From positions 67,633 to 131,632 of the forward strand of contig JAUHZB010000002.1 of NCBI GenBank assembly GCA_030426125.1: a stretch of 64,000 nucleotides of DNA, given 5' to 3'. The notes beneath the pieces were generated by a model. That model made no database searches. It saw only the letters and a list, made by a program, of their open reading frames with translations, and was not told where the DNA came from. Below, one piece after another: positions 1-64,000 of this stretch. The stretch is from a bacterium. GTDB taxonomy: Bacteria > Patescibacteriota > Saccharimonadia > Saccharimonadales > AWTP1-31. The translations under genes and the position numbers were made by a program. How positions within the stretch are numbered: position 1 is the stretch's first letter; every line of letters starts with the position of its first letter.

Positions 1-675
1 GAGCATCTGTACAATAGTATCGCTAGTAATTTTGGACTCGGTTCCAGCTATTTGATCAAGCAAGCTGATGCTATCGCGAAAACTACCATCACCATGACTA
101 GCTATTAATTGTAGGGCTGGCTCATCAATGTCTATTGATTCAGCGCTAGCTATGGTTTTTAAATGTCCAGCTAGACTATTTTCATCTATTGGTTTAAACG
201 TAAAGTGTTGAGTTCGGCTAATTATTGTATCTGGAAGTTTATGAGCCTCGGTAGTGGCTAAGATGAAGATTGCATGTTTTGGCGGTTCCTCCAAGGTTTT
301 TAATAAGGCATTAAAGGCTTCTCTGGTTAACATATGAACTTCATCGATGATGTAGACTTTATATTCTACTTGTGATGGTAAGACATTTACTTTGTCGCGT
401 AGTTCACGGATTTCTTCAATCCGGCGGTTGCTGGCAGCGTCAATTTCAATAATGTCTAGATGATTAGCCGATTCATCATATTCGATCTTATTTATTTCAT
501 GAGCCAAAATTCTGGCAATACTAGTTTTCCCGACGCCTCTTGGACCAGTTAGTAGATAGGCATGGCTTAGAGAGCCACTAGCTATAGCGTTACTAAGCGT
601 AGTAGTAATATGTTCTTGGCCAACAATCTCGCCGAGTTTTTTTGGCCTATATTTTCGGTATAATGCTTGCCCCAT
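1..675 (-). CDS. dnaX: DNA polymerase III subunit gamma/tau, N-terminal AAA+ part (3' end lies beyond the window start)
   Basis: Not in the ORF track because it runs off the window. Minus-strand translation from ATG 673-675 reads MGQALYRKYRPKKLGEIVGQEHI...LLTGPRGVGKTS (Walker A)...VYIIDEVHML (Walker B)...IISRTQHF, the clamp-loader signature. Confidence 0.85.
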   Translation of the reverse strand, partial: MGQALYRKYRPKKLGEIVGQEHITTTLSNAIASGSLSHAYLLTGPRGVGKTSIARILAHEINKIEYDESANHLDIIEIDAASNRRIEEIRELRDKVNVLPSQVEYKVYIIDEVHMLTREAFNALLKTLEEPPKHAIFILATTEAHKLPDTIISRTQHFTFKPIDENSLAGHLKTIASAESIDIDEPALQLIASHGDGSFRDSISLLDQIAGTESKITSDTIVQML

Positions 676-805
676 CTAATAATAAGCTAGCCACTGGCAA
701 CCAGCTTTATCCTCCTTGTCGTTATCTTATTATACGATGGATACTTAGCTCGACACAAATAAGATAGACAATTACAACAGTGCTTATCTATCTATCTCTA
801 AGATC

Positions 806-1315
806 TTATAGTGCAGCTTCTAGCGCAGCCCATTCAGTATTATCGTCATCCTCAGGGATGTTGATACTGACCTGATCACCTGGCTTGGCTTTAAAGTAAG
901 TTACGCTGGCTAGTAGCACTCGATATGATCTTTCACCGACAATAACAAAGTAATGACCATCTTTTAGTTCTAGATTTCCAACAACTTGTTTTCTTGGTAT
1001 TGGACCGATTTGCTTATAAAGGAAAGTGCCATCATCAGCGATGGTTAATTTGAGGATATCACCTTGGACTAACTTAGATTTAGAGGCATAGTTGGCTGGT
1101 ACTGGATACATTTTGCCGTCAGATCCAACCATGTTCTGGCCGTCAAAGACACCTTCGACAGACTTGCCGAGGTTGTCATCTTTAGCATGAGTAACAATAT
1201 TAGGATCTTCACCAACTAAACTAATCAGCAACTCTTTAACAGCTGCTAGGCTGGTTTCTGCTTCTTGAATTAAACTGCGCATTCTTTTTATTTGTTTTTC
1301 TGGTACGTCTGCCAT
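806..1315 (-). CDS. hypothetical protein (169 aa)
   Basis: ORF track gives 806..1408. I prefer ATG 1313-1315 (MADVPEKQIKRM...) because AAGGA lies 8 nt upstream and a TTGACA-17-TATTTT promoter sits inside the longer version. No family recognised. Confidence 0.55.
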   Translation of the reverse strand: MADVPEKQIKRMRSLIQEAETSLAAVKELLISLVGEDPNIVTHAKDDNLGKSVEGVFDGQNMVGSDGKMYPVPANYASKSKLVQGDILKLTIADDGTFLYKQIGPIPRKQVVGNLELKDGHYFVIVGERSYRVLLASVTYFKAKPGDQVSINIPEDDDNTEWAALEAAL

Positions 1316-1379
1316 TTTTGTATCCTTTTGTTTCTCCGTTAGTCCTCTTTTTAGTATTGTCTCATCAACACTTAACATA

Positions 1380-1408
1380 AAAATATCACGAATAGTTAAA
1401 CGTGTCAA
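1380..1408 (-). promoter_or_regulatory. candidate sigma70-type promoter of the 169-aa gene
   Basis: Minus strand TTGACA (1403-1408), 17 nt, TATTTT (1380-1385). It lies just downstream of the rplL terminator. Confidence 0.4.
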
Positions 1409-1438
1409 AAATGCAAGAGCTAAGGCTGTGGATAAACT

Positions 1439-1466
1439 AAAACAGAGACCCGGAAACAGGTCTCTG
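1439..1466 (-). terminator. rho-independent terminator after rplL
   Basis: Minus strand CAGAGACC-tgtttccg-GGTCTCTG followed by TTTT. 8-bp GC-rich stem. Confidence 0.7.
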
Positions 1467-1516
1467 TAATTTAGTGTTTCTTGTCTTAGAAGATCGTAAT
1501 CTTTTCTAAAATAAGA

Positions 1517-1900
1517 TTAAGCTAATTCTACGCTACAACCAGCATCTTCTAGAGATTTCTTAGCTGCTTCAGCGTCTTCTTTCTTAGCTTTTTCTAGAAT
1601 AGTCTTAGGAGCGCCGTCTACTAGAGCTTTTGCTTCACCAAGGCCTAGACCAGTGATTTCTTTAACAGCTTTAATAGCTGCTACTTTTTGTGAACCAGCG
1701 TCTTTTAGGACTACGTCGTATTCACTTTTCTCTTCTGCAGCTGCACCAGCGGCGTCATCGCCACCAGCTGGACCAGCTACGGCAACAGCAGCAGCTGCTG
1801 GTTCAATTCCGTATTCGTCTTTTAGTATGTTTCCTAGTTCGTTAACTTCAAGTACAGTTAGACCAACTAGTTGTTCTGCAAATTTCTTTAAGTCTGCCAT
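1517..1900 (-). CDS. rplL: 50S ribosomal protein L7/L12
   Basis: 127 aa. [11 protein letters not shown]..., Ala/Gly hinge, C-terminal domain [25 protein letters not shown]. Immediately follows rplJ. Confidence 0.95.
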
Positions 1901-1915
1901 TATTTATTCCTTTCG

Positions 1916-2440
1916 TTAATTGGAGGCTTTGGCCTCTAGGCTTTGTAATATTCCGTGTAAGTTTCCATTTAGGCCACTAAGCGCATTGTTCATTGGAGAA
2001 TTTAGCAGGTTAATAATACCAGCAACAATTTCGTTCTTGCTTGGAAGTTTAGCTAGAGCGCTAACTTCTTCAGCGGTCATGAACTTGCCTTCAGCACTAA
2101 AGCCACCTACAAATTGTAAGCTTTTGTTGGTTTTAGCGAACTCGGCTAATGATTTAGCTGGAGCTACTTCGTCTTTATCGTTAAAGGCATAAACTAACTG
2201 ACCGTTTAATTGGCTAGTATCGGCGTCTTTTAGAGTTTCATTACTCTGGATAGCCTTAATTACTAGACGGTTCTTTATGACTTTAACAGTAGTTCCCTCA
2301 GCTTTGGCATCTTTGCGCAATGCTTGCATGGCTTTAACAGTAGTTCCTGGATAGGAAGCGACAACTGTCATTTTGGAATCTTCTAGAAGCTGTTTAACAT
2401 CTTCTATTACTGATTGTTTCTTATCTTTTGTAAGAGCCAT
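1916..2440 (-). CDS. rplJ: 50S ribosomal protein L10
   Basis: 174 aa, L10-like N-terminal domain, 15-nt spacer to rplL. Canonical rplJL pair. Confidence 0.93.
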   Translation of the reverse strand: MALTKDKKQSVIEDVKQLLEDSKMTVVASYPGTTVKAMQALRKDAKAEGTTVKVIKNRLVIKAIQSNETLKDADTSQLNGQLVYAFNDKDEVAPAKSLAEFAKTNKSLQFVGGFSAEGKFMTAEEVSALAKLPSKNEIVAGIINLLNSPMNNALSGLNGNLHGILQSLEAKASN

Positions 2441-2610
2441 TAAATGTCCTTATTAGGGTTTTATTGTTTGTCAACTCGACCTGATTGACTCGTTACCGCT
2501 ACGTCTGTAGCGCAAGTCTGAAACAAATGTTTCTACCTAGGTAGCTGATTAAGTAATATTAATTTTTAAAAATTTATATCACGGCTACGGTCTTTGGTAA
2601 CGATGGAGGT
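2441..2610 (-). promoter_or_regulatory. rplJ 5' leader (possible L10/L12 autoregulatory leader)
   Basis: About 165-nt untranslated leader between the promoter and rplJ. It contains a CGCTAC-agac-GTAGCG hairpin (2497-2512). Assignment is by position only. Confidence 0.3.
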
Positions 2611-2639
2611 ATTTTACCTCTGTTGGGGTGGTTTGTCAA
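2611..2639 (-). promoter_or_regulatory. promoter of rplJ-rplL
   Basis: Minus strand TTGACA (2634-2639), 17 nt, TAAAAT (2611-2616). Confidence 0.6.
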
Positions 2640-2670
2640 TATACTCAGTTGTAATTATTTATGGATTGTT

Positions 2671-4194
2671 TTACAAGAATAATTCTATACTCTCTGAATC
2701 GACTTTGTGGTACTCATAATTAGTAGCTTTTAAAGATTCTTTTAATTCTGACCAGTCATTTCCCCTAAAGCCAATTAGTACCCGGCCTTTATCGGCACCT
2801 AGTCCGCGGTAATGGAACAAGCTGATGCTCCATTTCTGACTAATGGTGTCTAGGAACTTTAGCAACGCCCCTGGTTTCTCTGGAAAATTGACTTCCAGTA
2901 TCATCTCTTGATTTTTATCTTTACTTGGGCCACCAACCATATGTCTGATATGCTCTTTGGCAATTTCATCCAGGGTTAGATCATAGTAATTGTATCGATG
3001 CTTTGTTAGGTTAGCGATTAATTGGTTCTTGTCTTCTGCTTGATTTAAGTTAATCCCGATTAGTATAACTGCTTTGTCCTTGGTTGACTGGCTGGCTTTA
3101 TAGCGGTAGCTAAATTCACTAATTGAAAAACCATTAATTACGTCAAGACAAAGTTTTCTCAGGCTCCCGGCTTTTTCTGGTAGCTCAATAGCAAACAAAG
3201 CTTCTTTGCCGCTACCTATAAGTGTTCGCTCGGCTATGAACTGGAGCCTTTCAAAAGTCATGTTGGCTCCAGATAAAATACAGGCCACTTGCTTATTCTT
3301 CTCGGATTTAAGTTCAGAAAAGTATTTTGTGGCCCCAGCTACTGACAGAGCTCCAGCCGGCTCCACAATTGCTCGACTGTCTTCAAAGATTGCTTTAATG
3401 GCGGCACAGACTTGATCTACACTGACCGTGATTATTTCATCTACATATTGTTTGGCTAGTTGGTAAGTTAAGTCCCCAACTTGCTTAACTGCTACACCGT
3501 CAGCAAAAATACCGACATGGTCTAGCTGTAGTCTTTTATTTGTCGCAAGTGACTGTTGCATGGCATTACTGTCAGCCGGCTCAACGCCTATTACTTTTAT
3601 ATCTGGTCTCTTCTTTTTAACGTATTCTGCGACTCCAGCGATTAGTCCTCCGCCACCAACGGGGACGAAAATATAGTCAAGATCTGGGTGTTGCTCTAAG
3701 AGTTCTTTGGCTACCGTGGCTTGTCCATCAATAACCATACGGTCATCAAAGGGATGAATAAAAGTCATAGGACTGGCTTTCATTAGTTCTTGGCATTTTG
3801 CGTAGGCCTCGGAATAGTTATCGCCACTTAAGACTACTTTAGCCCCGTAGCTTTTTACAGCTTCAACTTTAATACTCGGCGTTGTTTCAGGCATCACTAT
3901 TACTGCTGGAATATCTAATTCCTTGGCACTTAAGGCCACGCCCTGAGCATGGTTGCCAGCACTGGCTGCAATTACTCCGGCCTTTTTCTGCTGATCACCC
4001 AGCGAAGCTATTTTGTTGTAGGCTCCTCTAATCTTGAAAGAGTGTATAGGCTGTAAGTCTTCACGCTTGAAATTTATTGATTGGCCAAGCTGCAAGCTTA
4101 GTTTGTTGACTTTTTGTAAGGGTGTTCTACTAACTAAATCATAAAAGCTCGGGTGAACTTTTAGAGCCGATTGTTGGGTCGATTGTTTTTTCAT
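2671..4194 (-). CDS. ilvA: threonine ammonia-lyase (threonine dehydratase), biosynthetic type with two C-terminal regulatory repeats
   Basis: 507 aa. PLP-lysine motif SFKIRGAYN, glycine loop VPVGGGGLIAG, and a long C-terminal region of two ACT-like repeats as in biosynthetic IlvA. Confidence 0.9.
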   Translation of the reverse strand: MKKQSTQQSALKVHPSFYDLVSRTPLQKVNKLSLQLGQSINFKREDLQPIHSFKIRGAYNKIASLGDQQKKAGVIAASAGNHAQGVALSAKELDIPAVIVMPETTPSIKVEAVKSYGAKVVLSGDNYSEAYAKCQELMKASPMTFIHPFDDRMVIDGQATVAKELLEQHPDLDYIFVPVGGGGLIAGVAEYVKKKRPDIKVIGVEPADSNAMQQSLATNKRLQLDHVGIFADGVAVKQVGDLTYQLAKQYVDEIITVSVDQVCAAIKAIFEDSRAIVEPAGALSVAGATKYFSELKSEKNKQVACILSGANMTFERLQFIAERTLIGSGKEALFAIELPEKAGSLRKLCLDVINGFSISEFSYRYKASQSTKDKAVILIGINLNQAEDKNQLIANLTKHRYNYYDLTLDEIAKEHIRHMVGGPSKDKNQEMILEVNFPEKPGALLKFLDTISQKWSISLFHYRGLGADKGRVLIGFRGNDWSELKESLKATNYEYHKVDSESIELFL

Positions 4195-4553
4195 AGTTTC
4201 TCAGCCACTGCCTCAATTTCCACCAATAGTTTATTATCTGCAACTCTAGGAAGTTCCTTAACACCAACGGTACTACGAGCTGGTCTACTTCCACTAGCCT
4301 CAAAAACTTCGGCGTAGACTTTATTCATAGCTTCAAAATCTTCAATATTGACTAAATAGACGGTTACTTTAATTACCTTAGATAAATCTGAGCCAGCTTG
4401 TTTAAGAACATCAGTTAGGTTTTGCAGGGCAAGTGTTGTTTGCTCGGTTATATTTTCTGGTGCTTTGCCTTCCTTAGCTCCAACTTGGCCAGCACTAAAT
4501 ACTAGATTTTTGCTATCTTGGTAACTTGCGTATGGTCCGTAAGTTTTTGGCAT
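4191..4553 (-). CDS. ridA: RidA/YjgF-family reactive enamine/imine deaminase
   Basis: ORF track gives 4191..4646. Start moved to ATG 4551-4553 (MPKTYGPY...) because GAAAGGAG lies 4 nt upstream and the longer version runs through a terminator hairpin. YjgF-family C-terminus (RPARSTVGV..LP...VEIEAVA). Its TGA stop overlaps the ilvA ATG (ATGA). Confidence 0.85.
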   Translation of the reverse strand: MPKTYGPYASYQDSKNLVFSAGQVGAKEGKAPENITEQTTLALQNLTDVLKQAGSDLSKVIKVTVYLVNIEDFEAMNKVYAEVFEASGSRPARSTVGVKELPRVADNKLLVEIEAVAEKL

Positions 4554-4603
4554 AGTTCTCCTTTCAATATTTGGTTTATTCTTGCTAGCTAAACTAGCTA
4601 AAC

Positions 4604-4632
4604 AAAAAAGACCTCTGCTTGGTAGAGAGGTC
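4604..4632 (-). terminator. attenuator terminator in the ridA-ilvA leader
   Basis: Minus strand GACCTCT-ctaccaagc-AGAGGTC followed by TTTTTT, about 50 nt upstream of the ridA Shine-Dalgarno site. Confidence 0.7.
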
Positions 4633-4656
4633 GTTTTATAAGACAATTAGCGACAT

Positions 4657-4707
4657 CTACCGCGTAAGCGGGTCAATAATGTCAATAATTGCTACTATTT
4701 TGTTCAT
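4657..4707 (-). CDS. putative attenuator leader peptide, Ile-rich (16 aa, MNKIVAIIDIIDPLTR)
   Basis: ATG 4705-4707 to TAG 4657-4659. 5 Ile and 1 Val in 16 codons (ATT ATT GAC ATT ATT GAC). No Shine-Dalgarno site; the ATG is 8 nt after a -10 box. The stop codon lies inside the antiterminator segment. Confidence 0.6.
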   Translation of the reverse strand: MNKIVAIIDIIDPLTR

Positions 4708-4715
4708 ACCTTAAG

Positions 4716-4743
4716 ATATTACTCTTTGTTCTGGCTCTGTCAA
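4716..4743 (-). promoter_or_regulatory. promoter driving the Ile leader peptide and ridA-ilvA
   Basis: Minus strand TTGACA (4738-4743), 16 nt, TAATAT (4716-4721), then 8 nt to the leader ATG. Confidence 0.6.
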
Positions 4744-5012
4744 GACAGTCGCCGTTGCTCAATGGTAAGTGGCTGAATATCTTGGTTGTAGTCGTCAGTT
4801 TTAAAAGGATGACCATCACGCCCACTGGCTAGGTGTTCACCAATTATTCTTAGTTCTGGTATTGTGCTGGCCAGATAATTTGAAATTTCCGGACAAACTA
4901 TTCGACCTGGATTAGATTCAGTTTGTATTGGTCTTTCCGGTACTTCGTCTAATCCAAAAGGATCGACTTCGCTAGTTCTCCAACCTAACCAACCATCAGG
5001 ATTTGCTTTCAT
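4740..5012 (-). CDS. hypothetical small protein (90 aa)
   Basis: ORF track gives 4740..5039. ATG 5010-5012 (MKANPDGWLGW...) is preferred because AAGGAG lies 9 nt upstream. No family recognised. TGA stop. Confidence 0.5.
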   Translation of the reverse strand: MKANPDGWLGWRTSEVDPFGLDEVPERPIQTESNPGRIVCPEISNYLASTIPELRIIGEHLASGRDGHPFKTDDYNQDIQPLTIEQRRLS

Positions 5013-5061
5013 CTTTCTTTGCTCCTTTATTCTTATCAATTATTATCTTATCTGAATTATT

Positions 5062-5355
5062 CTAGATGCCTTGGCTTAATGGATCTATAGTTCTAGTACT
5101 TTGGATATCACTACTCTGTGTTTGCTGTAATGCTTCATCGATTGGCGTAGCAGTCATTGAGTAGCCAACTTCACTATCATGAATTAACTCTAATACAACA
5201 GTTGGTCCAACAATTATCCCTTTATTAGCTAATGTTTGATATACCTCAGTAATAACCTCACCGCTATAATCTTGTCCATTAAAATAGACATCTTCAGCTA
5301 TCTCTTCGAAGATTATTGGGTATTTTCGTTCTAATTGTTCAATGTCTTGGCTCAT
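5062..5355 (-). CDS. hypothetical small acidic protein (97 aa)
   Basis: ORF track ORF. AAAGGAA Shine-Dalgarno site about 7 nt upstream of the ATG. First gene after the Leu/Ile/Val attenuator. No family recognised. Confidence 0.55.
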   Translation of the reverse strand: MSQDIEQLERKYPIIFEEIAEDVYFNGQDYSGEVITEVYQTLANKGIIVGPTVVLELIHDSEVGYSMTATPIDEALQQTQSSDIQSTRTIDPLSQGI

Positions 5356-5373
5356 TAAATATTCCTTTAAGTT

Positions 5374-5398
5374 AAAATTCAGGCTATTGAAGCCTGAA
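5374..5398 (-). terminator. attenuator terminator upstream of the 97-aa gene
   Basis: Minus strand TTCAGGCT-tcaat-AGCCTGAA followed by TTTT. Its left arm plus loop (TCAGGCTTCAAT) is perfectly complementary to 5429-5440. Confidence 0.65.
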
Positions 5399-5428
5399 CT
5401 ATGTGGGCTGTGTTGGCGTTAGTAACGC

Positions 5429-5542
5429 TCAGGCTTCAATATATTTTGGACACAGCCCTTTAAGATTAAGAATATCTAAAACCAGCAGCAGATTATTGCT
5501 TCCGTACGCGACGATCCGATTAGCTGTTGCTGTGTTATGCAT
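5429..5542 (-). CDS. putative attenuator leader peptide, Leu/Ile/Val-rich (37 aa)
   Basis: ATG 5540-5542 to TGA 5429-5431: MHNTATANRIVAYGSNNLLLVLDILNLKGLCPKYIEA. 7 Leu, 3 Ile, 2 Val. No Shine-Dalgarno site; the ATG is 7 nt after an extended -10. The last four codons (ATT GAA GCC TGA) form the antiterminator segment. Confidence 0.55.
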   Translation of the reverse strand: MHNTATANRIVAYGSNNLLLVLDILNLKGLCPKYIEA

Positions 5543-5549
5543 CAGTACT

Positions 5550-5578
5550 GTTATAGCACGACGTTTAATCGACCGCAA
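5550..5578 (-). promoter_or_regulatory. promoter of the Leu/Ile/Val leader transcription unit
   Basis: Minus strand TTGCGG (5573-5578), 17 nt, TGcTATAAC (5550-5558), then 7 nt to the leader ATG. Confidence 0.55.
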
Positions 5579-5601
5579 TAGCTAATAGAAAGCCTACTTC
5601 G

Positions 5602-7929
5602 CTAATTTATTTGCTGAAGTTTGAACTGGGTATATTTTTCAGCTGCAAGTCTGGTTAGTTCGGCGTCTTCGGAGGTGTTAACAAAACGCATCGCTTCAGC
5701 CAGCATTGGGTGTTGCTCGGCCAGCTTTTGATGCATCTGCATTACGAGTTTACGGTATCCGGGGTGGCCTTGAGGGCTAGTTCTTAGTTCATGCAGATGG
5801 AATGCTTCACGGGCATTGTAGGTTATCTTCCAGCGCATTTTATGCCCAAGTAAAGTAGCGTACTGTGCTTCGATCTCGTATCCAGCACTTATTAACTGGC
5901 TATGCAGGTTGAGGCTTAGGTCGAAGCAATCTTGGAATAGTTCTTCTAGTCCAGCTTCCTCTACTAGTTCTGGAACTTCATAACCATAGCGAGGGGTCAA
6001 TGCTTGCCACTCTAGATCATCAACCATTCTGTGTCGTTGTAGGTCTCTAAATATTCCGTAGTCGCACATTAGATCCCAGCTATAGTGAGCTTTTTCTAAA
6101 GCTCGACCCGGTTTGTGACGACGATTTAATCTTTCACCCATGTATTTATTAAATACTTCAGTTTTTTGCTTATAGCTCCATTTACTTACTTCCTGCTCTA
6201 TTTCAGCTAATGAAAGATGGCTGTGTTCATAGAGCATGTCCGGTAGTAGGTCTAGCTCGTTCTTTGGCCAGCAATCACTTAAGACCACTGCTTCATCCTG
6301 TTGACCATAATTTGGAGGTAGGTATTTATCGGCAACCTCTTGCATAGCCGAGTGGGTGTTGGCTCGGTAAGCAATTATGGCTCCGCCACGATCTGGTCGG
6401 TCGGCTCGCTCTAGGAAGGTTGGAATAATCTTCCGGGCTTCTTGCAGTAGTCGGTCTCCAGTCTGGACTGCTTCTGGTAGCTTATCGCTTTGCAGGTGCA
6501 TAATTAAACTTTCTAGAGCTTGACCTGAGGCGTAGATACCAACTGTAGCTTTAGTGGCTACCGGCAACACTGGCCTGATAGCATCACAGGCTTGGGCTCT
6601 AGTGGCACCTTTCCAAGCGATATCTTGCTCTTCTTTTGGGGTGCTAGAGTTACTTCGTACATAGTCGGTTAATTTTCTAACCATTTCAGAGTATTTGTCG
6701 AAAATGGTGTCCATTGTTTTAACGTAGCTTTGCTTAATGTCTTCGCTGAAGTGATCCGGCACTAGGTATTTATATTTGCCATCTTTATCTTTCTGATCAA
6801 AGTAGATATAGCGAGTCGATTGTTCTAGGTAAGCTGCTAATCTTCCCCACTCTAGTTTCTTGGTTAGTAGGTTAGATGCATTTTCAACTACCAGGTGGAT
6901 ACCAACTAATTGTTGAACGGAATCATCGCCGTAAGCAGTAATTACTCTTTGCAGTAGCTTTTCATCCTTAGAGGTTTTTCCGGCGAATTCATCAAGCAGG
7001 GTTATACGCATATCGTCACCACGACGACTTAGTCTAGCCATGGCGGCGGCTATCATGGTGGTGCTTAGATTGTCAGTGAAAGCATAGACATTGTCTTGAT
7101 TATTGGTCACAGATTTGTTTAAGAATTGCTCACCGGCAGTGGTAATAGTGTATTCACCAGTGCTGGCTTTTAGTAGTAACGGTCCTTGGTTATCTTCTGC
7201 TATTTTCGACTTTTCTTTAGTTGGTAGTATTGGCAAAACAGTCTCCCATAGTAAGTTATTAATTGTTTCAATATCTAATAATTCTCCGCCTCGTACGCAA
7301 TCGATTTGCTGGAAGTCTTCGGGGAACATGCTACATAGATCATCATATACCTGTACAGACTTAGTTAGGTGGTTAAGATCAGCTTCGTGGATGTCACGTT
7401 TTTTATCGGTGTAATCACGTTTTTCTTTTTGATCAACCAGCTTTTGGGCTGTTTCAGCCGGTACTCGAAGCACAATATTGCGATCTGGCCTAGGGATCTT
7501 TAGCATTTCAAACTCAAGGTTATCTAGCCAAATAAAGTAGCCTTTTCTTTCCTGCTGGTTATTGAACTTAGTTCCTTGATGAGCCATGTTACTGCCAGTA
7601 AAGCGATTGGCCAAAACAATATGGCCTTTATCCAGTGCGGCTCGTATTTCGGGCGCTGCTTGGTAGCGATCTAAGGCATAGAACAAAGAGCCGGTGTAGG
7701 GTCCGACCTCTTCAGCGGTGCCGTATTTAGCATTTAAATACTCCCGGACAAAGAAACTAGATTCGTTTTGGTACTGTGGGAAGTCAAAAACAGACACTGG
7801 AAAGCCATTATCCTCCAAGCGTTTTTTTAGCAGTTTAAACTGAGTGCCCTTTCCGGAACCATCAGTTCCTTCAATAACTATGAACACTCCGTTGTCTTTG
7901 TTGTCGTTGGTTTGACTATTTTGCTTCAT
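5602..7929 (-). CDS. fusion protein: dTMP kinase (N-terminal) + tandem-repeat flavin-dependent thymidylate synthase ThyX-like (C-terminal)
   Basis: 775 aa. Residues about 1-230 look like thymidylate kinase (P-loop FIVIEGTDGSGKGTQ). The rest holds two ThyX-like halves (..ARLSRRG...EQSTRY.. and ..FRDLQRHRMV...LTPRYGY..), matching ThyX RHR and S-x-RY type motifs. Confidence 0.75.
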   Translation of the reverse strand: MKQNSQTNDNKDNGVFIVIEGTDGSGKGTQFKLLKKRLEDNGFPVSVFDFPQYQNESSFFVREYLNAKYGTAEEVGPYTGSLFYALDRYQAAPEIRAALDKGHIVLANRFTGSNMAHQGTKFNNQQERKGYFIWLDNLEFEMLKIPRPDRNIVLRVPAETAQKLVDQKEKRDYTDKKRDIHEADLNHLTKSVQVYDDLCSMFPEDFQQIDCVRGGELLDIETINNLLWETVLPILPTKEKSKIAEDNQGPLLLKASTGEYTITTAGEQFLNKSVTNNQDNVYAFTDNLSTTMIAAAMARLSRRGDDMRITLLDEFAGKTSKDEKLLQRVITAYGDDSVQQLVGIHLVVENASNLLTKKLEWGRLAAYLEQSTRYIYFDQKDKDGKYKYLVPDHFSEDIKQSYVKTMDTIFDKYSEMVRKLTDYVRSNSSTPKEEQDIAWKGATRAQACDAIRPVLPVATKATVGIYASGQALESLIMHLQSDKLPEAVQTGDRLLQEARKIIPTFLERADRPDRGGAIIAYRANTHSAMQEVADKYLPPNYGQQDEAVVLSDCWPKNELDLLPDMLYEHSHLSLAEIEQEVSKWSYKQKTEVFNKYMGERLNRRHKPGRALEKAHYSWDLMCDYGIFRDLQRHRMVDDLEWQALTPRYGYEVPELVEEAGLEELFQDCFDLSLNLHSQLISAGYEIEAQYATLLGHKMRWKITYNAREAFHLHELRTSPQGHPGYRKLVMQMHQKLAEQHPMLAEAMRFVNTSEDAELTRLAAEKYTQFKLQQIN

Positions 7930-7970
7930 TGATTAACCTTTCCCCACCGGTTGTTGCTGGTGAGTTTGGA

Positions 7971-8684
7971 TTAATCACCTCGGAGTCCTTTAATTTTTGT
8001 TGGTTTGGAGCGTTTGTCTAGGTAGGCTTTAGGTAGCATTAATTCCGGCTTCCAGTTCTTTATAAGGTCTTTTAGTTCTGTACCGGATTGGTATTTTCCG
8101 CTAAATCCGCTGTCTCTTCCCTGACCATAGCTACCTTCAACTTCGCCTGTTTCATAAAAAACAGCTTGAGCGATTCGCTCACCAACTGGTAACAGCACTG
8201 TTTTGTGTTGGTTTAGGTTGAAGACTTCCAGGGTAAGTCGGTTAATATAGCCAGGGTCTATCCAGCCAGCGTCAAAGCAAACTGCGATTCCATTTCTTCC
8301 CCAACTGGAGCGTGATTTAATTTCGCAGGCTCCGGGAGGCAGAATGCCAAAGAACTCATGAGTATGAGCTAGTATTCTTTCTCCAGGACGCAAAGGAATG
8401 ACCGGATGGTCACCAGGTATCCCTTTGAGAAGTTTATGGCCATTGTTGTCGCACCACTCTTTGTGGGTGACGGCCTTGTGCGGTCCATCGAAGTATTTGT
8501 TGACCGATGCTTCATCAAAAGGGTTGTAGATGGTGTTTTCTCCCACCCTATCAGTACGGTAGTAATAGTAGCCAAGAGTGACGTCCAGGCTGGCCTGACT
8601 TACTTGTTTAGCATTAAATGGTTCACAGATAATATGGCCATCTTTTAAGGCCTGACGAATCTGGATATTGCTGTATACTCCCAA
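7971..8684 (-). CDS. dcd: dCTP deaminase family protein (possibly bifunctional dCTP deaminase/dUTPase)
   Basis: ORF track gives 7971..8714. I prefer TTG 8682-8684 because GGAGGGAG lies 6 nt upstream. Family motifs: IICEPF..., ASLDVTLG, AGWIDPGYINRLTLEVFN. Confidence 0.75.
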   Translation of the reverse strand: MGVYSNIQIRQALKDGHIICEPFNAKQVSQASLDVTLGYYYYRTDRVGENTIYNPFDEASVNKYFDGPHKAVTHKEWCDNNGHKLLKGIPGDHPVIPLRPGERILAHTHEFFGILPPGACEIKSRSSWGRNGIAVCFDAGWIDPGYINRLTLEVFNLNQHKTVLLPVGERIAQAVFYETGEVEGSYGQGRDSGFSGKYQSGTELKDLIKNWKPELMLPKAYLDKRSKPTKIKGLRGD

Positions 8685-8799
8685 AACTGACTCCCTCCGT
8701 AATCTTCCATACATTGTACGAAGTTTTAGCGTTTAGGACAAACAAAATGGCTAATATTACATCACATTTTATGCCTAAAGAATCAGTGTAGTGATCTGC

Positions 8800-9741
8800 T
8801 TAGTTTAAGTCAGAAAGTACGACTTTTACGCTAGGTCCCATAGAGCTGCTTAAGTACATAGACTTAAAATAGTTGCCCTTGATGCCAGTAGGCTTACTGG
8901 TCTTAATGCTTGAGAGAACGGTGTCAATATTTTGTTTTAGCTTGTCATCTTCAAAGCTAACTTTTCCAACTCCGAGGTGCACTATTCCGGTGCTATCCAC
9001 TCTAAACTCAACTTTACCAGCCTTAGATTCCTTGATTGCTTTAGCTACGTTGGCAGTAACCGTACCGCTTTTTGGGTTTGGCATTAGACCGCGTGGTCCA
9101 AGAACTCGAGCGTGCTTACCTAGTTTGGCCATTAGCATTGGAGTGGCAACTAGAACGTCAAAATCTAGGTTGCCTTTAGCGATCTTATTCTCAATTTCTT
9201 CAGTTCCAACTATGTCAGCTCCAGCTTTTTTGGCTTTCTCGACATCGTCACCGTCAACGTAAGCTGCAATAGTTAGAGTTTTTCCAGTACCAGCTGGAAG
9301 CGTTACGTTACCGCGAATGTTCTGATCTGCTTGGCGCGGATCGACGTTAAGGCGGACGTGTAGTTCGACAGTAGCATCGAATTTAGCAGGATTGGTTTTC
9401 TTAGTTAGGGCTATAGCTTCCACTAAGCTGTATTCTTTACTAGAATCAATATTTTCAGCAGATTTGCGGTATTTTTTGCCACGTCGTTCTAATAGACTTC
9501 GAGTCTTTGGCGCTGGTTTGGCCTTCTTGGCGGCTTCATCTTTGTCAGCTTCTTTGCTTTGAGCTTTACGCTCTTCTTTAGCTTCTTTTTCGGCTTGTTC
9601 TTTTAGGGCCTTAGCGCTACGCTTTCCGGCTTTAGCAGTTGCTTCTTTAGCGACTTCAGGTTTATCTGTGGAAGCGTCTGAAGATTTTACTGTCGCTTCT
9701 GCTTCGGTATTATCTAATTTAGTTTTCTTATCTTCTGCCAT
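8800..9741 (-). CDS. rplA: 50S ribosomal protein L1 with ~85-aa Lys/Ala/Glu-rich N-terminal extension
   Basis: 313 aa. The L1 core starts near [19 protein letters not shown] Shine-Dalgarno site before ATG 9741 supports the extension. Follows rplK. Confidence 0.9.
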
Positions 9742-9807
9742 TGTATTCCTTTCGTGGTGCTAGCGAGTTTCCTCTTCCACAAATTAAGTATTACTATTTG
9801 TTGTTAA

Positions 9808-10239
9808 TTACTGCTCAATCTCAACACCCATACTTCGGGCTGTTCCTGCTACCATCTTCTTAACAGCGTCAACATCGTCAGTGTTCATATCATTAGCTTT
9901 AGTCTCAGCTATTTCAGTTAAAGCTGAATCAGATAGTTTCTTACTGATCTTTTCACTGTTAGGCTTACCAGATCCTTTTTGGATTCCAAGCTTAGCTCGA
10001 ATTAGATCATCCGTTGGGGCACCAACTACTCTAAAGTCCATAGAACGATCGTCATAGATTGTAATATGGGCGGTTACTGTAGCACCTTGCATGTCTTTTG
10101 TAGCGTCATTGAATGGATTAATGAAATCCATCATGTTTACACCGTATTGACCAAGGGTGCTACCAACTGGTGGTGCTGCACTAGCTCTTCCAGCTGGAAT
10201 TTTCATCTTTAAATTTGCTTTTACTTTCTTTTCTGCCAT
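9808..10239 (-). CDS. rplK: 50S ribosomal protein L11
   Basis: 143 aa. KMKIPAGRASAAPPVGSTLGQYGVNMMDF is the L11 N-terminal signature. Confidence 0.95.
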   Translation of the reverse strand: MAEKKVKANLKMKIPAGRASAAPPVGSTLGQYGVNMMDFINPFNDATKDMQGATVTAHITIYDDRSMDFRVVGAPTDDLIRAKLGIQKGSGKPNSEKISKKLSDSALTEIAETKANDMNTDDVDAVKKMVAGTARSMGVEIEQ

Positions 10240-10335
10240 TTGTTCTCCACTACTTTTGTTATTAACGGATGAAGCTGGCCATTAATAACTAATATTTATG
10301 ATTGCGCCTGCATTAGCAGCGCTTGTAACTTGGAT

Positions 10336-10365
10336 ATTATACTATAAAGCTACACTTGTTGTCTA
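10336..10365 (-). promoter_or_regulatory. candidate promoter of rplK-rplA
   Basis: Minus strand TAGACA (10360-10365), 18 nt, TATAAT (10336-10341). About 95-nt leader with a GCGCTGC..GCAGGCGC hairpin (a possible L1-binding leader, by position only). Confidence 0.45.
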
Positions 10366-10408
10366 GAAATAGTCTAGGAATAGACAACAAATTTTAAAAG
10401 GAGTATTG

Positions 10409-10954
10409 TTAAACTCTTTTAACTTGCAGACTGTCGAGTTCTACGGGTGTTTCTCGGCCAAACATGTTTACTAGTACTTTTAGCTTACCTTTAGCAGAGT
10501 CAATTTCATTGATAGTTCCATCAAAACTCTTGAAAGGTCCGTCGGTAATGTTGACGACATCGCCAACTTTGTAGTCAATTTTGTGTTTAGGTTGCTCTAG
10601 GCCCATTCGCTTGTTGATTTTTTCCATCTCTTCGTCAGCGATTGGTGTTGGATCTGTACCGGTACCCACAAAGCCAGTAACTCCTGGAGTGTTTCGGACA
10701 ATATACCAAGCATCTTCGCTAAGCTTCATTTGAACAATAACGTAACCTTGGAAAATTCGCTTTTCAACTACTTTACGTTTACCGTTCTTAATTTCGATCA
10801 TCTTTTCTTTAGGAACTAAGATCTGATTGATCTTATCCTTCATATCTAAACTTTCAGCTCTTTGCCGAATGCTTTCCGCTACTTTTTCTTCATAGCCACT
10901 GTAGGTATGGATGGCATACCATTGTTTAGTTGTGTTATATCTTTTCTTCATCAT
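10409..10954 (-). CDS. nusG: transcription termination/antitermination factor NusG
   Basis: 181 aa. N-terminal domain KQWYAIHTYSGYEEKV and KOW motif GDVVNITDGPFKSFDGTINEID. Follows secE. Confidence 0.95.
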   Translation of the reverse strand: MMKKRYNTTKQWYAIHTYSGYEEKVAESIRQRAESLDMKDKINQILVPKEKMIEIKNGKRKVVEKRIFQGYVIVQMKLSEDAWYIVRNTPGVTGFVGTGTDPTPIADEEMEKINKRMGLEQPKHKIDYKVGDVVNITDGPFKSFDGTINEIDSAKGKLKVLVNMFGRETPVELDSLQVKRV

Positions 10955-10964
10955 CTCTCCTTAG

Positions 10965-11399
10965 CTACTCAACTAGTACTGCTCTAAATATTTTATCTAA
11001 TCCATAATCTGCCACCGTGATTAAAGCTCCGAAAATAAAGGCAAACATGAATACCGCGAAGGTTAATTGCCAGGTCTGCTTACGGTTAGGCCAAGTAACT
11101 AGCTTTAGCTCTTGCCATGATTCTATGAAGTATCTGGGCATTAAACTACGACGTTTGTTTAAGAACCGGCCAAATTTGTTGTCTGGCAGTGGCAGATAGA
11201 TTTCTTTTTTGCCGATTCTAACTAGATTGCTAAAAAATGCACTAATCTTACTTCGTAGCTTACCGAATAACGTAGATTTTCCGGCCTTAGTAGCTGCTTT
11301 GCTATTTCGCTCCCGAACAGTTTCAACTTTTCGAACCCGTCTTTTTTTAGTCGGGTTGCCCTTTTTTGCAGAGCTAGGTTTCTGTGTCTTGTCAGCCAA
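10965..11399 (-). CDS. secE: preprotein translocase subunit SecE with long basic N-terminal extension
   Basis: 144 aa. TTG start with GAGGAA 5 nt upstream. C-terminal ELKLVTWPNRKQT plus a single TM helix typical of SecE. Synteny secE-nusG. Confidence 0.8.
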   Translation of the reverse strand: MADKTQKPSSAKKGNPTKKRRVRKVETVRERNSKAATKAGKSTLFGKLRSKISAFFSNLVRIGKKEIYLPLPDNKFGRFLNKRRSLMPRYFIESWQELKLVTWPNRKQTWQLTFAVFMFAFIFGALITVADYGLDKIFRAVLVE

Positions 11400-11417
11400 T
11401 TTATTTCCTCACAAATT

Positions 11418-11443
11418 AAAAAAGAACTGATAATCTTCAGTTC
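11418..11443 (-). terminator. intrinsic-terminator-like hairpin inside the secE-nusG leader
   Basis: Minus strand GAACTGA-agatta-TCAGTTC followed by TTTTTT. It ends about 18 nt before the secE TTG, with only about 8 nt left before the Shine-Dalgarno site, leaving no room for a promoter. Confidence 0.6.
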
Positions 11444-11453
11444 CGTCAAGTCA

Positions 11454-11483
11454 ACTTTACCAGAGAATTGCTGTAATTGTCAA
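11454..11483 (-). promoter_or_regulatory. candidate promoter upstream of the secE leader hairpin
   Basis: Minus strand TTGACA (11478-11483), 18 nt, TAAAGT (11454-11459). Confidence 0.4.
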
Positions 11484-11490
11484 TCTATTT

Positions 11491-12186
11491 CTAGAAACTA
11501 GGTTGAAATTGTCGAATCTGACGTCTTAGTTGTTTGGCATCAGGTAATACAGCTTCGAAGACTGCCCAGAAATCCTTACCGTGATCCATAGCTTTGGTGT
11601 GCGACAACTCGTGAAGAATTACGTAATCTATTAGCTCCCACGGCAGAAGCATAAGGTATAGATTTAGAGTAATCTCTTTTTTTGAATTACAGCTACCCCA
11701 GCGTGCTTTTAGGTTGCGAATAGCGATGCTTTTGACCTCAAATTGGTGTTGGGCAGCTAGATCACGCAAGCGGTCTGGCAATACATCTTCAGCTTGTAGG
11801 CGAAGGGCCTTAACAGCCAGTGACCTGGCTTTGTCCTGAACCTCAGGTGAGCTTGCGCTAAGTCTGGCAGGATGTTTCAGATTTAGCTGATTGTCTTTTA
11901 TTCTACTGCTGATATTAGATACTTCCTTAGAAGCAATTAATCTTAGTTGGTGACTTTTTCCTATTAGCTGATTGTCCTTAAATAGTGTTTGTTCTTTTTT
12001 GTTTTTAGCGATCCAGTTTCGTTTGCTGATAACGAATTTAACTATCATGGGCATTGGTACCCATTTGGGAGACGTTACTCTGATTTCACCATTAGCGGCT
12101 AGAGAAATGCGAATTGCTTTGGAGCTAGCTCGTTTTGTTAACTTTACGTTTCCGACTTCTGGGATCTGGATGATTCGACTGGCCAT
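11491..12186 (-). CDS. DUF45/YgjP-type HExxH metallopeptidase-fold protein
   Basis: 231 aa. WGSCNSKKEITLNLYLMLLPWELIDYVILHELSHT matches the DUF45 (M48-like) pattern. Confidence 0.7.
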   Translation of the reverse strand: MASRIIQIPEVGNVKLTKRASSKAIRISLAANGEIRVTSPKWVPMPMIVKFVISKRNWIAKNKKEQTLFKDNQLIGKSHQLRLIASKEVSNISSRIKDNQLNLKHPARLSASSPEVQDKARSLAVKALRLQAEDVLPDRLRDLAAQHQFEVKSIAIRNLKARWGSCNSKKEITLNLYLMLLPWELIDYVILHELSHTKAMDHGKDFWAVFEAVLPDAKQLRRQIRQFQPSF

Positions 12187-12205
12187 TATTCAGGGTATTT
12201 TTCAA

Positions 12206-12868
12206 TTAGCGGATATAGATGTCTCGCCTGGATTCATCAACCCGTCCGTTTTTTAGCTGGTTTGGTATTAAGTTAACTAACCCTGGCTTCACAACACTTG
12301 AAGCGGCACTAAGACGATTAATTATTCCTAGGTCCAGTAGTTTTTTAATAACTGCATTGGTTTGCATTTTGCTGGTATGTTTTCCGCTAATTACGATATA
12401 GTCTTCGTCTTTAGGGTTTTGCATTTTATGAATATATTCTTTGAAAGACTTTTCGCTGTAATCTTTGGCGTATTTATCGTCAGATTTTCGTTTATCACGT
12501 CGGTTTAGGCGAGCTTGGGCGCTGGCTGAATCGATTTGTAGCCAGACCAGAATAGATTCTGCTTTAGCGCTACTAGCAACGTTTCTTAGCTCACGGCGTT
12601 GAGCTAGACGAGCTGCATTGGTGTCATAGATCACGCTCATTCCAGCATTTAGGAATTCCTCAGCCATGTAGATCATTAGATGATCGATTAACTCATCTTC
12701 TTGCTTGTCATATTGTGGCTTCTCAAATAGTTCACCGCGTAGTTTATCGGCTTGCAGATGGGCAGCGCCAAGAGTTTTACTAAGCTGTCGAGCGAAGTAA
12801 GACTTACCCGCTCCAGGATAGCCGTACAATAGCATTAACACCGGCTTGGTGGTGGTGATTTTACTCAT
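12206..12868 (-). CDS. P-loop kinase-fold protein (AAA_33/zeta-toxin-like), function unknown
   Basis: ORF track gives 12206..12889. ATG 12866-12868 (MSKITTTKPVLMLLYGYPGAGKSYFARQL, Walker A) chosen as the first ATG. Confidence 0.6.
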   Translation of the reverse strand: MSKITTTKPVLMLLYGYPGAGKSYFARQLSKTLGAAHLQADKLRGELFEKPQYDKQEDELIDHLMIYMAEEFLNAGMSVIYDTNAARLAQRRELRNVASSAKAESILVWLQIDSASAQARLNRRDKRKSDDKYAKDYSEKSFKEYIHKMQNPKDEDYIVISGKHTSKMQTNAVIKKLLDLGIINRLSAASSVVKPGLVNLIPNQLKNGRVDESRRDIYIR

Positions 12869-12948
12869 AGTAGGTATATTGTATAGCAAACCTGTTACAA
12901 TCTAAAGAGGTAAACTTAGTTTTTACAACTGTTAACTCAAGCAATTAC

Positions 12949-12957
12949 TGGTATAAT
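12949..12957 (+). promoter_or_regulatory. extended -10 promoter of tRNA-Trp
   Basis: TGgTATAAT, 16 nt upstream of the mature tRNA 5' end. Confidence 0.55.
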
Positions 12958-12973
12958 TAGGTAGTTCTTTTAT

Positions 12974-13048
12974 AGGGGTATAGTACAACGGCTAGTATAA
13001 AGGTCTCCAAAACCTTAGATCGTGGTTCGATTCCACGTACCCCTGCCA
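12974..13048 (+). tRNA. tRNA-Trp (anticodon CCA), CCA-3' encoded
   Basis: Cloverleaf read by eye: acceptor AGGGGTA/TACCCCT, anticodon arm AAGGT-CTCCAAA-ACCTT, T arm CGTGG-TTCGATT-CCACG. Confidence 0.93.
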
Positions 13049-13092
13049 ATTATTCTATGCTTATCTGAATTTGTAATCTTGCTTTATATATT

Positions 13093-13130
13093 AAATCACC
13101 AGAAGACAGTGAGGAGCTTGCTGGTGATTT
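13093..13130. terminator. hairpin between convergent tRNA-Trp and the Rpf-like gene (possible bidirectional terminator)
   Basis: AAATCACCAG...CTGGTGATTT 10-bp inverted repeat with an 18-nt loop. A/T-rich flanks on both sides. Confidence 0.45.
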
Positions 13131-13165
13131 ATCCTTTGATAGTTTAGTTTTCTTTATCTTACGAC

Positions 13166-13828
13166 TTAGCGCAGACCTAGCATGCTAGAACAGGCTGGCC
13201 ATTGTCCCCAGCCACTTCGGGCCTGAAGAATTTGAGCTCGTTTTATTTGTTCAGCTTTACTGTGTTGGTGCGGTAAACCAGTTCCACCAACTGCACGCCA
13301 GGTTGCGGCACTAAACTGCACACCACCGTAGTAACCATTGCCAGTATTTATTGACCAGTTTCCACCTGATTCACAACTAGCTAGTCGATCCCATACACTA
13401 CCACTAACCGCGTTACTACTAACAGCTGGCGCTGGGGTTGGCGTAGTTGCTGGAGCTTGATAGCTTTGCTGACTGCTACTTGAAGTCGATTGAACTCTTG
13501 TCTGTGGCTTTGGCGCTTGGTTGCTTGGAATAGCTCGTTTCTTTAGCTTTTCGGATTTGCTAGGAATCCGTAATTTATCTCCTGGGTGAATAATGTCAGG
13601 ATCAGCGATTGATTTGTTAGCGTAGAAAATTCGCTGGTAAGTTGTTTTTTTCTTGTTAGCAATTTTAGATAAGCTATCGCCTGGTTGCACTTCAACCACT
13701 ACTTTAGCTGGTTTTTTATTAGTTTTGGTTTGCTCAGCAGCTTCTACTGCTTTGGTGCTTGGTCCACCGAAAAATAGGCCGACAGCCAGAGCAAAGCTCG
13801 CTAAAAAAGCGATTTTTTTGATTGACAT
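13166..13828 (-). CDS. secreted LysM-domain protein with C-terminal Rpf-type (resuscitation-promoting-factor-like) transglycosylase domain
   Basis: 220 aa. Signal peptide MSIKKIAFLASFALAVGLFF. LysM (VQPGDSLSKIA...IHPGDKLRIP). Rpf signature WDRLASCESGGNWSINTGNGYYGGVQFSAATW. Strong Shine-Dalgarno site GGAGGAG. Confidence 0.8.
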   Translation of the reverse strand: MSIKKIAFLASFALAVGLFFGGPSTKAVEAAEQTKTNKKPAKVVVEVQPGDSLSKIANKKKTTYQRIFYANKSIADPDIIHPGDKLRIPSKSEKLKKRAIPSNQAPKPQTRVQSTSSSSQQSYQAPATTPTPAPAVSSNAVSGSVWDRLASCESGGNWSINTGNGYYGGVQFSAATWRAVGGTGLPHQHSKAEQIKRAQILQARSGWGQWPACSSMLGLR

Positions 13829-13937
13829 AAATATACTCCTCCTTTTGTCCCAAAGTGCCCTGCATGATATTAATATTGTTTATTGGCAGGTTGGGATTTG
13901 CTCCACTTTTTCCTCACAAAAAAATGGCACAAGGACT

Positions 13938-13965
13938 ATCTTACATGCTGGTATTTATATGTCAA
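13938..13965 (-). promoter_or_regulatory. candidate promoter of the Rpf-like gene
   Basis: Minus strand TTGACA (13960-13965), 16 nt, TAAGAT (13938-13943). About 100-nt leader. Confidence 0.5.
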
Positions 13966-14009
13966 ACCTAACAGATTACAAAAAATGTTGTAATTTTAAT
14001 TGGTCGTGC

Positions 14010-15566
14010 TTATAAGGTGTTTGGATATCGTCTGGCGATATATTCATTTGATTCATAAATTTGACGGGACTGAACGTGATTAATACCAAGAGCCATGGTT
14101 GTCATTGAACCGTATTCTCTGTCCGGTATTTCAACGGTCTTGGCTTTTAATGATCCAGTTATAATGGCTGGTTGCCTGGAATCATGTCTTATAGTCATAC
14201 GGTTTTGATCAAAATAGTGTACTTCTGTTTGTCGAGAAATATCTATAGTCTGTTCGGAGTTATCTGAGAATGTATAAGTGTCATTCCCCCAGGCTACGGC
14301 TGTAACTTCACCTCCGGGATTCCTGATTAGGATTGGCGACTCAACATGTTGAGACTCAATATTGAAAGGATTATCTATTTCTAGGACACCATTACTTAGA
14401 ATTTCTAGATGTAGGCCTAGTTTTTTGGCGCGGGTTAATATCTCATGTCCAGATAATTGTTCGTCTGGGAATAGCTCAGAGCTAATATATAGATCCAATT
14501 CGTTGTAGACGCCGTCTATACCGCGGTAGTTATAGTTATGGGCAACTCCACTACGCAGTAGATCAGTTCTTTGCTCAATGAACTGTATTGTTCCGGGGCA
14601 AAGATCTTCAAGGCGGGATAATAGCTCTGCTTGTTTCTGGGCTAGTGGCGAATTTGCATCAGGATCGGTTGGTTGGATTATCCCCCGATCGACTAGTGTC
14701 CACTCCAGTATCGTGGCTCGATCCTCAGAAACATTAGTTGCACCGTAGTCGTTAACGAATACTCTGTTTTCGGAGGGTAGAATGTATTTATCTTCTATAG
14801 TTTCTTCAAACCCCCTAAATCCTTGGTAGTTTATTGTATTGTATTGCTCAATAGCTAAGTCTACGTCGACGTCGGTACTACCACATAGTAGCTGAGCATC
14901 TATAGCATGGATTAATTCGTGTACTACAACGGCAGTGGTTTCGCTAAAGAATGTTGAATTATCTATTGCACTAGCCATATCAACATAGATTTTACCTTCG
15001 GCTAAATCGTACATGCCTCCAGCTATTTCTAGGCTGTCCTGATTATCATTAAATTCTGCTTTACGACTAATATTTTTTACATAGATAATTTCTGGTGCAT
15101 CCAGGGCTCTTATTAAGTTTGGTGAAAACAGCTGTAAGGCCTCCATGAGACTTTGCAGGTTAGTGGTTACTGCGCTACGCATTGCTTCATCGTCACCCGC
15201 TAGGGTTTCATATTGATAAATAGATACTTCTGACGGTTCATCGGGAAAACTTACTCTTATCCCATACTCTTGATCGATGCTGTCTATGATTTCTAGTGTA
15301 GATTGCTGGTTTAAATAACCGTCCATCGGTCTTAAGTAATTTGAAAAAATATCTTCTTGAGTTTCGGCGACTAACTGACTTACCTGAAATTCTCCAACGC
15401 TAAGGTCGGCTGTCGTACATAAATTGTCATCTTGGCCAGGCGGTTGTTCCCAGTATTCGTTTTGTTGAGTACCCAGTTCGGGGTTACTGCATCCAAGCAC
15501 CAGTGAGCCGGCGAGCAGTGGAGCCGCCAAGTATTTGATCGGATGGATACGATTGTTGGCTGACAT
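14010..15566 (-). CDS. lipoprotein with HExxH zinc-metallopeptidase motif (gluzincin, ATLF/PPEP-like; tentative)
   Basis: 518 aa. Lipobox LAGSLVLGC. VVHELIHAID plus downstream YGATNVSEDRATILE (third-ligand Glu pattern). Confidence 0.55.
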   Translation of the reverse strand: MSANNRIHPIKYLAAPLLAGSLVLGCSNPELGTQQNEYWEQPPGQDDNLCTTADLSVGEFQVSQLVAETQEDIFSNYLRPMDGYLNQQSTLEIIDSIDQEYGIRVSFPDEPSEVSIYQYETLAGDDEAMRSAVTTNLQSLMEALQLFSPNLIRALDAPEIIYVKNISRKAEFNDNQDSLEIAGGMYDLAEGKIYVDMASAIDNSTFFSETTAVVVHELIHAIDAQLLCGSTDVDVDLAIEQYNTINYQGFRGFEETIEDKYILPSENRVFVNDYGATNVSEDRATILEWTLVDRGIIQPTDPDANSPLAQKQAELLSRLEDLCPGTIQFIEQRTDLLRSGVAHNYNYRGIDGVYNELDLYISSELFPDEQLSGHEILTRAKKLGLHLEILSNGVLEIDNPFNIESQHVESPILIRNPGGEVTAVAWGNDTYTFSDNSEQTIDISRQTEVHYFDQNRMTIRHDSRQPAIITGSLKAKTVEIPDREYGSMTTMALGINHVQSRQIYESNEYIARRYPNTL

Positions 15567-15597
15567 GATAGATTTTAGTTACCAATAAATTGGTTAA

Positions 15598-15795
15598 CTA
15601 TTTCTTTACTTCGTTACGTCCTAGAGATTTCTTGGTTTCACTGTACCAAGTGTGTTTACGTAGAATAGGGTTATACTTTCTAAGCCGTAGCTTGTCTGGA
15701 GTATTCATAGTATTTTTGGACGTGTAGTAATGACGGTGTCCGGTTTCTTCGCACACTAGTCCAAGAATCTTGCGTTTATCGGTTTTCTTTGCCAT
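15598..15795 (-). CDS. rpmG: 50S ribosomal protein L33
   Basis: 65 aa. MAKKTDKRKILGLVCEETGHRHYYTSKN...LRLRKYNPILRKHTWYSE, typical L33. Confidence 0.9.
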   Translation of the reverse strand: MAKKTDKRKILGLVCEETGHRHYYTSKNTMNTPDKLRLRKYNPILRKHTWYSETKKSLGRNEVKK

Positions 15796-15803
15796 AGGAA
15801 TTT

Positions 15804-15812
15804 ATTTTAACA
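15804..15812 (-). promoter_or_regulatory. extended -10 box 8 nt upstream of the rpmG ATG (leaderless candidate)
   Basis: Minus strand TGtTAAAAT, then aaattcct, then ATG. No Shine-Dalgarno site. Confidence 0.45.
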
Positions 15813-15867
15813 GATTGACTGATAATTTACCAGTCTTAAATTATAGATAATTACAAACTGGTTTGTA

Positions 15868-15942
<75 letters not shown>

Positions 15943-15993
15943 TTAACTTGGCCTATTATACCTGTTATTTTGACTTTTTCCAAAGACCCAAGA

Positions 15994-16386
15994 CTAGTTT
16001 TTTGGCTTAAACCGAAAATCTGGAGTTGGCTCTTTAGGCATGGATGCTGTTACTGGTTCAATATATACGGCACTAATCAGGACTACTATAGGTACCTCTT
16101 CTTCTTCCTCTTCTTCTTTTTCCCATTTGGGATGAAATAGTAGGCTATAGGGCGGTTTTTCTAGTTCGTTTGTATTGACTAATGTTCCTCCATTAACTCT
16201 AGGATGATCGGGAGTTAGAATCTGTTGCTCAGGATAGCCTCCCAGGAAGCTAGCATACGAACAAACAGCCAATCGTGCTGCCGTGGCTTCTGGAGCTCGA
16301 ACATCCCAAACTGATGAGGATTGAGTAGGCTGGTCTGAAACTTCAACACGCCAAAATCTATCAGGGGTTCGATCGCTCTCGGGCAT
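15994..16386 (-). CDS. hypothetical protein (130 aa) with poly-Glu tract
   Basis: ORF track gives 15994..16398. ATG 16384-16386 (MPESDR...) is preceded by GGAGGA at only 3 nt, so the start is uncertain. TGcTAATAT promoter upstream. No family recognised. Confidence 0.4.
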   Translation of the reverse strand: MPESDRTPDRFWRVEVSDQPTQSSSVWDVRAPEATAARLAVCSYASFLGGYPEQQILTPDHPRVNGGTLVNTNELEKPPYSLLFHPKWEKEEEEEEEVPIVVLISAVYIEPVTASMPKEPTPDFRFKPKN

Positions 16387-16495
16387 AGTCCTCCACAAAC
16401 TTATTACTTATCTTTAATAGAATATTAGCATAAGAGATATTTTCTGTATACGAATTTTGGTATGTAAAATTAGCAATGACTTATATAGATAAAGC

Positions 16496-16945
16496 TCACT
16501 TGGCTACTTCGATAGTAGGAGGATCTAAGTTGAACTCTGGGCCTGTAACTATGTCTGAACTTTTCTTGAAATCACCTAGTATCACGCACAGCGCTGTTTC
16601 AGCCTGGACTTCTTTGTACATGTAGTAAGAGCTGTAGTCATCACTCATAATGAATTTATTATCTTTTTGATAGACAAACAGCTCAGGCGGTTTGAGATTT
16701 AAATAGCCTTTTAGGAAATCTGCTCTAAATTTACTGCTAATTTCTGGTTTAAAATCTGAAAAAGGCTGGATTAAATCCAACTTCACAACTGCTCTTCGGC
16801 ATTTAATCTTTGCTTGGTAGGCGTCTTTTAGGATAGACATCAATTCTTCGTCTTTTGGTGGGTGTTGCCCGCCGAATTGAATATTGATGTCATCAATATT
16901 TATACTAGACCTTTTGTCGTTCGGATCTGTTGTATCGCTGGTCAT
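16496..16945 (-). CDS. hypothetical protein (149 aa)
   Basis: ORF track gives 16496..16951 (GTG). ATG 16943-16945 lies 7 nt after TAGACT (16953-16958), fitting the leaderless pattern. Weak resemblance of ..KFIMSDDYSSYYMYKEV.. to the ParB/Srx fold; not a call. Confidence 0.45.
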   Translation of the reverse strand: MTSDTTDPNDKRSSINIDDINIQFGGQHPPKDEELMSILKDAYQAKIKCRRAVVKLDLIQPFSDFKPEISSKFRADFLKGYLNLKPPELFVYQKDNKFIMSDDYSSYYMYKEVQAETALCVILGDFKKSSDIVTGPEFNLDPPTIEVAK

Positions 16946-16981
16946 TGTCACTAGTCTACACGAAATAAATGATCTTTATGC

Positions 16982-17005
16982 AAAAAACCCTCACTGTAGG
17001 GTTTT
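16982..17005 (-). terminator. rho-independent terminator after the tRNA-Thr/tRNA-Tyr pair
   Basis: Minus strand AAAACCCT-acagtg-AGGGTTTT running into a U tract. Confidence 0.65.
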
Positions 17006-17019
17006 GTATGTTCGTAGTA

Positions 17020-17105
17020 TGGTGCAGGGTGTAGGATTCGAACCTACGAAGGCATATGCCAACAGATTTACAGTCTGTCGTGTTTGACCGCTTCACTAAC
17101 CCTGC
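17020..17105 (-). tRNA. tRNA-Tyr (anticodon GTA), long variable arm, CCA-3' encoded
   Basis: Reverse complement GCAGGGTTAGTGAAGCGGTCAAACACGACAGACTGTAAATCTGTTGGCATATGCCTTCGTAGGTTCGAATCCTACACCCTGCACCA. Confidence 0.93.
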
Positions 17106-17106
17106 A

Positions 17107-17183
17107 TGGAGCCGCCTATCGGATTCGAACCGATGACCTACGGTTTACAAAACCGTCGCTCTAACCAGCTGAGCTAAGGCGGC
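17107..17183 (-). tRNA. tRNA-Thr (anticodon TGT), CCA-3' encoded
   Basis: Reverse complement GCCGCCTTAGCTCAGCTGGTTAGAGCGACGGTTTTGTAAACCGTAGGTCATCGGTTCGAATCCGATAGGCGGCTCCA. 1-nt spacer to tRNA-Tyr. Confidence 0.95.
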
Positions 17184-17219
17184 AGGAATTAACACTAGAT
17201 AAGTGTAGCATTACAGGGG

Positions 17220-17873
17220 TTAAATTACAACGCGTTTCGGACGAGCTACTTTTTTTGGTTTGCCTGAAGGTACGATTAATTTTTTTAGTTTTTGTTCTAT
17301 TTCATCCGCCTCTATTTGCATATCGCTCTGGGTGTAGGCTTTATGTAGGAGCTCATAGGTTTCTTTATTCGGTTCAAGCTCGGCTGCTTTTTTTAGTTCG
17401 GATATCATTAACTTACTGTTACCAAGTTGTTCTTGGACTTTAGCGTAGGCAATGTGTCGAGCGGCTAGCTTATCTTCTAGCTTCAAGGCTTGTTCGAAGG
17501 CAATAGCAGCTTTTTCATAATTTTCGGTCTCGTAGTAGATTAGTCCTAGGTTGTGAAGGCTCGATGGGGTTGACTCGATACTGGAGGCAATCTCAAAGCA
17601 GTCAATAGCATCTTTAAATTCTTTTTGTTTGGCGTAAAGAATTCCTAGTCGGTTGTAGGCGGCAGCGTTTCTAGTATCTATTTTTAGAATAGTTAGCAAG
17701 GCTTTCTCGGCGCGCAAGAATCGGTTTTCACGCATTCCTTGATGGGCAACATCCCACAACTTTCCTACTTTGTCGGTGATTTTTCGTGGCAAGGCACCGA
17801 ATTCATCATCGTCACCTTTAGTGGTTCGGATAACTAGAAAGCCGAAGAATACTAGAATTAATAGTTCTAACAT
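17220..17873 (-). CDS. membrane-anchored TPR-repeat protein
   Basis: 217 aa. N-terminal TM helix MLELLILVFFGFLVI, then about 4 TPR-like repeats (AAAYNRLGILYAKQKEFKDAIDCFEIA...). Confidence 0.7.
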   Translation of the reverse strand: MLELLILVFFGFLVIRTTKGDDDEFGALPRKITDKVGKLWDVAHQGMRENRFLRAEKALLTILKIDTRNAAAYNRLGILYAKQKEFKDAIDCFEIASSIESTPSSLHNLGLIYYETENYEKAAIAFEQALKLEDKLAARHIAYAKVQEQLGNSKLMISELKKAAELEPNKETYELLHKAYTQSDMQIEADEIEQKLKKLIVPSGKPKKVARPKRVVI

Positions 17874-17920
17874 TGCGTCTATTATACGTTAGTTGCTGTA
17901 TTTAGTAAAAACTACCAGCT

Positions 17921-18790
17921 TTAGAGGTTAATAAATAGATTAACCAATAAAAGCTTACTGTTTGGGTTGTGTTGAATACATTCTTGAGACTGTAGGATTA
18001 ATTTGAGGCGTTCTTTCCAGGCAGGTACGGTGTTATCATTACGTTTTGCTGAGCTTACTAGTGCTGCATGACTTATTCGTTCTAGGGCTAGTAGTAAACC
18101 AGGGATGTCTTTATCTTTGGCAATTCCATCGACCATGTTCAGGCGTTCAAAAACAGTCTTGGAATAGATATCCTTAGCAGTTGCAATATTTTTTACTAGG
18201 GGGTGGTCGCTTTGGTTTTCTAGGAGAGCTGTCATTAAGCCGGTAGCCCCTTCAGACAATAAAAATGCTTTATTTATGGCTCGATGGTCAAATTTGTCAC
18301 TGAAATATTCCGTGGCATCTTTTTGACTGGCGGGCAGAACTTTAATGCGCTGCACCCTAGATAGTATAGTTGACATGATTTGGTTGGTGTTGCTACAAGT
18401 GAGGATAATGACAGTGTCGCTGGGCGGTTCTTCGAGGTTTTTTAGAAATGCGTTTTGGGCTTCGTGGCCCATTTGCTCAGCGTTTTCTATTATTACAGCT
18501 CGGTTGTAGGGTTGGTTGTGGATAGATTTTAGCACTAGGAATTTATTTATTTCACGGATTGATTCAATAGAAATAGATTTAGACTTTGTGTCTTCAGTTG
18601 ATCTAACAATTTTTAGTTTTGAATTCTTAAGAAGAGTTGCGGTATCGCTATCAAGTACGTTGGAGGCGATGTGCTTGGCCAAGGTGCTCTTTCCGCCTCC
18701 AGCTACGCCTTCCAATATTAAAGCGTGACTGGGTTTTTTGATAAAACGCTCAACATCAATTCTAGTCTTGGAATTAAGCAAAAGTTCCAC
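17921..18790 (-). CDS. holB: DNA polymerase III delta-prime-like clamp-loader subunit
   Basis: 289 aa. GVAGGGKSTLAKHIA, IIENAEQM, AQNAFLKNLEEPP, ILSRVQ: the clamp-loader AAA+ pattern. Confidence 0.65.
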   Translation of the reverse strand: MELLLNSKTRIDVERFIKKPSHALILEGVAGGGKSTLAKHIASNVLDSDTATLLKNSKLKIVRSTEDTKSKSISIESIREINKFLVLKSIHNQPYNRAVIIENAEQMGHEAQNAFLKNLEEPPSDTVIILTCSNTNQIMSTILSRVQRIKVLPASQKDATEYFSDKFDHRAINKAFLLSEGATGLMTALLENQSDHPLVKNIATAKDIYSKTVFERLNMVDGIAKDKDIPGLLLALERISHAALVSSAKRNDNTVPAWKERLKLILQSQECIQHNPNSKLLLVNLFINL

Positions 18791-18793
18791 GGG

Positions 18794-19645
18794 TTATACC
18801 TTTTCTTCAAAATATTTGGGTAGTGGGGCTGAGAATTCTTTATCTTTTTTGCTTGGTAGTTGAAGTTTTAGTTTTCTGGCGTGTAAATAGGTTCTGTCTG
18901 CAGGCTGGCCGCCATAGAGGGTATCGCCTACGATAGGGTGACCGATTTGAGATAAATGCACCCTTAGCTGGTGGGTTCTGCCGGTTTCTGGATATAGCTC
19001 TACTAGGCAATATTGATCATTGCTACGGATTACCTTATAACGGGTCTTAGCCGGCTTGCCGTTAGGTCCAACCCGGAAAGTTTGCGGTTTTTTGGGGTTT
19101 CGCTCGATAGGCATATCTATAATTGCTTCTAGGTTACTAGGGGTTCCTTCTATTACGGCGACGTAGGTTTTTTCTACTTTACGCTCGGCAAATTGACGCT
19201 GTAAAAAGTCCATAGCAGATTGTTGCTTAGCGCAGATTAGAAGTCCGGAGGTAACCCGGTCTAGTCGATGTACTATTCCGCCTCTATTATCTGACATGCC
19301 TGTAGTGAAAGGACGAATGAAGCTAGATACCGTAGCTTCCGGATTAAACCTGCCTTTACTATGCGTCAGTACCCCTTCTGGCTTGATAACTACCAAACAG
19401 TCATCGTCTTGGTATATTATATCCAGTTTGATGTCTTCAACTGTTGGCTTGGTTTCAAAGTCATAGTCTATTTCGATACGGTCACCATCTTTCACCTTTA
19501 TGGATGGCTTGTATTTGGTTGTGTTATTTAGCTGGACTTTTCCTTGGTCGCAGAGGGCGCTAATAAAAGAACGACTTAAATCCTCTATATTGTCTGAAAT
19601 ACAGAGGTCTAATCGAGGATAGTCTTTGTTAGCTATGATCTTCAT
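18794..19645 (-). CDS. RluA-family 23S rRNA pseudouridine synthase (RluD-like)
   Basis: 283 aa. S4-like N-terminus, catalytic motif HRLDRVTSGLL, and ..GRTHQLRVH... Confidence 0.85.
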   Translation of the reverse strand: MKIIANKDYPRLDLCISDNIEDLSRSFISALCDQGKVQLNNTTKYKPSIKVKDGDRIEIDYDFETKPTVEDIKLDIIYQDDDCLVVIKPEGVLTHSKGRFNPEATVSSFIRPFTTGMSDNRGGIVHRLDRVTSGLLICAKQQSAMDFLQRQFAERKVEKTYVAVIEGTPSNLEAIIDMPIERNPKKPQTFRVGPNGKPAKTRYKVIRSNDQYCLVELYPETGRTHQLRVHLSQIGHPIVGDTLYGGQPADRTYLHARKLKLQLPSKKDKEFSAPLPKYFEEKV

Positions 19646-19659
19646 AATATATCTGCCAG

Positions 19660-20685
19660 TTACTGTCTGAGCCCTACGGCTTTTTGGGCTTTGGCTAGTG
19701 TTTGGTTAGCTAACTGATTCACCTCTTTTTCAGATTGGCTAATTTTATCCAGGCATAGTTGGTCGTCAACAGCTTGAAGCTTATTGTTAAAATCTTTTAG
19801 GAAGTTCACTACAGCGTCGGCAACATCCTTTTTGAATTCGCCGTATTGGCTTAAGCCTTGGTATTTTTGCTGGACGTCGGCAAGTGGTGTTCCGCTCAGT
19901 GCTGACAATATATCCATTAAGTTACTAATACCAGGGCGAGTTTCATGATCATAGGCTATTTCACCGAAGCTATCGGTAGTAGCGGATAGTATCTTTTTGC
20001 GGGCCACTTCTGGATCATCACCGAGGAAAATTATGCCTTTGTCACTACCTGCTGATTTACTCATCTTTTTACTGGGATCTTGTAAATCCTTGATGCGTAA
20101 ACGGTTGGTAGAGTGAGCGAACTCAATCTGCTGTTTTTCAGCCTCCGGTAATACAAATATGTCACCAAATTTGTTATTGAAGCGAATAGCTATGTCCCTA
20201 GCTAGCTCAACGTGCTGAGTCTGATCGGCTCCGACCGGCACATATTTGGCACCGTACAGTAGAATGTCAGCAGCCATTAGTACTGGATAGTCGAATAGCC
20301 CGACAGAAACGCTCGATTGTCCACTGCCCTTTTCCTTGAATTGGGTCATTCTACTAAGTTCCCCCATGTAGGTGAAGCTGTTTAATATGACCGTTAGTTC
20401 ACTATGTGCCGGAACAAAACTTTGACGATAGATATAGGTATCCTGATCCTTAATGTCTAGCCCTGCTGCTATAAACAGCCTAATATTGTTTAAAGACTGT
20501 TCATAGAGCTTACTGTGGTCAATAGGTGTGGTGAAACTATGTAGATCAGGTACAAACAGGTTAATCTGATACTGACCAGCGTATTGCTTCTGTAATTTAA
20601 CAATAGGGAGCAAGGCACCTAGGTAATTACCAAGGTGGAGTTGGTTATTGGCCCGTAGACCGGTTAATATTACTGGTTTACTCAT
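19660..20685 (-). CDS. trpS: tryptophan--tRNA ligase
   Basis: 341 aa. Class I motifs LHLGNYLG (HIGH variant) and KMSKS. TrpRS-length single domain. Confidence 0.9.
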   Translation of the reverse strand: MSKPVILTGLRANNQLHLGNYLGALLPIVKLQKQYAGQYQINLFVPDLHSFTTPIDHSKLYEQSLNNIRLFIAAGLDIKDQDTYIYRQSFVPAHSELTVILNSFTYMGELSRMTQFKEKGSGQSSVSVGLFDYPVLMAADILLYGAKYVPVGADQTQHVELARDIAIRFNNKFGDIFVLPEAEKQQIEFAHSTNRLRIKDLQDPSKKMSKSAGSDKGIIFLGDDPEVARKKILSATTDSFGEIAYDHETRPGISNLMDILSALSGTPLADVQQKYQGLSQYGEFKKDVADAVVNFLKDFNNKLQAVDDQLCLDKISQSEKEVNQLANQTLAKAQKAVGLRQ

Positions 20686-20770
20686 AGTTCTCTCTCTATC
20701 TATTAGTTACTGAGCTATCCTGCATTACGTTATCTATTATACATAGACAACTTCTCTATTAATATGTTGT

Positions 20771-21955
20771 TTATTGCAACACTTCATCAACAGATGATAG
20801 CACTGTAGAAAGTTGTCTAGGGTTAAGCTGAGGATCAATATTCCCAGGGTGAGTTGGGGTCTGATCTGGACTGTCCACGCACTCAAGGCGGCTATTGTCT
20901 GCCATAGCCTCAACATGTATTCCATTAAGCATCCGTCCGCTAAAGTTCATTTCCTCTGCTACTGTTTCAACTTCTTCAACGAAACCGGATACACTACGGA
21001 TCTTTTGACCAGCTTGGTTAGTAGTGGTGTTGCCATGCTGATCAACAACTACGATCGATTCAGGACAGTACTTATTTATAGCATCGATGGTGTTTCGCAG
21101 TTCATCGATGTACTGTTTGCCGAAACGAAGCATTAATACTAGTTTACCTAGTTCTTGTTCAGGATTTAATACTTCGGTTAACCGTTCAACCTGTTCGGCT
21201 GTGGTGTTTGGTCCCAGCTTGACGCCAACTGGATTTTCGATACCCGACAGCATTGAAGCAATTGGTCCGTCCGCTGAGTTGGTGCGGTAGCCAATCCACG
21301 GCATGTCAGTTGATAGTAGAAACTTTTTGCCAGCATGTCTAGCTATGAAAGGTTGTTCGTAGGCAATATTCAAGGCTTCGTGAGCGAAGAATATCATTTG
21401 TTGCCCATTAGCTTGACGCAAAGCCTCAGCAGTTGCCCGAGACTGTAAAGCTCCGGCTAATAGTCTGTTGGGATCAGGTTGTCTGTCTGTTGGGTCAGTG
21501 CCATTAACACCCTGTCCCATATGTGAGACGATTTTTCTTCCATCGTCTAGTTCTTCAAATTCGTTAGATCTTGGTTTGGTGAACTGACCACAACTTCGTA
21601 GTACATGAACTCCGTCTGGAATGGCGTCTACCATACGATCTAGAAGTAGTTGGTTCTCAGCTGTCTTCTTATCGTAGTCTGCTGGGTCAACCAGCGGCTC
21701 CGAGCAGTTGCCCGCTATTATTAGTGGCCCCGACTCACCAGAGGCTACCATTGCTAAATTACTGCGCAGTTTAGTGATGTTGGTTGGTCTGGTTACTGGT
21801 TGCGCAGTCCGAAGTTCATCCAGTACTTTGAGCAGCTGCTCGCTGTCAGTGTAGTCTGGCTGGAAAGTTTCGTGGTATGGGCCAGCAGGCAGGCCGTGCA
21901 TTATTGATCTTGTTGTGTGAGCTCTAGGTCCTATCTCTGGTGTTGTGGTATTCAT
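20771..21955 (-). CDS. 3-deoxy-7-phosphoheptulonate (DAHP) synthase, class II-like, short form
   Basis: 394 aa. Class II landmarks in order: AGNCSEP (Cys ligand), GQFTKPRS, FFAHEALNIAYE, WIGYRT, NPVGVKLGP, DQHGNT (His), IHVEA (Glu), ECV, IDPQLN (Asp). Confidence 0.7.
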   Translation of the reverse strand: MNTTTPEIGPRAHTTRSIMHGLPAGPYHETFQPDYTDSEQLLKVLDELRTAQPVTRPTNITKLRSNLAMVASGESGPLIIAGNCSEPLVDPADYDKKTAENQLLLDRMVDAIPDGVHVLRSCGQFTKPRSNEFEELDDGRKIVSHMGQGVNGTDPTDRQPDPNRLLAGALQSRATAEALRQANGQQMIFFAHEALNIAYEQPFIARHAGKKFLLSTDMPWIGYRTNSADGPIASMLSGIENPVGVKLGPNTTAEQVERLTEVLNPEQELGKLVLMLRFGKQYIDELRNTIDAINKYCPESIVVVDQHGNTTTNQAGQKIRSVSGFVEEVETVAEEMNFSGRMLNGIHVEAMADNSRLECVDSPDQTPTHPGNIDPQLNPRQLSTVLSSVDEVLQ

Positions 21956-21994
21956 ATCTTTTCCTGTTATTGTCTCTTCTTATTCTTTTACATT

Positions 21995-22023
21995 AAAAAA
22001 CCGCCCCTTTTTTTTGGACGGTT
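21995..22023 (-). terminator. attenuator terminator in the DAHP-synthase leader
   Basis: Minus strand AACCGTCC-aaaaaaaag-GGGCGGTT followed by TTTT. One stem position is a G-U pair that exists only in the minus-strand RNA. Confidence 0.65.
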
Positions 22024-22045
22024 ACGTTTTCTGAGCAAAAATTAA

Positions 22046-22114
22046 CTATGCTGAATAAACCGTCCAAGATTGTCCGGTAAACCAATAAGCCTTATTAATT
22101 CGTTTTCTCAACAT
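22046..22114 (-). CDS. putative attenuator leader peptide with Tyr-Trp-Phe triplet (22 aa, MLRKRINKAYWFTGQSWTVYSA)
   Basis: ATG 22112-22114 to TAG 22046-22048. 5 of 22 codons are aromatic; codons 10-12 are TAT TGG TTT. No Shine-Dalgarno site. Codons 17-19 form the antiterminator arm. Confidence 0.65.
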   Translation of the reverse strand: MLRKRINKAYWFTGQSWTVYSA

Positions 22115-22124
22115 AACGTTATAG

Positions 22125-22153
22125 ATAATACATTATGTTGCCAAGTATTGCAA
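22125..22153 (-). promoter_or_regulatory. promoter of the aromatic leader peptide and DAHP synthase
   Basis: Minus strand TTGCAA (22148-22153), 17 nt, TATTAT (22125-22130), then 10 nt to the leader ATG. Confidence 0.6.
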
Positions 22154-22172
22154 ATGTCTTGTTAGCTTCTCT

Positions 22173-22201
22173 TTGGCCTGTGTGTTAGCTCAAGGTATAC
22201 T
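22173..22201 (+). promoter_or_regulatory. promoter of the 107-aa plus-strand gene (leaderless candidate)
   Basis: TTGGCC (22173-22178), 17 nt, TATACT (22196-22201), then 7 nt to ATG 22209. No Shine-Dalgarno site. Divergent from the DAHP-synthase promoter. Confidence 0.5.
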
Positions 22202-22208
22202 TATATAG

Positions 22209-22532
22209 ATGAAACAGACTGTAGCTTTGGAAATACTATCACCTCAGCAGCTTATTCATGATTTGCCGGGCGGTATTCGTTCTGACCAGCAAATTCAGCA
22301 AATTGATGTCTGTGGAGCCAATTGTCCAGATAGACAGCCAGTCGTAAATGACTTATTAAGGTTATCTCAGGAGCTTGGCTTTGAAGTTCGAATCATATCT
22401 AGTGGTTGTCACGGAGCGATCGGCGGATGTGCAGTAAACGGGGCGCTGGAATGCGGTGCTTATGTGACCATACCAGTTTCGTCAGCAACTGGCGTAGTAG
22501 ATTCTGAAGTAATTGTTCGCTCTCGGTCTTAG
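22209..22532 (+). CDS. hypothetical Cys/Gly-rich small protein (107 aa)
   Basis: Only plus-strand gene within a roughly 38-kb minus-strand run (tRNA-Trp at 13.0 kb to clpP at 51.5 kb). It has its own promoter and a terminator hairpin. 5 Cys (CGANC, GCHGAIGGC, EC). No family recognised. Confidence 0.5.
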   Translation: MKQTVALEILSPQQLIHDLPGGIRSDQQIQQIDVCGANCPDRQPVVNDLLRLSQELGFEVRIISSGCHGAIGGCAVNGALECGAYVTIPVSSATGVVDSEVIVRSRS

Positions 22533-22542
22533 CTTTAGTAAG

Positions 22543-22570
22543 AAAAAACACCGGCTGTGGACCGGTGTTT
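22543..22570. terminator. bidirectional terminator between the 107-aa gene (+) and rpsI (-)
   Basis: ACACCGG-ctgtgga-CCGGTGT. The A6 run upstream gives a U6 tail on the minus strand; the plus-strand tail is TTTAT. Confidence 0.75.
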
Positions 22571-22595
22571 ATCTGTTCTGTGAATCCGTTCTGGA

Positions 22596-23006
22596 TTAAC
22601 GCTTTGTAAACTGACGTTGTTTACGAGCTCCCTTAAGACCGTATTTCTTACGTTCTTTTTCTCTTGGGTCACGTCCAAGTAGATCGGCTCTTCGAAGAGT
22701 TTGCTTATAATCTTCATTTACAAGAACAAGGGCTTTAGCAATAGCAAGACGTATAGCAATCGCTTGACCACTCATTCCGCCACCAGATACTACAACGCTA
22801 ACGTCGAACTTGTTGTTTTGTTCAAGCACGTTAAAAGGTTTTGTTAGTTCGTATAGAAGAGGTTTGCTGTTAGCAAAGTATTCTTCTGCCGGCTTAGAAT
22901 TAACAGTTATGTTTCCTTTACCAGTCATAAGTCTGGCTCGAGCAGTTACGCTTTTACGTCGACCTAGTGCATAGAAGTAGTTTTTTGGTTTTGCAGTAGT
23001 TGCCAT
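22596..23006 (-). CDS. rpsI: 30S ribosomal protein S9
   Basis: 136 aa. YFYALGRRKSVTARARL and C-terminal GLKGARKQRQFTKR. UAAUG-coupled to rplM. Confidence 0.95.
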   Translation of the reverse strand: MATTAKPKNYFYALGRRKSVTARARLMTGKGNITVNSKPAEEYFANSKPLLYELTKPFNVLEQNNKFDVSVVVSGGGMSGQAIAIRLAIAKALVLVNEDYKQTLRRADLLGRDPREKERKKYGLKGARKQRQFTKR

Positions 23007-23491
23007 TATTTAGTCTCCTTCTGTTGGTCGTTAATTGCTTGGGCATGCTTTAGCTTGTACTCAATTGGTGATTGAGCTTGGTGTTGGTGGTTGTCATCAG
23101 TGTAGATCTTTAGGCGTTTTAGTCTTTCAGCTCGGAGTTTATTAACTGGTAGCATTCCACGAACAGCCTTGTATAGGACCCTAGTAGAGTCTTTTTCCAT
23201 TTGATCTTTAAGGGTTGCAGACTTTAAACCACCTGGGTAGTTACTGTGCTTGTAGTAGACTTTGTCGCTTAGCTTTTTACCAGTGGCTACTAGTTTGTCG
23301 GTGTTGGTAATAACTACATAGTCACCACAGTCAATATGTTGGGTAAACATTGGCTTTCCCTTACCGGTTAGTAGCATTGCTACTTCAGTTGCCACACGAC
23401 CGATAGGAGCCTGTGAAGCGTCAACTACGTACCATTTTCTAACTACGTCGCTAGGCTTGGCACTAAATGTCTTTGCAGGTTTACTATTCAT
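23006..23491 (-). CDS. rplM: 50S ribosomal protein L13
   Basis: 161 aa. VVRKWYVVDASQAPIGRVATEVAMLLTGKGKP is the L13 signature. Confidence 0.95.
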   Translation of the reverse strand: MNSKPAKTFSAKPSDVVRKWYVVDASQAPIGRVATEVAMLLTGKGKPMFTQHIDCGDYVVITNTDKLVATGKKLSDKVYYKHSNYPGGLKSATLKDQMEKDSTRVLYKAVRGMLPVNKLRAERLKRLKIYTDDNHQHQAQSPIEYKLKHAQAINDQQKETK

Positions 23492-23958
23492 TATTTCTTC
23501 TCCTTGGCGACAGTTTTCTTGGCGGTGGTTTTGGTAGCCTTGGGCTTAGCAGTTGATACCTTTGGCTTTGATTGATCTTTGGATACTGGTGCTTCGCTGA
23601 GGTCATCGACAAAAGATACTTTAGCCATTAATGTGTTATCGCCACGACGGGCTTCTAGTTTAGTTATTCGTAGGTGTCCACTATCTCTTCCCTTTAGCTT
23701 AGGAGCAATTTCGTCTACTAGTTTATGGCTACTCTCGATAGTTTGTAGACCATTAATAACCTGCCTTCGATTATGCAGGTCACCTTTCTTAGCCTTAGTG
23801 ATTAGTTTTTCTACATAAGGAACTAGTTCTTTGGCTTTGGAGATAGTGGTCTTAATAGAGCCATCACGAACTAGAGATTCAGCTAGGCCTTTAATTAGGG
23901 CTGATCTCTGGGCAGTTTCTCTGCCGAATTTACGACCTTTGTATGCGTTACGATGCAT
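23491..23958 (-). CDS. rplQ: 50S ribosomal protein L17 (basic C-terminal tail)
   Basis: 155 aa. MHRNAYKGRKFGRETAQRSALIKGLA, L17 N-terminus. Follows rpoA. Confidence 0.93.
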   Translation of the reverse strand: MHRNAYKGRKFGRETAQRSALIKGLAESLVRDGSIKTTISKAKELVPYVEKLITKAKKGDLHNRRQVINGLQTIESSHKLVDEIAPKLKGRDSGHLRITKLEARRGDNTLMAKVSFVDDLSEAPVSKDQSKPKVSTAKPKATKTTAKKTVAKEKK

Positions 23959-24900
23959 TTATAGCTCCAACTCCGCCATCTTATCTTTAACTTCGTCTAA
24001 TGCTTTACTACCAAAGCCTTTTAGATCACGTAGCTCAGCATCGTTAAGATCGAATAGATCCTTTAGGGTGTGAATTTCGTTATTTACTAAGGCGTTTGTT
24101 GTACGAGCAGATAGATTTAAGTCTTCGATAGAAGTCATTAGCTCAGCGGGCTCATCGCTTTCACTGGCTGTGTCTTCAGGGCTGGCATTCTCTTCAGGCT
24201 TAATTACTTCAACTCTGGTTTGTCCAGCTAGAGCGGTGTATTGGTTAACTAAAATAGCTGCTGCTTCTTCAAAAGCATCACGTGGGGTAATTGAACCGTC
24301 AGTTTCGATAGTAATGTGTAGTTTATCTAGATCAGTCATTTGACCAACACGGGTGTTTTCAACCTTGTAGCGCACTCGGCTAACAGGTGTAAATACAGCG
24401 TCTAGGGCGATCATATCGCTTTGTTTCTTGTGAGCTGACTCATCCATTGTTCGATAGCCACGTCCTGTTTCAACAACCATGTCGATAACTAGTTTGGTTT
24501 TATCGTCATCAAGAGTAGCAATTTGATGCTTTGGGTTTACGATTTCAACATCAGCGTTAGTTTCGATGTCTTTAGCAGTAACTTTACCTTTGCCAGATTT
24601 AGTTAAGCGTAGGGTCTGTGGTTCACTGCTGTAAACTTTGAAACGAACACCTCGAAGAGCTAGCATAATATCTACAATATCTTCTTTAACGCCTTTAACA
24701 GTAGTGAACTCGTGAGTAGCACCTTCAATTTTGAACGAGGTTATAGCAGCTCCAGCAATGCTGGATAGAAGTACACGTCGCATAGAGTTACCAAGAGTCA
24801 TTCCATAGCCAGAGTGAAGTGGTTCAATGGTAAAAGTTGCTGAATTATCTTTATGATCGTCGATGTTTACGAGACCTGGGGTGTGAATCATTTTTGACAT
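23959..24900 (-). CDS. rpoA: DNA-directed RNA polymerase subunit alpha
   Basis: 313 aa. N-terminal dimerisation domain (FTIEPLHSGYGMTLGNSMRRVLLSS) and C-terminal HhH domain (LNLSARTTNALVNNEIHTLKDL). Confidence 0.95.
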   Translation of the reverse strand: MSKMIHTPGLVNIDDHKDNSATFTIEPLHSGYGMTLGNSMRRVLLSSIAGAAITSFKIEGATHEFTTVKGVKEDIVDIMLALRGVRFKVYSSEPQTLRLTKSGKGKVTAKDIETNADVEIVNPKHQIATLDDDKTKLVIDMVVETGRGYRTMDESAHKKQSDMIALDAVFTPVSRVRYKVENTRVGQMTDLDKLHITIETDGSITPRDAFEEAAAILVNQYTALAGQTRVEVIKPEENASPEDTASESDEPAELMTSIEDLNLSARTTNALVNNEIHTLKDLFDLNDAELRDLKGFGSKALDEVKDKMAELEL

Positions 24901-24914
24901 ATATTTATCGCCTC

Positions 24915-25535
24915 CTAGCGTGAATAATATTCTACTATTAATTGTTCGTTGATATCTTGTTCAGCATCATCGCGTGATGGTGTGCTTGCTACAGTAACTT
25001 TGAATTTCTTACGGTCTACTTTTAGCCAGCTCGGTACGGTATCTGAAGAAGCAGGGCTAAGATCGTCAATATTCTTGAAGTATTCATTTTTCTTAGCCTT
25101 GTCACGTAGGACTATTTCGTCACCGACTTTCAAGCGAATTGATGGAATATCTACTCGTTGACCATTTAGCTGAAAATGGCCGTGAGTGACAAGCTGACGG
25201 GCTGCACGACGACTAACTGCAAGACCACTGCGGTAGATTGCGTTATCTAGACGTCGTTCTAGAAGTTGAAGTAGAATTTCACCAGACTGACCAGTCTTAC
25301 GGTTGGCTTCAGCCATTAGACGGGCGAACTGTTTTTCTAGAAGCCCATAAAGCCGTTTAACTTTCTGTTTCTCGCGAAGTTGTAGGCTATACTGGCTAGG
25401 TTTGTTCCTTGGATTCATGCCACCGGCAGCACCTGGTTTATTAGTTCGCTTAACTAAAGCTTTGTGAGCTTTAGGATGAAGGGCGTAACCTTCACGACGA
25501 CTCATTTTTACAATAGATTGTGTATCTCTAGCCAT
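24915..25535 (-). CDS. rpsD: 30S ribosomal protein S4
   Basis: 206 aa. YSLQLREKQKVKRLYGLLEKQF and an S4 RNA-binding domain (RLDNAIYRSGLAVSRRAARQLVTHGHF). Confidence 0.95.
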   Translation of the reverse strand: MARDTQSIVKMSRREGYALHPKAHKALVKRTNKPGAAGGMNPRNKPSQYSLQLREKQKVKRLYGLLEKQFARLMAEANRKTGQSGEILLQLLERRLDNAIYRSGLAVSRRAARQLVTHGHFQLNGQRVDIPSIRLKVGDEIVLRDKAKKNEYFKNIDDLSPASSDTVPSWLKVDRKKFKVTVASTPSRDDAEQDINEQLIVEYYSR

Positions 25536-25537
25536 GA

Positions 25538-26035
25538 TTAGACCCTTCTCGCTTTCCTTGGACGAACGCCACCATGGGCAACACCAGTTACGTCTTTTAT
25601 TGATTCTACGGTAATACCAAGACCGTTAATGGTTCGGATTGCCGACTCTCGTCCTAGACCGATTCCTTTTACGTAAACATCTGCTTTAGCAAAACCAAAT
25701 TGCTGTTGGGCTATCTGGCCAGCTTTTTCAGCTGCTACTTGAGCTGCGTAAGCGGTACCTTTCTTTGATCCTCTAAAGCCGCAGGCTCCTGAGCTGGATG
25801 CTGAAAGAGCTCCACCACTTGGGTCAGTGAAAGTAACTATAGTGTTGTTGAACGATGCGTAAATGTGCACTTGGCCGTAAGGAACGGCTCGCTTAACTTT
25901 CTTGCGCCGGGTTACCTTCTTAACTTCAGGAGTATCTTGTCCGTCAGTTTTCGGGGTATCGACACTAGAGTCAGCTGGTTTAGTAGCTTTTTCGGTAGTT
26001 GTTTGGGTTGAATTATTTGATTTATCTTCAGTCAT
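25538..26035 (-). CDS. rpsK: 30S ribosomal protein S11 with ~35-aa N-terminal extension
   Basis: 165 aa. GQVHIYASFNNTIVTFTD...GVAHGGVRPRKARRV. Confidence 0.95.
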   Translation of the reverse strand: MTEDKSNNSTQTTTEKATKPADSSVDTPKTDGQDTPEVKKVTRRKKVKRAVPYGQVHIYASFNNTIVTFTDPSGGALSASSSGACGFRGSKKGTAYAAQVAAEKAGQIAQQQFGFAKADVYVKGIGLGRESAIRTINGLGITVESIKDVTGVAHGGVRPRKARRV

Positions 26036-26057
26036 AATATTCCTTTTAGGCCATTCT

Positions 26058-26444
26058 TTAGGTCTTAGCCGCTACTTTCTTGGCGGTACCACCGACAGTA
26101 ACTTTCTTACCTCGCCTGGTTCGGGCGTTGGTTTTAGTTCGTTGGCCCCGTGACGGAAGATTATGCTTGTGACGTAAGCCGCGGTAAGCATTGATATCTT
26201 TTAGCCGTTTGATGTTGCTGGTTACGATTCTTTGCAGTTCACCTTCAACGGTTAAAGTGTCATTGATGACATCTTGAATCTTAGATATTTCTGCGTCAGT
26301 TAGGTTTTTGACACGAACAGTTTCATCAATTTTAGCGCTAGCTAGGATGTCTTTGCTAGTTTTAGGGCCAATACCGTAGACATAAGTAAGGGCCACATGG
26401 ATTTGTTTTTCTGAAGGTATAGTTACACCGGATATTCTAGCCAT
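26058..26444 (-). CDS. rpsM: 30S ribosomal protein S13
   Basis: 128 aa. MARISGVTIPSEKQIHVALTYVYGIG. Confidence 0.95.
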   Translation of the reverse strand: MARISGVTIPSEKQIHVALTYVYGIGPKTSKDILASAKIDETVRVKNLTDAEISKIQDVINDTLTVEGELQRIVTSNIKRLKDINAYRGLRHKHNLPSRGQRTKTNARTRRGKKVTVGGTAKKVAAKT

Positions 26445-26446
26445 GC

Positions 26447-26563
26447 TTAACCCTGCCTTTGCTTGTGCTTAGGTTTAAATTTGTTAATAACGTAGACCTT
26501 ACCTTTACGGCGGACTATCTTGTCGTCTGGACTGATTTTTTTGACGCTAGCACGTACTTTCAT
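26447..26563 (-). CDS. rpmJ: 50S ribosomal protein L36
   Basis: Too short for the ORF track. Minus-strand ATG 26561-26563 to TAA 26447-26449 gives [38 protein letters not shown]. Canonical infA-rpmJ-rpsM position. Confidence 0.9.
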
Positions 26564-26631
26564 ACGGATCATGTTCCTTTCTGGAATTCACAACACACTG
26601 CTTAAATTAATAATATATAACTTTGTAAAAG

Positions 26632-26853
26632 TTATGATTTGCGATAGGTGATTCTTCCCTTCGTAAGATCGTAAGGGGTCAACTCGACCGTCACGCTGTC
26701 ACCGGGCACGATGCGGATATAATGTTTCCTCATCTTTCCAGCAACATGAGCTATAATTTTATGACCGTTTTCAAGTTCGACACGAAACTGAGTCCCAGGT
26801 AGAGTCTCTACTATTGTCCCAGTTAGTTCGATTACTTCCTTGTTTACTGCCAT
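26632..26853 (-). CDS. infA: translation initiation factor IF-1
   Basis: 73 aa. S1-like fold, [42 protein letters not shown]. Confidence 0.95.
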
Positions 26854-26871
26854 AAATATAACTAAGAGCCA

Positions 26872-26900
26872 ATTATAACAGATAGACTTCGCAAATGTAA
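26872..26900 (-). promoter_or_regulatory. promoter of infA-rpmJ-rpsM...
   Basis: Minus strand TTACAT (26895-26900), 17 nt, (TGt)TATAAT (26872-26877), 18 nt before the infA ATG. No Shine-Dalgarno site in the short 5' UTR. Confidence 0.6.
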
Positions 26901-26920
26901 AGAGTTTTTCTGTTTTTTCT

Positions 26921-28441
26921 TTACTTTTTTGACTTGGTACTGTCTTTTGGTGGTTTTTTGAGGCGATTAGGTATGAATCTTAATCGTCTCGCGCCAGTGG
27001 CGGCTTGGGCCGGTTCACTGGAATCATAGAAAAAATCTTCTTCGGTATACTGATCGTAGGTCGCCATTAGGGCCCGTGACTCTATTTGACGTAGTGTCTC
27101 CAGAGCAACAGATACTAAGATCAGGATACTGGTTCCACCAAGTGAAATATTGGTGGTTAAGAACTTTTGACCAAGTATCGGCATTAGGGCTAAGAGACCC
27201 AATGCGAGAGCCCCAAATAATGTTAGACGGTTAACTACCTTGCTTAGATACTTTTCGGTTTGTTTACCAACCCGGACGCCTTCAATGAAGCCACCTTGCT
27301 TTTGGAGGTTTTCAGCGATATCTTTGGAGTTAAATGCAATCGATGTATAGAAGAAAGTAAAGGCAAAGACTAGTAGAAAGTATACTGCTGGATAAACATA
27401 TGGCTCCCAGCCTGGTTGTTGGAAGGTCTCAGCTGTTGGGTTCTGGAAAAGTTGAACTAAGTTCTGCCCAATCTCTTGGACTCTAGGGTTGCTTGAGGCG
27501 GTCATAAGCTGTCCAGCAAAGCTAGGAACGCTTAAGAAAGCTACCGCGAAGATGATCGGGATTACACCAGCGGTAATCAGCTTAACGGGCAGTTTGGTAG
27601 TAACACCTCCATAGCTACGATTTCCTTGAACGCGCTTAGCATAGTTTACTGTTAAGTTACGTGAAGCTTCATTCAGCTTCACAACCAACACTGTAACCAG
27701 GGTTACTACGGCCACTATAATCGAGGTATATATTAGACCTTGAGTATCAATCGGTAGTTGTCTGCCGAGGACGTTTATCTTCTCATTATCGTTAATTATG
27801 CTACTAAGCAGGCTTCCAATGGTCCCAGGTAAACTACTTACAATTCCAACGGTAATGATTAAAGAGATACCGTTTCCAACGTTACGCTCTGTAATTAATT
27901 CACCAAGCCACATTAGAATCATCGAGCCGCCAGTTAGGGCGCAGATCATTAGTACCCATTGCATCAATGAAGTATTGGCGGTAATGTCACCAAGACCACC
28001 GATGCTAGAAGCTGACTGCCTTACCAGGTAGATAGCACCGATTGACTGCATGATGGCTAACGGTAGTGTTAAGAGCCTGGTGTACTGATTGATCTTCTTC
28101 CGACCGAACTCACCTTCTTTGTTTAGGGCTTCTAGTTTTGGAATAGCCTTGGTTAGAAGTTGCATTATGATCGAAGCATTAATGTAGGGGCCCAGTCCAA
28201 CTAGCATAATTGAGAAGTTAGCAAGTGCACCACCAGATAAAACATTAATAAAACTAAATAGTTCTGGGGTTTCACTGGAGGCGAAAACGTTATCTAGGAT
28301 TTGTTTTAGGGTAGCAGGATCAGCTAGAGGTACTGGAATGTGGGCAAAAATACGGAATACAAACAACATGCCTAGCACCGCTAACAAGCGATTGCGCATG
28401 TCTGAACTTTTCAGTGATGACCAAATTACTTTCCAACTCAT
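26921..28441 (-). CDS. secY: preprotein translocase subunit SecY with basic C-terminal tail
   Basis: 506 aa multi-pass membrane protein. [15 protein letters not shown]. Follows rplO. infA follows directly, with no adk or map. Confidence 0.93.
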
Positions 28442-28449
28442 TTTAGACT

Positions 28450-28455
28450 ATTCTA
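28450..28455 (-). promoter_or_regulatory. -10 box 8 nt upstream of the secY ATG (internal promoter, leaderless candidate)
   Basis: Minus strand TAGAAT, then agtctaaa, then ATG. 109-nt Shine-Dalgarno-less gap after rplO. Confidence 0.35.
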
Positions 28456-28550
28456 CATTAAATTTATGTTTGTAACTAGTTAGAAAATACATCAGTTTAC
28501 TAGTAACAACTTAAAGTTAACTACCCTCGCATAGATTACTTGTTAGATAA

Positions 28551-29015
28551 TTATTTTTTATCTGTTTTTTTCGGCTGACCGATTCTAGGTACAATTTCTA
28601 GACTTCCACCAGCTTTTTTTACAGCTTCAATAGCGCTTGCTGATGCACCTTGCAAACTTACAGTATGTTTTTTCTTAACTTCGCCATTACTAATTAGTTT
28701 TACGCTAACGTAAGGGCTACTAATTAATCCAGCTTGGTGTAATGTATGGTTATCTACCTTGATAGCTAGTTGATCAAGATCACCAGTTTTGACGGTTTCT
28801 GGTTTAGTTCTATGTGATTTAAAGCCCCGTAGTTTTGGGAAGCGCTGCATTAGTGGGTTTTGACCACCTTCAAAACCTGGTCGTAAGCTGAAACCAGTTC
28901 GAGCTTTTTGACCCTTGGTACCACGACCAGCAGTTTTACCTTGACCGGCTGAAATACCACGACCAACTCGGTTCTTGGATTTCTTAGATGTGATGTTTAA
29001 TTTGTTGTAACTCAT
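28551..29015 (-). CDS. rplO: 50S ribosomal protein L15
   Basis: 154 aa. GRGISAGQGKTAGRGTKGQKAR. Its start overlaps the rpsE stop (UAAUG), leaving no space for rpmD. Confidence 0.95.
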   Translation of the reverse strand: MSYNKLNITSKKSKNRVGRGISAGQGKTAGRGTKGQKARTGFSLRPGFEGGQNPLMQRFPKLRGFKSHRTKPETVKTGDLDQLAIKVDNHTLHQAGLISSPYVSVKLISNGEVKKKHTVSLQGASASAIEAVKKAGGSLEIVPRIGQPKKTDKK

Positions 29016-29587
29016 TATTTAGCCTCTTTTTTGGCTTTAGACTTTGTTGATTTAGCAGTAGCTGTTTCTGACTTCTTAGTTACCGGCTTGCTTGTCACCC
29101 AGTCTTTGGCTGGCACCATGCTGCTAAGTCCTTCGATGACTGCGTAAGCAGTGTTAGTCTTGTTGCTAGAACCTAGTGATTTACTAAGAGCGTTATGCAC
29201 ACCAGCAACTTCAAGGATTGTTCGGACTACACCACCAGCGATTAGACCAGTACCAGGGCTAGCTGGCTTAAGTAGAATGTTAGCACCCCCAACTTTGGTT
29301 AATGAATCGTGTGGCAGAGTGCCTTTGTATAGAGTTACGTTGATCATGTTTTTCTTAGCAACATCAACAGCCTTGGATACAGCGGTAGATACGTCAGCTC
29401 CTTTAGCTGAGCCAACACCTACACGGTTCTTTTTGTCGCCAACGACTACTAGTGCTCGGAATCTAAATCTTCGACCACCTTTAACTACTCGAGCAACACG
29501 ATCGATAGTTAGAACTCGTTCGTCGAATTGTTTTTCTTCTTGATCAATTTTACGGTTCATAGCTTTAGTATTTTGTGAATCTACCAT
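29015..29587 (-). CDS. rpsE: 30S ribosomal protein S5 (basic C-terminal tail)
   Basis: 190 aa. RVARVVKGGRRFRFRALVVVGD. Confidence 0.95.
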   Translation of the reverse strand: MVDSQNTKAMNRKIDQEEKQFDERVLTIDRVARVVKGGRRFRFRALVVVGDKKNRVGVGSAKGADVSTAVSKAVDVAKKNMINVTLYKGTLPHDSLTKVGGANILLKPASPGTGLIAGGVVRTILEVAGVHNALSKSLGSSNKTNTAYAVIEGLSSMVPAKDWVTSKPVTKKSETATAKSTKSKAKKEAK

Positions 29588-29941
29588 TTAGAACTCCAAT
29601 CCATTCTTACGAGCTGCTTCGGCCAAAGCTTTGATACGACCATGGTATTGTCGGCCATTGCGATCAAATACTACAGAACTTATCTTGGCTTTTTTAGCTT
29701 TCTTAGCAATTTCTTCACCAGCTAACGTAGCTAACTCAGTCATAGTAGCTTTTTGTTTGCTACCTACAGTAGTAGTTGCTGCCAGTGTGCGCTTAGCCTC
29801 ATCATCGATTAGCTGAACAGATACATGTCGGTTGCTAATGTATACAGACATGCGTGGACGATCAGCGGTACCAGAAATAGTAGACCGCACTCGGGCTTTA
29901 CGATGCTTTAGATTTAACTGTTTTTTCTTCAATCTATCCAT
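29588..29941 (-). CDS. rplR: 50S ribosomal protein L18
   Basis: 117 aa. RPRMSVYISNRHVSVQLIDD...FDRNGRQYHGRIKALAEAARKNGLEF. Confidence 0.95.
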   Translation of the reverse strand: MDRLKKKQLNLKHRKARVRSTISGTADRPRMSVYISNRHVSVQLIDDEAKRTLAATTTVGSKQKATMTELATLAGEEIAKKAKKAKISSVVFDRNGRQYHGRIKALAEAARKNGLEF

Positions 29942-30480
29942 TATTTTTCCTTACCTGACTTACCAGATTTACGTAGGATTCTTTCACCGACGTACATAAT
30001 TCCCTTACCTTTATAAGGCTCTGGTTTTTTAATTGCCCTAATTTCGGCTGCAACTTGACCAACCTGTTGACGGTTAATTCCTGATACAGTGATTACTGTA
30101 CCCTGAATATCTACTTTAATTCCCTGAGGAACTGGGTAGTTAATAGCATGTGAATAACCAACGTTTAGCTTGAGGTCTGTTCCAGCTTGAGCTACTCGGT
30201 AACCAACACCTTTAATCTCTAATTGTTTAGAAAAGCCTTCAGATACTCCGACGACCATGTTGTTGATTAGAGCTCGCATTAGTCCATGCTTAGCACGCAC
30301 TTTCGGCATGTCATTTGCTCTAGTTACCGTCACGACGTTGTCTTCTTGAGATACTTTAATATCTTCTAGCTGTGGTTCAGATAGTGTACCTTTAGAGCCA
30401 GCCACTGTAATTAGATCATCAGTGATTGATACGGTTACTCCGGAAGGTATGGTTATTGGTGATTTTCCTACACGACTCAT
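29941..30480 (-). CDS. rplF: 50S ribosomal protein L6
   Basis: 179 aa. MSRVGKSPITIPSGVTV...GVGYRV... Confidence 0.95.
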   Translation of the reverse strand: MSRVGKSPITIPSGVTVSITDDLITVAGSKGTLSEPQLEDIKVSQEDNVVTVTRANDMPKVRAKHGLMRALINNMVVGVSEGFSKQLEIKGVGYRVAQAGTDLKLNVGYSHAINYPVPQGIKVDIQGTVITVSGINRQQVGQVAAEIRAIKKPEPYKGKGIMYVGERILRKSGKSGKEK

Positions 30481-30481
30481 C

Positions 30482-30883
30482 TTAAAATACCTTACATATT
30501 AATTCACCACCAACACCAGCCTTTTTAGCATCACTGCCGCTCATCATACCTTTTGAGGTAGAGATAATAACTAGACCGCGTCCACTTTTTACGGTTGGGA
30601 TATCTTTAGCAGCTACATAGTAGCGTCTACCGGGGGTGCTTAGGCGGCTGATCTGATTGATCTTGGCATTGCTATCTTCGTGATTGATTGTTAGGTGGAT
30701 AGTTTTACCAATACTGGCATCAGCAATAGTAACTTTGTCTAGGAAGTTGTTTTTAACAAGCAACTTGGCCACTGATTCTTTTACTTTGCTGTGGGGTAGT
30801 ACTACATCAGTCTTCCGTACGGCAATAGCATTACGGATTCTGGTTAGCATATCTGAAATTGGATCGGTTGATGTCATTGTCAT
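30482..30883 (-). CDS. rpsH: 30S ribosomal protein S8
   Basis: 133 aa. DPISDMLTRIRNA...GGELICKVF. Confidence 0.95.
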   Translation of the reverse strand: MTMTSTDPISDMLTRIRNAIAVRKTDVVLPHSKVKESVAKLLVKNNFLDKVTIADASIGKTIHLTINHEDSNAKINQISRLSTPGRRYYVAAKDIPTVKSGRGLVIISTSKGMMSGSDAKKAGVGGELICKVF

Positions 30884-31152
30884 TACCAGCTCGCTTTCGT
30901 TACGCCAGGGATTTCACCCTTTGAGGCGTGTTCTCTAAATGCTATACGGGAAAGACCAAAAGTCCGCATGTAGGCGTGTGGTCGACCGGTTTCCACGCAA
31001 CGGTTTTTTAATCTAGTCGGTGAAGAATTCTTTGGCAGTAAGTGTAGACCTTCAAAGTCGCCTAGCTTTTTAAGCTCGGCTCGCTTGGCAGCATACTTGG
31101 CGTGCATTTTTGCTCGTTTTTTATCTCGGGCGATATTCGATTTTCTAGCCAT
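30883..31152 (-). CDS. rpsN: 30S ribosomal protein S14 (long, non-zinc form)
   Basis: 89 aa. [43 protein letters not shown]. Confidence 0.93.
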
Positions 31153-31718
31153 TACTTATTCTCCTTCTTTTTCTCAAACGGCATTCCTAGTTTTTCTAGT
31201 AGTGCTTTAGATTGCTCCGGGTTATTCGCTTTAATAACGAACACAGCTTGCAATCCGTGGGCGGTGGTTGTTTCTTCGTAAGATAATTCTGGGAAGACAG
31301 ATTGATCAGTGAAGCCAATACTATAGTTACCAGACTTGTCGAAAGCACTGTTCTTTACACCATGGAAGTCACGCAAACGAGGTATGACGATGTTTATTAA
31401 GCGATCAGCAAATTCATACATTCGGTTACCTCTAAGAGTAACTTTTAGTCCAATCTTATTACCTTCACGTAGCTTAAAACCAGCAATAGAGTTTTTAGCT
31501 AAGGTATCGACTGGTTGTTGAGCAGTGATCTTGCGTAGCGTGTTGTTAGCGACTTCTAGCATTTTCTTATCGTCTTTAGATCGACCTAGTCCAATGTTGA
31601 CGACGATCTTGTCTAGTTTTGGAACTTGGTTGATATTATCTAGCTTAAGTTCTTCCTTCAATTCTTTTCTATAGGTCTTTTGGTAGAGATCTTTTAGACG
31701 TGCAGTATATTCAGCCAT
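31152..31718 (-). CDS. rplE: 50S ribosomal protein L5
   Basis: 188 aa. [14 protein letters not shown]...[13 protein letters not shown] pattern. Confidence 0.95.
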
Positions 31719-32083
31719 TACTTGATCTCCTTTCCGCTAGACTTATAGACTCTAACTTTTTCGTTTTTAGCATTGAACTTGTAGCCAATTCGAGTTGGTT
31801 TTTTGGTGCTCGGATCAACAATACCAACTTTAGAAACATCAATCGGTTTAGTGATTGAAATGATTCCACCTTGTGGGTTCTGTCGATTAGGCTTGATATG
31901 TTTCTTGACGATATTTAGGCCTTCAACAGTAACTTTGTTTAGGCTTGGGTGAGTGGCCGAAATTTTGCCAGTCTTACCTTTATTCTTCCCAGATAGTAGC
32001 ATTACTAGGTCGCCTTTTTTAAGACGAATTTTCACTACGTTCTTAGGTTTTGCGTGATCTTTAATGCTCATAGGTTTACTCAT
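31718..32083 (-). CDS. rplX: 50S ribosomal protein L24
   Basis: 121 aa. KOW motif LKKGDLVMLLSGKNKGKTGKI. Confidence 0.93.
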   Translation of the reverse strand: MSKPMSIKDHAKPKNVVKIRLKKGDLVMLLSGKNKGKTGKISATHPSLNKVTVEGLNIVKKHIKPNRQNPQGGIISITKPIDVSKVGIVDPSTKKPTRIGYKFNAKNEKVRVYKSSGKEIK

Positions 32084-32451
32084 TATAGGACCTCCGGTGC
32101 AAGTGAAATAATCTTAGCAAAACCAAGTTCTCGAAGTTCTCTAGGTACTGGTCCGAAGATACGAGTAGCTCGAGGTAATTTATCGTCGCCAATAACTACA
32201 GCAGCGTTGTCATCAAACTTGATAGTTGATCCATCTTTGCGCTTAATTACATTTTTCGTTCTAACAACTACAGCTCGAACAACGGTCTTTTTCTTAACTG
32301 TTCCGTTAGGGGCTGCTTCTTTTACGGTAGCAACGATAGTGTCACCGACTCTAGCGTATCGCTTGCGAGTACCACCAAGCACACGTATGCAAAGAAGTTC
32401 CTTCGCACCGCTGTTGTCACAGACTCCTAATCTTGATTCTTGCTGTATCAT
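32083..32451 (-). CDS. rplN: 50S ribosomal protein L14
   Basis: 122 aa. [27 protein letters not shown]. Confidence 0.97.
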
Positions 32452-32759
32452 TACTTATCTTCCTCTAATATTTCTTCAGCTTCTGGGCTGATAGCTTCAA
32501 CGCTGTTATTCTGAGATATCTTAGCTTTGCTTACAATTTTGTTTAGTTTGTGTCGTTTACGAGCACTAAGTGGAATTGTCTCTTCAATTATTACGCTGTC
32601 GCCAACTTTTGCTTTGTTGTCTTCATCGTGAGCCATGAACTTCTTGTTAGTCGCATAGGCTTTTTTGTATAGTGGGTGGGTTTTATGAGTAGCAACAGAG
32701 ACCACGATAGTCTTATCGGTGATATCGGAAACTACAACTCCTGTTAGGGTCTTAGCCAT
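32451..32759 (-). CDS. rpsQ: 30S ribosomal protein S17
   Basis: 102 aa. [18 protein letters not shown]...HPLYKK...[22 protein letters not shown]. Confidence 0.93.
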
Positions 32760-32959
32760 TATTCGGTCTCCTTGTAAATCTGTTCGCCAAGTACGGTCAG
32801 TATTCTGGCAAGATCTTTTCGCTTATTTCTTATCTGTCGAACGTTTGTTGTTTCGCCCATATGAACGCGTCGTTTTAGCTCAGCTATTTCTTCGCGTAGT
32901 TTAACGGACTCAACAGTTAACTTCTCGGTAGATAGTTTTCGAATTTCTAACATCTGCAT
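32759..32959 (-). CDS. rpmC: 50S ribosomal protein L29
   Basis: 66 aa helical. Position between rplP and rpsQ. LREEIAELKRRVHMGETTNVRQIRNKRKDLARI. Confidence 0.9.
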   Translation of the reverse strand: MQMLEIRKLSTEKLTVESVKLREEIAELKRRVHMGETTNVRQIRNKRKDLARILTVLGEQIYKETE

Positions 32960-32960
32960 A

Positions 32961-33374
32961 CTACACCTCGTCCTTAACTAAGAATTTAGTTTTCACTGGT
33001 AGTTTATGACTAGCTAGTCGCATTGCTTCTCTAGCAATAACTTCATCAACGCCTTGCATTTCAAATAGGATAGTTCCAGGACGGACTTTGGCTACGAAGA
33101 ATTCTGGGTTACCTTTTCCACTTCCCATTTTTACGTCTTGTGGTTTACGTGAAACTGGGATATGGGGGAAGATTCGAATCCAGATTTTACCACCACGCTT
33201 AATATAGCGGGTCATGGCTTGACGAGCAGCTTCGATTTGCCGAGAAGTGATACGTTCTGAGCCTAGGCTTTGCAGGGCGTAATCACCAAAAGCAATATAG
33301 TTACCACTAGTAGCGACACCGGTAATTCTACCTTTCATAGCTTTTCGGAATTTTTGTCGTTTAGGCATTAACAT
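32961..33374 (-). CDS. rplP: 50S ribosomal protein L16
   Basis: 137 aa. [16 protein letters not shown]... Confidence 0.96.
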
Positions 33375-33375
33375 A

Positions 33376-34005
33376 TTAACTTACCTCACCTTTGTAAATC
33401 CAAACCTTAACACCAATAATTCCTTTAGCTGTGTTAGCTGGAACACTAGCAAAGTCAATGTCAGCACGGATAGTGTGTAGCGGTACGCTGCCTTGGATTT
33501 CTTTTTCTCGTCTGGACATGTCGGCACCGTTTAAGCGTCCAGCAACTTCAATTCGGATTCCTTTTGCACCAGCCCGCATTGTGGCTGCAGCAGTAGATTT
33601 AACAGCTCGACGGAATGAAATTCGTCTTTCGATTTGGTGAGCGATATTTTCGGCTACTAGCTTCGCGTGCAATTCTGGTTTCTTAACTTCTTCGATGTTA
33701 ACTCGGGTTTGAGATTTGTAGATATTCTCGATTGCTGCTTTAAGCTCTTGGGCTCCTGTACCACCACGTCCTATAACAACACCAGCTTTGGCGGTATAGA
33801 TAGTTACAGTCACCATATTAGGAGATCGTTCAATATCTACTTTATTAATAGCAGCACGACTACCAAGTTTGTTTTTGATGAGCTTACGAACCTCTAGATC
33901 TTTAGCTAGATAGTCAGCGTATTCGCGTTTTCCAACAAACCATTTACTGCGCCAATCTTTATTGACCTGAAGTCGCATGCTGATAGGATTAACTTTTTGT
34001 CCCAT
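33376..34005 (-). CDS. rpsC: 30S ribosomal protein S3
   Basis: 209 aa. [25 protein letters not shown] domain. Confidence 0.96.
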
Positions 34006-34406
34006 TACTTCTTCCCTTTCTGCGGCTTACTTGTTTTGGCATCAACAGTCTTCTTAGTGCTTTTTGGTTTACGAACTTCACCGTCGACTATTACTCGGAT
34101 ATGGCTACTGCGCTTGATGTATGAAGCAGCTGAACCTCTAGCTTGTGGTCGGAAACGCTTTAGACGCATTCCTGGTGTAATGCTGATTTCAGTGATAACT
34201 AAGCTATCTGGTTTGTAGTTGTGGTTGTGGTCGGCGTTAGCCTTAGCACTCTCAATTGCTTTGCGAACAGGAATAGCCGATGCGCGAGGAGTGTGCTCTA
34301 GGATTACTAGGGCATCAGCTACAGTTCGCCCACGCACTAGACTAGCTACCTCACCTACTTTGCGAGGGCTAATGGAGACGTTTTTAGCGATTGATTTAAC
34401 ACTCAT
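34005..34406 (-). CDS. rplV: 50S ribosomal protein L22 (basic C-terminal tail)
   Basis: 133 aa. ISPRKVGEVASLVRGRTVADALVILEHTPR. Confidence 0.95.
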   Translation of the reverse strand: MSVKSIAKNVSISPRKVGEVASLVRGRTVADALVILEHTPRASAIPVRKAIESAKANADHNHNYKPDSLVITEISITPGMRLKRFRPQARGSAASYIKRSSHIRVIVDGEVRKPKSTKKTVDAKTSKPQKGKK

Positions 34407-34681
34407 TATTTCTGTCCTTTAGCTAGTTTACCGCCGTGGCTTCGGAATTTACGGGTTGGAGAAAATTCACCAAGCTTATGGCCAACCATGTTTTCAGTAA
34501 TAAATACTGGAACGTGTACTTTACCATTGTGAACGGCAATTGTTCGGCCAACGAATTCAGGGGCAATAGTTGACGATCGAGCCCAGGTTTTGATTATGGT
34601 ACGGTCTTCAGCACCTAGAGCACTAACCTTCTTGGCTAGTTTAGGGTCGATAAATGGTCCTTTTTTCAGTGATCTACTCAT
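34406..34681 (-). CDS. rpsS: 30S ribosomal protein S19
   Basis: 91 aa. [15 protein letters not shown]...[13 protein letters not shown]. Confidence 0.97.
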
Positions 34682-34691
34682 AGTCTATTCC

Positions 34692-35528
34692 TTATTTTCT
34701 CTTGGCCTGATGACGGCTTCTAATTATATTCTTATTAGTACTCTTACGACGTCTGGTCTTGTAGCCAAGTGTCTTTTGACCCCATGGTGTGCGTGGCGCT
34801 TTAGCCATACGGTGTCTACCACCATCACCACCACCGTGTGGGTGATCAACAGCATTCATAACTACACCACGAACGCCCGGTCGTTTACCTTTAAGACGAT
34901 TTCGTCCAGCTTTACCAACTTTGATGTTCTGGTGTTGTTCGTTGCCGACACGTCCCAGACTGGCGCTACATTCTAGAAGTACGATACGTACTTCACCACT
35001 TGGCATTCTAATTTGAGCATGGCCGTCTTCTTTAGCCATTAGCTGAGCGCTAGTTCCGGCTGATCGTACCATTTGAGCACCTCTACCTGGTGTTAGTTCG
35101 ATTCCGTGAATAAGGCTACCAACTGGTATGTTCTTTAGAGCTAGACGGTTTCCAGTTTCAATAGCAGCTTCTTCTCCAGAAGAAATTTTTTGGCCAACCT
35201 TCATTCCTTTAGCGGCTAGAATGTAGTGGTAGGTACCGTTAGATTCTTTAATTCTAGCAATCCGAGCTGAACGGTTAGGGTCGTACTCAATAGCTTCAAT
35301 TGTGGCTTGGCTTCCAGGAGCAAGCTTGAAGTTCATAAGTCGGTAGAATTGTTTTACTCCACCACCTTGGTGACGAGTAGTAATTCGGCCTTGGTTGTTG
35401 CGTCCCGCATTCTTAGACTTTTTAACTAGCAAAGACTTGATCGGCTTCTTAGCGGTAATTTCACTCATGTCCTGACTAGACATGCCACGACGGCCTGGTG
35501 TAGTTGGTCGGTATAGTTCAATAGCCAT
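34692..35528 (-). CDS. rplB: 50S ribosomal protein L2
   Basis: 278 aa. VRGVVMNAVDHPHGGGDGG. Confidence 0.97.
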   Translation of the reverse strand: MAIELYRPTTPGRRGMSSQDMSEITAKKPIKSLLVKKSKNAGRNNQGRITTRHQGGGVKQFYRLMNFKLAPGSQATIEAIEYDPNRSARIARIKESNGTYHYILAAKGMKVGQKISSGEEAAIETGNRLALKNIPVGSLIHGIELTPGRGAQMVRSAGTSAQLMAKEDGHAQIRMPSGEVRIVLLECSASLGRVGNEQHQNIKVGKAGRNRLKGKRPGVRGVVMNAVDHPHGGGDGGRHRMAKAPRTPWGQKTLGYKTRRRKSTNKNIIRSRHQAKRK

Positions 35529-35884
35529 TATTTAGTCTCCGCCTTTTCTGACTTTTTGGTCTTAGCTTTCTTCTTATTGCTGTTTTCTTCTTCAGATTCA
35601 AAGATGGTGATGCTATCGCCAGCTTTTAGGGTGACGTAAGCTTTCTTAATGTCAGCTCGGTTGACTTTGATTGGTCGAGCTCGTCGGTGACGACTACTGA
35701 CAGCTTTACCACTCTGAATCACGGTGCGAACTTTAGTAACGCTAACATCAAACTGAGCTTCTACAGCCTTCTTAATAGTCATCTTATTAGCATCAACCGG
35801 CACTACAAATACGTAAACATTGCTAGTAGTACTTTGTTGGTAAGCTTTTTCGCTCATTCGAGGCTTAAGGATAAGATCTTTCAT
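35528..35884 (-). CDS. rplW: 50S ribosomal protein L23 (basic C-terminal tail)
   Basis: 118 aa. ILKPRMSEKAY...FVVPVDANKMTIKKAVE. Confidence 0.93.
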   Translation of the reverse strand: MKDLILKPRMSEKAYQQSTTSNVYVFVVPVDANKMTIKKAVEAQFDVSVTKVRTVIQSGKAVSSRHRRARPIKVNRADIKKAYVTLKAGDSITIFESEEENSNKKKAKTKKSEKAETK

Positions 35885-36597
35885 TATTTTGCCTCTCCTT
35901 TAGCGGTATCTTTAGCGGTATTAGTAGCAGTAGCTTTCTTGGCTGGTGCTGGTTTATCGCTGTTACTTGGATTTAGCCAGCTAGAAATTGTATCTAGGGC
36001 CTTTTTCTCGATAATGATGTTATAGGCATTAACTACGTCAAAGACGTTTAGGTAATTTGGTTGAACAACTTTAACTTCACTTAGGTTTGCACTAGCTCGA
36101 CTTATTTTTTGATCAATGTCAGCTACAACAAGTAGGGTCTGTCGTTTAGCGCCAAGTTTGTTTAGTAGTTTTGCTAGCTCGTTAGTTTTAGCTTCTTTTA
36201 GGCTAATAGAGTCAATAACAGATACTTGTTTTTGGTTAGCAGCAAGGCTCAGAGCTTGTCGAATAGCTTGTCGCTTAGCTTTAACATGCATTTTCTTAGA
36301 GTAGTTTTCTTGGCCAGTTGGACCGAAAGTGATACCACCACCTCGCCATAATGGAACCCGGATAGAACCGAAACGGGCTCGGCCGGTGCCTTTTTGACGC
36401 CATGGTTTTTTACCACCACCACGAACTAGTCCTCTAGTCTTAGTCACAGCTAGATTCTCTCGGCCGTTAGCTAGGTACATAGTGTAGGCCTGCTTGATAA
36501 GCTCATGATTGTCCACATCTAGGCCAAACACAGCCTTATCTAGAGTGGTGTTAGTGCTAGCCTTAGTTCCAGATTTGGTATAAGTTAAAGCATTCAT
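35884..36597 (-). CDS. rplD: 50S ribosomal protein L4 (Lys/Ala-rich C-terminal tail)
   Basis: 237 aa. GGGKKPWRQKGTGRARFGSIRVPLWRGGG. Confidence 0.95.
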   Translation of the reverse strand: MNALTYTKSGTKASTNTTLDKAVFGLDVDNHELIKQAYTMYLANGRENLAVTKTRGLVRGGGKKPWRQKGTGRARFGSIRVPLWRGGGITFGPTGQENYSKKMHVKAKRQAIRQALSLAANQKQVSVIDSISLKEAKTNELAKLLNKLGAKRQTLLVVADIDQKISRASANLSEVKVVQPNYLNVFDVVNAYNIIIEKKALDTISSWLNPSNSDKPAPAKKATATNTAKDTAKGEAK

Positions 36598-37232
36598 TAT
36601 TTATTACCCCCAGATTTGCTGGATATAGCTCGAACTAAGACTAGGCTTTTTCGAGGACCAGGCACTGCACCCTTAACACCAATAATGTTATTCTCAGTGT
36701 CAACTAAGGCAATTTCTTGGTTTAGGACGCTAACTTTAGCGTTGCCCATACGTCCAGCCATCTTCTTACCTTTAAAGATGTGCTGTGGGTACATAGATCC
36801 AATAGATCCTGGTTGACGAGTATTTCCTTTACCACCGTGGGTTTTTCTTTGGCGGTGGAAGTTGTGACGCTTAATTGTACCTGCGAAACCTTTACCTTTG
36901 GAAGTTCCCTGGACGTTGACTTTGTCGCCAATTGAAAAGACCTCTGCGGTCAGTTCAGATCCGACGCTGAGGTCTTCTTCTTTATCTTCTAGTCTAAATT
37001 CACGAATCACTTTGCTACTGGCTTTAGAAGGCTTTAGATGTCCTAGAAGGCTTTTATTGTTCTTGTTTGCCACTTCAGTACCAACTTGAATTGCGTTATA
37101 GCCATCTATTTCAGTGGTCTTTACTTGAGTTACAGTGTTTGGTTGAGCTGAAAGTAGGGTAACAGGACAGATAGCACCATCTTCCATTATGATGCTGGTC
37201 ATTCCAATTTTGCGGGTAACTAGTGCTTTCAT
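36597..37232 (-). CDS. rplC: 50S ribosomal protein L3
   Basis: 211 aa. KGKGFAGTIKRHNFHRQRKTHGG. Confidence 0.96.
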   Translation of the reverse strand: MKALVTRKIGMTSIIMEDGAICPVTLLSAQPNTVTQVKTTEIDGYNAIQVGTEVANKNNKSLLGHLKPSKASSKVIREFRLEDKEEDLSVGSELTAEVFSIGDKVNVQGTSKGKGFAGTIKRHNFHRQRKTHGGKGNTRQPGSIGSMYPQHIFKGKKMAGRMGNAKVSVLNQEIALVDTENNIIGVKGAVPGPRKSLVLVRAISSKSGGNK

Positions 37233-37400
37233 CTATCCTCTTGTTTTACTTTTTATCTCTAGGCTCTAGAAATAAAAACATTTGGCCGTAAATGGTTTTC
37301 ATCTGTTATAGCAAGCATTACTGGATATTAACTACCCTTTTACTTAACTGATGAACCTACTTACCAACCAATTTATTATTGATACCAATAAAGAGTAACA

Positions 37401-37431
37401 TTTATAAGCTACATCTGTCAATATGTTGCAA
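37401..37431 (-). promoter_or_regulatory. weak candidate promoter for rplC and downstream genes
   Basis: Minus strand TTGCAA (37426-37431), 19 nt, TATAAA (37401-37406); spacing is suboptimal. It sits inside the 248-nt gap between the 104-aa gene and rplC. Confidence 0.3.
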
Positions 37432-37480
37432 AAACCACACCATATTTTCATTCTTCTCTGTTATGCGTTTTGGGCCATTT

Positions 37481-37795
37481 CTAGATCACGACAGTTAGTC
37501 CAGCCGGTAAAAAATAGCCTATAAACATCGATACTAGTATGACTGCGTACTCTATTTTACGGTCAATTTTTAAGCGGTCATGGGTGGCAAGCAAGATAGC
37601 AGCTATCGCTCCCAGCGGTAATGATATTGTCGGTTTACCAGCTTGGTTCACGAAATGAACCCACTGACTACCTAGTATTAGATATACAGTTAATTTAAGT
37701 ATGTATATAGAATCTAGTGATTTGTTACTAGAACTAGATCTAGTAATTGGTTTGTTTACTGATTTCTTTTTTGTAGCTTTTTTATTTTTAGGCAT
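37481..37795 (-). CDS. hypothetical small membrane protein (104 aa, basic N-terminus, ~3 TM helices) inserted between rpsJ and rplC
   Basis: ORF track ORF. Hydrophobic segments YILKLTVYLILG, LPLGAIAAILLA, AVILVSMFIGYFLPAGL. TATACT (37804-37809) lies 8 nt before the ATG, with no Shine-Dalgarno site. Confidence 0.55.
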   Translation of the reverse strand: MPKNKKATKKKSVNKPITRSSSSNKSLDSIYILKLTVYLILGSQWVHFVNQAGKPTISLPLGAIAAILLATHDRLKIDRKIEYAVILVSMFIGYFLPAGLTVVI

Positions 37796-37823
37796 TAGCT
37801 ATAAGTATACACTATAGCAATAA

Positions 37824-38156
37824 TTACATCTTAATTTCAGCGTCACAACCGGCTGGTAAGCTGATATTCATAAGACTATCAATTGTCTTTGGTGTCGGAT
37901 CTAGAACGTCAATTAGACGTTTGTGAACCCGCATTTCAAACTGTTCACGACCTTTCTTATACACATGTGGGCTTTTTACGACTGTATAAGTAGTTTTCCT
38001 TGTAGGAAGCGGGATTGGACCAGCTATTACGGCACCGTTTCTAAGAGCGGTATCGACTATTTGTTTAGCAGCCTGATCTATCACTTTGTGATCATAGGCT
38101 TTTAGGCGGATACGAATCCGCTGTTTTGAATTTGAATCTTTTTTGGCTTCAGCCAT
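37824..38156 (-). CDS. rpsJ: 30S ribosomal protein S10
   Basis: 110 aa. [26 protein letters not shown]...RLIDV. Confidence 0.96.
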
Positions 38157-38242
38157 TTCTTCTCCTTGTAATGTAACATCCCTAGAAAGCTATATGAGCG
38201 AAACTAGTGACTTTTAGTCATTACGATTAATTTACAGAGGAT

Positions 38243-38271
38243 ATAGTAACCTACTATCAGGGATTTGTCTA
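38243..38271 (-). promoter_or_regulatory. candidate promoter of rpsJ
   Basis: Minus strand TAGACA (38266-38271), 17 nt, TACTAT (38243-38248). About 80-nt leader with a GGAG Shine-Dalgarno site before rpsJ. Confidence 0.5.
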
Positions 38272-38273
38272 CA

Positions 38274-38735
38274 CTAGTCTTTATGGTACAGTTGGCCTTC
38301 AGTTATCTTAACAGGTATCTCTGGAATTTCTGTCATCATTGCGCGTCCAATATCTTTAAAATTGCGGCTGAGCGGGTGGTTGCAAAAATAGTCTCCAGTT
38401 TCTTCATCCTTAGGGGTTGGTTCCGTTGTACATTCCTCAAGTTCGGCTAGAGACTTTATCATACTAATAGCATCTTTACGAGCTGTTTTTTCACCCCAAA
38501 GTTCTCCAAGTTCTTCAGTCTTTTTTTTGATTTTCCTAAGATTTTCTCGGGTTGGGCATGTAGCACACAGGCCTTCTTGTGCTGTGGGCTCTTGTTCTGG
38601 AGATTTTTTTGCTTTTTTTCCTGAAGATTTGTCTTTTATTCTCCTCCCAGGTGTAAACCCTTGGTCTCTCCATGTACCAACTGGCGCCACAGAATTTGAT
38701 CCAATTCCGACTGGGGGTCTCCACTCTCTACTCAT
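38274..38735 (-). CDS. hypothetical protein (153 aa), Lys/Glu-rich with CxxC...CxH
   Basis: ORF track ORF. GGAG lies 5 nt before the ATG. TAGAAT -10 at 38767-38772. No family recognised. Lies between tuf and rpsJ. Confidence 0.5.
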   Translation of the reverse strand: MSREWRPPVGIGSNSVAPVGTWRDQGFTPGRRIKDKSSGKKAKKSPEQEPTAQEGLCATCPTRENLRKIKKKTEELGELWGEKTARKDAISMIKSLAELEECTTEPTPKDEETGDYFCNHPLSRNFKDIGRAMMTEIPEIPVKITEGQLYHKD

Positions 38736-38900
38736 AACATCTCCTGTATTAATTGCAATGTGAGTAATTCTACAATAAATCTATGGCCTAGGCAACTTTA
38801 CGTCTGTTTGCTTGGCCATAGCGATTAATTCTGCGTTAACAATTAATAACTTGTCTTCTAGCGATCTTTTACTGAACGATTCGTCAGTTGTACTTGCAGA

Positions 38901-39032
38901 TTAGCGATCGGAAAGTATTTCATAGATTTCTTTAACATCATTTGAAAGAGTCTCAACAGAACCTCTCAGCGGCATCAGCTCGTCTGAAATAATTTGTCTA
39001 ATATCTTGAAGATCGTCGGATGATAAACTCAT
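38901..39032 (-). CDS. candidate small protein (43 aa, MSLSSDDLQDIRQIISDELMPLRGSVETLSNDVKEIYEILSDR)
   Basis: Below the ORF-track size cutoff. The ATG lies 6 nt after extended -10 TGaTACACT (39039-39047), immediately downstream of the tuf terminator. Predicted helical and acidic. Confidence 0.35.
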   Translation of the reverse strand: MSLSSDDLQDIRQIISDELMPLRGSVETLSNDVKEIYEILSDR

Positions 39033-39061
39033 ATGTACAGTGTATCATTTCAAAATAGTGT

Positions 39062-39090
39062 AAAAAAAGACCCGGATTTCTCCGGGCCTT
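39062..39090 (-). terminator. rho-independent terminator after tuf
   Basis: Minus strand GCCCGGA-gaaa-TCCGGGTC followed by TTTTTTT. Confidence 0.8.
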
Positions 39091-39111
39091 TACTTAAGCT
39101 TGGTTGCTAGA

Positions 39112-40296
39112 TTATTTACTAATCTTGGTAACAACACCAGCACCTACGGTTCGACCACCTTCACGGATAGCGAATCGAAGTCCTTGTTCCATAGCAATTG
39201 GAGCAAGTAGTTTTACCTTGAAAGTGACAGTGTCACCAGGCATAACCATTTCTTTGTCAGCTGGTAGTTCAACTTCTCCGGTCACGTCAGTGGTTCGGAA
39301 GTAGAACTGTGGCTTATATCCCTTGAAGAAAGGAGTATGTCGTCCACCTTCTTCTTTGGTTAGGATATATACTTCAGCGTCAAATTCGGTGTGTGGAGTA
39401 ACTGATCCTGGCTTAGCAAGAACCTGTCCACGTTCGATGTCGTCACGCTCAATTCCTCGAAGTAGGATACCAACGTTATCTCCAGCTTGTCCTTGGTCAA
39501 GATTCTTCTTGAACATTTCAACGCCAGTAACAGTAGACTTAGTAGTCTTCTTAATACCTACGATTTCGACTTCTTCACCAACCTTAACAACACCTTGTTC
39601 AACACGACCAGTAGCAACGGTACCACGACCTTTAATGCTGAATACATCTTCAATAGGCATTAGGAAAGATTTGTCTAGTTCACGCTTTGGTTCTGGGATG
39701 TAGTCATCCATAGCCTTAACTAGTTCCATGATAGCTTCTTCATCTTCTGCAGAACCATCAAGAGCCTTCGTGGCTGATCCCTTGATGATAGGAGCGTTTT
39801 CGTCAAAACCATTCTTAGATAGTAGTTCACGAATATCCATTTCAACTAGTTCAACTAGCTCTGGGTCGGCAAGGTCCATTTTGTTCATGAATACGATGAT
39901 GCTTGGTACACCAACCTGCTTTGCAAGAAGAACGTGTTCACGAGTTTGTGGCAATGGTCCGTCATTTGCACCAACAACTAGGATAGCGCCGTCAATTTGA
40001 GCAGCACCGGTAATCATGTTCTTAACATAGTCGGCGTGTCCTGGCATATCTACGTGAGCGTAGTGACGCTTTTCACTTTCGTATTCCTGGTGAGAAGTAG
40101 CGATGGTTATACCACGAGCCTTTTCTTCAGGTGCGTTGTCGATTTGGTCATAAGCGACCAACTTGTTGACATCGCTAGGTAGCTTCTTAGCTAGTACTGA
40201 AGTAATAGCAGCTGTTAGTGTTGTTTTTCCATGGTCAACGTGTCCCATGGTACCGACGTTTACGTGCGGTTTGCTTCGATCAAAATTGTCTGCCAT
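39112..40296 (-). CDS. tuf: elongation factor Tu
   Basis: 394 aa. [22 protein letters not shown]. Confidence 0.98.
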
Positions 40297-40379
40297 ATGG
40301 TTAGACTCCTATTTATTGAATTACAAATTATTAAATATTTCTTGCATTAGGTTACAGAACCCATGCGAGTTACCGATAT

Positions 40380-40407
40380 ATATTATCTAAATCGTAACTG
40401 TTTGTAA
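40380..40407 (-). promoter_or_regulatory. candidate promoter of tuf
   Basis: Minus strand TTACAA (40402-40407), 16 nt, TAATAT (40380-40385). Confidence 0.45.
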
Positions 40408-40419
40408 AGTGTTTATTTG

Positions 40420-42504
40420 TTATTTTGTGTTGCTTGCAATGATCGCTTCAGCGACGTGATTTGGTACGTCAGCATAGTGATCTAGTTCCATGCTAGAGCT
40501 AGCTCGTCCCTGGGTTGTGCTACGTAGGTTGGTAGTGTAGCCAAACATTTCTCCAAGTGGTACGAAAGCGGTGATTTCTTTTACGCCAGCGCTAAGGTCT
40601 TCCATTGATTCAATACGACCACGTTTACTGTTTAGGTCACCAATTACATCACCCATGAATTCTTCTGGAGTTACAACCACTACTTTCATGACTGGCTCCA
40701 TTAGCACAGCATTGGCGTTTTTAACACCAGCCTGAAGGGCCATGCTACCAGCAATCTTGAAGGCCATTTCATTAGAGTCAACATCGTGGAAACTTCCATC
40801 GTATAGCTCGGCCTTAATGTCTACGACTGGGTATCCAGCCAACACACCGTTAGCCATGGCTTCTTTAATACCTTCAGATACTGGCTTAATATATTCACTA
40901 GGGATCACACCGCCTTTAATTGAGTTAATGAACTCAAAACCTTCACCAGATTCATTCTGGCTAAGTCGGATCCAGACATGACCGTACTGACCACGTCCAC
41001 CAGATTGTTTAATGAACTTACCTTCAGCTTCAACAGCATCTTTCCTAATTGTTTCACGGTAAGCAACTTGTGGTTGACCAATATTAGCTTCAACTTTGAA
41101 CTCACGTTTCATTCTATCTACTAGAATTTCTAGGTGAAGCTCACCCATACCGCTAATAATGGTTTGTCCGGTCTCATCGTCAACCTTAACCCTAAAAGTA
41201 GGATCCTCTTCAGCTAGACGTTGCAGAGCGGTGCTCATCTTTTCCTGGTCCGCTTTAGTCTTCGGCTCAATAGCAATACTTACTGGTGGTTCAGGGAAAG
41301 TAATGCTTTCTAGAATGATTGGTTTGCTTTGTTCACAAAGCGTATCACCAGTTGTCGTTCCTTTTAGACCCACGATAGCAGCGATATCTCCAGCATCTAC
41401 CTCGTCTACTTCTTCACGCTTGTCAGCTTGCATTCGTACAATACGCCCGACACGTTCTTTTTCACCAGTTGAGCTATTAAGTACATAACTACCAGATTTT
41501 AGTTTTCCAGAATATACCCGGAAGTAAGCTAGCTTACCAACGAAAGGATCAGTTGCGATCTTGAAGGCTAGGCCAGCAAATGGTTCAGCTACATCTGGTT
41601 TTCGTTCCAGCTTATCGCCAGATTTTGGATCAGTTCCCCAGTTGGAGCCACGATCTACTGGGCTAGGCAGTAGTTCGTTTACTAGATCTAGGATCTTCTC
41701 AACAATTACACCACGACCGTCTCCACCAGTTACGGCAAAGAAGTTTGAGGTAAGAACTGCGCTTCGAATAGCTTGTTTAATTTCTTCTTCACTAAGGCCG
41801 TCTTCACCAACTTCGAAGTATTTCTCAAGCATCGCTTCGTCTTCGGCCACGGCATTTTCTATAAGTAGGCTTCGGTATTTCTTAACCTTATCCAGCATAT
41901 CCTCAGGTATTTCACCCTCAATTAGGGTTTTATCTGTGAATTCTTTGTAGGTGTAGGCTTTCATAGAAACTAGGTCGACTACTCCATTAATGCCTTGTTC
42001 GAAGCCAATTGGCAGGTGGATTGGGAAAGCCCGTTTATTAAGACGAGCATGAATAGTATCTAGTGACTTATAGAAATCTCCACCAGTTTGGTTGATCTTG
42101 TTAATAAAACAAATACGTGGAACATTATATTTGTCAGCTTGGCGCCAAACAGTTTCAGACTGCGATTCTACACCCATTTTACCGTCAAATACTACGATAG
42201 CACCGTCAAGAACACGCAATGAGCGTTCTACTTCAACTGTAAAGTCGATGTGCCCTGGTGTATCGATGATGTTGATCTGGTGATCTTTCCAATAACAAGA
42301 AACAGCGGCAGACACAATAGTAATACCACGTTCACGTTCTTGGGCCATCCAGTCAGTAGTTGTTTCACCGTCATGAACAGCACCAATTTTGTGCTTTAGC
42401 CCAGTACGATACAGAATTCCTTCTGTAGTTGTAGTCTTACCAGCATCAATGTGTGCGATAATTCCGATGTTTCTAATCTTGCCTAGTGGGTATTTTTTTG
42501 CCAT
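40420..42504 (-). CDS. fusA: elongation factor G
   Basis: 694 aa. [20 protein letters not shown], five-domain length. Confidence 0.98.
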
Positions 42505-42517
42505 TTATTGTTCCTTA

Positions 42518-42814
42518 TTAAACTGCACCTTCATGCATTTTTATTAATTCTTGGTCAGTGAACATTACTCTTACTAATGCACCGCCTAGCCTTTGGTATT
42601 CTTCACTCATAGTTTCTAGTACTGTTCTGTCGTTTGCAATTTCCAGGGCAACTGGTTTATAGCTAGGGTTAGCAAAATAAGGATTTTCGCGTAAATAGTC
42701 TGCCCAGCTTGCTGGCTGAGGTCGATCCTGACCTTGTAATGGAAACAAACTAAAGGCATCCGGTAGCATGCCTAACATTTCTCTTGTTGCTGATGCCGTG
42801 TCATGTAGTTGCAT
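42518..42814 (-). CDS. hypothetical protein (98 aa) embedded between rpsG and fusA
   Basis: ORF track ORF. Starts 2 nt after the rpsG stop codon and ends 13 nt before the fusA start. No family recognised. Confidence 0.5.
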   Translation of the reverse strand: MQLHDTASATREMLGMLPDAFSLFPLQGQDRPQPASWADYLRENPYFANPSYKPVALEIANDRTVLETMSEEYQRLGGALVRVMFTDQELIKMHEGAV

Positions 42815-42816
42815 TG

Positions 42817-43296
42817 CTAGAACCTTGCAAAGTGAGCAAATGCTCGGTTAGCATCGGCCATCTTATGAACATCTTCACGTTTCTTAACAGCACTACCAGC
42901 ACCGTTGTAGGCTTCAACTAGTTCAGCTGCAATTTTATCTTCCATAGAGATGCCTTTGCGTGAACGAGCAGCAGCTACGAACCACATGATTGTTAGGTGG
43001 TTTTGGCGTTGACCTTTTACTTCAAAAGGGATCTGGTAGTTAGCGCCACCAACTCGTCGTGAACGGGTTTCGACGTGTGGTCGAATGTTTTTCAGAGCTT
43101 GATCAAAAACGTCTAGTGGATTATCTATCTTTAATTTTTTAGCGGCTTTTTGCATTCCACCGTAGACCAATCTTTCGGCTAGCTGTTTCTTACCGTTTAG
43201 CATTACTCGGTTAATTACTTTTTGAACCATGACGCTGTTGTATACACGGTCAGGTTGGATATCTCGAACTAAGGCTTTAGTTACTTTACGAGGCAT
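42817..43296 (-). CDS. rpsG: 30S ribosomal protein S7
   Basis: 159 aa. [37 protein letters not shown]. Confidence 0.96.
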   Translation of the reverse strand: MPRKVTKALVRDIQPDRVYNSVMVQKVINRVMLNGKKQLAERLVYGGMQKAAKKLKIDNPLDVFDQALKNIRPHVETRSRRVGGANYQIPFEVKGQRQNHLTIMWFVAAARSRKGISMEDKIAAELVEAYNGAGSAVKKREDVHKMADANRAFAHFARF

Positions 43297-43709
43297 TATT
43301 TACTCGCTTTCTTGGTGCCGTACTTAGAGCGACTCTTTTTACGGTCACTAACACCTTGAAGGTCAAATGAACCTCGCACGATATGGTAACGAACACCAGG
43401 AAGGTCTTTTACTCGACCACCACGGATCAACACAACGGCGTGTTCTTGAAGGTTATGACCTTCTCCGCCAATGTAAGCCCAAACTTCGTGACCGTTAGTT
43501 AGACGAACACGAGCAACTTTACGAAGTGCTGAGTTTGGTTTCTTTGGTGTTTTGGTGGTTACTTTGACACAAACCCCACGCTTGAATGGTGAAGGCTTTT
43601 CATAGTTGCGAGTTTTTAGGTTATTTACCACGCGCTGAAGATGTGGTGACTTAGACTTCTTAGTCGCCTTGGCTCGTGGCTTTCTTACTAATTGATTAAT
43701 TGTTGGCAA
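43296..43709 (-). CDS. rpsL: 30S ribosomal protein S12
   Basis: 137 aa. TTG start with AAGGAAG upstream. [12 protein letters not shown]...[16 protein letters not shown]. Confidence 0.96.
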
Positions 43710-43815
43710 TTCTTTTCTTCCTTAAATTTAGGGAGATTGCTAGCGTTTATGATCAGCACGGTCTATAAACCCTAGCATCTACCTCTTATGTTTACTAATT
43801 GAAACTCTGGACAAT

Positions 43816-43824
43816 ATTCTAACA
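43816..43824 (-). promoter_or_regulatory. extended -10 promoter of rpsL-rpsG-...
   Basis: Minus strand TGtTAGAAT just after the rpoC stop. About 100-nt leader with an imperfect GCTAGGGTTTAT/ATAAACGCTAGC hairpin. Confidence 0.45.
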
Positions 43825-43830
43825 GATTAA

Positions 43831-46800
43831 CTATATCGCTGCAACCTCTTGGATGGCCTCATCTTCAACTTCCACCTCAGCTTCAGGGTCCTCAAAACCG
43901 GTTCCAACTGGTATGCGCCGTCCTAGAATTACGTTTTCTTTTAGACCGTAAAGTTGATCTACTTTACCGCTAGTAGCAGCTGCTATAAGGACACGAGTGG
44001 TGTCTTGGAAGCTGGCAGCACTTAGGAAGGAGTCGGTAGATAGTGAGGCTTTAGTGATACCAAGTAGCAATTGGTCATATTTAGCAGGCTTCTTGTTTGC
44101 CTTAACTAGGGCTTCATTAGCCTCAGCTACGGCTAGCTTACTAACAATATCTCCAGTTACGAAGTCACTATCGGCAGCATCTTCGATTTGAACTCGGCTA
44201 AACATCTGACGAACAATGATCTCAAGGTGCTTATCGGCAATGTTTTGTCCCTGTGAAGCAAAGATACTCAAGATTTCATTCATGATGTAGCGTTGGGTAG
44301 CTTCTACACCTTTTAGTTCAATCAGTTCATGTAGATTTATTGAACCGTTGGTTAGAAGATCACCGGCTTTAACCTTGTCGCCATCATTGACTACAACCTG
44401 CTTGAAGTTTGGAATTTCGTACTTAACAACACTTTGCTTAGCTGGTGTTATTATTACCTGCTTATCGGTAATCTCGGCAGTTCCAGCAATTGGTGATATT
44501 AGCGGATTAGCGCCGTCATCGTTGGCAGCTACTACATCGCCAATAGCAATTTCACTTCCGCTAGCAATTTGTGGGGTTCGGCCCTTTAGCGACAATTCTT
44601 TCTTGCTGTTTTTGTCGGTAGTAATCTGAACTACATACTTGTTGCCGTCTTCCCAGGTGCTGACAGTTCCGTCAATCTCAGCTAAGAAGGCTTGACCTTT
44701 TGGAGTCCGGACTTCAAACAACTCTTCTACACGTGGTAGACCGGTAGTAATGTCATCTCCAGCGACACCTCCTGAGTGGAAGGTCTTTAGAGTTAACTGG
44801 GTACCTGGCTCACCGATACTCTGTGCAGCAATCACACCGATTGGGTGATGTTGGGCCACTAGCTTACCGGTAGCAGGGTCAATTCCGTAAGATTTACGGC
44901 CGACACCACGTACACTTGTGCTACTTAGGGCGCTCATTATTTTTACGCCATCAATTTTACTATCTGCTTCAATCTTCTCAGCAATTTCGGCAGTTATTAG
45001 TTCACCGCGTTTGACATATTTAGCGACGTCTTCAGCAGCAAAACGACCACGAAGTCTTGAGCTGTATGGAACACCAATGACTTCAGCGTCAGAGCGGAAG
45101 ATTGCAAAGCCTGGATCATCTTCATCCTCATCGATAGTGAAGACATCTTGAGAGACATCGACTAGACGACGGGTTAGGTAACCAGAGTCAGCTGTTTTAA
45201 GAGCAGTATCGATCATACCTTTTCGGGCACCACGGGTTGCGGTGAAGTATTCTAGCGGTGTAATACCACCTTTATAGTTGGAGCGAATAGGTAACTCAAT
45301 AGCCTTACCAGTGGCGTCGGTCTGTAGACCTAGCATACCAACGGCGGTCATAACCTGACCAATGTTTCCACGAGCACCAGACACAACAGCGATAGACATT
45401 GAACTATCTTCTTTAACGAACTGATCACTAAGTTCACTTTGAACTTTGTTAACAGCGTTTTGCCAGCTCTCCACTGTTAGGCGATACCTTTCCTCTTCAG
45501 TTATTAGACCTTCGTCATACTGATCGCTAATAGTGACTGCTTTTTCTTCACCTTCATTGATCATCTGATCTAGGTTGTCGATTTCTCTAAAGTCATCCAT
45601 TCCCATAGATAGACCAGACTTGGTGGCAAATTGGAAAGCGATGTCTTTAATAGCATCAGCAATCTTAGCAGTAACCGCTTGTCCATACATGTCGTAGGCC
45701 TTAGACATAACCCCAGCAATTTTCTTCTTGGTCATTACATCATTTTGGAATGGGAAGTCTTCAGGGAATATTTCGTTGAACAGTATTCGACCTAGTGTAG
45801 AGGTTCGTTTACTGCCTCGGAAATTAACCGTAACAGGGCTCTGTAGTTGGATAGAACCTTCGTCTAGAGCCATGATAGCTTCATCTACGCTGGTGTAGTG
45901 CTTAACAGTTTCTTGAACACCAGGACGGTCATAGGTTAGGTAGTAACAACCCAGTACAATATCTTGTTCGATATGTAGAATTGGTGAACCGTCAGCTGGT
46001 TTTAGCAAGTTCATGCTGGCTGACATGATGTTCTTAGCCTCATCTTGAGCTGCATCACTTAGTGGCAAGTGAACAGCCATTTGGTCACCATCAAAGTCGG
46101 CGTTAAAGCCCTTACATACTAGAGGGTGAAGCTGAATAGCTTTTCCTTCAATCAGTACTGGTTGGAAGGCTTGAATACTTAGTCGGTGCAGACTTGGTGC
46201 TCGGTTTAGCAGTACGTACTTTCCTTTAATGACTTCATCAAGAGCGTCCCAAACTTCAGTTTCGCCAGCGTCTATCATTCGAGAGGCTGAGCGGATGTTG
46301 TGAGCGTATTCTTGAGCAATTAAATGACCAATAACGAATGGTTTAAATAGCTCTAGGGCCATCATCTTTGGAAGACCACACTGGTGGATCTTAAGCTCTG
46401 GTCCAGATACAATTACCGAACGACCAGAATAGTCGACACGTTTACCAAGTAGGTTCTGACGGAATCGACCTTGCTTCCCTTTAAGCATATCACTTAGGGA
46501 TTTTAGTCGACGTCGTTGGCCAGTAGCGGCTACTGCACGGCCAGAACGAGCGTTGTTGTTGTCAATTAAAGCGTCAACTGCCTCTTGAAGCATACGCTGT
46601 TCGTTACGACGAATTACTTCAGGAGCGTTTAGATCGATTAATTTCTTCAAGCGATTATTTCGGTTGATGACTCTTCGGTAAAGATCGTTAAGGTCACTAG
46701 TAGCGAATCGGCCACCAGTAAGTTGAACCATTGGTCGAAGATCTGGTGGGATTACTGGTAGAACAGTTACACACAGTGAGCTAGGTGTAATACCAGCTCG

Positions 46801-47652
46801 TTGCATGTTTTCTAGAAGCCTTAATCGCTTCATGATCTTCTTCTTGCGCATGCCCTTAGTTGAATCAGCTTCTTTATTTAGCTCAGCAATTACGTCTTCC
46901 AGTTTTACTTCGTCTAGTAGTTCTTTAAGAGCTGTTCCACCCATACCAACTTTTATTAGGCTACGGAATTCACTAGGAAGGTCACGGTAATCGTTTTCGC
47001 TAATAAGTTGTAGTTTGTTTAGCGAGCTTAGCTGGTTTTGAACTTCTTCAAATTCAACACTTAGTTCTTCAAGTTCTTTAGTTTGCAGTTCGGCAAGTTC
47101 TTTAATGTTGGCGTTTTCTTCTTTGCCCATAGCTTCAAAGCGAAGTTTAATAGCTTCTTTAGCTGCATTAAACTCTGCTTCACGATCAGCCATTAATTGG
47201 TCGCGCTTCTCAGTATCTACCTCTTTTATAATGTAGTTAGCAAAGTAGGCAACGCGCTCTAAGTTTTTAACTGTCATGCCCAGAACTAGACCCATGGCAC
47301 TTGGAGTTCCTCTAAGGAACCAAATATGTGCAACGGGGCTGGCTAGACTAATATGCGCCATTCGTTCACGACGTACGATGGATTTAGTAACCACTTCACC
47401 GTTTTTATCTACTGCTGCTTCGCGTGATCGAACACCTTTATATTTAGCATCATGAGGACTAATATCTTTTACTGGTCCAAAAATCCGCTCACAAAAGAGA
47501 CCATCGCGTTCTGGCTTCTGGGTTCGGTAGTTAATTGTTTCTGGTTTGGTAACTTCGCCATGTGACCAGTCTAGAATATCGCTAGGGCTGGCTACGGCTA
47601 GTCTGACTGCATCAAAGTCAGCAATATCTGTTCCTGAAGTATAGCGACGCAT
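43831..47652 (-). CDS. rpoC: DNA-directed RNA polymerase subunit beta-prime
   Basis: 1273 aa. Catalytic NADFDGDQM. The ATG overlaps the rpoB stop (UAAUG). Confidence 0.98.
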   Translation of the reverse strand: MRRYTSGTDIADFDAVRLAVASPSDILDWSHGEVTKPETINYRTQKPERDGLFCERIFGPVKDISPHDAKYKGVRSREAAVDKNGEVVTKSIVRRERMAHISLASPVAHIWFLRGTPSAMGLVLGMTVKNLERVAYFANYIIKEVDTEKRDQLMADREAEFNAAKEAIKLRFEAMGKEENANIKELAELQTKELEELSVEFEEVQNQLSSLNKLQLISENDYRDLPSEFRSLIKVGMGGTALKELLDEVKLEDVIAELNKEADSTKGMRKKKIMKRLRLLENMQRAGITPSSLCVTVLPVIPPDLRPMVQLTGGRFATSDLNDLYRRVINRNNRLKKLIDLNAPEVIRRNEQRMLQEAVDALIDNNNARSGRAVAATGQRRRLKSLSDMLKGKQGRFRQNLLGKRVDYSGRSVIVSGPELKIHQCGLPKMMALELFKPFVIGHLIAQEYAHNIRSASRMIDAGETEVWDALDEVIKGKYVLLNRAPSLHRLSIQAFQPVLIEGKAIQLHPLVCKGFNADFDGDQMAVHLPLSDAAQDEAKNIMSASMNLLKPADGSPILHIEQDIVLGCYYLTYDRPGVQETVKHYTSVDEAIMALDEGSIQLQSPVTVNFRGSKRTSTLGRILFNEIFPEDFPFQNDVMTKKKIAGVMSKAYDMYGQAVTAKIADAIKDIAFQFATKSGLSMGMDDFREIDNLDQMINEGEEKAVTISDQYDEGLITEEERYRLTVESWQNAVNKVQSELSDQFVKEDSSMSIAVVSGARGNIGQVMTAVGMLGLQTDATGKAIELPIRSNYKGGITPLEYFTATRGARKGMIDTALKTADSGYLTRRLVDVSQDVFTIDEDEDDPGFAIFRSDAEVIGVPYSSRLRGRFAAEDVAKYVKRGELITAEIAEKIEADSKIDGVKIMSALSSTSVRGVGRKSYGIDPATGKLVAQHHPIGVIAAQSIGEPGTQLTLKTFHSGGVAGDDITTGLPRVEELFEVRTPKGQAFLAEIDGTVSTWEDGNKYVVQITTDKNSKKELSLKGRTPQIASGSEIAIGDVVAANDDGANPLISPIAGTAEITDKQVIITPAKQSVVKYEIPNFKQVVVNDGDKVKAGDLLTNGSINLHELIELKGVEATQRYIMNEILSIFASQGQNIADKHLEIIVRQMFSRVQIEDAADSDFVTGDIVSKLAVAEANEALVKANKKPAKYDQLLLGITKASLSTDSFLSAASFQDTTRVLIAAATSGKVDQLYGLKENVILGRRIPVGTGFEDPEAEVEVEDEAIQEVAAI

Positions 47653-50600
47653 TATTTGACCTCCGTTTCTTGATCTTTGGTTGTTTCAGCTGACTCTTCG
47701 GCTGGTTGTTCTGAGCTTTCCGGTTTATGATCATCAAGCTCTAATATTTCAAATTCATCTTCAACGCTATCGGTTGTAACATCAACAGTTGAGGCTTCCG
47801 GTTCTGGGACGTCAACAGTTGATTGGTGCTCGCCTTCGTCTTTAATGCTTTTAGATAGGATATTTTCGGCATCCACTGATTCACCTGAAGAAATAAGGTC
47901 AACCTTTAGGTTCAGTCCTTGTAGTTCTTTAACTAGAACGTTGAAGCTTTCTGGGACTTTTGGTCCTACTATCTCGGTACCCTTAATGATAGATTCGTAG
48001 GCCTTAGAACGACCGAATACATCATCAGACTTAATGGTTAGCATTTCTTGTAGAGTGTTGCTTGCGCCATAAGCTTCAAGCGCCCAAACTTCCATCTCTC
48101 CGAAACGCTGACCACCGTTTTGAGCTTTACCGCCAAGTGGTTGCTGAGTAACCATAGTATATGGTCCAGTAGACCGAGCGTGAATCTTGTCGGCAATCAT
48201 GTGGTTTAGCTTGATCATGTACATGCTACCAACAGTTGTCTTTTCGCTGAATGGTTCACCGGTTCGACCATCATATAACTGTTGCTTACCATCTTCAGGT
48301 AAGCCAGCTTCACTAAGCATTGACTTAATCTTATCGGTTTCAACTCCGTTAAATGGTGGGGTTGCGACTTTAATTCCGAGAGCTTTAGCAGCCATTCCCA
48401 GGTGAGTTTCAAACAATTGTCCAATGTTCATACGACTTGGCACACCTAGTGGGTTTAAGACGATATCTACAGGTGTTCCGTCTTCATTGAATGGCATGTC
48501 TTCGACTGGTAGGATTCTAGCAATAACACCCTTGTTACCGTGACGTCCACCAAGTTTGTCGCCAACTGCGATTTTGCGCATTTGAGCTACAAAGATTTGG
48601 ATTTGCATGATCACGCCGGCTTTTAGTTCATGGCCGTTTTCGCGACTGAATACTTTGACTCCAACGACTTTACCGTGTTTACCGTTACTCATTCGCTGAG
48701 AGGTGTCACGAACTTCTTTGGCTTTTTCACCGAAGATAGCACGTAGTAGTCTTTCTTCACTACTTAGCTCTTGTTCACCTTTAGGTGTAATCTTACCAAC
48801 TAAGATGTCACCGGGGTGAACTTCAGCACCGATTCGAACAATGCCGTCTTCATCAAGATGCCTTAGAGCATCTTCAGAAACATTTGGTATATCTTGGGTT
48901 ACAATCTCAGGTCCTAACTTTGTTTCACGGACTTCAGTCATGTAGTCAACGATATGGATACTAGTAAGACTATCGTCTTCTACTAGTTTTCGGCTCAGGA
49001 TGATAGCATCTTCGAAGTTATAGCCATTCCAAGGCATGAAAGCTGTTAGTAAGTCTTTTCCAAGAGCTAGTTCACCATCAGCAACGGACATTCCTTCAAT
49101 AAGAATGTCGCCAGCTTTTACTTTATCTCCAGTGTTGACCCGGACTTTCTGGTTGATACAAGTACCTTCGTTACTGCGAACAAAGTGTAGGGCGCTATAG
49201 GTCTTTGAACCTTTGGCGTATTTAACTACTACTTCATTAGCGTTAGCCTTAGTTACTTCACCACTGGCTTCAGCGGTTACTAATTGGCCAGTATTACGTG
49301 CTACTTCGCCTTCCATACCAGTCCCAACAATTGGAGACTGTGGATTTATAAGCGGTACAGCCTGACGTTGCTGGTTACTGCCCATCAAAGAGCGATACAC
49401 ATAGTTCTTTTCAATGAATGGGATTAGAGCAGCGCTAGAACCGATAATTTGACGTCTAGATGCATCAATGTGAGTGATGTCGTTAGAATCAACCTCACCA
49501 GCAACTAGGTAGTTACGGGCACTGACACGTTCTTTTAGGAAGTATCCGTTTTCGTCTATTGCTTCACTTGCTCCGGCGATAACCGCTTTTTCTTCTTCAG
49601 CAGCATCAAGATACTCAATGGTTTTACTAACCTGAGCTTTAACTGGCCAGGTTGCTTGAGATTTAATTTTTTCTAGTTTTTTAGCAGCAGCTTCAGTGAT
49701 GGTTTTTCCTTTTTCGACGATCACTTTTCCAGATTCGTCCTCTAGGTTATAGCTGGCTACATGCCCAGCTAGCTTTTTGGCTGGTAGGGCGTTGATTACC
49801 TTAAGATATGGCGTTTCTACAAAACCATAGTCGTTAATTCGGGCATAGCTGGCTAAGTTTAGTACTAATCCAATGTTGGCACCTTCTGGAGTTTCTACAG
49901 TACAGATACGTCCATAGTGGGTAGCGTGAGCGTCACGAACTTCGAATCCAGCTCTTTCCCTAGATAGTCCACCAGGACCCATAGAGCTTAGTCGTCGTTT
50001 GTGCGCTAATTCACTAAGTGGGTTAATCTGATCCATGAACTGCGATAGCTGTGAGCTGGCGAAGAATTCTCGCACTGCTGCAACTATAGGACGAGCATTA
50101 ATAAGTTGTCCTGGAGTTACGGTTTCAATTTCGCACATACTCATGCGATCTTTGGTATTGCGCTCCATGCGAAGTAGACCGATTCTAAATTGTCGCTGAA
50201 CTAATTCACCGACTAGTTTTACACGGCGGTTAGCGAGGCTATCGATATCGTCGGCTGGCTCTCCAGTGTTTGATAAGCGAATAATCTCAGCAATGATTGC
50301 TTTTAGATCTTCTAGCCGCATTACTCGGTTCTTAGTAGTGTTTGGCACATCAAGATCAAGTCGTTTGTTGATCTTATAACGGCCAACGCGGGAGAAATCG
50401 AAGCGCTTGAAGTTATAGAACATGTTTTCTATAAGGCTTCGGGCGTTGTCTACAGTAGCTAAGTCGCCAGGTCGAAGTCGTCTATATACTTCAATTAGGG
50501 CATCATTAGTTCCCTTAGAAGGATCTTTATCTAGAGTAGTTTGGATATAGCTGGTCTTGCCAGTGTCAACATGGGCGAAAGCTTCTTTCATCTGCGCTTC

Positions 50601-51203
50601 ATTCATACCAAGAGCACGTAGTAAGGTGGTAACTGCAATCTTTCGTTTTCGGTCAATCTTTACAAACAAAGCACCGTTGGCAGCTGTTTCGAATTCTAAC
50701 CATGCACCACGGCCAGGAATTACTTTAGCGCCGTAGCGTTTGGTGGCTGTAGAGTTATCTAGAGTAAAGAAAACACCAGCTGAGCGAATTAGCTGGCTAA
50801 CTACTACTCGTTCAGCGCCGTTGATTACAAAAGTTCCACGTTCGGTCATCCATGGATAGTCACCAAGATAGATTTCTTGTTCTTTTACTTCACCAGTTAC
50901 TTTGTTGGTTAATTCAACAGTAGCCTTTAGAGGTGCGTCGTAGCTGACGTTGTTTTCTCGGGCTTCGGCTTCTGTTAGTTTTGGTTTTTCAAAGCTATAG
51001 TCTTTAAAAGATAGTGATAGCTTGGTTCCGGTATAGTCATCGATTGGACTGATCTCAGCTAGTAGTTCGCCAAGGCCCTCCTCTACTAGCCAGTCCCATG
51101 ATTTGTTTTGGTGATCAACCAGATTTGGTAGATCAACAATATTTTTTGATTCATTAAATTGAATTCTTTTACCAGAATTCTTAGTAACCGAACTTTTCGC
51201 CAT
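47652..51203 (-). CDS. rpoB: DNA-directed RNA polymerase subunit beta (acidic ~90-aa C-terminal tail)
   Basis: ORF track gives 47652..51215 (GTG). ATG 51201-51203 (MAKSSVTK...) is preferred because the GTG overlaps the only GGAG. Start uncertain by 4 codons. Confidence 0.95.
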   Translation of the reverse strand: MAKSSVTKNSGKRIQFNESKNIVDLPNLVDHQNKSWDWLVEEGLGELLAEISPIDDYTGTKLSLSFKDYSFEKPKLTEAEARENNVSYDAPLKATVELTNKVTGEVKEQEIYLGDYPWMTERGTFVINGAERVVVSQLIRSAGVFFTLDNSTATKRYGAKVIPGRGAWLEFETAANGALFVKIDRKRKIAVTTLLRALGMNEAQMKEAFAHVDTGKTSYIQTTLDKDPSKGTNDALIEVYRRLRPGDLATVDNARSLIENMFYNFKRFDFSRVGRYKINKRLDLDVPNTTKNRVMRLEDLKAIIAEIIRLSNTGEPADDIDSLANRRVKLVGELVQRQFRIGLLRMERNTKDRMSMCEIETVTPGQLINARPIVAAVREFFASSQLSQFMDQINPLSELAHKRRLSSMGPGGLSRERAGFEVRDAHATHYGRICTVETPEGANIGLVLNLASYARINDYGFVETPYLKVINALPAKKLAGHVASYNLEDESGKVIVEKGKTITEAAAKKLEKIKSQATWPVKAQVSKTIEYLDAAEEEKAVIAGASEAIDENGYFLKERVSARNYLVAGEVDSNDITHIDASRRQIIGSSAALIPFIEKNYVYRSLMGSNQQRQAVPLINPQSPIVGTGMEGEVARNTGQLVTAEASGEVTKANANEVVVKYAKGSKTYSALHFVRSNEGTCINQKVRVNTGDKVKAGDILIEGMSVADGELALGKDLLTAFMPWNGYNFEDAIILSRKLVEDDSLTSIHIVDYMTEVRETKLGPEIVTQDIPNVSEDALRHLDEDGIVRIGAEVHPGDILVGKITPKGEQELSSEERLLRAIFGEKAKEVRDTSQRMSNGKHGKVVGVKVFSRENGHELKAGVIMQIQIFVAQMRKIAVGDKLGGRHGNKGVIARILPVEDMPFNEDGTPVDIVLNPLGVPSRMNIGQLFETHLGMAAKALGIKVATPPFNGVETDKIKSMLSEAGLPEDGKQQLYDGRTGEPFSEKTTVGSMYMIKLNHMIADKIHARSTGPYTMVTQQPLGGKAQNGGQRFGEMEVWALEAYGASNTLQEMLTIKSDDVFGRSKAYESIIKGTEIVGPKVPESFNVLVKELQGLNLKVDLISSGESVDAENILSKSIKDEGEHQSTVDVPEPEASTVDVTTDSVEDEFEILELDDHKPESSEQPAEESAETTKDQETEVK

Positions 51204-51392
51204 AAGCTGTAGCACTCCGTTTTTTATTGATTTATAAATTTATTGCTAATAACCGAAGTTATTGCTGTTACTGTTTATTATCTTTTTCTATCTTTTACTC
51301 TTGGTATTGAGAAGATATTCTAAGAGGGTCAATACAATGCATTATTATTTTTGATAACACAGCAGTGCCCGCTAACGCTACTTCTTATATAG

Positions 51393-51421
51393 ATAGTACT
51401 GTTTTAAGTCGCTCAATGCAA
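51393..51421 (-). promoter_or_regulatory. candidate promoter of rpoBC
   Basis: Minus strand TTGCAT (51416-51421), 17 nt, TACTAT (51393-51398). About 185-nt leader containing an AATAAC-UUCG-GTTATT tetraloop hairpin (51248-51263). Confidence 0.45.
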
Positions 51422-51479
51422 GTTATTAACAGCTGTGTTGTTTATACTACTACGGCAACAATGTTTCTAGCACTCACTA

Positions 51480-51508
51480 TTGACGAGTGCTAATTTTTTG
51501 CATACTAT
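51480..51508 (+). promoter_or_regulatory. promoter of clpP (leaderless candidate)
   Basis: TTGACG (51480-51485), 17 nt, TACTAT (51503-51508), 6 nt, ATG 51515. No Shine-Dalgarno site. Confidence 0.55.
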
Positions 51509-51514
51509 TAAATT

Positions 51515-52126
51515 ATGAATAAACCAACCAATGCAACTTTAGTACCAACAGTTATTGAAAGTGATGGCCGTGTCGAACGAGCCTACGATATATATAGTCG
51601 TCTATTAAAAGATCGAATCATCTTTTTAGGTGATGCTGTAAATGAGCACACCGCTAACTTAGTCGTCGCTCAGCTATTATTCCTTCATGCTGAGGACCCC
51701 AAGAAAGACATTAATTTCTATATCAATAGTCCAGGAGGGGTTGTTTACGACGCTCTAGCTATCTATGACACTATGCAATATATATCTAACGACATTCAAA
51801 CCGTCGGTATCGGTGTACAAGCCTCGGCCGCCGCTTTTCTACTAAGTTCTGGCACCAAGGGCAAGCGTGTCGCGTTGCCAAATGCAACTATCATGGTTCA
51901 CCAACCAAGTAGCGGTACTAGAGGTAAGGTTACCGATATGGAGATTGACCTAAAAGAATCACTCAGGATTAAGCAAAGACTTAATGAAATAATGGCCAAG
52001 AATACTGGTCAAACCGTTAAGAAAATCCAAGCCGATATGGAGCGTGACTATTGGATGAATGCTGAAGAATCTGTAAAATACGGTATTGTTGACAAGATTG
52101 TTAAAAGCTTGAAAGAAGTTAAATAA
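51515..52126 (+). CDS. clpP: ATP-dependent Clp protease proteolytic subunit
   Basis: 203 aa. [19 protein letters not shown], catalytic Ser region [16 protein letters not shown]. Confidence 0.96.
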
Positions 52127-52143
52127 ATTCTTATTTAATTTAA

Positions 52144-53433
52144 TTAGGATTTTTTCTTAGTAACAATATCAACTAGTTTCTGAACAATCTTCTCAGAACG
52201 TAATCTGGAGGCTATATCTTGCCGACCTTGGTCTGAGTCTAGCTCAGCTTGCATCTTCGGATCTTGGTACTGACCTTTTAGAAGCTGCATTCGCACTTCT
52301 AGTTCCTCTGGGGTGACATTAATTTTTTCCTTATCGCCAATTGCACCAATAATGATACCAATTTTAACTTGCTCTTCGGCTTCTGGGCGTTTACTCTCCG
52401 AGTGCTGTTCAGCTGTTTGACCTTCGGCTTCCAAGTGTTCTTGCCAGGTTTGCCCACGGTAGATTAGGTTTTGCTTTTCGTTTTCTTCAATGCGCTTTAT
52501 TTGATCATCGATTACTGCTTTTGGTATAGCTACTGTCGTTTTCTTTGCAATTTCTTGTAACAGCTCATTTTCGAATTTACGATCAACTTCCGTTTGTTGC
52601 TCTATTTCAAGTTGTTGCTTGATGTTCTTCTTTAGCTCCTCAAGAGTTTTGAACGGTCCGGCTTTAGCGGCAAATTGATCATCTAGTTTTGGTAGGATTA
52701 ATTGGTTTACGGCTTTTACGGTTATATCGAAAGTAACTTTCTTGTTCTGAAGAGCCTTCACTTGGTAGCTTTTTGGGAAAGTAAGTGTGAACTTTTTCTT
52801 TTCTTTGGCCTTCAGTCCAATTAGGTTTTCTTCGAATCCTGGTATAAAAGTGTTACTTCCAAGAACTAGTGGATAATCTTTACCTTCAGCTCCATTAACC
52901 GGTTCACCCTTACTGTCGCTACCTTTAAAGTCGATACTAATTTCATCGCCATCTTTAGCTGGTTTATCTGATGGTTTTTTCTCTGCGCTTCGAGTTCGGA
53001 GGCTTTCAAGCACTCCATTTACGTCTTTTGCAGTCACTTTTACGCTAGGTTTGGTTTTGCTGATTTTGCTATAGTCGGCTAGTTTAACTTCACCAAGGAC
53101 ATCGGCTGTAATTTCGAAATCGAATGTTGTGAAGGGAACGAACTTTTTTAGGTTTACGGAAGGTTGCCCGATAACCCGTAAATTTTCTTTGGTTATGGCT
53201 TCGACGTAGAAGTGGTTAAGGGTAGCGTCAATAAATTCGCTTTGCAGGGTGTTCTGGTCAAGGTTCTTTTCGATAACCTCCATCGGCGCTTTGCCTTCAC
53301 GGAAGCCAGCAACCTTGGTGTTTTTGCCAAGTCTTTTGACGGTAGCTTGTTTAATTTTATTTAAGGTTTCAGCGTCTGCTGAGATACTTAGTGTTACGTT
53401 AGTTGGGTTGTTGTGAGTTAATTTAATTTGCAT
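52144..53433 (-). CDS. tig: trigger factor
   Basis: ORF track gives 52144..53442 (TTG). ATG 53431-53433 (MQIKLTH...) is preferred: it sits 8 nt after TGtTATAAT. Has an FKBP-type middle domain. Confidence 0.9.
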   Translation of the reverse strand: MQIKLTHNNPTNVTLSISADAETLNKIKQATVKRLGKNTKVAGFREGKAPMEVIEKNLDQNTLQSEFIDATLNHFYVEAITKENLRVIGQPSVNLKKFVPFTTFDFEITADVLGEVKLADYSKISKTKPSVKVTAKDVNGVLESLRTRSAEKKPSDKPAKDGDEISIDFKGSDSKGEPVNGAEGKDYPLVLGSNTFIPGFEENLIGLKAKEKKKFTLTFPKSYQVKALQNKKVTFDITVKAVNQLILPKLDDQFAAKAGPFKTLEELKKNIKQQLEIEQQTEVDRKFENELLQEIAKKTTVAIPKAVIDDQIKRIEENEKQNLIYRGQTWQEHLEAEGQTAEQHSESKRPEAEEQVKIGIIIGAIGDKEKINVTPEELEVRMQLLKGQYQDPKMQAELDSDQGRQDIASRLRSEKIVQKLVDIVTKKKS

Positions 53434-53441
53434 AAGTTGCA

Positions 53442-53450
53442 ATTATAACA
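53442..53450 (-). promoter_or_regulatory. extended -10 promoter of tig (leaderless candidate)
   Basis: Minus strand TGtTATAAT, then tgcaactt, then ATG. No Shine-Dalgarno site. Confidence 0.55.
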
Positions 53451-53474
53451 GATGAGCGAACTGTTTGCTACTAT

Positions 53475-54776
53475 TTAGGCAGTTCTTTGAATGGTGCTTA
53501 CTATGCTTTGAGGACTTAATTTCTCTTCCTGTTGGCTTTGAAGATTCTTTAGGTTAAATTGATTACCCTCTAATTCCTCTGGTCCGATAAATAGAGCGTA
53601 TTTGATATCTTTTTTCAGGGCAGTCTTAATTTTTGCCGGAATCTTGCGGTCGGTGCTATCAACTGCAATGCGCAAACCTTGGCTTCTAAGATCGGCTATT
53701 AGCGATTGTGCTTGGTTGTATACATCGCCTACTAAAACGGCATAGACATCGGTTTGTGAGGCTACTGTTGGTAGTAGTTTATGGGTATTTAGAAAATCTT
53801 TGAGGGTTACATCACCCCAGCCAAAACCAACTGTGGCTATTGGTTCAACTCCGAACAGACCAACTAATCCATCATAACGGCCACCGCCCATAATTGATCT
53901 AGGATTATCGGGATCAGTGTCGTTCATTTCGAAAACAATGCCGGTATAGTAATCAAATCCGCGCATGATGCTAATGTTGAAATTAACGTTAGCTAGTCCA
54001 CTATCTGTAAGACTGTCAATTAGTTCTTGGAGTTCTTTAGCTGGTTGGCTATCAGCGACTTCGCTTGGTAAGTCGGATATCTGGCTGATCTGCAGTAGAT
54101 CGAGTAATTTTTTATCTAGCTGGTTAGTCAGTTGACCTTGATCAAGGCAATCTTTTAAGGCTGAAGCAAAATCTTCAGGGCTAATTTTATTCATTTTATC
54201 GATAAGTTTGGCAATCTTATGAGCTTGCTCACTGTTTAGTTGTAGGTAGCTATCAAAAATATAGTCCATTAGACCACGGTGATTTAGGCTGAACTTATAC
54301 ATGCTTTGCTGAGCCCCGAATTGATTCATTATTCTATCAGCCAGCAGAATTAGTTCATGCTCTGCCTGGTTGTTTTCGATTCCGAATATATCGACGTTTA
54401 GTTGCCAGTGTTCACGTAGTCGCCCGCGTTGTGGTCGTTCATAGCGCCACAGTACTGGAATACTATACCAGCGCAGTGGATAGCCCAATTCTTGACGGCG
54501 GCCAGCTACTAGTCTGCTGACAGAGGGGGTCATTTCCGGTCGAATAACCACTTCACGATCGCCACGATCTTTGAAGGTATAGGTTTGTTCATTAACGATC
54601 TCTTCGCCAGATTTGGCTTTGTATAGCTCGATATTCTCCAGAATAGGGGCGTCGTATTCCTCGTAACCAAAACTTTCAGCTACAGAACGAAAAGTAGAAA
54701 AGATATAGTTTTGAAGGCGTTTATCCTCAGGGTAGAAATCGCGAGCTCCTTTGTATGCTTGTGTCGATAAACTCAT
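53475..54776 (-). CDS. hisS: histidine--tRNA ligase
   Basis: 433 aa. Class II motifs (RPEMTPSVSR, GGGRYDGL) and a C-terminal anticodon-binding domain. Confidence 0.93.
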   Translation of the reverse strand: MSLSTQAYKGARDFYPEDKRLQNYIFSTFRSVAESFGYEEYDAPILENIELYKAKSGEEIVNEQTYTFKDRGDREVVIRPEMTPSVSRLVAGRRQELGYPLRWYSIPVLWRYERPQRGRLREHWQLNVDIFGIENNQAEHELILLADRIMNQFGAQQSMYKFSLNHRGLMDYIFDSYLQLNSEQAHKIAKLIDKMNKISPEDFASALKDCLDQGQLTNQLDKKLLDLLQISQISDLPSEVADSQPAKELQELIDSLTDSGLANVNFNISIMRGFDYYTGIVFEMNDTDPDNPRSIMGGGRYDGLVGLFGVEPIATVGFGWGDVTLKDFLNTHKLLPTVASQTDVYAVLVGDVYNQAQSLIADLRSQGLRIAVDSTDRKIPAKIKTALKKDIKYALFIGPEELEGNQFNLKNLQSQQEEKLSPQSIVSTIQRTA

Positions 54777-54839
54777 GAATTTTTCCCTAGTGACAAATAC
54801 CCTTTAGTTTAGGTTGTATGATTAATTTTGTAATAAATT

Positions 54840-54924
54840 TGGTACGGATGAGAGGACTTGAACCTCCACGCCTTGCGGCACTAGCTCCTAAGGCTAGCGT
54901 GTCTACCAATTCCACCACATCCGC
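54840..54924 (-). tRNA. tRNA-Leu (anticodon TAG), long variable arm, CCA-3' encoded
   Basis: Reverse complement GCGGATGTGGTGGAATTGGTAGACACGCTAGCCTTAGGAGCTAGTGCCGCAAGGCGTGGAGGTTCAAGTCCTCTCATCCGTACCA. Confidence 0.93.
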
Positions 54925-54962
54925 CTAACTGAATGGTTATCCATTGGATTAACAGTGATATT

Positions 54963-55499
54963 TTACGCAATTTTTCGATAAAATACCAGCTTTGCATTAC
55001 TAAACTGTTTTTCTGCTAATATTTCGAACTGGTCTGGGGCGATTCTGACATCATTACTAGCTGGCAAGGAGAGTACTCCGACGGCACCTATTTTGCTGTG
55101 ATGCATTATTTTTTCTACTAAACTTTCCTGGACATTATTATATGGTGGATCGCATAACACAATATCGAATAATTGATCAGGATTGTTGTTGTGCCAGGTC
55201 TTGGCATTTATCGCCTGGAGGTTAGCTTGTTTAGTTAGGTCCAGGTCATAAATATTTTGCTTGATAATTTTCACCGCTTGACGGTTGTCTTCTAAAATTA
55301 AGGCCGTTTTAGCACCTCGGCTAATAGCCTCAAAACTAAGCGCTCCACTACCACCAAATGCATCCAGAATGCTAAGGCTGGTAATATCGCCTAAGGTGTC
55401 AAACAGTGCAGTCCGGACTTTATCGCCCATTGGATGGGTGGCAAAACCTTTAGGCGATTTAAATATTCGACCCTTTAAGTTGCCAGAGACAATACGCAC
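54963..55499 (-). CDS. rsmD: 16S rRNA (guanine966-N2)-methyltransferase RsmD family
   Basis: 178 aa. GTG start. LDAFGGSGALSFEAISRGA and DPPY motifs. Confidence 0.85.
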   Translation of the reverse strand: MRIVSGNLKGRIFKSPKGFATHPMGDKVRTALFDTLGDITSLSILDAFGGSGALSFEAISRGAKTALILEDNRQAVKIIKQNIYDLDLTKQANLQAINAKTWHNNNPDQLFDIVLCDPPYNNVQESLVEKIMHHSKIGAVGVLSLPASNDVRIAPDQFEILAEKQFSNAKLVFYRKIA

Positions 55500-55502
55500 C
55501 TG

Positions 55503-56348
55503 TTATTTTCCTTTGCTTGTTCTTTGCTGGTGTTTTTTGGGTTTATTAGCTTCTTGGTAGGCACTATACCAAGCTAAGGTTACAGTTTTAATTATCATAG
55601 GGATAAGTTTGTTGCGCACATCCAAGGTAAGCCTTGTAGTCCAACCTCTTTGATAGTAGCGGGTATACATATCTAGCACGGCAATCTCTCGAGTTGTTCT
55701 TTTGAAATATTCGCCGATTTTTAAATCATTAAACTCTTCTATATCACTAGCCGACGGAGCGCTGTCGCTAAAGGATAGTGGAGCCATAATAGAGGCTACT
55801 CCTAGTTCAAACATGCCATGGGTTGATATTAGGCCCTTGAATCCCCACATTTTCCAGTTGTTTTTTACTTGATCGCGCCGAGTGATACCGGGAACAATTA
55901 GCTTGTCTTTGATGCTACTACGGGTTTCATTTCCCTCCCCGCCCCGCAGCTCACTAAGTTTTTCTTCGTATGGGTAATGATGTGCTGGGGTTAAACCATC
56001 GACTAGGGCATGAGACAGCCAAGCTGCTTCAAAGGCTGCTTTTTCGGCCTGCTCTTCTTTCAAGGCTCTGATAAGTAGCTTATGGTGTTTGGTGATCAGG
56101 TCCATAAGAGTAGTATCATTGTCATCGAAAGGATTTAAAAAATGCCACGGTTCGTTAACCGAAGGACTTTTTCTCTTGATGCCGTCAGGTCCATTTTTGC
56201 CTTCAAAGTGTAGGATACTCTTAATAGCTGGAAACCTTTGATCATCGATTTCTAGTTTGCTGAGATTAAGTCTAGACACCCGATCAATCTTTTGATGGGC
56301 ACCCAGAATCCCACCAGATTTATTGGTTAAAGTTGTTCCAGCGTACAT
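55503..56348 (-). CDS. hypothetical protein (281 aa); His-rich motif faintly like the Zn-dependent phospholipase C/P1-nuclease fold
   Basis: ORF track ORF. WLSHALVDGLTPAHH and an early GAHQKID. The fold assignment is tentative. Confidence 0.5.
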   Translation of the reverse strand: MYAGTTLTNKSGGILGAHQKIDRVSRLNLSKLEIDDQRFPAIKSILHFEGKNGPDGIKRKSPSVNEPWHFLNPFDDNDTTLMDLITKHHKLLIRALKEEQAEKAAFEAAWLSHALVDGLTPAHHYPYEEKLSELRGGEGNETRSSIKDKLIVPGITRRDQVKNNWKMWGFKGLISTHGMFELGVASIMAPLSFSDSAPSASDIEEFNDLKIGEYFKRTTREIAVLDMYTRYYQRGWTTRLTLDVRNKLIPMIIKTVTLAWYSAYQEANKPKKHQQRTSKGK

Positions 56349-56398
56349 TATTTACCGCGGTATGTATTAGCTATATTATTAATCATTTACTTATTCGA

Positions 56399-58438
56399 TT
56401 AGTTAAGAGTCGTTACTTTTAATAACTGCTCTAGACGTTTAGAAAGATGACTATATTGTAGCAGATTTTCTTGTTTATCTATAAACTGCTGGGCGCAGGC
56501 TCGAGCTTGATTTACAAGCTTAAGATCAGCCAGATCAGCAACTGATAAATCTAAAGCTCCGTGCTGGGCGGAGCCGTATATTGCGCCTGGTCCTCTTATT
56601 TTTAGGTCTAACTCACTCAATTCAAAGCCGTCGTTAGTCGATTCCACAGCTCTCAGTCGACTGCTAGGTGTACTAGAATCGGTTGGCACTAGATAGCAGT
56701 AAGATTGATGTTGACCACGACCAACTCGACCGCGAAGTTGATGAAGTTGTGCTAAGCCAAATCGGTCGGCATTTTCAATGACCATTATGTTGGCATTAGG
56801 GACGTCAACGCCAACTTCTACAACTGTAGTAGAGACCAGCACATCTATTTTTTTCTCCAGGAATTGTTTCATGACTGTTGTCTTGTCTTCAGGGCTTAGT
56901 TTGCCGTGCATTAGACCTACGCGATAATCTTTGAAATCCGTGGATTGCAGTTTTTGTTGCAATGTAGTGGCCGACTGCAGGTCTGGTTGTAAATCGGAAT
57001 CGGACACCAGAGGACAAACTATAAAGGCTTGTCGACCTAGACTGAGCTGATGTTTGATCTTAGTGTAAAGCGAGGCCCGCGAATTTGGCGAGCTAATCTC
57101 TGTGTGTATGGTCTGTTGATGTTTAGGCTTCTGCTGAATTATGGAAACATCCATTTCGCCAAAAAGGGTCAAACTTAGACTTCTTGGTATTGGTGTGGCA
57201 GTCATTGTTAACACGTGCGGCATTTTGTCGGCCTTGGAAAGGAGCTGTTTGCGCTGAGAAACCCCAAAGCGATGTTGTTCATCAATTATTATTAACCCTA
57301 GCTTCTTGATGGCAACTTTTTCTTGGATCAAAGCATGGGTTCCAATTATGAACTGCATATCGCCACTACTAATGTGACGGTGAGAGTGCTTTTTTGAGGA
57401 CGCCTTCATCTTACCGGTCAGTAGACCTACTTTACTATGAAGTCCTAGCGGCTTCAGCAAATTATAGATAGTGTCGGCATGCTGTTTGGCTAGTATCTCC
57501 GTTGGGGCCATCAATGCTACTTGGTAGCCTTGATTTAAGACCATAAGCGCAGCCATGGTCGCTACCACGGTCTTCCCAGAACCAACATCACCCTCAAGTA
57601 ACCTGTTCATAGGTTTGCTTGCCGTTAGATCTTGATAAATAGTCCAGATCACCTTGCGTTGATCATTGGTTAATTCAAATGGCAAATGACCGACGAAGTC
57701 TTTAGCTAGCTGTTCCTTGAATTGTATTTTTTGGGCAGATAGTTGGCTGTTGTCTTGTTTTAAATTTAAGGCAGCTAGCGAGAGCTCAAATACTTCCTCG
57801 AAACCGAGACGCTGTTTAGCTTTTTCTATTTCATCGCTTCTCTTTGGATAATGGATGAGGTATAAAGCCTTAGCTCTACTAACTAGTTTTTCCTGCTTAA
57901 CAATCCAGTTAGGTAGAGTCTCTTCAGTTTTTTGGATTGTCGGCAATACCTGCCGAATAATTTTGCGGATCTGATTAGACTTTAGTCCTTTCGTTTGCCG
58001 ATACACTGGAAGTATGCGGGCAGCATTGGTTGGTAGGTCACTTTCTAGCTCGCAGGCCGGGTTGATCATTGAAAACTTCTGATGACGCAGTTCAAACTGA
58101 CCAGATATTAAATAGGTTTTGTTAGTCGCTAGTGACTTAGCTCGATACGGTTGATTAAACCAGATTATTCGGGCACTGCCAGTAGTATCACTAACTATTG
58201 CTTCTGTGATGTGTAGTCCGCGCCGGGCATATCGACTGCTGACCTGTGAAATTTTTCCGCGTACGCTGTACTGTCCAGTTTGGAGCTGTTTAATCGGGGT
58301 TATCTTGGAATAATCCTGATAAGACCGAGGGTAAAACGAAATTAGGTCATTAACGGTGTATAGTCCCAGTCTATGAAACTTTTTACTTAGCGCCTCACCT
58401 ACCCCTTTAATCTGATCAATCGGATCTTCTAGATTCAT
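56399..58438 (-). CDS. recG: ATP-dependent DNA helicase RecG
   Basis: 679 aa. Wedge domain, GDVGSGKT (Walker A), DEQHRFG, QLRGRVGRG. Confidence 0.95.
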   Translation of the reverse strand: MNLEDPIDQIKGVGEALSKKFHRLGLYTVNDLISFYPRSYQDYSKITPIKQLQTGQYSVRGKISQVSSRYARRGLHITEAIVSDTTGSARIIWFNQPYRAKSLATNKTYLISGQFELRHQKFSMINPACELESDLPTNAARILPVYRQTKGLKSNQIRKIIRQVLPTIQKTEETLPNWIVKQEKLVSRAKALYLIHYPKRSDEIEKAKQRLGFEEVFELSLAALNLKQDNSQLSAQKIQFKEQLAKDFVGHLPFELTNDQRKVIWTIYQDLTASKPMNRLLEGDVGSGKTVVATMAALMVLNQGYQVALMAPTEILAKQHADTIYNLLKPLGLHSKVGLLTGKMKASSKKHSHRHISSGDMQFIIGTHALIQEKVAIKKLGLIIIDEQHRFGVSQRKQLLSKADKMPHVLTMTATPIPRSLSLTLFGEMDVSIIQQKPKHQQTIHTEISSPNSRASLYTKIKHQLSLGRQAFIVCPLVSDSDLQPDLQSATTLQQKLQSTDFKDYRVGLMHGKLSPEDKTTVMKQFLEKKIDVLVSTTVVEVGVDVPNANIMVIENADRFGLAQLHQLRGRVGRGQHQSYCYLVPTDSSTPSSRLRAVESTNDGFELSELDLKIRGPGAIYGSAQHGALDLSVADLADLKLVNQARACAQQFIDKQENLLQYSHLSKRLEQLLKVTTLN

Positions 58439-58444
58439 TCTTTA

Positions 58445-58453
58445 ATACTAGCA
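58445..58453 (-). promoter_or_regulatory. extended -10 promoter of recG (leaderless candidate)
   Basis: Minus strand TGcTAGTAT, then taaaga, then ATG. No Shine-Dalgarno site. Confidence 0.45.
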
Positions 58454-58492
58454 GAAGGCAGATTGTCTTCGACCTAAATTTTATGTTATTAG

Positions 58493-59284
58493 CTATTTAT
58501 CGCTATGTTCAGTTCTAGCATGTTTTACCAAGAAGAAAACGCTAGGTCCAAAGTAGGTCTTGGCTAGTTTGGCTTGAAGGAATGATTCTACTTTTAGCAT
58601 GGCCCCGATTGGCACTATCTTTTTTAGACCTGGTGAGCGTAGATTGGAAACCGATAATACTTTTTCGACTTTTAGGCCAGCATGAGCTAGTTGGCGAATT
58701 ACAGTTTTAGGGTTATGGTTTACGAAAGGAATTTCTTTCTTGTTCTGGTTTTTCTTGGAGCGGATATCTACTGGTTTTTCGGGTAGTTTCTGGGCTTTAA
58801 GAATATGTTTGATGCGGTTTCGAGCGTGTGAGTAGTTGGCTAGCTCTAAGATTAAATAACCGTCTTTGCTGAGAACTCGCTTGATTTCCTTGAATTCTTG
58901 ACTTGGATCTGGCAAGTGATGCATTACTCGAATCATAGTTATTAGATCCAGGCTATTATCCTTAAATTTGAGGTCGTCTGCTTGGGTTAGCTTTTTGTCT
59001 ATTTCAGGGTGATCTTTCAAAAATTCTTTAGCTATATCTAGCTGTTGCTGGCTGGGTTCGGCTAGCGTTACTTTATCGGCATAGTTTTCTAGAAAAATAC
59101 AAAGCCGTCCAAAACCACCGCCGATGTCAGCGGCATTTTTGAAGTGCTTGCCTTTTAATAGGCGTTTGATTGCTATTCTTTCAGCTTGGTTTTCGTAGTC
59201 TCTACCGTCCCAATACTTTAGATAGTTGTGCTTCGGGTCATTGTATTGATCGGACTTTTTTTTGGCAGATTTAGGTGCAGGCAT
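58493..59284 (-). CDS. class I SAM-dependent methyltransferase
   Basis: 263 aa. Motif I ADIGGGFGRL. Methyltransf_11-like length. TGcTATACT promoter upstream. Confidence 0.75.
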   Translation of the reverse strand: MPAPKSAKKKSDQYNDPKHNYLKYWDGRDYENQAERIAIKRLLKGKHFKNAADIGGGFGRLCIFLENYADKVTLAEPSQQQLDIAKEFLKDHPEIDKKLTQADDLKFKDNSLDLITMIRVMHHLPDPSQEFKEIKRVLSKDGYLILELANYSHARNRIKHILKAQKLPEKPVDIRSKKNQNKKEIPFVNHNPKTVIRQLAHAGLKVEKVLSVSNLRSPGLKKIVPIGAMLKVESFLQAKLAKTYFGPSVFFLVKHARTEHSDK

Positions 59285-59360
59285 TTTAAGATTTTCTTTC
59301 CTATTTTTAGTTAATATTTATTGGAATGAAGGTAGTATAGCACGGGCAATTTATATATAG

Positions 59361-60623
59361 CTATTTGCTAACAAGCAGTAATTTATTCTTACCACGCTTA
59401 ACGATAAGATGGTTATTTATGAAGCTGAACTCGTTATTTTCAATGTCCTCGGAGGATATTTTCTGTCCATTAATCTGGATAGCACCTTCGCTAACAAAGC
59501 GGCGGGCTTCAGTCTTACTGCTAGCCAACTGGCCTTCTATTAAAACATCTAAGAAGTTTTTATCACCTAGACTAAGGTGCGGAATTTCGCGGGCTAGTAG
59601 TGCAAAGTCATCTTGGCTTAACTCTTGGTAGTTTTCGCTAAATAGTAGGTCAGTGATCTTGATTATTTGTTCAGTAATCTGCTGGCCATGAACCAGGGTA
59701 GTTACTTCGCTGGCCAATGTTTTTTGTGCTACTCTGGTGGCTTTGTTGGAGTTAAATTCTTCCATGATCTGATCAATTTCGTTTTTATCCAGTTCGGTGT
59801 AGGTTTTCAAGTAGCCTTCAACTCCTTGGTCATCGACATTTAACCAGAACTGGTAAAACTGGAATGGGGAGGTTAGCTCGGCATCTAGCCACACCGCTCC
59901 GTCTTCAGACTTACCGAATTTCTTTCCAGTTTGAGAATTAATAATTAGCGGAATAGTTAGGGCGTGTACTTCTTTGGAGCGAGTCCTTCGAATTAGATCG
60001 ACCCCAGATAAACAGTTACCCCACTGGTCGGAGCCCCCGATTTGTAGTTGGCAGTTGTATTTATCGAACAGGTGTAAGTAGTCCATCCCTTGTAATAAGG
60101 TGTAGCTGAACTCAGCGTAAGTGATTCCACTGCCTCCTTGGTTCATTCGTTTGGCAATGAAATCTCGCTGGACTAGCGGTGTCATACTGTAGTGTTTACC
60201 AATGTCTCTTAAAAAGTCGATAACCTTTAAGTCTTTGGTCCAGTCCAGGTTGTTTACTAGTTGGAATTGATGACCACGGTAAATATTATTAAACTGTTTT
60301 TCGGCTTGCTTAATATTGTTAGCTATTGTTTCTAGAGACTGTAGTTCACGCTCACTGTCCTTGCCTCCTGGATCGCCGATCAGACTGGTTGCTCCCCCAG
60401 CTAGAATAATGGCTTTGTGGCCATGACGTAGGAATACTTTATCGATCATCATGGCTGCTAGATTACCGATGGTTTGTGATGGTGCGCTAGCGTCAAAACC
60501 GTGGTAGAAAGTCCATTGCTGTTTGTCTAATTGGCCAATATCTTTAAAGGTGCTTTGGTTAATAAAACCACGCCACTGTAGCTCTTCTGAAAGGGTCATC
60601 TGCTGTTTATTACTTTTGCTCAT
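59361..60623 (-). CDS. tyrS: tyrosine--tRNA ligase
   Basis: 420 aa. GFDASAPSQTIGNL (degenerate HIGH), KFGKS (KMSKS variant), C-terminal S4-like domain. Confidence 0.92.
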   Translation of the reverse strand: MSKSNKQQMTLSEELQWRGFINQSTFKDIGQLDKQQWTFYHGFDASAPSQTIGNLAAMMIDKVFLRHGHKAIILAGGATSLIGDPGGKDSERELQSLETIANNIKQAEKQFNNIYRGHQFQLVNNLDWTKDLKVIDFLRDIGKHYSMTPLVQRDFIAKRMNQGGSGITYAEFSYTLLQGMDYLHLFDKYNCQLQIGGSDQWGNCLSGVDLIRRTRSKEVHALTIPLIINSQTGKKFGKSEDGAVWLDAELTSPFQFYQFWLNVDDQGVEGYLKTYTELDKNEIDQIMEEFNSNKATRVAQKTLASEVTTLVHGQQITEQIIKITDLLFSENYQELSQDDFALLAREIPHLSLGDKNFLDVLIEGQLASSKTEARRFVSEGAIQINGQKISSEDIENNEFSFINNHLIVKRGKNKLLLVSK

Positions 60624-60630
60624 GAAACGT

Positions 60631-60636
60631 ATTATA
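60631..60636 (-). promoter_or_regulatory. -10 box 7 nt upstream of the tyrS ATG (leaderless candidate)
   Basis: Minus strand TATAAT, then acgtttc, then ATG. No Shine-Dalgarno site and no T-box. Confidence 0.5.
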
Positions 60637-60728
60637 CATTAAGATCTATGGAATCCTTGTCGTAGTTCTAAGATAGGGTATCGGTAATAATAACTTATGT
60701 TTATATATGGATTTATTTTAGTGTTATT

Positions 60729-60737
60729 TGCTATAAT
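60729..60737 (+). promoter_or_regulatory. extended -10 promoter of the PBP1A gene
   Basis: TGcTATAAT, 33 nt upstream of ATG 60771. Confidence 0.5.
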
Positions 60738-60770
60738 AATGTAATTGATTGGAGTAACAACAATATATAT

Positions 60771-63764
60771 ATGAAGTCATCAAAGTCTAACAATAAACGA
60801 AGAAGCCCACGCAAGAGTAAAAACACTCACGTAACCCGTAGCGGTAAGAGCCTGAAGATCAATCAAAGCATTGGTCAGAAGCTTAAATCTCGCAAGAATG
60901 CTAAAGCCTCGCGTAAAGCAGAACGCTTAGCTGGACTACCCAAAGGCAGAGTTAAACGATTCTTTTATCACTTCCAGCCAAAGCGAATGTATAAATACTG
61001 GTTTAGCCGTGACGGCGCTATTATGGCCCTTAAAATTACCGGCGTTGGTTTAGCTGTAGCCTTCCTATTATTGTTGGGCTTATTTGCTTATTTTAGAAAA
61101 GATCTTCCTAACCTGCGCGATATCTCCGGAAACAACTTTGGTGGAAGCGTCCGTTATTATGACCGTACTGGTGAGACGCTACTGTGGGAAGACTATGATG
61201 CTATAAAAAGAATCCCGGTAGAGGATGAAAAGATTAGCCAGTACATGAAAGATGCAACCGTGGCTATCGAGGATAAGGACTTTTTCAAGCACGGCGGTTT
61301 TGACCTAAGAGGAATCCTTAGGGCTGGAGTTAACAATGCTGTTGGTAGCAGTAGTACTCAAGGTGGTTCTACTATCACTCAGCAATTAGTGAAATTAACT
61401 CAGAATTGGACCAAAGATAGGAGCTATACTCGAAAAGCTAAAGAGTTAATATTATCGGTTGAGCTAGAGCGAACATATTCTAAAGACGAGATATTAGCGG
61501 GATATCTAAACACTGCTCCTTACGGAAATGTCCAGTATGGTGTTGAAGCAGCCACTCGAGATTACTTCCAGAAGTCAGCCAAAGATTTAACTATCGCTGA
61601 AGCAGCATTCCTAGCCGCTATTCCAAAGTCCCCATCATTCTATTCTCCTTACGGTGCCTACTATAAAGCTAATCAGAAAGAGTCCCGTGAAGCTCTGATT
61701 GGACGTCAACACTATGTACTTGATCTAATGGCCGAGCAAGGCATGATAACCAACGAAGAGCGCGATAAAGCCAAAAAAGTTGAAATACTAGCCAAAGTTA
61801 AAGAACCGCAAGCTAAGTACGCAGGCATAAAAGCACCATGGTTTGTTCTGGCCGCCAAAAAACAGCTTGAACTGGAGAGAGGCGTTGATTCAGTTAAGGT
61901 GGGTGGATGGACAGTAACCACTACTCTAGATCTGGAGAAACAAAAGTTGGCTGAAGAACAAGTAGCCAATGGCCTACCTCAGATCCTGGCACAAGGTGGA
62001 GATACTGCAGCCTTCGCAGCCGAAGATGTTACAACTGGTCAGATGGTTGCCCTCGTCGGTGGAGTGGATTTTAAAAACAAAGAATTCGGTCAGTTTAATT
62101 ACGCCAACCGACCGCTTCCTCCAGGTTCTAGCTTCAAACCTTATGACTATGTTTCCCTAATTGAACATAGCGATAATGTTGGCGCTGGCTCAGTGCTATA
62201 TGACACCCAGGGTCCAATAACCGGCTGGCCTTGTACTAATAAAGCTAACCCGGAGCAAGGCGGTAACTGTCTATGGAATTATGATTTCCGCTATCCTGGA
62301 CCAATGACGCTGCGTTATGCGCTTGGTGGTTCACGTAACGTGCCAGCTGTTAAGGCAATGTTGGCAACTGGTATAGATAAGACTATCGCTACTGCTGAAA
62401 AACTAGGTCTAAAGAGTGGCTATAAATGTTATGAAGATGAAGCTAATACTGTAGAAGGTCCTTGCTATGGTTCCTCAGCTATTGGAGATGGAGCATTTCT
62501 TAATCTAGACGAGCACGTGCATGGATACAGTAGTTTAGCTAGAAATGGTCTGAATATTCCACAAACATATATTCTAAAGATCACAAACTCTTCCAATAAA
62601 GTAATCTCTGAGTGGAAGCCAAGCAAAGGTACTCAGGCTGTCCGACCAGATTCAGCATATATAGTTTCAGACATGTTAAAAGATCCAAATGCTAGCTACT
62701 TCCCTGCAGGCCGTAAGCCACATCGCTATAACGGGTGGAAATTTGCAATGAAGACTGGAACAACTAACGACGGTAAAGACGGATGGATGATGGGCTTCTC
62801 AGCTAAGTATGCAGCTGGTGTCTGGGTCGGGTACCACACTAGGGAGCGAGTCATGAGTGGAACTATGGAGGCTATGACCCAACCAATTTGGCAGGGATGG
62901 ATGAACGGTGCTCACGATGGTGAGAAAGTCATAGAACAACCAAAACCAGAAGGCGTGAAGACTGCTCCAGCCTATATCGTACGTAGTCATGTAGGAATTG
63001 GTTCAGTTGAGCCTAGTCCTTCAACCGATCTTGTACCTTCATGGTATAAAGCTCCGAATCGATCTTCAGAGAATCAAGTGATCGATAAGGTATCCAAGAA
63101 AATTGCTACCGAGTGTACTCCTGAACGAGCTAAAGACAAGGTCACTGGTGGTTCGGCCAATCAGTTCTCAGTAGATCCTTTCGTCGGTGGCGGAGGTGGT
63201 GGTAATAACAGCGACAAGGACGATGTTCATAAATGTGATGATGCTAAGCCTAAAGTCTCGCTAAATATAACAACTACTAGTAATGGCTATAATCTATCGG
63301 TTAATGTAACTCAAGGTACTCACCCGATATCTAGCGATAAGTTCAAAGGCACCATTAACTACATCCTTAACGGTGAAACTATTAAGAGCTTTACCATAGA
63401 TGGACCTGGCAATAACCAAGCGAGATTTAGCTATAAGCCGGCTTATAGTGGTTCGCGAAAGATATACGCCGAAGTAATCGATAGCGTGCTCTACGACTCA
63501 ACTTCACAGCAAGGCTCATTGTCCGGTTCTTCCAATAACTCCAATTCCTCAAATCTATCAGTATCAGCTAGTAGCTTAGGTGGCAATAACTATAAGTTTA
63601 CCTGGACTGGAGCCTCTGGATCAGTCACGATTTATCGCTCAGATAATGATGATGAGATTTGTAGCGGTTCGGGAGCATCTGGAAGTTGTACCGATGCAGT
63701 CATGTCCTATAGTGGCGCTTACGCAAAAGACGACGACAAGACTGTTACAGTATCTGGTCCGTAA
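60771..63764 (+). CDS. class A penicillin-binding protein (PBP1A-type glycosyltransferase/transpeptidase) with ~190-aa C-terminal extension
   Basis: 997 aa. Basic cytoplasmic tail plus TM. GT51 motifs EDKDFFKHGGFD and GGSTITQQL. Transpeptidase motifs SSFKP (SxxK), SRN (SxN), KTGTT (KTG). Confidence 0.92.
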   Translation: MKSSKSNNKRRSPRKSKNTHVTRSGKSLKINQSIGQKLKSRKNAKASRKAERLAGLPKGRVKRFFYHFQPKRMYKYWFSRDGAIMALKITGVGLAVAFLLLLGLFAYFRKDLPNLRDISGNNFGGSVRYYDRTGETLLWEDYDAIKRIPVEDEKISQYMKDATVAIEDKDFFKHGGFDLRGILRAGVNNAVGSSSTQGGSTITQQLVKLTQNWTKDRSYTRKAKELILSVELERTYSKDEILAGYLNTAPYGNVQYGVEAATRDYFQKSAKDLTIAEAAFLAAIPKSPSFYSPYGAYYKANQKESREALIGRQHYVLDLMAEQGMITNEERDKAKKVEILAKVKEPQAKYAGIKAPWFVLAAKKQLELERGVDSVKVGGWTVTTTLDLEKQKLAEEQVANGLPQILAQGGDTAAFAAEDVTTGQMVALVGGVDFKNKEFGQFNYANRPLPPGSSFKPYDYVSLIEHSDNVGAGSVLYDTQGPITGWPCTNKANPEQGGNCLWNYDFRYPGPMTLRYALGGSRNVPAVKAMLATGIDKTIATAEKLGLKSGYKCYEDEANTVEGPCYGSSAIGDGAFLNLDEHVHGYSSLARNGLNIPQTYILKITNSSNKVISEWKPSKGTQAVRPDSAYIVSDMLKDPNASYFPAGRKPHRYNGWKFAMKTGTTNDGKDGWMMGFSAKYAAGVWVGYHTRERVMSGTMEAMTQPIWQGWMNGAHDGEKVIEQPKPEGVKTAPAYIVRSHVGIGSVEPSPSTDLVPSWYKAPNRSSENQVIDKVSKKIATECTPERAKDKVTGGSANQFSVDPFVGGGGGGNNSDKDDVHKCDDAKPKVSLNITTTSNGYNLSVNVTQGTHPISSDKFKGTINYILNGETIKSFTIDGPGNNQARFSYKPAYSGSRKIYAEVIDSVLYDSTSQQGSLSGSSNNSNSSNLSVSASSLGGNNYKFTWTGASGSVTIYRSDNDDEICSGSGASGSCTDAVMSYSGAYAKDDDKTVTVSGP

Positions 63765-63788
63765 TAGATAAGATAACAATCGTAGTCT

Positions 63789-64000
63789 TTAGTTAGATAA
63801 AAACTGATTTAAAGCATCACGAACGTTTTTGACGGAGTGAAGTCCAGCTGGTTTGCGTCCGCTTCGAACAATTGGACCTATGCCCCCGTCGAAGCCCAGC
63901 TTCTTAGCTTCCTTTAGCCGCTTGTCGATGTGGGGTACATGACGCACTTCCCCGCTTAGTCCGAGCTCACCGAAGACTACAGCATTCTTTTTCAGTTGCA
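63789..64000 (-). CDS. radA: DNA repair protein RadA/Sms, C-terminal fragment (5' part beyond window end)
   Basis: Not in the ORF track (runs off the window). The minus-strand frame ends ..VVFGELGLSGEVRHVPHIDKRLKEAKKLGFDGGIGP...NQFLSN* (TAA 63789-63791), a Lon-like RadA C-terminal domain. Confidence 0.75.
   Translation of the reverse strand, partial: QLKKNAVVFGELGLSGEVRHVPHIDKRLKEAKKLGFDGGIGPIVRSGRKPAGLHSVKNVRDALNQFLSN

Follow-up and report, generated by a model that had tools for sequence, protein, structure and literature searches.

The analysed DNA carries a thymidylate operon of two genes in the genome of a member of Saccharibacteria (Patescibacteria/CPR). The upstream gene, dcd, encodes a protein of the dCTP-deaminase family, and the downstream gene encodes a polypeptide of 775 aa in which a thymidylate kinase (Tmk) is fused to two consecutive ThyX domains (halves A and B). 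We regard as quite probable the overall reading of this locus as an operon of dcd and Tmk::ThyX-ThyX, providing a route from dCTP to dTDP, with the ThyX halves forming a pseudo-dimer with composite active sites, and with a fusion that occurred within Saccharibacteria.

Genomic context

The features of the locus are listed below. Coordinates refer to the window, that is, the whole 64-kb stretch of DNA analysed.

5602..7929, minus strand: Tmk::ThyX-ThyX fusion, 775 aa, ATG start, uninterrupted ORF
7225..7893, minus strand: thymidylate kinase domain, residues 13-235 (Pfam PF02223, NCBIfam NF005923, Foldseek)
7843-7869, minus strand: P-loop GTDGSGKGT within the Tmk domain
7180..7224, minus strand: inter-domain linker, residues 236-250 (low pLDDT, low identity)
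6400..7179, minus strand: ThyX half A, residues 251-510 (Pfam Thy1)
6295..6399, minus strand: connector between halves A and B, residues 511-545 (AlphaFold2 secondary structure)
5605..6294, minus strand: ThyX half B, residues 546-775 (Pfam Thy1, hhalign)
7971..8684, minus strand: dcd, dCTP-deaminase family (dUTPase superfamily), 237 aa from TTG (Pfam DCD PF22769)
8713..8741, minus strand: putative sigma-70-like promoter, TTGTCC-17 nt-TACAAT, in the gap between rplA and dcd (consensus match only)

The genes secE-nusG-rplK-rplA are situated immediately upstream of the operon, and dcd is followed by the fusion gene at a distance of 41 nt. The gap between rplA and dcd is 85-115 nt long. The promoter placed there by the consensus match is a weak candidate, as the region contains six sigma-70-like sites, fewer than the chance expectation of 8.0. 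The ORF of dcd spans 7971..8714, and an in-frame ATG at 8714 would yield a protein of 247 aa. Still, the TTG at 8684 is probably the true start, as it lies ~7 nt past a GGAGG Shine-Dalgarno sequence and yields 237 aa, as in most homologues. No second tmk, dut, dcd, thyX or thyA was found within the window.

Architecture of the fusion protein

A Pfam scan of the 775-aa ORF places Thymidylate_kin at residues 19-207 (E 4e-18) and detects two stretches of Thy1 (E 2e-31). This agrees with an earlier note on this DNA, which had proposed a kinase domain and two ThyX halves in one polypeptide; all strings quoted there are present, namely IVIEGTDGSGKGTQ at residues 17-30, ARLSRRG at 298-304, EQSTRY at 369-374, and LQRHRMV at 630-636. 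The full-length AlphaFold2 model has pLDDT of 92.5 with a disordered linker, whose residues 240-247 fall below 50. Among the best 120 homologues, mean identity is 73% for Tmk, 74% for half A, and 76% for half B, but only 23% for the linker. The dTMP kinase and the ThyX-ThyX unit would be carried on one polypeptide with a flexible linker between them. The connector of the two ThyX halves is mainly a single long helix (residues 515-536 of the AlphaFold2 model), with mean identity to homologues of 56%.

The Tmk domain matches PF02223 with 69.4 bits (cut-off 27), while falling below the NCBIfam equivalog cut-offs (NF005923, 128 vs. 193 bits; TIGR00041, 70 vs. 83 bits). Its best sequence matches in PDB are to M. 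tuberculosis TMK (E ~1e-15), and Foldseek yields target-normalised TM of 0.83-0.86 to 1n5k and 1g3u. M. tuberculosis TMK has aligned counterparts of the segments GTDGSGKGT, ALDRY / NRFTGSN, and KEKRDYTDKKRD. Across the best 120 homologues, conservation reaches 95% or more for the P-loop, FPQY, ALDRY, NRFTGSN, and the basic LID segment. By sequence and fold, the N-terminal domain is a probable dTMP kinase of the M. tuberculosis type.

The ThyX region is more diverged. When the halves were scanned separately, Thy1 was detected in both residues 239-520 (62.8 bits) and residues 521-775 (53.4 bits), the Pfam gathering score being 24.8 bits; hence the ThyX repeats expected in residues ~240-775 are indeed found by profile search. 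At the same time, the fusion misses the TIGR02170 equivalog cut-off (52 vs. 87.9 bits), and when the ThyX region was compared with PDB sequences by phmmer, no match was obtained even at E=10, so that only profile and fold methods link this region to solved ThyX structures. In the hhalign comparison with T. maritima ThyX, half B is aligned with the probability of 95.5% and half A with only 29%; despite that, the motif blocks of half A align unambiguously. As the Foldseek list for the full-length model was filled by Tmk matches, we used a separate model of the 537-aa ThyX part. In this model (pLDDT 94.6, pTM 0.90), the two halves form one rigid unit, matching M. tuberculosis and T. maritima ThyX (2af6, 3gwc, 1o26) with the probability of 1.00 and TM ~0.70. 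The confident model and the Foldseek matches support the intramolecular pseudo-dimer suggested in the earlier note: the halves would fold jointly, and a pseudo-tetramer would be formed by two such chains, as the analogy to homotetrameric ThyX suggests.

Complementary halves and the number of active sites

Residues of both halves were mapped using hhalign and family conservation, with T. maritima numbering. Half A retains E86, S88, R90, Y91, and R147: the substrate loop E369-Q-S371-T-R373-Y374 is encoded at 6808-6825, and R452 corresponds to R147. In the same half, R78-H79 are replaced by W361-G362 (WGR instead of RHR), N163 and R165 by S468 and Q470, and R174 by H478. Half B retains R78-H79-R80 (R632-H633-R634, encoded at 6028-6036), E58 (E612), N163 (N705), R165 (R707), and R174 (R716), whereas A643, T645, and Q689 replace E86, S88, and R147. 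The RHR motif is thus confined to the second half, as had been noticed earlier. The RHRX7S signature is incomplete in either half, since half B has RHR and threonine at the serine position, and half A has the serine and WGR; it is complete only when both halves are combined.

The same pattern is seen in the family, as estimated from 101 representatives with pairwise identities below 50%. E86 is present in half A of 93 representatives and is variable in half B; S88 in half A of 88, half B having T in 54 and S in 17; R147 in half A of 87, with Q in half B of 73. Conversely, R78 is found in half B of 88 representatives and in half A of 32 (W in 35), H79 in half B of 85 (G in half A of 50). The counts for halves B and A are 90 and 21 for N163, 92 and 17 for R165, 83 and 47 for R174, and 96 and 0 for E58. 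Of these positions, R78, R174, and S88, as well as R90 and Y91, are functionally critical in ThyX (PMC11940539, PMC8316439).

The two halves are, by their residues, decayed in a complementary fashion, each lacking different catalytic or cofactor residues. Half B would provide the RHR flavin/nucleotide motif, E58, the FAD-binding N163 and R165, and the dUMP-activating R174, and half A, the E86-S88-R90-Y91 substrate loop and R147. Therefore, only composite sites formed by A and B can be complete, and we infer one such site per polypeptide, that is, two rather than four per pseudo-tetramer. Two dead sites may not be the rule in some lineages, given the arginines of half A at the R174 (47/101) and R78 (32/101) positions.

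The dcd product

The product of dcd matches Pfam DCD PF22769 with 107.9 bits (cut-off 27), which bears out the earlier assignment of the gene upstream of the fusion to this family; the score for TIGR02274, 90.4 bits, is slightly under the cut-off of 92.8. Its best solved relatives are 4xjc, which we take to be the bifunctional enzyme of B. halodurans, 2qxx, and 1ogh. The segments SRSSWGR and LTLEV correspond to GRSSLGR and ITLEL in the alignment with these three proteins, and the Ser, Arg, and Glu segments also align with GRSSLARLG and IVLEF of E. coli Dcd, whose catalytic residues are S111, R115, and E138. The scores are 54.9 bits for 4xjc, 45.8 for the M. tuberculosis enzyme, 33.7 for that of M. 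jannaschii, and 19.4 for E. coli Dcd. In addition, the motif DAGWIDPGY fits TAGF/WID of bifunctional enzymes and not TAHRIDPGW of E. coli. It is plausible, judging from these alignments, that the dcd product is of the bifunctional, dUMP-forming type; similarity is a weak predictor here, as the monofunctional E. coli Dcd and the bifunctional M. tuberculosis Dcd:dut are themselves close (128 bits). A role of the deaminase in a defence system was considered and rejected, as PADLOC gave no match for it; for the fusion, it gave only weak kinase-fold matches.

Origin of the fusion

In Saccharibacteria, dcd is located directly upstream of the fusion in 26 of 30 loci where this could be assessed. In two loci (L032 and L033), forming basal branches in the tree, the genes are adjacent but separate, in the arrangement dcd/tmk/thyX-thyX or tmk/thyX-thyX. 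The retention of tmk and tandem thyX in the same order, but unfused, supports the Rosetta-stone link between consecutive steps that the earlier note had proposed, and we suggest that the fusion arose inside Saccharibacteria out of adjacent tmk and tandem-thyX genes. On the other hand, the novelty that the earlier note implied should be lowered, as the fusion is widespread and JGI automatic annotation already names its homologues 'thymidylate kinase/thymidylate synthase ThyX'. Publications on a Tmk-ThyX fusion, on saccharibacterial ThyX, or on proteins described as tandem ThyX or 'ThyX domain' did not turn up in our literature search. The domains, the pathway, and the fusion label are all in databases already, and the current understanding is not overturned.

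Alternative explanations

As the two related genomes have tmk and tandem thyX as two genes, arranged in this order, the 775-aa ORF could be taken for an artefact of assembly or a frameshift merging two genes. We reject this and give it a negligible chance: the ORF at 5602..7929 is continuous, an independent Logan assembly carries an identical protein, all of the best 120 homologues, coming from many projects, are 765-806 aa long with both Pfam domains, the fused ORF is found in 29 further species genomes, and the frame is kept in every homologue even though the linker sequence varies. The fusion being genuine, its kinase domain might have become a nucleotide-sensing or regulatory module without kinase activity, with dTDP made by another tmk. 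Some fused representatives do have a decayed P-loop (P0127, missed by Pfam as Tmk, and the likewise degenerate P0135), and the search for another tmk, which found none, covered 64 kb of the genome. We nevertheless find this very improbable, given that the Tmk motifs of this protein are at least 95% conserved across the 120 closest homologues, that the fold matches M. tuberculosis TMK, and that the unfused neighbours in the two basal loci are regular tmk genes belonging to this subtype.

The number of active sites could also differ from one per chain, if both ThyX sites were active or if half A were a scaffold and the sites were formed by half B only. Some members of the family, in which half A has kept arginine at R78 and R174, point in this direction, but neither half of the present protein has the full residue set, the substitutions in both halves are fixed in 120 close homologues, and the residues kept by half A show conservation of 85% or more, a constraint unnecessary in a passive scaffold; this makes a different count improbable. 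The most serious competitor concerns the deaminase, which might be monofunctional (dCTP to dUTP) like that of E. coli, with dUMP made by a separate dUTPase and the operon alone covering a part of the route. Indeed, TIGR02274 comprises both kinds of enzymes, bifunctionality is not a clean property of a clade, and the search for a dUTPase covered the same 64 kb. Against this, the dcd product scores higher with the three bifunctional structures than with E. coli Dcd and reads AGW in place of the AHR of the E. coli enzyme; in addition, no dUTPase-like ORF is present within the window. We consider a monofunctional deaminase somewhat less probable than the bifunctional one.

Pathway and implications

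With a bifunctional deaminase and composite ThyX sites, the two proteins would perform the conversions dCTP to dUMP, dUMP to dTMP, and dTMP to dTDP. When this route was described earlier as channelling, the word is a statement about the pathway order only, not about physical channelling. In a bolder scenario, the pseudo-sites, marked by the family-specific invariant motifs YGDDSV in half A and NRRHKPGR in half B, would be regulatory or handle NADPH or folate, the tether would hand dTMP to the kinase, making the process channelled, feedback-controlled, and specific to Saccharibacteria, and the kinase module would have been swapped in situ between two Tmk subfamilies; we think this combination unlikely.

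Saccharibacteria are epibionts with reduced genomes, obtaining most nucleotides via salvage, and the conserved two-gene module, leading from dCTP to dTDP, would show how their supply of thymidine nucleotides is ensured. Since basal relatives still have the genes in the ancestral, unfused arrangement, Tmk::ThyX-ThyX is a clean Rosetta-stone case. Moreover, tandem ThyX is a natural 'heterodimer' with each catalytic residue present once, and hence a ready system for assigning residues to ThyX subunits. ThyX is an antibacterial target absent from humans.

Comparison with known systems

The ThyX part of the fusion has the same fold as homotetrameric ThyX (T. maritima TM0449, M. tuberculosis Rv2754c; PF02511, TIGR02170). 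The latter has one domain per chain and four composite FAD/dUMP sites per homotetramer, whereas the fusion has two domains per chain and two predicted sites. The known critical ThyX residues, R78, H79, R80, E86, S88, R90, Y91, R147, N163, R165, and R174, all occur once per fusion chain, and the RHRX7S signature is distributed over the two domains, half B having RHR and half A the Ser loop.

Unfused tandem ThyX proteins (~535 aa), annotated as 'FAD-dependent thymidylate synthase', form a very large class found in Acidimicrobiia, Binatia, Methylomirabilota, Vicinamibacterales, and others. They are 40-55% identical to the ThyX unit of the fusion across the full 537 aa and have the same invariant residues, but lack the N-terminal kinase, and have neither dcd nor tmk nearby. 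Chlamydial ThyX (CT632, ~529 aa), which was reportedly shown to be active by Griffin and colleagues in 2005, may belong to the tandem class.

M. tuberculosis TMK (NF005923 / PF02223), the best match of the kinase domain by both sequence and structure, shares with it the P-loop, FPxY, DR(Y), and N..(Y/H) motifs. The differences are that Y103 of the M. tuberculosis enzyme is replaced by His, and that the kinase of the fusion makes up the N-terminal part of a 775-aa chain. Similarly, the dcd product has the catalytic Ser/Arg/Glu and AG(W/F)ID in common with the bifunctional Dcd:dut of M. jannaschii (1ogh) and M. tuberculosis (2qxx), but is longer by 40-60 residues, with an insertion after residue ~60 and a longer C-terminal tail.

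A classic Rosetta-stone case around thymidylate synthesis is the bifunctional DHFR-TS of protozoa and plants, in which enzymes of consecutive steps are fused. The Tmk::ThyX-ThyX fusion also joins consecutive steps, although the enzymes of DHFR-TS (ThyA and DHFR) are unrelated to it, and the partner of the synthase is the next, kinase step instead of the folate-recycling step.

The kinase–synthase fusion and its neighbourhood

The features of the locus (window coordinates) are:
2671–4194: threonine dehydratase of the biosynthetic type, with two C-terminal regulatory domains
4191–4646: RidA-family gene, overlapping the start of the threonine dehydratase gene by 4 nt
4740–5355, minus strand: two small ORFs of 99 and 97 aa without Pfam match, immediately downstream of the fusion
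5602–7929, minus strand: fusion gene, 775 aa without interruption in the ORF listing
7971–8714, minus strand: dCTP-deaminase-family gene (dcd), ORF of 247 aa, separated from the fusion by 41 nt

The fusion contains all motif strings cited in the earlier note. Pfam places Thymidylate_kin at residues 19–207 and Thy1 as two stretches, while NCBIfam recognizes a dTMP kinase (NF005923, 128 bits) and thyX (TIGR02170, 52 bits). Scanned alone, the kinase (Tmk) part, residues 1–238, scored 69.4 bits with Thymidylate_kin. The ThyX repeats proposed for the C-terminal region were recovered, as both halves individually pass the Thy1 gathering score of 24.8 bits: 62.8 bits for half A (residues 239–520) and 53.4 bits for half B (residues 521–775). 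An artefact is ruled out by the identical protein present on an independent Logan contig and by the best 120 of 4,962 database matches, all of 765–806 aa and each with both Pfam domains. These homologues, labelled Candidatus Saccharibacteria or Saccharimonadales, bear the JGI name "thymidylate kinase/thymidylate synthase ThyX". Their identity to the window protein is 73% in Tmk, 74% in half A, 76% in half B, and 23% in the linker (residues 236–250), of which residues 240–247 are disordered in the AlphaFold2 prediction (pLDDT <50).

The genes secE, nusG, rplK, and rplA immediately precede the dcd–fusion pair, and no further tmk, dcd/dut-like, or thyX ORF was found within the 64-kb window. On the 3' side, the two small ORFs, which have no family match, are followed by the RidA-family and threonine dehydratase genes, an IlvA–RidA pair in a reduced genome. 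At the small-ORF site, an independent assembly has genes of the same 97 aa and of 90 aa, the latter replacing the 99-aa ORF.

The deaminase gene

The deaminase-family gene reported upstream of the fusion is confirmed by a match to DCD (PF22769, 107.9 bits); with TIGR02274 the protein scores 90.4 bits at a cut-off of 92.8. The end coordinate of the earlier note, 8684, corresponds to a TTG with GGAGG in front of it. Since translation from it yields 237 aa, the length typical of homologues, this TTG is probably the true start in place of ATG 8714. Just upstream of it, overlapping ATG 8714, is a promoter-like TTGTCC-17-TACAAT (region 8684–8741), although such sites do not exceed the chance number in the promoter scan. 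PADLOC found no defence-system match for the deaminase.

Among proteins of solved structure, its best matches are 4xjc (54.9 bits), the M. tuberculosis Dcd:dut 2qxx (45.8), whose dual activity is documented (PMC5519681), and the M. jannaschii bifunctional enzyme 1ogh (33.7); the match to the monofunctional Dcd of E. coli has 19.4 bits. The positions of the catalytic Ser, Arg, and Glu line up with those of the solved relatives. The motif DAGWIDPGY resembles TAGF/WID of bifunctional enzymes, unlike TAHRIDPGW of E. coli Dcd (verified in the E. coli sequence). Still, similarity is a weak predictor of bifunctionality, as the E. coli enzyme is itself close to the M. tuberculosis one (128 bits). On balance, the sequence tilts slightly towards a bifunctional dCTP deaminase:dUTPase.

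Predicted fold and active site of the tandem ThyX

The predicted model of the 537-aa ThyX region has pLDDT of 94.6 and pTM of 0.90, and thus the two halves are predicted to fold as one rigid unit, in agreement with the intramolecular pseudo-dimer suggested earlier. Foldseek relates the model to the ThyX of M. tuberculosis and that of T. maritima (probability 1.00, TM ∼0.70, ∼225–240 aligned columns). No tandem ThyX structure is among the Foldseek matches in the PDB copy, as no solved chain there exceeds one domain.

To assign active-site residues, the T. maritima ThyX sequence was checked against 1kq4/1o26 and aligned to the family profile of each half (95.5% probability for half B; 29% for half A, where the motif blocks are nonetheless clear). 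Residues were counted in 101 representatives, mutually <50% identical. The halves show complementary decay, and in the window protein the RHR motif is intact only in half B, as the earlier note had it. All 120 close homologues share the window protein's substitutions as fixed changes.

Active-site residues (T. maritima numbering) in the two halves; counts out of 101, window residue in brackets
R28: half A, R 88 (R299); half B, variable (H571)
E58: half A, E none (I344); half B, E 96 (E612)
R78: half A, R 32, W 35 (W361); half B, R 88 (R632)
H79: half A, G 50 (G362); half B, H 85 (H633)
R80: half A, R 90 (R363); half B, R 85 (R634)
E86: half A, E 93 (E369); half B, variable (A643)
S88: half A, S 88 (S371); half B, T 54, S 17 (T645)
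R90: half A, R 85 (R373); half B, R 42 (R647)
Y91: half A, Y 84 (Y374); half B, Y 25 (Y648)
R147: half A, R 87 (R452); half B, Q 73 (Q689)
N163: half A, N 21, S 59 (S468); half B, N 90 (N705)
R165: half A, R 17, Q 71 (Q470); half B, R 92 (R707)
R174: half A, R 47 (H478); half B, R 83 (R716)

Published roles of these residues in ThyX include stabilisation of the reduced flavin by R78 (PMC11940539) and activation of dUMP by R174 (PMC8316439); a critical kinetic role is reported for S88, R90, and Y91 (PMC8316439; PMC11940539). As each essential residue is kept in one half only, a working site would have to combine elements of both halves, and we infer one composite active site per chain, or two per pseudo-tetramer.

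The T. maritima H51–P56 loop (HGHETP, including the folate/flavin-contacting H53) is replaced by a different motif in each half, each nearly invariant in the family: YGDDSV in half A (residues 333–338, ∼6916–6933) and NRRHKPGR in half B (residues 602–609, ∼6103–6126). These loops may handle NADPH, folate, or FAD phosphates.

Distribution and origin

When the ThyX region was searched exhaustively and without a profile, 3,472 clusters at the 50% identity level matched with E ≤1e-3, and 721 passed E ≤1e-30, including unfused proteins of ∼525–560 aa and fused ones of ∼640–800 aa. A profile of distant unfused members added at least 7,914 proteins of ∼530–545 aa, annotated as "FAD-dependent thymidylate synthase", from Acidimicrobiia, Methylomirabilota, Binatia, Vicinamibacterales, and others. 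Tandem ThyX thus forms a large class of broad distribution, and the kinase fusion is its Saccharibacteria-centred derivative.

With each species represented by one genome, at least 595 genomes matched, and the best 80 loci were analyzed by ORF calling and phmmer. Of these, ∼44 belong to Acidimicrobiia or Actinomycetota and encode unfused tandem ThyX of ∼42% identity, with neither dcd nor tmk in the vicinity. In four actinomycetotal loci (L042, L046, L052, L069) the ORF reaches 300–460 aa upstream of the ThyX match, either because high GC misled ORF calling or because a different partner is fused at the N terminus; these extensions did not match the window's M. tuberculosis-type Tmk domain at E ≤1e-5.

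Another 33 loci are of the Saccharibacteria type, nearly all fused. Of the 30 assessable ones, 26 carry dcd immediately upstream in the same orientation, often with an overlap into the fusion start. Two loci keep separate adjacent genes: dcd, tmk, and tandem thyX in L032 (3148–6608), and tmk and tandem thyX in L033 (3989–6575), with real stops and frame changes verified and the tmk ORFs confirmed by Pfam. Both branch basally among the Saccharibacteria in a rough neighbour-joining tree. Secondary fission could have produced the same arrangement, but the separate genes likely represent the pre-fusion state. The L032 ThyX carries a 94-aa non-Tmk N-terminal extension.

The window's Tmk domain superposes with M. 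tuberculosis TMK (TM 0.83–0.86), which is also among its sequence matches; in the 120 closest homologues, conservation is at least 95% for the motifs GTDGSGKGT, FPQY, ALDRY, and NRFTGSN and for the basic LID. Yet among Saccharibacteria with ThyX regions ∼65–75% identical to that of the window, the N-terminal ∼240 aa of the fused ORF fall into two Tmk subfamilies (L004, L005, L009, L011, L013, L014, L016, L019, L023, L027, L028, L031, L034). The window's kinase belongs to the M. tuberculosis type (NF005923); the second subfamily, the classical type (TIGR00041, 106 bits; GPEGVGKTTQ, REPDSQ, DRNYLTT), is concentrated in one subclade of the same tree. As these ThyX regions adjoin kinases that barely align mutually (E ∼1e-6), the sequences suggest that the kinase module was replaced in situ or that fusion took place a second time, independently. 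In fused representatives P0127, P0135, and P0148, the kinase P-loop is decayed (e.g., LDGPDDLYVV, EGLSNYRDQ), and the P0127 N-terminus is not recognized as Tmk by Pfam; these are possible pseudo-kinase derivatives.

Comparison with known systems

The three enzymes, like the pathway, are textbook knowledge, tandem ThyX is already widely annotated, and the fusion has its JGI label. Our literature search found no open-access paper on the Tmk–ThyX fusion or on tandem ThyX. What is new relative to these known systems is the documented gene order that likely preceded the fusion, the conserved dcd linkage, and the complementary half-site pattern.

Follow-up and report, generated by a model that had tools for sequence, protein, structure and literature searches.

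A short-form class II DAHP synthase gene and an ilvA gene behind leader-peptide attenuators in a Saccharibacteria genome segment

In the 64-kb stretch of DNA analysed here (the window), a gene for a short-form class II DAHP (DAH7P) synthase lies behind an attenuator of the leader-peptide type, comprising a leader ORF, an intrinsic terminator and a mutually exclusive, covarying antiterminator. A second pathway-entry gene, ilvA, is preceded by leaders rich in isoleucine and leucine codons. We propose that the two enzymes take part in ordinary, attenuator-regulated biosynthesis, the other pathway genes being located elsewhere in the genome, and consider this reading probable. Both the enzymes and the switches belong to known kinds; the most reportable result is the aromatic leader motif, for which there is no Rfam family.

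Among the checked ORFs of at least 100 amino acids, the gene content of the window is housekeeping only, as judged by Pfam/NCBIfam annotation or by synteny to annotated relatives: ribosomal proteins, rpoBC, EF-Tu/G, SecY/E, NusG, tmk-thyX, dcd, aaRS genes and recG. A few of these ORFs had no Pfam or NCBIfam match. Besides the DAHP synthase gene and ilvA, the 64 kb contained no further aro, trp, phe, tyr, ilv or leu gene among the checked ORFs, in agreement with a preliminary description of this DNA. The CPR hallmarks pointed out in the same description are borne out by the NCBI names on homologues, which place the window in the Saccharibacteria, and by the gene for S5 (29015–29587), which directly abuts that for L15 (28551–29015), the L30 gene being missing between them. 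An AAA_33 kinase (12206–12889) was considered as a shikimate kinase and rejected; its SKI match was weak and below the cut-off, PSTK/KTI12-type kinases matched better, and its synteny is kept in one relative (L096). An Rfam scan of the whole window at the gathering score returned five tRNAs and nothing else.

Table 1. Features of the two attenuator loci in the window
Feature	Position	Strand	Basis
Sigma-70-like promoter candidate (TTGCAA, 17 nt, TATTAT) for leader-DAHPS-trpS	22125..22153	-	Consensus scan only; function putative
Aromatic leader peptide ORF, MLRKRINKAYWFTGQSWTVYSA + stop, 22 codons	22046..22114	-	Read from sequence
Antiterminator 5' strand GGACGGUU (leader codons 17–19), complementary to terminator 5' arm	22058..22065	-	RNAduplex, covariation
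Intrinsic terminator: AACCGUCC, 9-nt loop, GGGCGGUU, U-run	21995..22023	-	MFE and centroid fold
Short-form class II DAHP synthase, 394 aa	20771..21955	-	PF01474, 6bmc match, catalytic residues, AlphaFold model
trpS (tryptophan-tRNA ligase)	19660..20685	-	TIGR00233, 302 bits (cut-off 177)
Additional Leu-rich leader system	5374..5542	-	Leader 5542–5429, antiterminator strand 5439–5429, terminator 5398–5374
Ile-rich leader peptide ORF, MNKIVAIIDIIDPLTR + stop	4657..4707	-	Read from sequence
Intrinsic terminator of Ile attenuator: GACCUCU, loop, AGAGGUC, U6	4604..4632	-	Fold z-score
ridA (enamine/imine deaminase)	4191..4553	-	PF01042, 113 bits; TIGR00004, 101 bits
ilvA (biosynthetic threonine ammonia-lyase)	2671..4194	-	TIGR01124, NF006674, PALP and two Thr_dehydrat_C

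The DAHP synthase and its relatives

The DAHP synthase scored 219 bits against PF01474 (gathering cut-off 27). It retains the four metal-ligand landmarks noted in the preliminary description, namely NCSE (residues 83–86; Cys84), QHGNT (306–310; His307), HVEA (347–350; Glu349) and DPQLN (374–378; Asp374), as well as the substrate-binding motif KPRS (127–130), all of which align with their counterparts in 6bmc and 5uxm. Across 31 members of the clade the four ligand residues are never substituted, and Lys127-Pro-Arg129, Glu193, Arg224, Lys246 and Arg277 are likewise invariant. To judge from these residues, the enzyme is apparently catalytically competent and is predicted to condense PEP with erythrose-4-phosphate.

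Its closest sequence in the PDB is 6bmc, a short type IIB enzyme, to which it aligns in a single continuous stretch (1e-38, approximately 31% identity). Alignment to full-length enzymes is interrupted by approximately 57 missing residues, at the alpha2a/alpha2b insert. The spacing between the KPRS and HEAL motifs is 60 residues in the window enzyme, 54–60 in 30 of the 31 clade members (71 in the remaining one, P0039) and 107–117 in full-length class II enzymes. An AlphaFold model (pLDDT 94.9, pTM 0.93) has the (beta/alpha)8 barrel fold and the N-terminal extension of class II enzymes. The best structural match is again 6bmc (TM 0.81/0.83), and the top 39 PDB matches found by Foldseek are all class II DAH7PS (TMq 0.73–0.85). 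Against NCBIfam TIGR01358, which describes the canonical type IIA form, the protein scored 188 bits, far under the equivalog cut-off of 614.7.

In full-length class II DAH7PS, helices alpha2a and alpha2b build the allosteric sites for Trp, Phe and Tyr. Since the window enzyme lacks these elements, it is probably insensitive to the three amino acids, and we place its control at the level of transcription. The omission of alpha2a/alpha2b is shared with the type IIB enzymes. The secondary-metabolite cluster that also characterizes that type is absent; the surroundings are a ribosomal-protein operon and trpS or, in relatives, tyrA, pheA, chorismate mutase and aminotransferase genes. Neither the missing insert nor the likely co-transcription with trpS is mentioned in the preliminary description.

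In a neighbor-joining tree (without bootstrap and without PA1901), the short DAHP synthases form a monophyletic, Saccharibacteria-only clade, distinct from every other sequence in the tree, even the short forms. A metagenome scan with a clade-specific C-terminal sub-alignment yielded eight loci; a scan with the single DAHP synthase protein as query gave no match. The gene order rpsI-DAHPS-trpS-rluD-holB is kept across relatives whose ribosomal proteins share only 60–76% identity. Horizontal acquisition had been suggested as something to check; given the monophyly of the clade and the conserved gene order, a recent gain of this gene by transfer is unsupported.

Downstream of DAHPS, trpS is found in nine of the 16 Saccharibacterial loci. 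It immediately adjoins DAHPS in the window and in six relatives (L083, L005, L088, L089, L086 and L101), and in two others (L003 and L004) different genes intervene. The spacer in the window is 85 nt long and is free of any terminator-like site; the two genes are probably co-transcribed.

Five relatives carry tyrA, pheA or prephenate dehydratase (PDT), chorismate mutase (CM) and aminotransferase genes in an operon or cluster with the orthologous DAHPS. These include a DAHPS-tyrA-pheA(CM-PDT-ACT)-ilvE cluster (L003), CM, PDT, PDH and aminotransferase genes near DAHPS (L084 and L100), and PDT (L085 and L094), in the last case together with PDH. A search with the CM-PDT-ACT protein of L003 yielded 1186 relatives, and several of the best 120 are named Saccharibacteria or Saccharimonadales. 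Homologs of aroB, aroD/Q, aroE, aroK, aroA and aroC were recognised neither in the window nor in the 10 kb around each of the 16 DAHPS loci, in several of which the family scan covered part of the ORFs. At the loci inspected, no transporter, unusual enzyme or secondary-metabolite cluster was linked to DAHPS. A P-loop-kinase/LDH-like fusion of approximately 500 amino acids accompanies DAHPS in three relatives (L084, L085 and L100), where it neighbours the PDT, CM and PDH genes.

Attenuators of the DAHP synthase and ilvA genes

The promoter candidate is situated just upstream of the aromatic leader ORF, whose consecutive Tyr-Trp-Phe codons occupy positions 22087–22079. The terminator hairpin (-11.1 kcal/mol) is present in both the MFE and the centroid structure, and its 5' arm forms a duplex with the antiterminator strand of -12.6 kcal/mol (RNAduplex; z = -4.0 versus shuffles). 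By eye, an aromatic leader with a Y/F-W-F-T cluster and a terminator precede DAHPS in all 16 Saccharibacterial loci. An automatic leader/terminator rule recognized 14 of these 16, versus one of 77 non-Saccharibacterial class II DAHPS loci. For each of the 14 leaders examined, the terminator 5' arm paired best with a segment in the 3' portion of the leader ORF (z between -1.8 and -4.9), the antiterminator strand lying within the last 3–10 codons. The two strands covary (GGACGG/CCGTCC, GGCGG/CCGCC, AGAGGC/GCCTCT and GGAGGC/GCCTCC), with a further compensatory pair, GAGGCG/CGCCTC, found by eye in L100. Among 101 loci the strict leader/antiterminator/terminator pattern is confined to these sites, and the variant of the combined pattern that occurs in the window is unique there, with 0 expected by chance. 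A Trp codon is nearly universal in the leaders of the clade; the only leader without one (L094) also has no trpS downstream.

The Rfam leader families, including Trp_leader, Phe_leader and Leu_leader, had no match in the window at the gathering score, and nothing relevant was found at E values up to 10 in 20600–22700 and 4100–5700. T-boxes and the known leader families were rejected for both genes on these grounds. A MAFFT alignment of the 16 leaders misaligned several terminator 5' arms, and no covariance model was derived from it. When the ribosome footprint was masked in equilibrium folding, the window leader failed to switch to the antiterminator, and the switch was reproduced in some leaders only. 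The switch was judged by duplex and covariation analysis rather than by equilibrium folding and, since the latter alone gave no switch in the window, our proposal rests on kinetic, co-transcriptional reasoning. One Trp codon of the leader, the second (W17), shares nucleotides with the antiterminator strand, and a stall there would favour termination.

From this layout, we propose that transcription would start at the candidate promoter and proceed through the leader ORF. When charged aromatic tRNAs are ample, the ribosome would reach the leader stop codon and mask GGACGGUU, leaving the AACCGUCC/GGGCGGUU hairpin and its U-tract to end transcription. With poor charging, the ribosome would stall at Tyr-Trp-Phe and GGACGGUU would be free to pair with AACCGUCC; this pairing would block the terminator, and the polymerase would continue into the DAHP synthase gene and trpS. 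Stalling in vivo would thereby couple read-through to the supply of charged tRNA. In the literature we found nothing specific on shikimate, chorismate or DAHP synthase in Saccharibacteria/Patescibacteria, nor on leader peptides in CPR.

The IlvA protein passed both TIGR01124 (657 bits; cut-off 411) and NF006674 (681 bits; cut-off 577), and scored under the cut-offs of the catabolic TdcB-type models. It consists of a PALP (PLP) domain followed by two C-terminal Thr_dehydrat_C regulatory stretches, which agrees with its earlier designation as a full-length enzyme of the feedback type. The stop codon of ridA overlaps the ilvA start. The real start of ridA is probably Met32 of the listed ORF, since an ORF beginning at the listed TTG would overlap with the terminator. 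Two relatives likewise have a RidA gene ahead of ilvA, namely L098 (leader-ridA-ilvB-ilvN-ilvA) and L099 (ridA immediately before ilvA). Operons of the type ilvB-ilvN-ilvA are present in L097 and L098, and the contig of L098 also bears a DAHPS locus; these ilvBN neighbours are missing beside the window ilvA.

Ile-rich leaders were seen in four loci, namely the window and the orthologous operons of L096, L098 and L099. The leader region in the window has a fold z-score of -4.6, and L096 and L099 have an equivalent hairpin. The Ile antiterminator pairs less strongly than its aromatic counterpart (z = -2.3 in the window; values across loci -2.3, 0.2 and -3.5). The Leu-rich leader is located upstream of two small ORFs, which in turn precede the Ile leader; it is conserved in L096 and L099, with an antiterminator/terminator duplex of -20.9 kcal/mol (z = -5.6). 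We propose that ridA-ilvA would follow the same logic as DAHPS, through the Ile-rich leader, with the Leu-rich leader farther upstream.

As the preliminary description had stated, both genes lie behind amino-acid-specific attenuators, and the leaders and terminators recur in relatives. The conservation of these attenuators argues for a physiological tie of one gene to Trp/Phe/Tyr supply and of the other to Ile supply, and both genes look functional, as that description suggested. Given the attenuator logic proposed for each, DAHP synthase and IlvA would carry out, under regulation, the first committed steps towards the aromatic amino acids and isoleucine, and a subset of Saccharibacteria would have kept them.

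Complete pathways or orphan entry enzymes

The remaining pathway genes most likely lie elsewhere in this genome. Comparative evidence leans towards this reading, which would make the bacterium less of an auxotroph than CPR dogma holds. We favour ordinary biosynthesis because the orthologues in relatives sit with tyrA, pheA, chorismate mutase, aminotransferases or ilvBN. Counting against it are published surveys according to which Saccharibacteria do not synthesize amino acids de novo (PMC7427843, PMC11659515). The absence of aroB-aroC near the loci and of ilvBN here, and the TIGR01358 score under the cut-off, also count against it. A different explanation for the want of pathway neighbours within 64 kb is that the rest of both routes was lost, and that DAHP and 2-oxobutyrate go to the host or into a non-canonical route under the control of the epibiont's own tRNA charging, which we consider unlikely. 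It would agree with the lack of pheA/tyrA within 10 kb in L083, L005, L088, L089 and L101, where rpsI, DAHPS and trpS are directly adjacent, with the absence here of ilvBN, which L097 and L098 carry at the equivalent position, and with the description of Saccharibacteria as auxotrophs (PMC7427843, PMC11659515). However, the sensing of its own aromatic tRNA charging is sensible only if more DAHP synthase raises the cell's own aromatic supply; moreover, complete post-chorismate sets adjoin the same gene in relatives, and neither a transporter nor an unusual enzyme is linked to it. To our knowledge, DAHP and 2-oxobutyrate are not exchange metabolites, which also speaks against this explanation, and nothing positive was found in favour of a host-complemented or non-canonical route. 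It is distinctly unlikely that these are true orphans, the epibiont running only the regulated first aromatic and Ile steps on its own uncharged tRNAs while the host or unrecognised enzymes finish the synthesis; the kinase/LDH-like fusion would be one candidate for such an enzyme.

The attenuator might also serve mainly trpS, with the DAHPS-like gene as a passenger whose enzyme could even carry out a related reaction towards a product other than an amino acid. Elsewhere in bacteria, pheST is under leader control and trpS under T-box control, and class II enzymes of the PhzC and aminoDAHP types serve secondary metabolism. The frequency of trpS behind DAHPS, and its absence from the one locus whose leader lacks Trp, would suit such an arrangement, as would the failed TIGR01358 cut-off and a type IIB architecture so far tied to secondary metabolism (PMC6435475). 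We regard it as improbable, since Trp/Phe/Tyr leaders are also found where no trpS follows (L084, L085, L093 and L100), and Phe and Tyr codons always accompany the near-universal Trp codon, which fits control of the shared first step more readily than control of TrpRS by itself. In relatives the gene is flanked by Phe/Tyr genes of primary metabolism, with no sign of a secondary-metabolite cluster, and the enzyme has the metal- and PEP-binding residues of true DAH7PS. As for IlvA, the threonine dehydratase of Saccharimonadia (Candidatus Lutisaccharimonas) was read as catabolic in a 2026 preprint (10.64898/2026.09.16.751625). With this precedent, and with no ilvBNCDE in the window, the enzyme might convert threonine/serine carbon to 2-oxobutyrate or pyruvate for central metabolism instead of starting isoleucine synthesis. 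This is highly improbable in view of its passing the biosynthetic model with two regulatory domains and missing the TdcB-type cut-offs, of Ile-rich (and Leu-rich) leaders that would induce on Ile shortage, and of orthologues lying in ilvB-ilvN-ilvA operons.

CPR bacteria, Saccharibacteria included, are routinely called incapable of amino acid synthesis. The locus and its relatives indicate otherwise for some environmental Saccharibacteria, which retain first-step and post-chorismate aromatic enzymes, IlvA with or without AHAS, and attenuators for Trp/Phe/Tyr, Ile and Leu. The conserved aromatic leader motif could help to pick out operons that respond to amino acids in CPR genomes, and the findings offer a testable prediction of which Saccharibacteria depend less on a host. 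Should the pathways prove incomplete, the same locus would become evidence for pathway sharing with the host, and true orphans would mean that episymbiont and host each run part of one metabolic pathway.

Comparison with known systems

The window enzyme belongs to the same family as the type IIA DAH7PS of Mycobacterium tuberculosis and Corynebacterium glutamicum (2b7o, 5hud), with the same metal ligands and PEP-binding residues (TMq approximately 0.8). It differs in having no alpha2a/alpha2b insert, which in those enzymes comprises roughly 52 residues and forms the aromatic amino acid sites, and in scoring well below the type IIA model. With the type IIB enzyme PaeDAH7PS(PA1901)/PhzC of Pseudomonas aeruginosa (6bmc; Sterritt et al. 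2018, PMC6435475) it shares the class II fold with the N-terminal extension, the omission of alpha2a/alpha2b and a similar length (394 versus 405 amino acids), and both may be controlled by expression rather than allosterically. In contrast to PA1901, the window enzyme, with only approximately 31% identity to it, belongs to a clade of its own, and its gene lies beside trpS and housekeeping genes (in relatives, Phe/Tyr genes) instead of a phenazine or other secondary-metabolite cluster and is under an aromatic leader-peptide attenuator. It may thus represent a third flavour of class II DAH7PS, combining type IIB-like shortness with a setting in primary metabolism and leader-peptide control.

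A close regulatory parallel is known from C. glutamicum, whose DAHP synthase gene aroF is under the control of aroR, a leader with Phe-Tyr-Phe codons (PMC11802643, citing Neshat 2014). As far as the system is described there, both are cases of ribosome-mediated attenuation of a DAHPS gene, with a short leader carrying adjacent aromatic codons followed by a terminator. The regulatory codons of aroR are Phe-Tyr-Phe and those of the present leader Tyr-Trp-Phe(-Thr), and almost every leader of the clade includes Trp. The phylum also differs (Saccharibacteria/CPR here), as do the operon, which here usually includes trpS, and the leader itself, which here matches no Rfam family.

The classical leader-peptide attenuators of E. 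coli are trpL, pheL (of pheA), pheM (of pheST) and ilvL (of ilvGMEDA). Those described here have no likeness to them in sequence or by covariance model (Rfam, E up to 10). A single leader here reads all three aromatic amino acids, and the branched-chain signals, which ilvL combines in one multivalent leader, are split into tandem Leu-rich and then Ile-rich leaders. The four-region logic of regulatory codons, a maskable antiterminator strand, and a terminator with its U-tract is nonetheless the same, as is the use of an Ile-rich leader for ilvA.

The DAHP synthase and its relatives

The most reportable result is a Tyr-Trp-Phe leader, kept in a CPR lineage, which is coupled to an allostery-less class II DAHP (DAH7P) synthase and, probably, to trpS. 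The synthase scores 219 bits against the Pfam class II DAHP synthase family (cut-off 27), and the four metal-ligand landmarks reported in the preliminary description (NCSE, QHGNT, HVEA and DPQLN) are all there. A check for active-site substitutions on an alignment of 31 clade members found none at the metal ligands Cys84, His307, Glu349 and Asp374; Lys127-Pro-Arg129, Glu193, Arg224, Lys246 and Arg277, which by alignment are the PEP/E4P-binding residues of solved enzymes, are invariant too. Judged from the alignment, this is the signature of selection for catalysis.

The protein scores below the cut-off of the NCBIfam equivalog that describes canonical class II enzymes (188 vs 614.7 bits). Its closest solved relative by sequence is 6bmc, a 405 amino acid PhzC-type enzyme from Pseudomonas aeruginosa, to which it aligns continuously; alignments to the full-length enzymes 5uxm and 2b7o fall into two pieces, flanking a segment of approximately 57 residues which it lacks. 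The KPRS-to-HEAL distance is 54-60 residues in 30 of the 31 clade members (71 in the clade protein P0039), 56-73 in most other short forms and 107-117 in full-length enzymes. The missing segment corresponds to helices alpha2a and alpha2b. These build the allosteric sites for aromatic amino acids and their omission defines type IIB, a subclass whose member PA1901 does not respond to Phe, Tyr or Trp (Sterritt et al., PMC6435475). The AlphaFold model, with the clade alignment as input, was confident (pLDDT 94.9, pTM 0.93), and its best structural match was again 6bmc (TM 0.81/0.83, rmsd 3.0).

In a collection of 5.8 billion proteins, some 78 of approximately 375-430 residues show 34-57% identity to the synthase; beyond these, identity is at most 33% and lengths are mostly 440-470 residues. 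The close homologs with names or readable loci are Saccharibacterial. A neighbor-joining tree, without bootstrap and without PA1901, placed the 31 clade members in one group apart from 35 other class II sequences, short forms included. In the window and at loci L083, L005, L088, L089, L004, L003, L086 and L101 of relatives, the gene lies between rpsI, at the end of a ribosomal protein operon, and trpS-rluD-holB. Since this synteny is kept across genomes whose ribosomal proteins are only 60-76% identical to those of the window, it argues for long vertical inheritance; recent horizontal acquisition, for which a phylogenetic check had been proposed, was not supported by the single clade and kept gene order. 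The orthologous gene at L004 (9977-11177) is divided by a frameshift into two overlapping ORFs, and is either a pseudogene or affected by an error of long-read assembly; a 442 amino acid ORF without family lies between it and trpS.

Divergent from the synthase gene, between its promoter and the rpsI terminator, is a Cys-rich ORF of 107 residues (22209-22532, + strand). It has no Pfam or NCBIfam match and is missing at the corresponding position in relatives; about nine distant homologs, mostly of 90-115 residues, make it probable that this small gene is real.

Coordinates of the features discussed (window positions unless a protein or another locus is named)
Feature	Position	Strand	Details
DAHP synthase ORF	20771-21955	(-)	394 residues
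DAHP synthase motifs	NCSE 83-86; QHGNT 306-310; HVEA 347-350; DPQLN 374-378; KPRS 127-130		protein positions
Promoter-like site	22153-22125	(-)	TTGCAA, 17 nt, TATTAT
Aromatic leader ORF	22114-22046	(-)	MLRKRINKAYWFTGQSWTVYSA
Regulatory codons	22087-22079	(-)	consecutive Tyr-Trp-Phe
Antiterminator strand	22065-22058	(-)	GGACGGUU
Aromatic-leader terminator	22023-21995	(-)	AACCGUCC, loop, GGGCGGUU, U-run
ilvA	2671-4194	(-)	biosynthetic threonine ammonia-lyase; TIGR01124 657 bits, cut-off 411
Ile leader ORF	4707-4657	(-)	MNKIVAIIDIIDPLTR
Ile-leader terminator	4632-4604	(-)	fold z = -4.6
Leu-rich leader ORF	5542-5429	(-)	37 codons; ...NNLLLVLDILNLKGLCPKYIEA; Leu-rich peptide MHNTATANRIVAYGSNNLLLVLDILNLKGLCPKYIEA
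Leu-leader terminator	5398-5374	(-)	whole element 5374-5542
Small ORFs, 97 and 99 aa	5062-5355 and 4740-5039	(-)	between Leu and Ile leaders
P-loop/LDH fusion	L084 17512-19035; L085 13497-15002; L100 12181-13680	(-); (+); (+)	

The aromatic leader and trpS

That the synthase gene and ilvA are wired to amino-acid-specific attenuators, as previously claimed, was strongly confirmed, the decisive evidence being comparative. In the window, GGACGGUU shows perfect complementarity to the terminator's 5' arm, and the predicted structures, MFE as well as centroid, contain the terminator; folding of the region against shuffles gave z = -3.2. At all 16 Saccharibacterial loci compared, a GC-rich hairpin and U-run follow a short ORF that encodes a cluster of aromatic residues. 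The consensus is Y/F-W-F-T, with nucleotides UGGUUUACC nearly invariant; examples include MIAHIHTATYFWFTDTIRGGLFRVFA, MSIHQNTSQYWFTDTDRGGLLQV, MQSNWFYFTGISCGGIALYSN and MAAQTAWFFTNFYYANEAEFVLR. The best upstream partner of the terminator 5' arm lay in the last few leader codons, a segment which would be masked by a ribosome at the stop codon, in each of 14 leaders tested (z -1.8 to -4.9). This pairing covaries between lineages (GGACGG/CCGTCC, GGCGG/CCGCC, AGAGGC/GCCTCT, GGAGGC/GCCTCC and, by eye, GAGGCG/CGCCTC in L100). An automatic criterion (at least three aromatic residues per window of four, and a terminator within 110 nt) selected 14 of the 16 loci vs one, unconvincing, among 77 class II loci of other phyla. 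The strict sequence pattern was confined to these sites among 101 fetched loci, and the window's variant is unique within 64 kb, none being expected by chance. No Rfam family matched the leader. Upstream of the L094 synthase gene (2864-4045) is MNIVSNTYFTSYYYASKAGFLL, which alone among the aromatic leaders has no Trp codon; there, no trpS follows.

We infer the following switch. With ample charged tRNA, the ribosome would translate through to the stop codon (22048-22046) and occlude GGACGGUU, so that the terminator forms and transcription ends near 21995. When Tyr-, Trp- or Phe-tRNA is scarce, it would stall at 22087-22079, its footprint stopping just short of 22065; GGACGGUU could then pair with AACCGUCC upon its transcription, and polymerase would enter the synthase gene. 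In equilibrium folding, masking the ribosome footprints was not in itself enough to flip the leader of the window, and the argument consequently rests on co-transcriptional kinetics.

The trpS gene starts 85 nt past the synthase stop codon, with no terminator-like site in the spacer; in five of six directly adjacent relatives the gap is 7-34 nt or an overlap, and in L086 it is 39 nt. Based upon this spacing, TrpRS is probably part of the attenuator-regulated transcript.

The ilvA operon and its leaders

The description of IlvA as a full-length, feedback-type enzyme proved correct: it exceeds the equivalog cut-off and combines a PLP domain with two regulatory stretches at its C-terminus. The Ile-leader terminator is followed by ridA and then ilvA, the ridA stop overlapping the ilvA start. 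Since the listed TTG start of ridA overlaps the terminator, its true start is most likely Met32 (4553). Ile-rich leaders precede the orthologous operons of three relatives, L096 (MVKQSAIIEIIAPPKR), L098 (...NLIIIVIIAV...) and L099 (...SLILGLIIIN...). For the Ile leader, the antiterminator does not stand out as clearly as it does for the aromatic one. The gene order thyX-...-ilvA-rplJ-rplL is common to the window, L096, L097 and L099. L097 contains ilvB-ilvN-ilvA, and L098, on one contig with synthase locus L083, leader-ridA-ilvB-ilvN-ilvA, for which reason the window's ridA-ilvA looks like a trimmed biosynthetic operon. A preprint reads the Saccharimonadia threonine dehydratase as catabolic (10.64898/2026.09.16.751625); for this IlvA we consider that very unlikely, since the equivalog match, regulatory domains, Ile leader and ilvBN neighbors favor a biosynthetic role.

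Farther upstream is a Leu-rich leader whose final 11 nt, UUGAAGCCUGA, show perfect complementarity to the terminator's 5' arm and loop (duplex -20.9 kcal/mol, z = -5.6); L096 and L099 keep this element. Two small ORFs without Pfam match separate it from the Ile leader, the 97-residue one showing 41% identity to a 91-residue ORF at the same L096 position; L099 likewise has two, one within the Ile-attenuated unit. From this order, the region may be under tandem attenuation, Leu then Ile.

The window also encodes a thymidylate kinase/ThyX fusion of 775 residues (5602-7929, - strand), found in L096, L097 and L099 as well. The IlvA most similar to that of the window (66% identity) is encoded at L096. 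Just downstream of rplL (12844-17780), this locus has genes for an IS1595 transposase and a relaxase-like protein, and also for a reverse transcriptase and its bAvd accessory protein; the latter two resemble a diversity-generating retroelement.

Pathway context and known systems

Family annotation and synteny gave ribosomal protein operons, rpoB/rpoC, EF-Tu/EF-G, SecY/SecE/NusG, fused tmk-thyX, dcd, trpS, tyrS, hisS, ClpP, trigger factor, RecG, a PBP and a few ORFs without family match. As first noted, apart from the synthase gene and ilvA, nothing of the aro, trp, phe, tyr, ilv and leu sets was seen in the 64 kb. An AAA_33/KTI12-like P-loop kinase (12206-12889, - strand; synteny kept in L096) is probably not an aro gene: similarity to shikimate kinase is sub-threshold, and PSTK-type kinases are its best match. 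The CPR hallmarks also held, since homologs carry the NCBI names Candidatus Saccharibacteria and Saccharimonadales and S5 directly adjoins L15 without an L30 gene.

Saccharibacteria have been described as making no amino acids (PMC7427843, PMC11659515). That both steps are truly orphan and host-complemented is the less likely alternative. None of the 16 loci had a recognizable aroB-aroC gene within 10 kb, the family scan having covered some of the ORFs at several of them. At L003, the leader and synthase gene are followed by genes for prephenate dehydrogenase (PDH), a CM-PDT-ACT P-protein and an IlvE-type aminotransferase, with one more ORF and a hydrolase-like gene (AstE/AspA catalytic domain) upstream of trpS. 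L084 and L100 have chorismate mutase (CM), prephenate dehydratase (PDT), PDH and class I/II aminotransferase genes within 10 kb (L084 a PEP-synthase-like gene as well); PDT and tyrS lie near the synthase gene in L085, and PDH and PDT adjoin it in L094. A search with the L003 CM-PDT-ACT protein gave 1186 relatives at E up to 1e-20, and the best 120 include several named Saccharibacteria or Saccharimonadales. Because post-chorismate genes need chorismate, the relatives carrying them very probably possess the entire shikimate pathway. We think it reasonably likely that the remaining genes lie elsewhere in the present genome, and the apparent orphan status of the pathway-entry enzymes probably stems from window size and an over-general belief about Saccharibacteria. 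In three aromatic clusters, PDT, CM and PDH genes adjoin a fusion of approximately 500 residues, with an N-terminal P-loop kinase-like region and an LDH/MDH-like dehydrogenase, conceivably a stand-in for a missing shikimate-pathway step.

The insert being absent, one leader reading all three aromatic amino acids would be a coherent substitute for feedback inhibition. The proposed switching logic is that of trpL/pheL, and PMC11802643 provides a direct precedent in aroR, the Phe-Tyr-Phe leader of a DAHP synthase gene in Corynebacterium glutamicum. The enzymes and the switches are of known kinds; here a leader is coupled with a class II DAH7PS lacking the allosteric insert.

Follow-up and report, generated by a model that had tools for sequence, protein, structure and literature searches.

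The direct precedent for the locus analysed here comes from Corynebacterium glutamicum, in which the aroR leader, carrying the codons Phe-Tyr-Phe, attenuates the DAHP synthase gene aroF, with Tyr availability reportedly having no effect (Neshat et al. 2014, as described in PMC4046766 and PMC11802643). Our leader lies on the minus strand of a 64,000-nt stretch of Saccharibacteria DNA (the window, by which we mean that whole stretch) directly upstream of a class II DAHP synthase gene, and it is most probably a transcription attenuator of the ribosome-mediated (leader-peptide) kind, responding to how much charged aromatic tRNA is available. Like aroR as described, it would combine mixed aromatic codons in a short leader upstream of a DAHP synthase gene with ribosome stalling that raises transcription of the operon, and it would solve in the same way the problem of controlling a first committed step that feeds three end products. 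The two systems differ in that one belongs to the Actinomycetota and the other to the Saccharibacteria/CPR, the likeness being one of description; in that aroR, as described, has no Trp codon whereas 20 of the 22 leaders compared here do; and in that the operon here often includes trpS, while copies of the scaffold ahead of other operons carry Trp-only codons. Attenuation of this kind is textbook, and the present case extends its known range while leaving the concepts unchanged.

The enterobacterial trpL and pheL attenuators (RF00513 and RF01859) are laid out like this leader: regulatory codons lie in a leader ORF, antiterminator and terminator hairpins exclude each other, the stop codon is sited so that a terminating ribosome blocks the antiterminator, and an intrinsic terminator immediately precedes the first structural gene. 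They are not homologous to it in sequence or structure: Phe_leader reaches 17.2 bits in the window (E = 2.3; gathering score 55) with a match that is essentially the terminator alone, and Trp_leader has no match there at E ≤ 10. Unlike theirs, the leader ORF here has no Shine-Dalgarno (SD) site and is apparently leaderless, its sensor codons are mixed Tyr/Trp/Phe instead of repeats of one amino acid, and most members have little or no predicted segment 1:2 hairpin.

Leader-peptide attenuators also precede trpS and leuS in Streptomyces and pheST in gamma-proteobacteria (PMC1262725). There, as proposed here, a tRNA ligase gene is controlled by a cognate-codon attenuator and not by a T-box; in contrast, trpS of the window shares its mixed aromatic leader with a biosynthetic gene, and a separate trpS-containing operon is seen only in relatives such as L001, in which a scaffold copy with Trp-Tyr codons heads an operon ending in trpS. 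In mycobacteria, leaderless polycysteine short ORFs attenuate expression of the downstream operon (bioRxiv 10.1101/834739); as described, they resemble the present ORF in lying at or next to the transcription start site (TSS), in being rich in codons for the operon product and in acting as a cis sensor. The cys leader peptides come without obvious terminators (Seliverstov et al., PMC1262725), whereas a conserved pair of intrinsic terminator and antiterminator is present here. CPR bacteria (Patescibacteria) are generally portrayed as biosynthetically minimal, with little known regulation, and we found no relevant report on attenuators or leader peptides in Saccharibacteria or CPR in the literature, of which our coverage was incomplete. 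A conserved attenuator of this type would mean that some Saccharibacteria regulate the entry enzyme of the aromatic pathway and trpS by tRNA charging.

Elements of the leader and the operon behind it

A sequence-only reading of the window had proposed a promoter, a 22-codon leader ORF lacking an SD site in which five of the 22 residues are aromatic and codons 10-12 form a Tyr-Trp-Phe run, and three pairing segments, A, B and C. On the minus strand, each of these elements lies exactly where it had been placed, to the base (Table 1). The A:B duplex extends to 10 bp, as that reading had it (UUGGACGGUU with AACCGUCCAA; -17.7 kcal/mol), and the B:C hairpin (-10.6 kcal/mol, RNAfold), which is followed by the U tract, indeed includes a U.G pair that only the minus-strand RNA can form. 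The hairpin and U run also stand as a predicted intrinsic terminator before the SD site of the DAHP synthase gene, but the distance of about 40 nt given for it does not, as the U tract ends about 30 nt before the AGGA; the terminator stem lies 43 nt from the DAHP synthase ATG. Our terminator scan missed this hairpin only because its loop is 9 nt long and the scan allows 3-8 nt. The leader UAG starts 9 nt past the end of segment A, the leader RNA is about 120 nt long, and two further independent assemblies carry the identical sequence.

Table 1. Features of the leader locus and the downstream genes, in window coordinates
Feature	Coordinates	Strand	Basis and remarks
-35-like hexamer TTGCAA	22148..22153	-	Sequence and promoter scan; 9/12 matches for the promoter
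-10-like hexamer TATTAT	22125..22130	-	17-nt spacer; leader ATG 10 nt on; promoter scan
Leader ORF MLRKRINKAYWFTGQSWTVYSA (then stop)	22046..22114	-	22 codons; ATG 22114-22112, TAG 22048-22046; without SD site
Sensor codons TAT-TGG-TTT (Tyr-Trp-Phe)	22079..22087	-	Codons 10-12; proposed ribosome stalling site
Possible segment 1 UACCGGACAA	22070..22079	-	ACCG..., directly 3' of the aromatic codons; can pair with A in untranslated RNA
Segment A core GGACGGUU	22058..22065	-	Sequence
Segment A, extended UUGGACGGUU (classical segment 2)	22058..22067	-	5' half of antiterminator; within leader ORF codons 16-19
Segment B core AACCGUCC	22016..22023	-	Sequence
Segment B, extended AACCGUCCAA (segment 3)	22014..22023	-	Alternative partners: A (antiterminator) or C (terminator)
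Segment C GGGCGGUU (segment 4)	21999..22006	-	3' arm of terminator hairpin
U tract of intrinsic terminator	21995..21998	-	Six U in total, two of them in the stem
SD site AGGA of DAHP synthase gene	21962..21965	-	6 nt before ATG
Predicted regulated gene 1: short-form class II DAHP synthase-like enzyme	20771..21955	-	394 aa; Pfam PF01474
Probable regulated gene 2: tryptophan-tRNA ligase, trpS	19660..20685	-	TIGR00233, 301.9 bits, above cut-off; 85 nt downstream of DAHP synthase

The first gene behind the leader encodes a divergent short form of the class II DAHP synthase family. The protein matches PF01474 with E = 1.1e-64 (219 bits; cut-off 27) but scores only 188 bits with the NCBIfam equivalog TIGR01358, far under the 614.7 cut-off, and its best PDB match, in a single aligned stretch, is 6bmc_A, the short type IIB enzyme PaeDAH7PS PA1901. 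In an alignment of 75 sequences from the clade, C84, K127-P128-R129, K246, R277, H307, E349 and D374 are invariant and S130 is kept in at least 90% of sequences. From the M. tuberculosis enzyme, we take the Cys, His, Glu and Asp residues to be metal ligands and KPRS with the Lys/Arg residues to be PEP ligands, roles that are predicted, as is the DAHP synthase activity. The short type II form of the enzyme plausibly explains why control would be exerted at the level of the transcript.

No hairpin with U tract was found in the gap between the DAHP synthase gene and trpS (20686-20770), and because trpS follows directly without an intervening terminator, the leader unit probably controls the two genes together. 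The same adjacency occurs in the relatives L081, L163, L164 and L005, and there are relatives in which the same leader heads an operon with prephenate dehydrogenase, chorismate mutase-prephenate dehydratase and an aminotransferase. The leader most likely serves to raise the entry enzyme and the Trp-tRNA ligase when aromatic amino acids are scarce.

Conservation of the layout and of the alternative pairings

Our comparison set consisted of 22 orthologous loci from the Saccharibacteria clade with at least 145 nt of upstream sequence, DAHP synthase identity across the clade set being 34-57%. All 22 loci share one layout, in which a promoter is followed by a start codon, an ORF with an aromatic run, segment A about 15-17 nt past that run, a stop codon, the B:C terminator and an SD-led gene. 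TTGACA/TTGCAA-like hexamers occupy the same relative position as the -35 hexamer of the window, the hairpins of the orthologues likewise run into U-rich sequence, and the leader ORFs are 22-30 codons long. In nearly all members the start codon lies 6-12 nt past the end of the -10 box, which accounts for the missing SD site, since the ORF looks leaderless or nearly so if transcription begins where the 9/12 promoter match suggests.

An aromatic run of 3-6 codons is present in every leader (22/22), consists mostly of Phe, usually with one Trp and one Tyr, and has YWF as its commonest core; aromatic residues make up 129 of 531 leader residues (24%) compared with 6.7% in the long proteins of the window. 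The sequence-only reading had pointed out that the run holds one codon per end product. This is not what the family conserves: the run itself is conserved, and two leaders have no Trp. The same reading had tied its proposal of classical attenuation upstream of a class II DAHP synthase to conservation in related genomes, and there the comparative evidence bears it out: the small ORF, the aromatic codons and the A/B/C complementarity are all conserved across the 22 loci, with covariation.

These data also bear on whether the ORF, the promoter-like hexamers and the hairpin could have come together by coincidence in an AT-rich intergenic region. Taken by itself, the window leaves some room for this, as the 10-kb region around the leader is no richer in promoter-like and terminator-like motifs than its shuffles and the leader fold has a z-score of just -2.1. 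However, a covariance model built from 16 other leaders, with the window and its nearest relative excluded, has its best match in the 64-kb window at 21992-22093 on the minus strand (39.5 bits, E = 6e-7), and together with the architecture in 22/22 loci and the covariation described below, this effectively refutes coincidence and makes its probability negligible.

The stretch from promoter to terminator is self-contained and only about 125 nt long, as might be expected of an independent small gene or sRNA with its own terminator, encoding a small hydrophobic peptide or acting as RNA, while the DAHP synthase is expressed separately. Attenuator-derived RNAs and leader peptides can reportedly act in trans in other bacteria (PMC6614838, PMC7298713), and a trans role of the leader in addition to cis attenuation is possible. 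As a full account, independence is a most improbable one: only 16-56 nt, U tract and SD site included, separate the terminator from the start of the DAHP synthase gene across the family (43 nt in the window), which leaves no room for a separate promoter; the unit always lies directly upstream of a candidate target gene on the same strand; the peptide is not conserved as a protein; and a conserved, co-varying A:B alternative would be pointless in a simple terminator.

Attenuation would place segment A at a set distance from the stalling site, and the spacing in the family is consistent with this. Segment A starts 10-14 nt past the aromatic run in 18/22 leaders, and its core lies 14-17 nt past the last aromatic codon, also in 18/22, regardless of reading frame; 0-17 nt separate the predicted A:B duplex from the stop codon, and 17-30 nt the stop codon from the terminator. 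The A region is translated in codon phases 1, 0 and 2 in 12, 8 and 2 leaders, respectively (RGGLFRVFA, AVCSVRLQ and WRFVPCV). Being read in all three phases, segment A is, on this comparison, conserved as RNA and not as peptide.

The same pattern weighs against a TnaC-type arrest peptide, in which the peptide and not the codons would sense a free aromatic amino acid in the ribosome, stall and alter downstream termination. In TnaC, a critical Trp is followed by Phe, and the recurrence here of W-F followed by Thr (xYWFT or FWFT in most leaders) recalls this arrangement. Outside the aromatic run and this Thr, however, the peptide is unconserved, with differing N-termini and a downstream region that runs in three frames over conserved RNA; two leaders have no Trp, and related copies have WW, WY or scattered W; and the conserved ACC that follows the run is open to an RNA-level reading, as it is part of an A-pairing segment in some members. 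Moreover, TnaC acts via Rho and stalls at the stop codon, whereas in the present leader a ribosome halted at the stop codon would mask A and so promote termination. We therefore consider an arrest peptide extremely unlikely.

The alternative pairings themselves are supported throughout the family. A:B duplexes range from -13 to -26 kcal/mol and, in 19/22 leaders, are stronger than those of codon-shuffled sequences at p ≤ 0.05 (median p = 0.008), although sequence conservation prevails in the core helices and the leaders are related to one another, such that combined p-values overstate independence; pairing is weak in L001, L092 and L165 (p = 0.07-0.20). Across the alignment, 78.8% of A:B cells are paired as compared with 37-56% when the partner is slid, and 91.4% of B:C terminator cells as compared with at most 57%. 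The bases of B within the terminator loop co-vary with A, one position being UA in 12 leaders, AU in 4, GC in 2, CG in 1 and UG in 1; for these loop bases, 56 of 66 cells are paired against 41.1 ± 2.6 after permutation, a value reached in 0 of 5000 permutations. At one position, the covariation is three-way, across A, B and C (window, L081 and L094).

RNAalifold returned the B:C terminator as the consensus, with compensatory changes in 4/6 pairs, and no extra conserved structured domain upstream of A. The latter result argues against a translation-independent switch, in which the A/B/C pairing would be set by a ligand, by uncharged tRNA as in a T-box or by a protein as in TRAP, with the ORF incidental. 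Such a switch would fit a scaffold that is conserved at the nucleotide level and reused ahead of several operons, and aminoacyl-tRNA synthetase genes of Firmicutes are typically under T-box control (PMC1262725). But the leader is only about 120 nt long; no Rfam family of this kind, the T-box included, matches the window at E ≤ 10 or the 18 orthologous loci searched at the gathering score; the ORF, its start position, the aromatic run and the run-to-A distance are conserved in 22/22, which is unexpected for an incidental ORF; and the sensor codons vary with the regulated operon. On these grounds we judge a translation-independent switch very unlikely.

A proposed model for aromatic tRNA sensing

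Altogether, the elements of the leader, their conservation, the covariation in A:B and B:C, the conservation of A at the RNA level, the fixed distance from run to A and the operon-specific codons support attenuation that depends on ribosome movement over the leader. In our model, transcription would start a few bases before the leader ATG, and the 22-codon ORF would be translated leaderless, right behind RNA polymerase. A shortage of Tyr-, Trp- or Phe-tRNA would stall the ribosome on codons 10-12 (UAU-UGG-UUU) with its front edge just before A, leaving A free to take B once B emerges. B held by A could not form the terminator with C, and the polymerase would continue into the DAHP synthase gene and, probably, on into trpS. 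Given ample aromatic tRNAs, the ribosome would instead reach the UAG and cover A, the B:C hairpin and U tract would form, and transcription would stop about 40 nt before the gene. We infer the TSS, leaderless initiation, stalling, premature termination and the amino-acid response from sequence. The sensor run of the window leader has one codon per aromatic amino acid, compared with 2-7 tandem codons in classical leaders, and its sensitivity may accordingly be low.

Folding with ribosome positions masked, which the sequence-only reading had suggested as a check, shows the switch for nascent RNA. Placing the ribosome at the stop codon yields the terminator in 21/22 leaders; placing it on the last aromatic codon, in RNA that ends short of C, leaves B paired with A in 20/22. 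In 19/22, the antiterminator is the stabler of the two structures, and that of the window wins even with C present. In full-length equilibrium folds with the ribosome on the last aromatic codon, on the other hand, the terminator is kept in 17/22, including the window, where base pairs that the 5' end of the mRNA makes past the ribosome bring the fold to -18.9 versus -17.7 kcal/mol. Because of these equilibrium folds, the switch would depend on the order of co-transcriptional folding, and attenuation of this kind implies that ribosomes follow closely behind RNA polymerase on leaderless messages.

Untranslated RNA folds into the antiterminator in 8/22 leaders and into the terminator in 14/22. 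In the window, segment 1 can pair with A (-8.8 kcal/mol; shuffle p = 0.024), and this duplex is seen in the free-RNA fold; as a feature of the whole family, the segment 1:2 hairpin is not supported (median p = 0.30).

Other copies of the scaffold

The leader RNA defines a family with at least 26 instances, for which Rfam 15 has no entry; no Rfam family reached its gathering score in the window or the 18 orthologous loci, and the T-box had no match in the window at E ≤ 10 and none in those loci at the gathering score. Copies of the scaffold with WW, WY or W-rich runs (Trp-only or Trp-Tyr) precede other operons. The genes behind the Trp-type leaders are without a match in Pfam, NCBIfam or the PDB and do not resemble one another. 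Across the copies compared, the sensor codons follow the regulated operon, and the Trp-only copies mark the uncharacterised genes behind them as candidates for Trp-related functions.

This makes it tempting to speculate that the element is one member of a set of modular leaderless attenuator cassettes in Saccharibacteria, in which a GGCGGUUUGUUC... / ...GAAGAAACCGCC / GGCGGUUUUUU switch is re-targeted by exchanging the codons that lie some 15 nt ahead of it. Mixed Phe/Tyr/Trp codons would then serve the short DAHP synthase, which is probably feedback-insensitive, and Trp codons alone would serve trpS and genes without assigned function. We put this forward tentatively, as a possibility that we hold with distinctly less than even confidence. 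If it were true, the cassettes would constitute a major amino-acid-sensing regulatory system of these reduced epibionts, provide direct evidence of their reliance on tight coupling of transcription and translation, and offer a handle for assigning Trp-related roles to uncharacterised genes.

Outside the CPR, the covariance model had no match in 35 class II DAHP synthase loci (219 kb; Pseudomonas, Actinomycetes and Caulobacteraceae), and a scan for small ORFs upstream of non-CPR class II DAHP synthase genes found none, a result of little weight since the number of loci was unrecorded. A second match of the leave-out model in the window (13717-13821, plus strand; 19.3 bits, E = 0.015) lies antisense within the signal-peptide coding region of an Rpf/LysM gene, and we attribute it to chance. 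Elsewhere in the window, the intergenic gap at 4647-5601 contains ORFs of 97-99 aa that are unrelated to the leader.

Architecture of the DAHP synthase leader

Altogether, its anatomy, conservation, covariation and geometry, together with sensor codons that vary by operon, make it very likely that the leader upstream of the class II DAHP synthase (DAHPS) gene is a ribosome-mediated attenuator; the transcription start, stalling, termination and the amino acids that count are what we infer. The elements proposed in the sequence-only reading all lie on the minus strand where it had placed them (Table), and duplex prediction agrees that the A:B (antiterminator) pairing extends to 10 bp, just as B:C (terminator) holds the single U.G pair it had described. 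The B:C hairpin (-10.6 kcal/mol, RNAfold) escapes a simple terminator scan solely because its loop is 9 nt.

Features of the leader, its surroundings and the additional leader copies
Feature	Position	Strand	Remarks
-35-like TTGCAA	22153-22148	-	
-10-like TATTAT	22130-22125	-	17 nt from TTGCAA
Leader ORF MLRKRINKAYWFTGQSWTVYSA	ATG 22114-22112, TAG 22048-22046	-	ATG 10 nt past TATTAT
Segment A GGACGGUU	22065-22058	-	
Segment B AACCGUCC	22023-22016	-	
Segment C GGGCGGUU	22006-21999	-	followed by U tract
DAHPS gene	20771-21955	-	43 nt downstream of terminator stem; Pfam DAHP_synth_2, E=1e-64
trpS	85 nt past DAHPS		TIGR00233, 302 bits
Divergent ORF, 107 aa	22209-22532	+	upstream of leader
Leaderless-looking genes	22173-22211 (+), 26921-28441 (-), 51515-52126 (+), 59361-60623 (-)		
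Extra leader ...IANWYTDTSRGGLFRVFA...	L001 4229-4354		sensor run NWYT; heads unknown 301-aa gene, Asp/Glu racemase, trpS
Extra leader ...NNQAWWTGTS...	L002 6910-7015		sensor run AWWT
Extra leader ...SWRWRICIWQ...	L090 2210-2284		sensor run SWRWRICIW
Extra leader ...KSWYIDTLWR-stop	L091 2126-2214		sensor run SWYIDTLW

In nearly all members of the family only 6-12 nt (10 nt in the window) lie between the end of the best promoter-like match and the leader start codon downstream of it. Translation of the ORF thus probably begins on an RNA with little or no 5' leader, which would account for its lack of a Shine-Dalgarno site; the DAHPS gene, unlike the leader ORF, has one. Leaderless sensor ORFs have been described in mycobacteria (10.1101/834739). 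A -10-like hexamer 6-8 nt before a start codon without a Shine-Dalgarno site is also seen at the ORF at 22209, secY, clpP and tyrS, the last without an attenuator, and leaderless mRNAs seem common in this genome beside Shine-Dalgarno-led genes.

The A core lies 14-17 nt downstream of the last aromatic codon in 18 of 22 leaders. The stop codon comes 0-17 nt past the predicted A:B duplex, and a further 17-30 nt separate it from the terminator stem. With only 16-56 nt between this stem and the structural gene, no room is left for a promoter of its own.

Conservation, covariation and folding

Orthologous upstream regions were gathered from genome and metagenome contigs, giving 22 Saccharibacteria-clade loci (the window among them) in which 145 nt or more of upstream sequence was present and whose enzymes are 34-57% identical. 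The expectation that relatives would keep the small ORF, its aromatic codons and the A/B/C arrangement is borne out: in all 22, an aromatic run sits within a short ORF and this arrangement comes after it; the 57%-identical relative encodes ...KMYWFTDTTRTVYSA-stop, and other examples are MTRHMNKAYWFTDTFRGGLFRVFE-stop, MNRPVFFFYWFTNPQLAVCSVRLQS-stop and MSYQQHTFWFYFFTRGGVSFDS-stop. Aromatic residues make up 24% of leader residues versus 6.7% in the window's long proteins. The window leader does carry the YWF codons, also the commonest core of the run, whereas one codon for each end product is not what is conserved: Phe occurs in 22/22 leaders and Trp in 20/22, and the conserved feature is thus an aromatic codon run.

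Predicted A:B duplexes range from -13 to -26 kcal/mol and reach p<=0.05 against codon-shuffled leaders in 19/22 (median p=0.008). The covariation anticipated for A/B/C was found in the 22 leaders, including flanks outside the conserved core. Counted on a plain MAFFT alignment, 78.8% of A:B cells are paired (37-56% when slid) and 91.4% of B:C cells (25-57% when slid), with compensatory changes in four B:C pairs; RNAalifold predicts B:C unaided. As the core is mostly sequence-conserved, we tested the immediate flanks, on the 5' side of the A core and the 3' side of the B core, which probe A:B alone because the 3' B flank lies mostly within the terminator loop. Here 56 of 66 cells are paired versus 41.1+/-2.6 after permutation, the observed value being reached in 0 of 5000, and one position occurs as UA (12), AU (4), GC (2), CG (1) and UG (1). 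One column covaries three ways: in the window and two comparison loci (L081, L094), segment A carries an A, segment B a U and segment C a G or an A, while the remaining leaders have G, C and G.

When a ribosome footprint masks the stop codon, 21/22 leaders fold into the terminator. When the ribosome instead occupies the last aromatic codon before C has been transcribed, the A:B pairing forms in 20/22. The antiterminator is the stabler in 19/22 (medians -20.4 vs -12.1 kcal/mol). The folding check suggested for the window RNA gave -17.7 for A:B vs -10.6 kcal/mol for B:C, and with C added the antiterminator is still the minimum-energy fold downstream of the stalled ribosome. Whole-leader equilibrium folds under the same stalled-ribosome mask keep the terminator in 17/22, which makes the switch dependent on the order of folding. 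The window can also form a hairpin between segment 1 (ACCG...) and A (-8.8 kcal/mol, p=0.024), but this is not general among the 22 leaders.

RNA scaffold and sensor codons

The leader ORF might instead encode a conserved arrest peptide or functional small protein. Against this, the conserved GGCGGUUUGUUCYGUGYGUUUG falls into all three codon phases (in 12, 8 and 2 leaders) and so encodes RGGLFRVFA, AVCSVRLQ or WRFVPCV, while staying at a fixed distance from the aromatic codons; an RNA switch measured out by the ribosome footprint would be expected to show this combination.

A covariance model trained on 16 leaders, leaving out the window and its nearest relative, finds the window leader as top match (21992-22093, minus strand, 39.5 bits, E=6e-7). 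It has no match in 35 class II DAHPS loci from outside the CPR (219 kb). In Saccharibacteria loci it also finds extra copies, in comparison loci L001, L002, L090 and L091, with Trp-only or Trp-Tyr sensor codons and other operons downstream; the sensor codons on one scaffold thus differ with the operon that follows, which strongly supports codon-based sensing. The first genes behind these copies match nothing in Pfam, NCBIfam or PDB and show no similarity to one another. The window's second match (E=0.015), antisense within a coding region, was rejected as chance; it falls in the signal-peptide region of a secreted LysM and Rpf-type transglycosylase-like protein (13166-13828, minus strand), whose resuscitation-promoting-factor fold is typical of Actinomycetes.

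Genomic setting and precedents

Among known systems the C. glutamicum aroR leader (Phe-Tyr-Phe) comes closest, likewise lying upstream of a DAHP synthase gene, aroF (PMC4046766, PMC11802643); in Streptomyces, attenuators have been predicted upstream of trpS (PMC1262725). Rfam gave no match at gathering score across the leader region, the sole permissive match being Phe_leader (17 bits, E=2.3), and holds no model for this family (window and 18 orthologous loci scanned). Within incomplete literature coverage, no description of leader-peptide attenuation in CPR bacteria came to light. The family extends known attenuation, a solid and useful addition although the concept is not new.

The nearest DAHPS homologues, and the contigs sharing the gene order rpoA-rplQ-rplM-rpsI / DAHPS-trpS-rluD-holB, are Saccharibacteria/Saccharimonadales MAGs, so the earlier "CPR-like" label holds. 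The closest non-CPR homologues in a genome scan include the Actinomycetes Nocardiopsis, Streptomyces and Nesterenkonia; Actinomycetes are the usual hosts of cultivated Saccharibacteria (PMC10633639). DAHPS scores 188 bits against the NCBIfam equivalog, far under the 614.7 cut-off; among solved structures 6bmc_A is the closest relative, with an alignment in one stretch, and the expected catalytic residues do not vary in the clade alignment. At 394 aa it is a short type II form, suggesting that transcript-level control may replace feedback inhibition.

No terminator was seen in the 85-nt DAHPS-trpS spacer, and trpS is followed by a pseudouridine synthase gene and holB. The spacer contains TATAAT (20741-20736, minus strand), 50 nt upstream of the trpS ATG and with a poor -35; it is tempting to speculate that this may be a weak internal promoter giving a basal, attenuator-independent trpS level. 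Because the ORF upstream of the leader, without Pfam or NCBIfam match, is divergent, the 253-nt spacer is a divergent promoter region and not another gene's end; the two promoters stand back to back within ~50 nt. Between this ORF and the convergent rpsI (22596-23006, minus strand), a GC-rich hairpin of 10 perfect base pairs (22546-22570) has a U tract on either strand and looks like a bidirectional terminator.

In some Saccharibacteria, as in L162 (2501-6146) and L002 (2971-6852), genes for prephenate dehydrogenase, chorismate mutase-prephenate dehydratase (ACT domain) and a class IV aminotransferase come after the leader-controlled DAHPS gene, forming an operon for the Phe/Tyr branch in a phylum that is generally said to lack amino-acid biosynthesis. 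A RidA (L-PSP) gene overlapping a biosynthetic-type threonine dehydratase with C-terminal regulatory domains (window 2671-4646, minus strand) is a further amino-acid metabolism module in a CPR genome. The window also encodes a 775-aa fusion of N-terminal thymidylate kinase and ThyX-type thymidylate synthase domains (5602-7929, minus strand).
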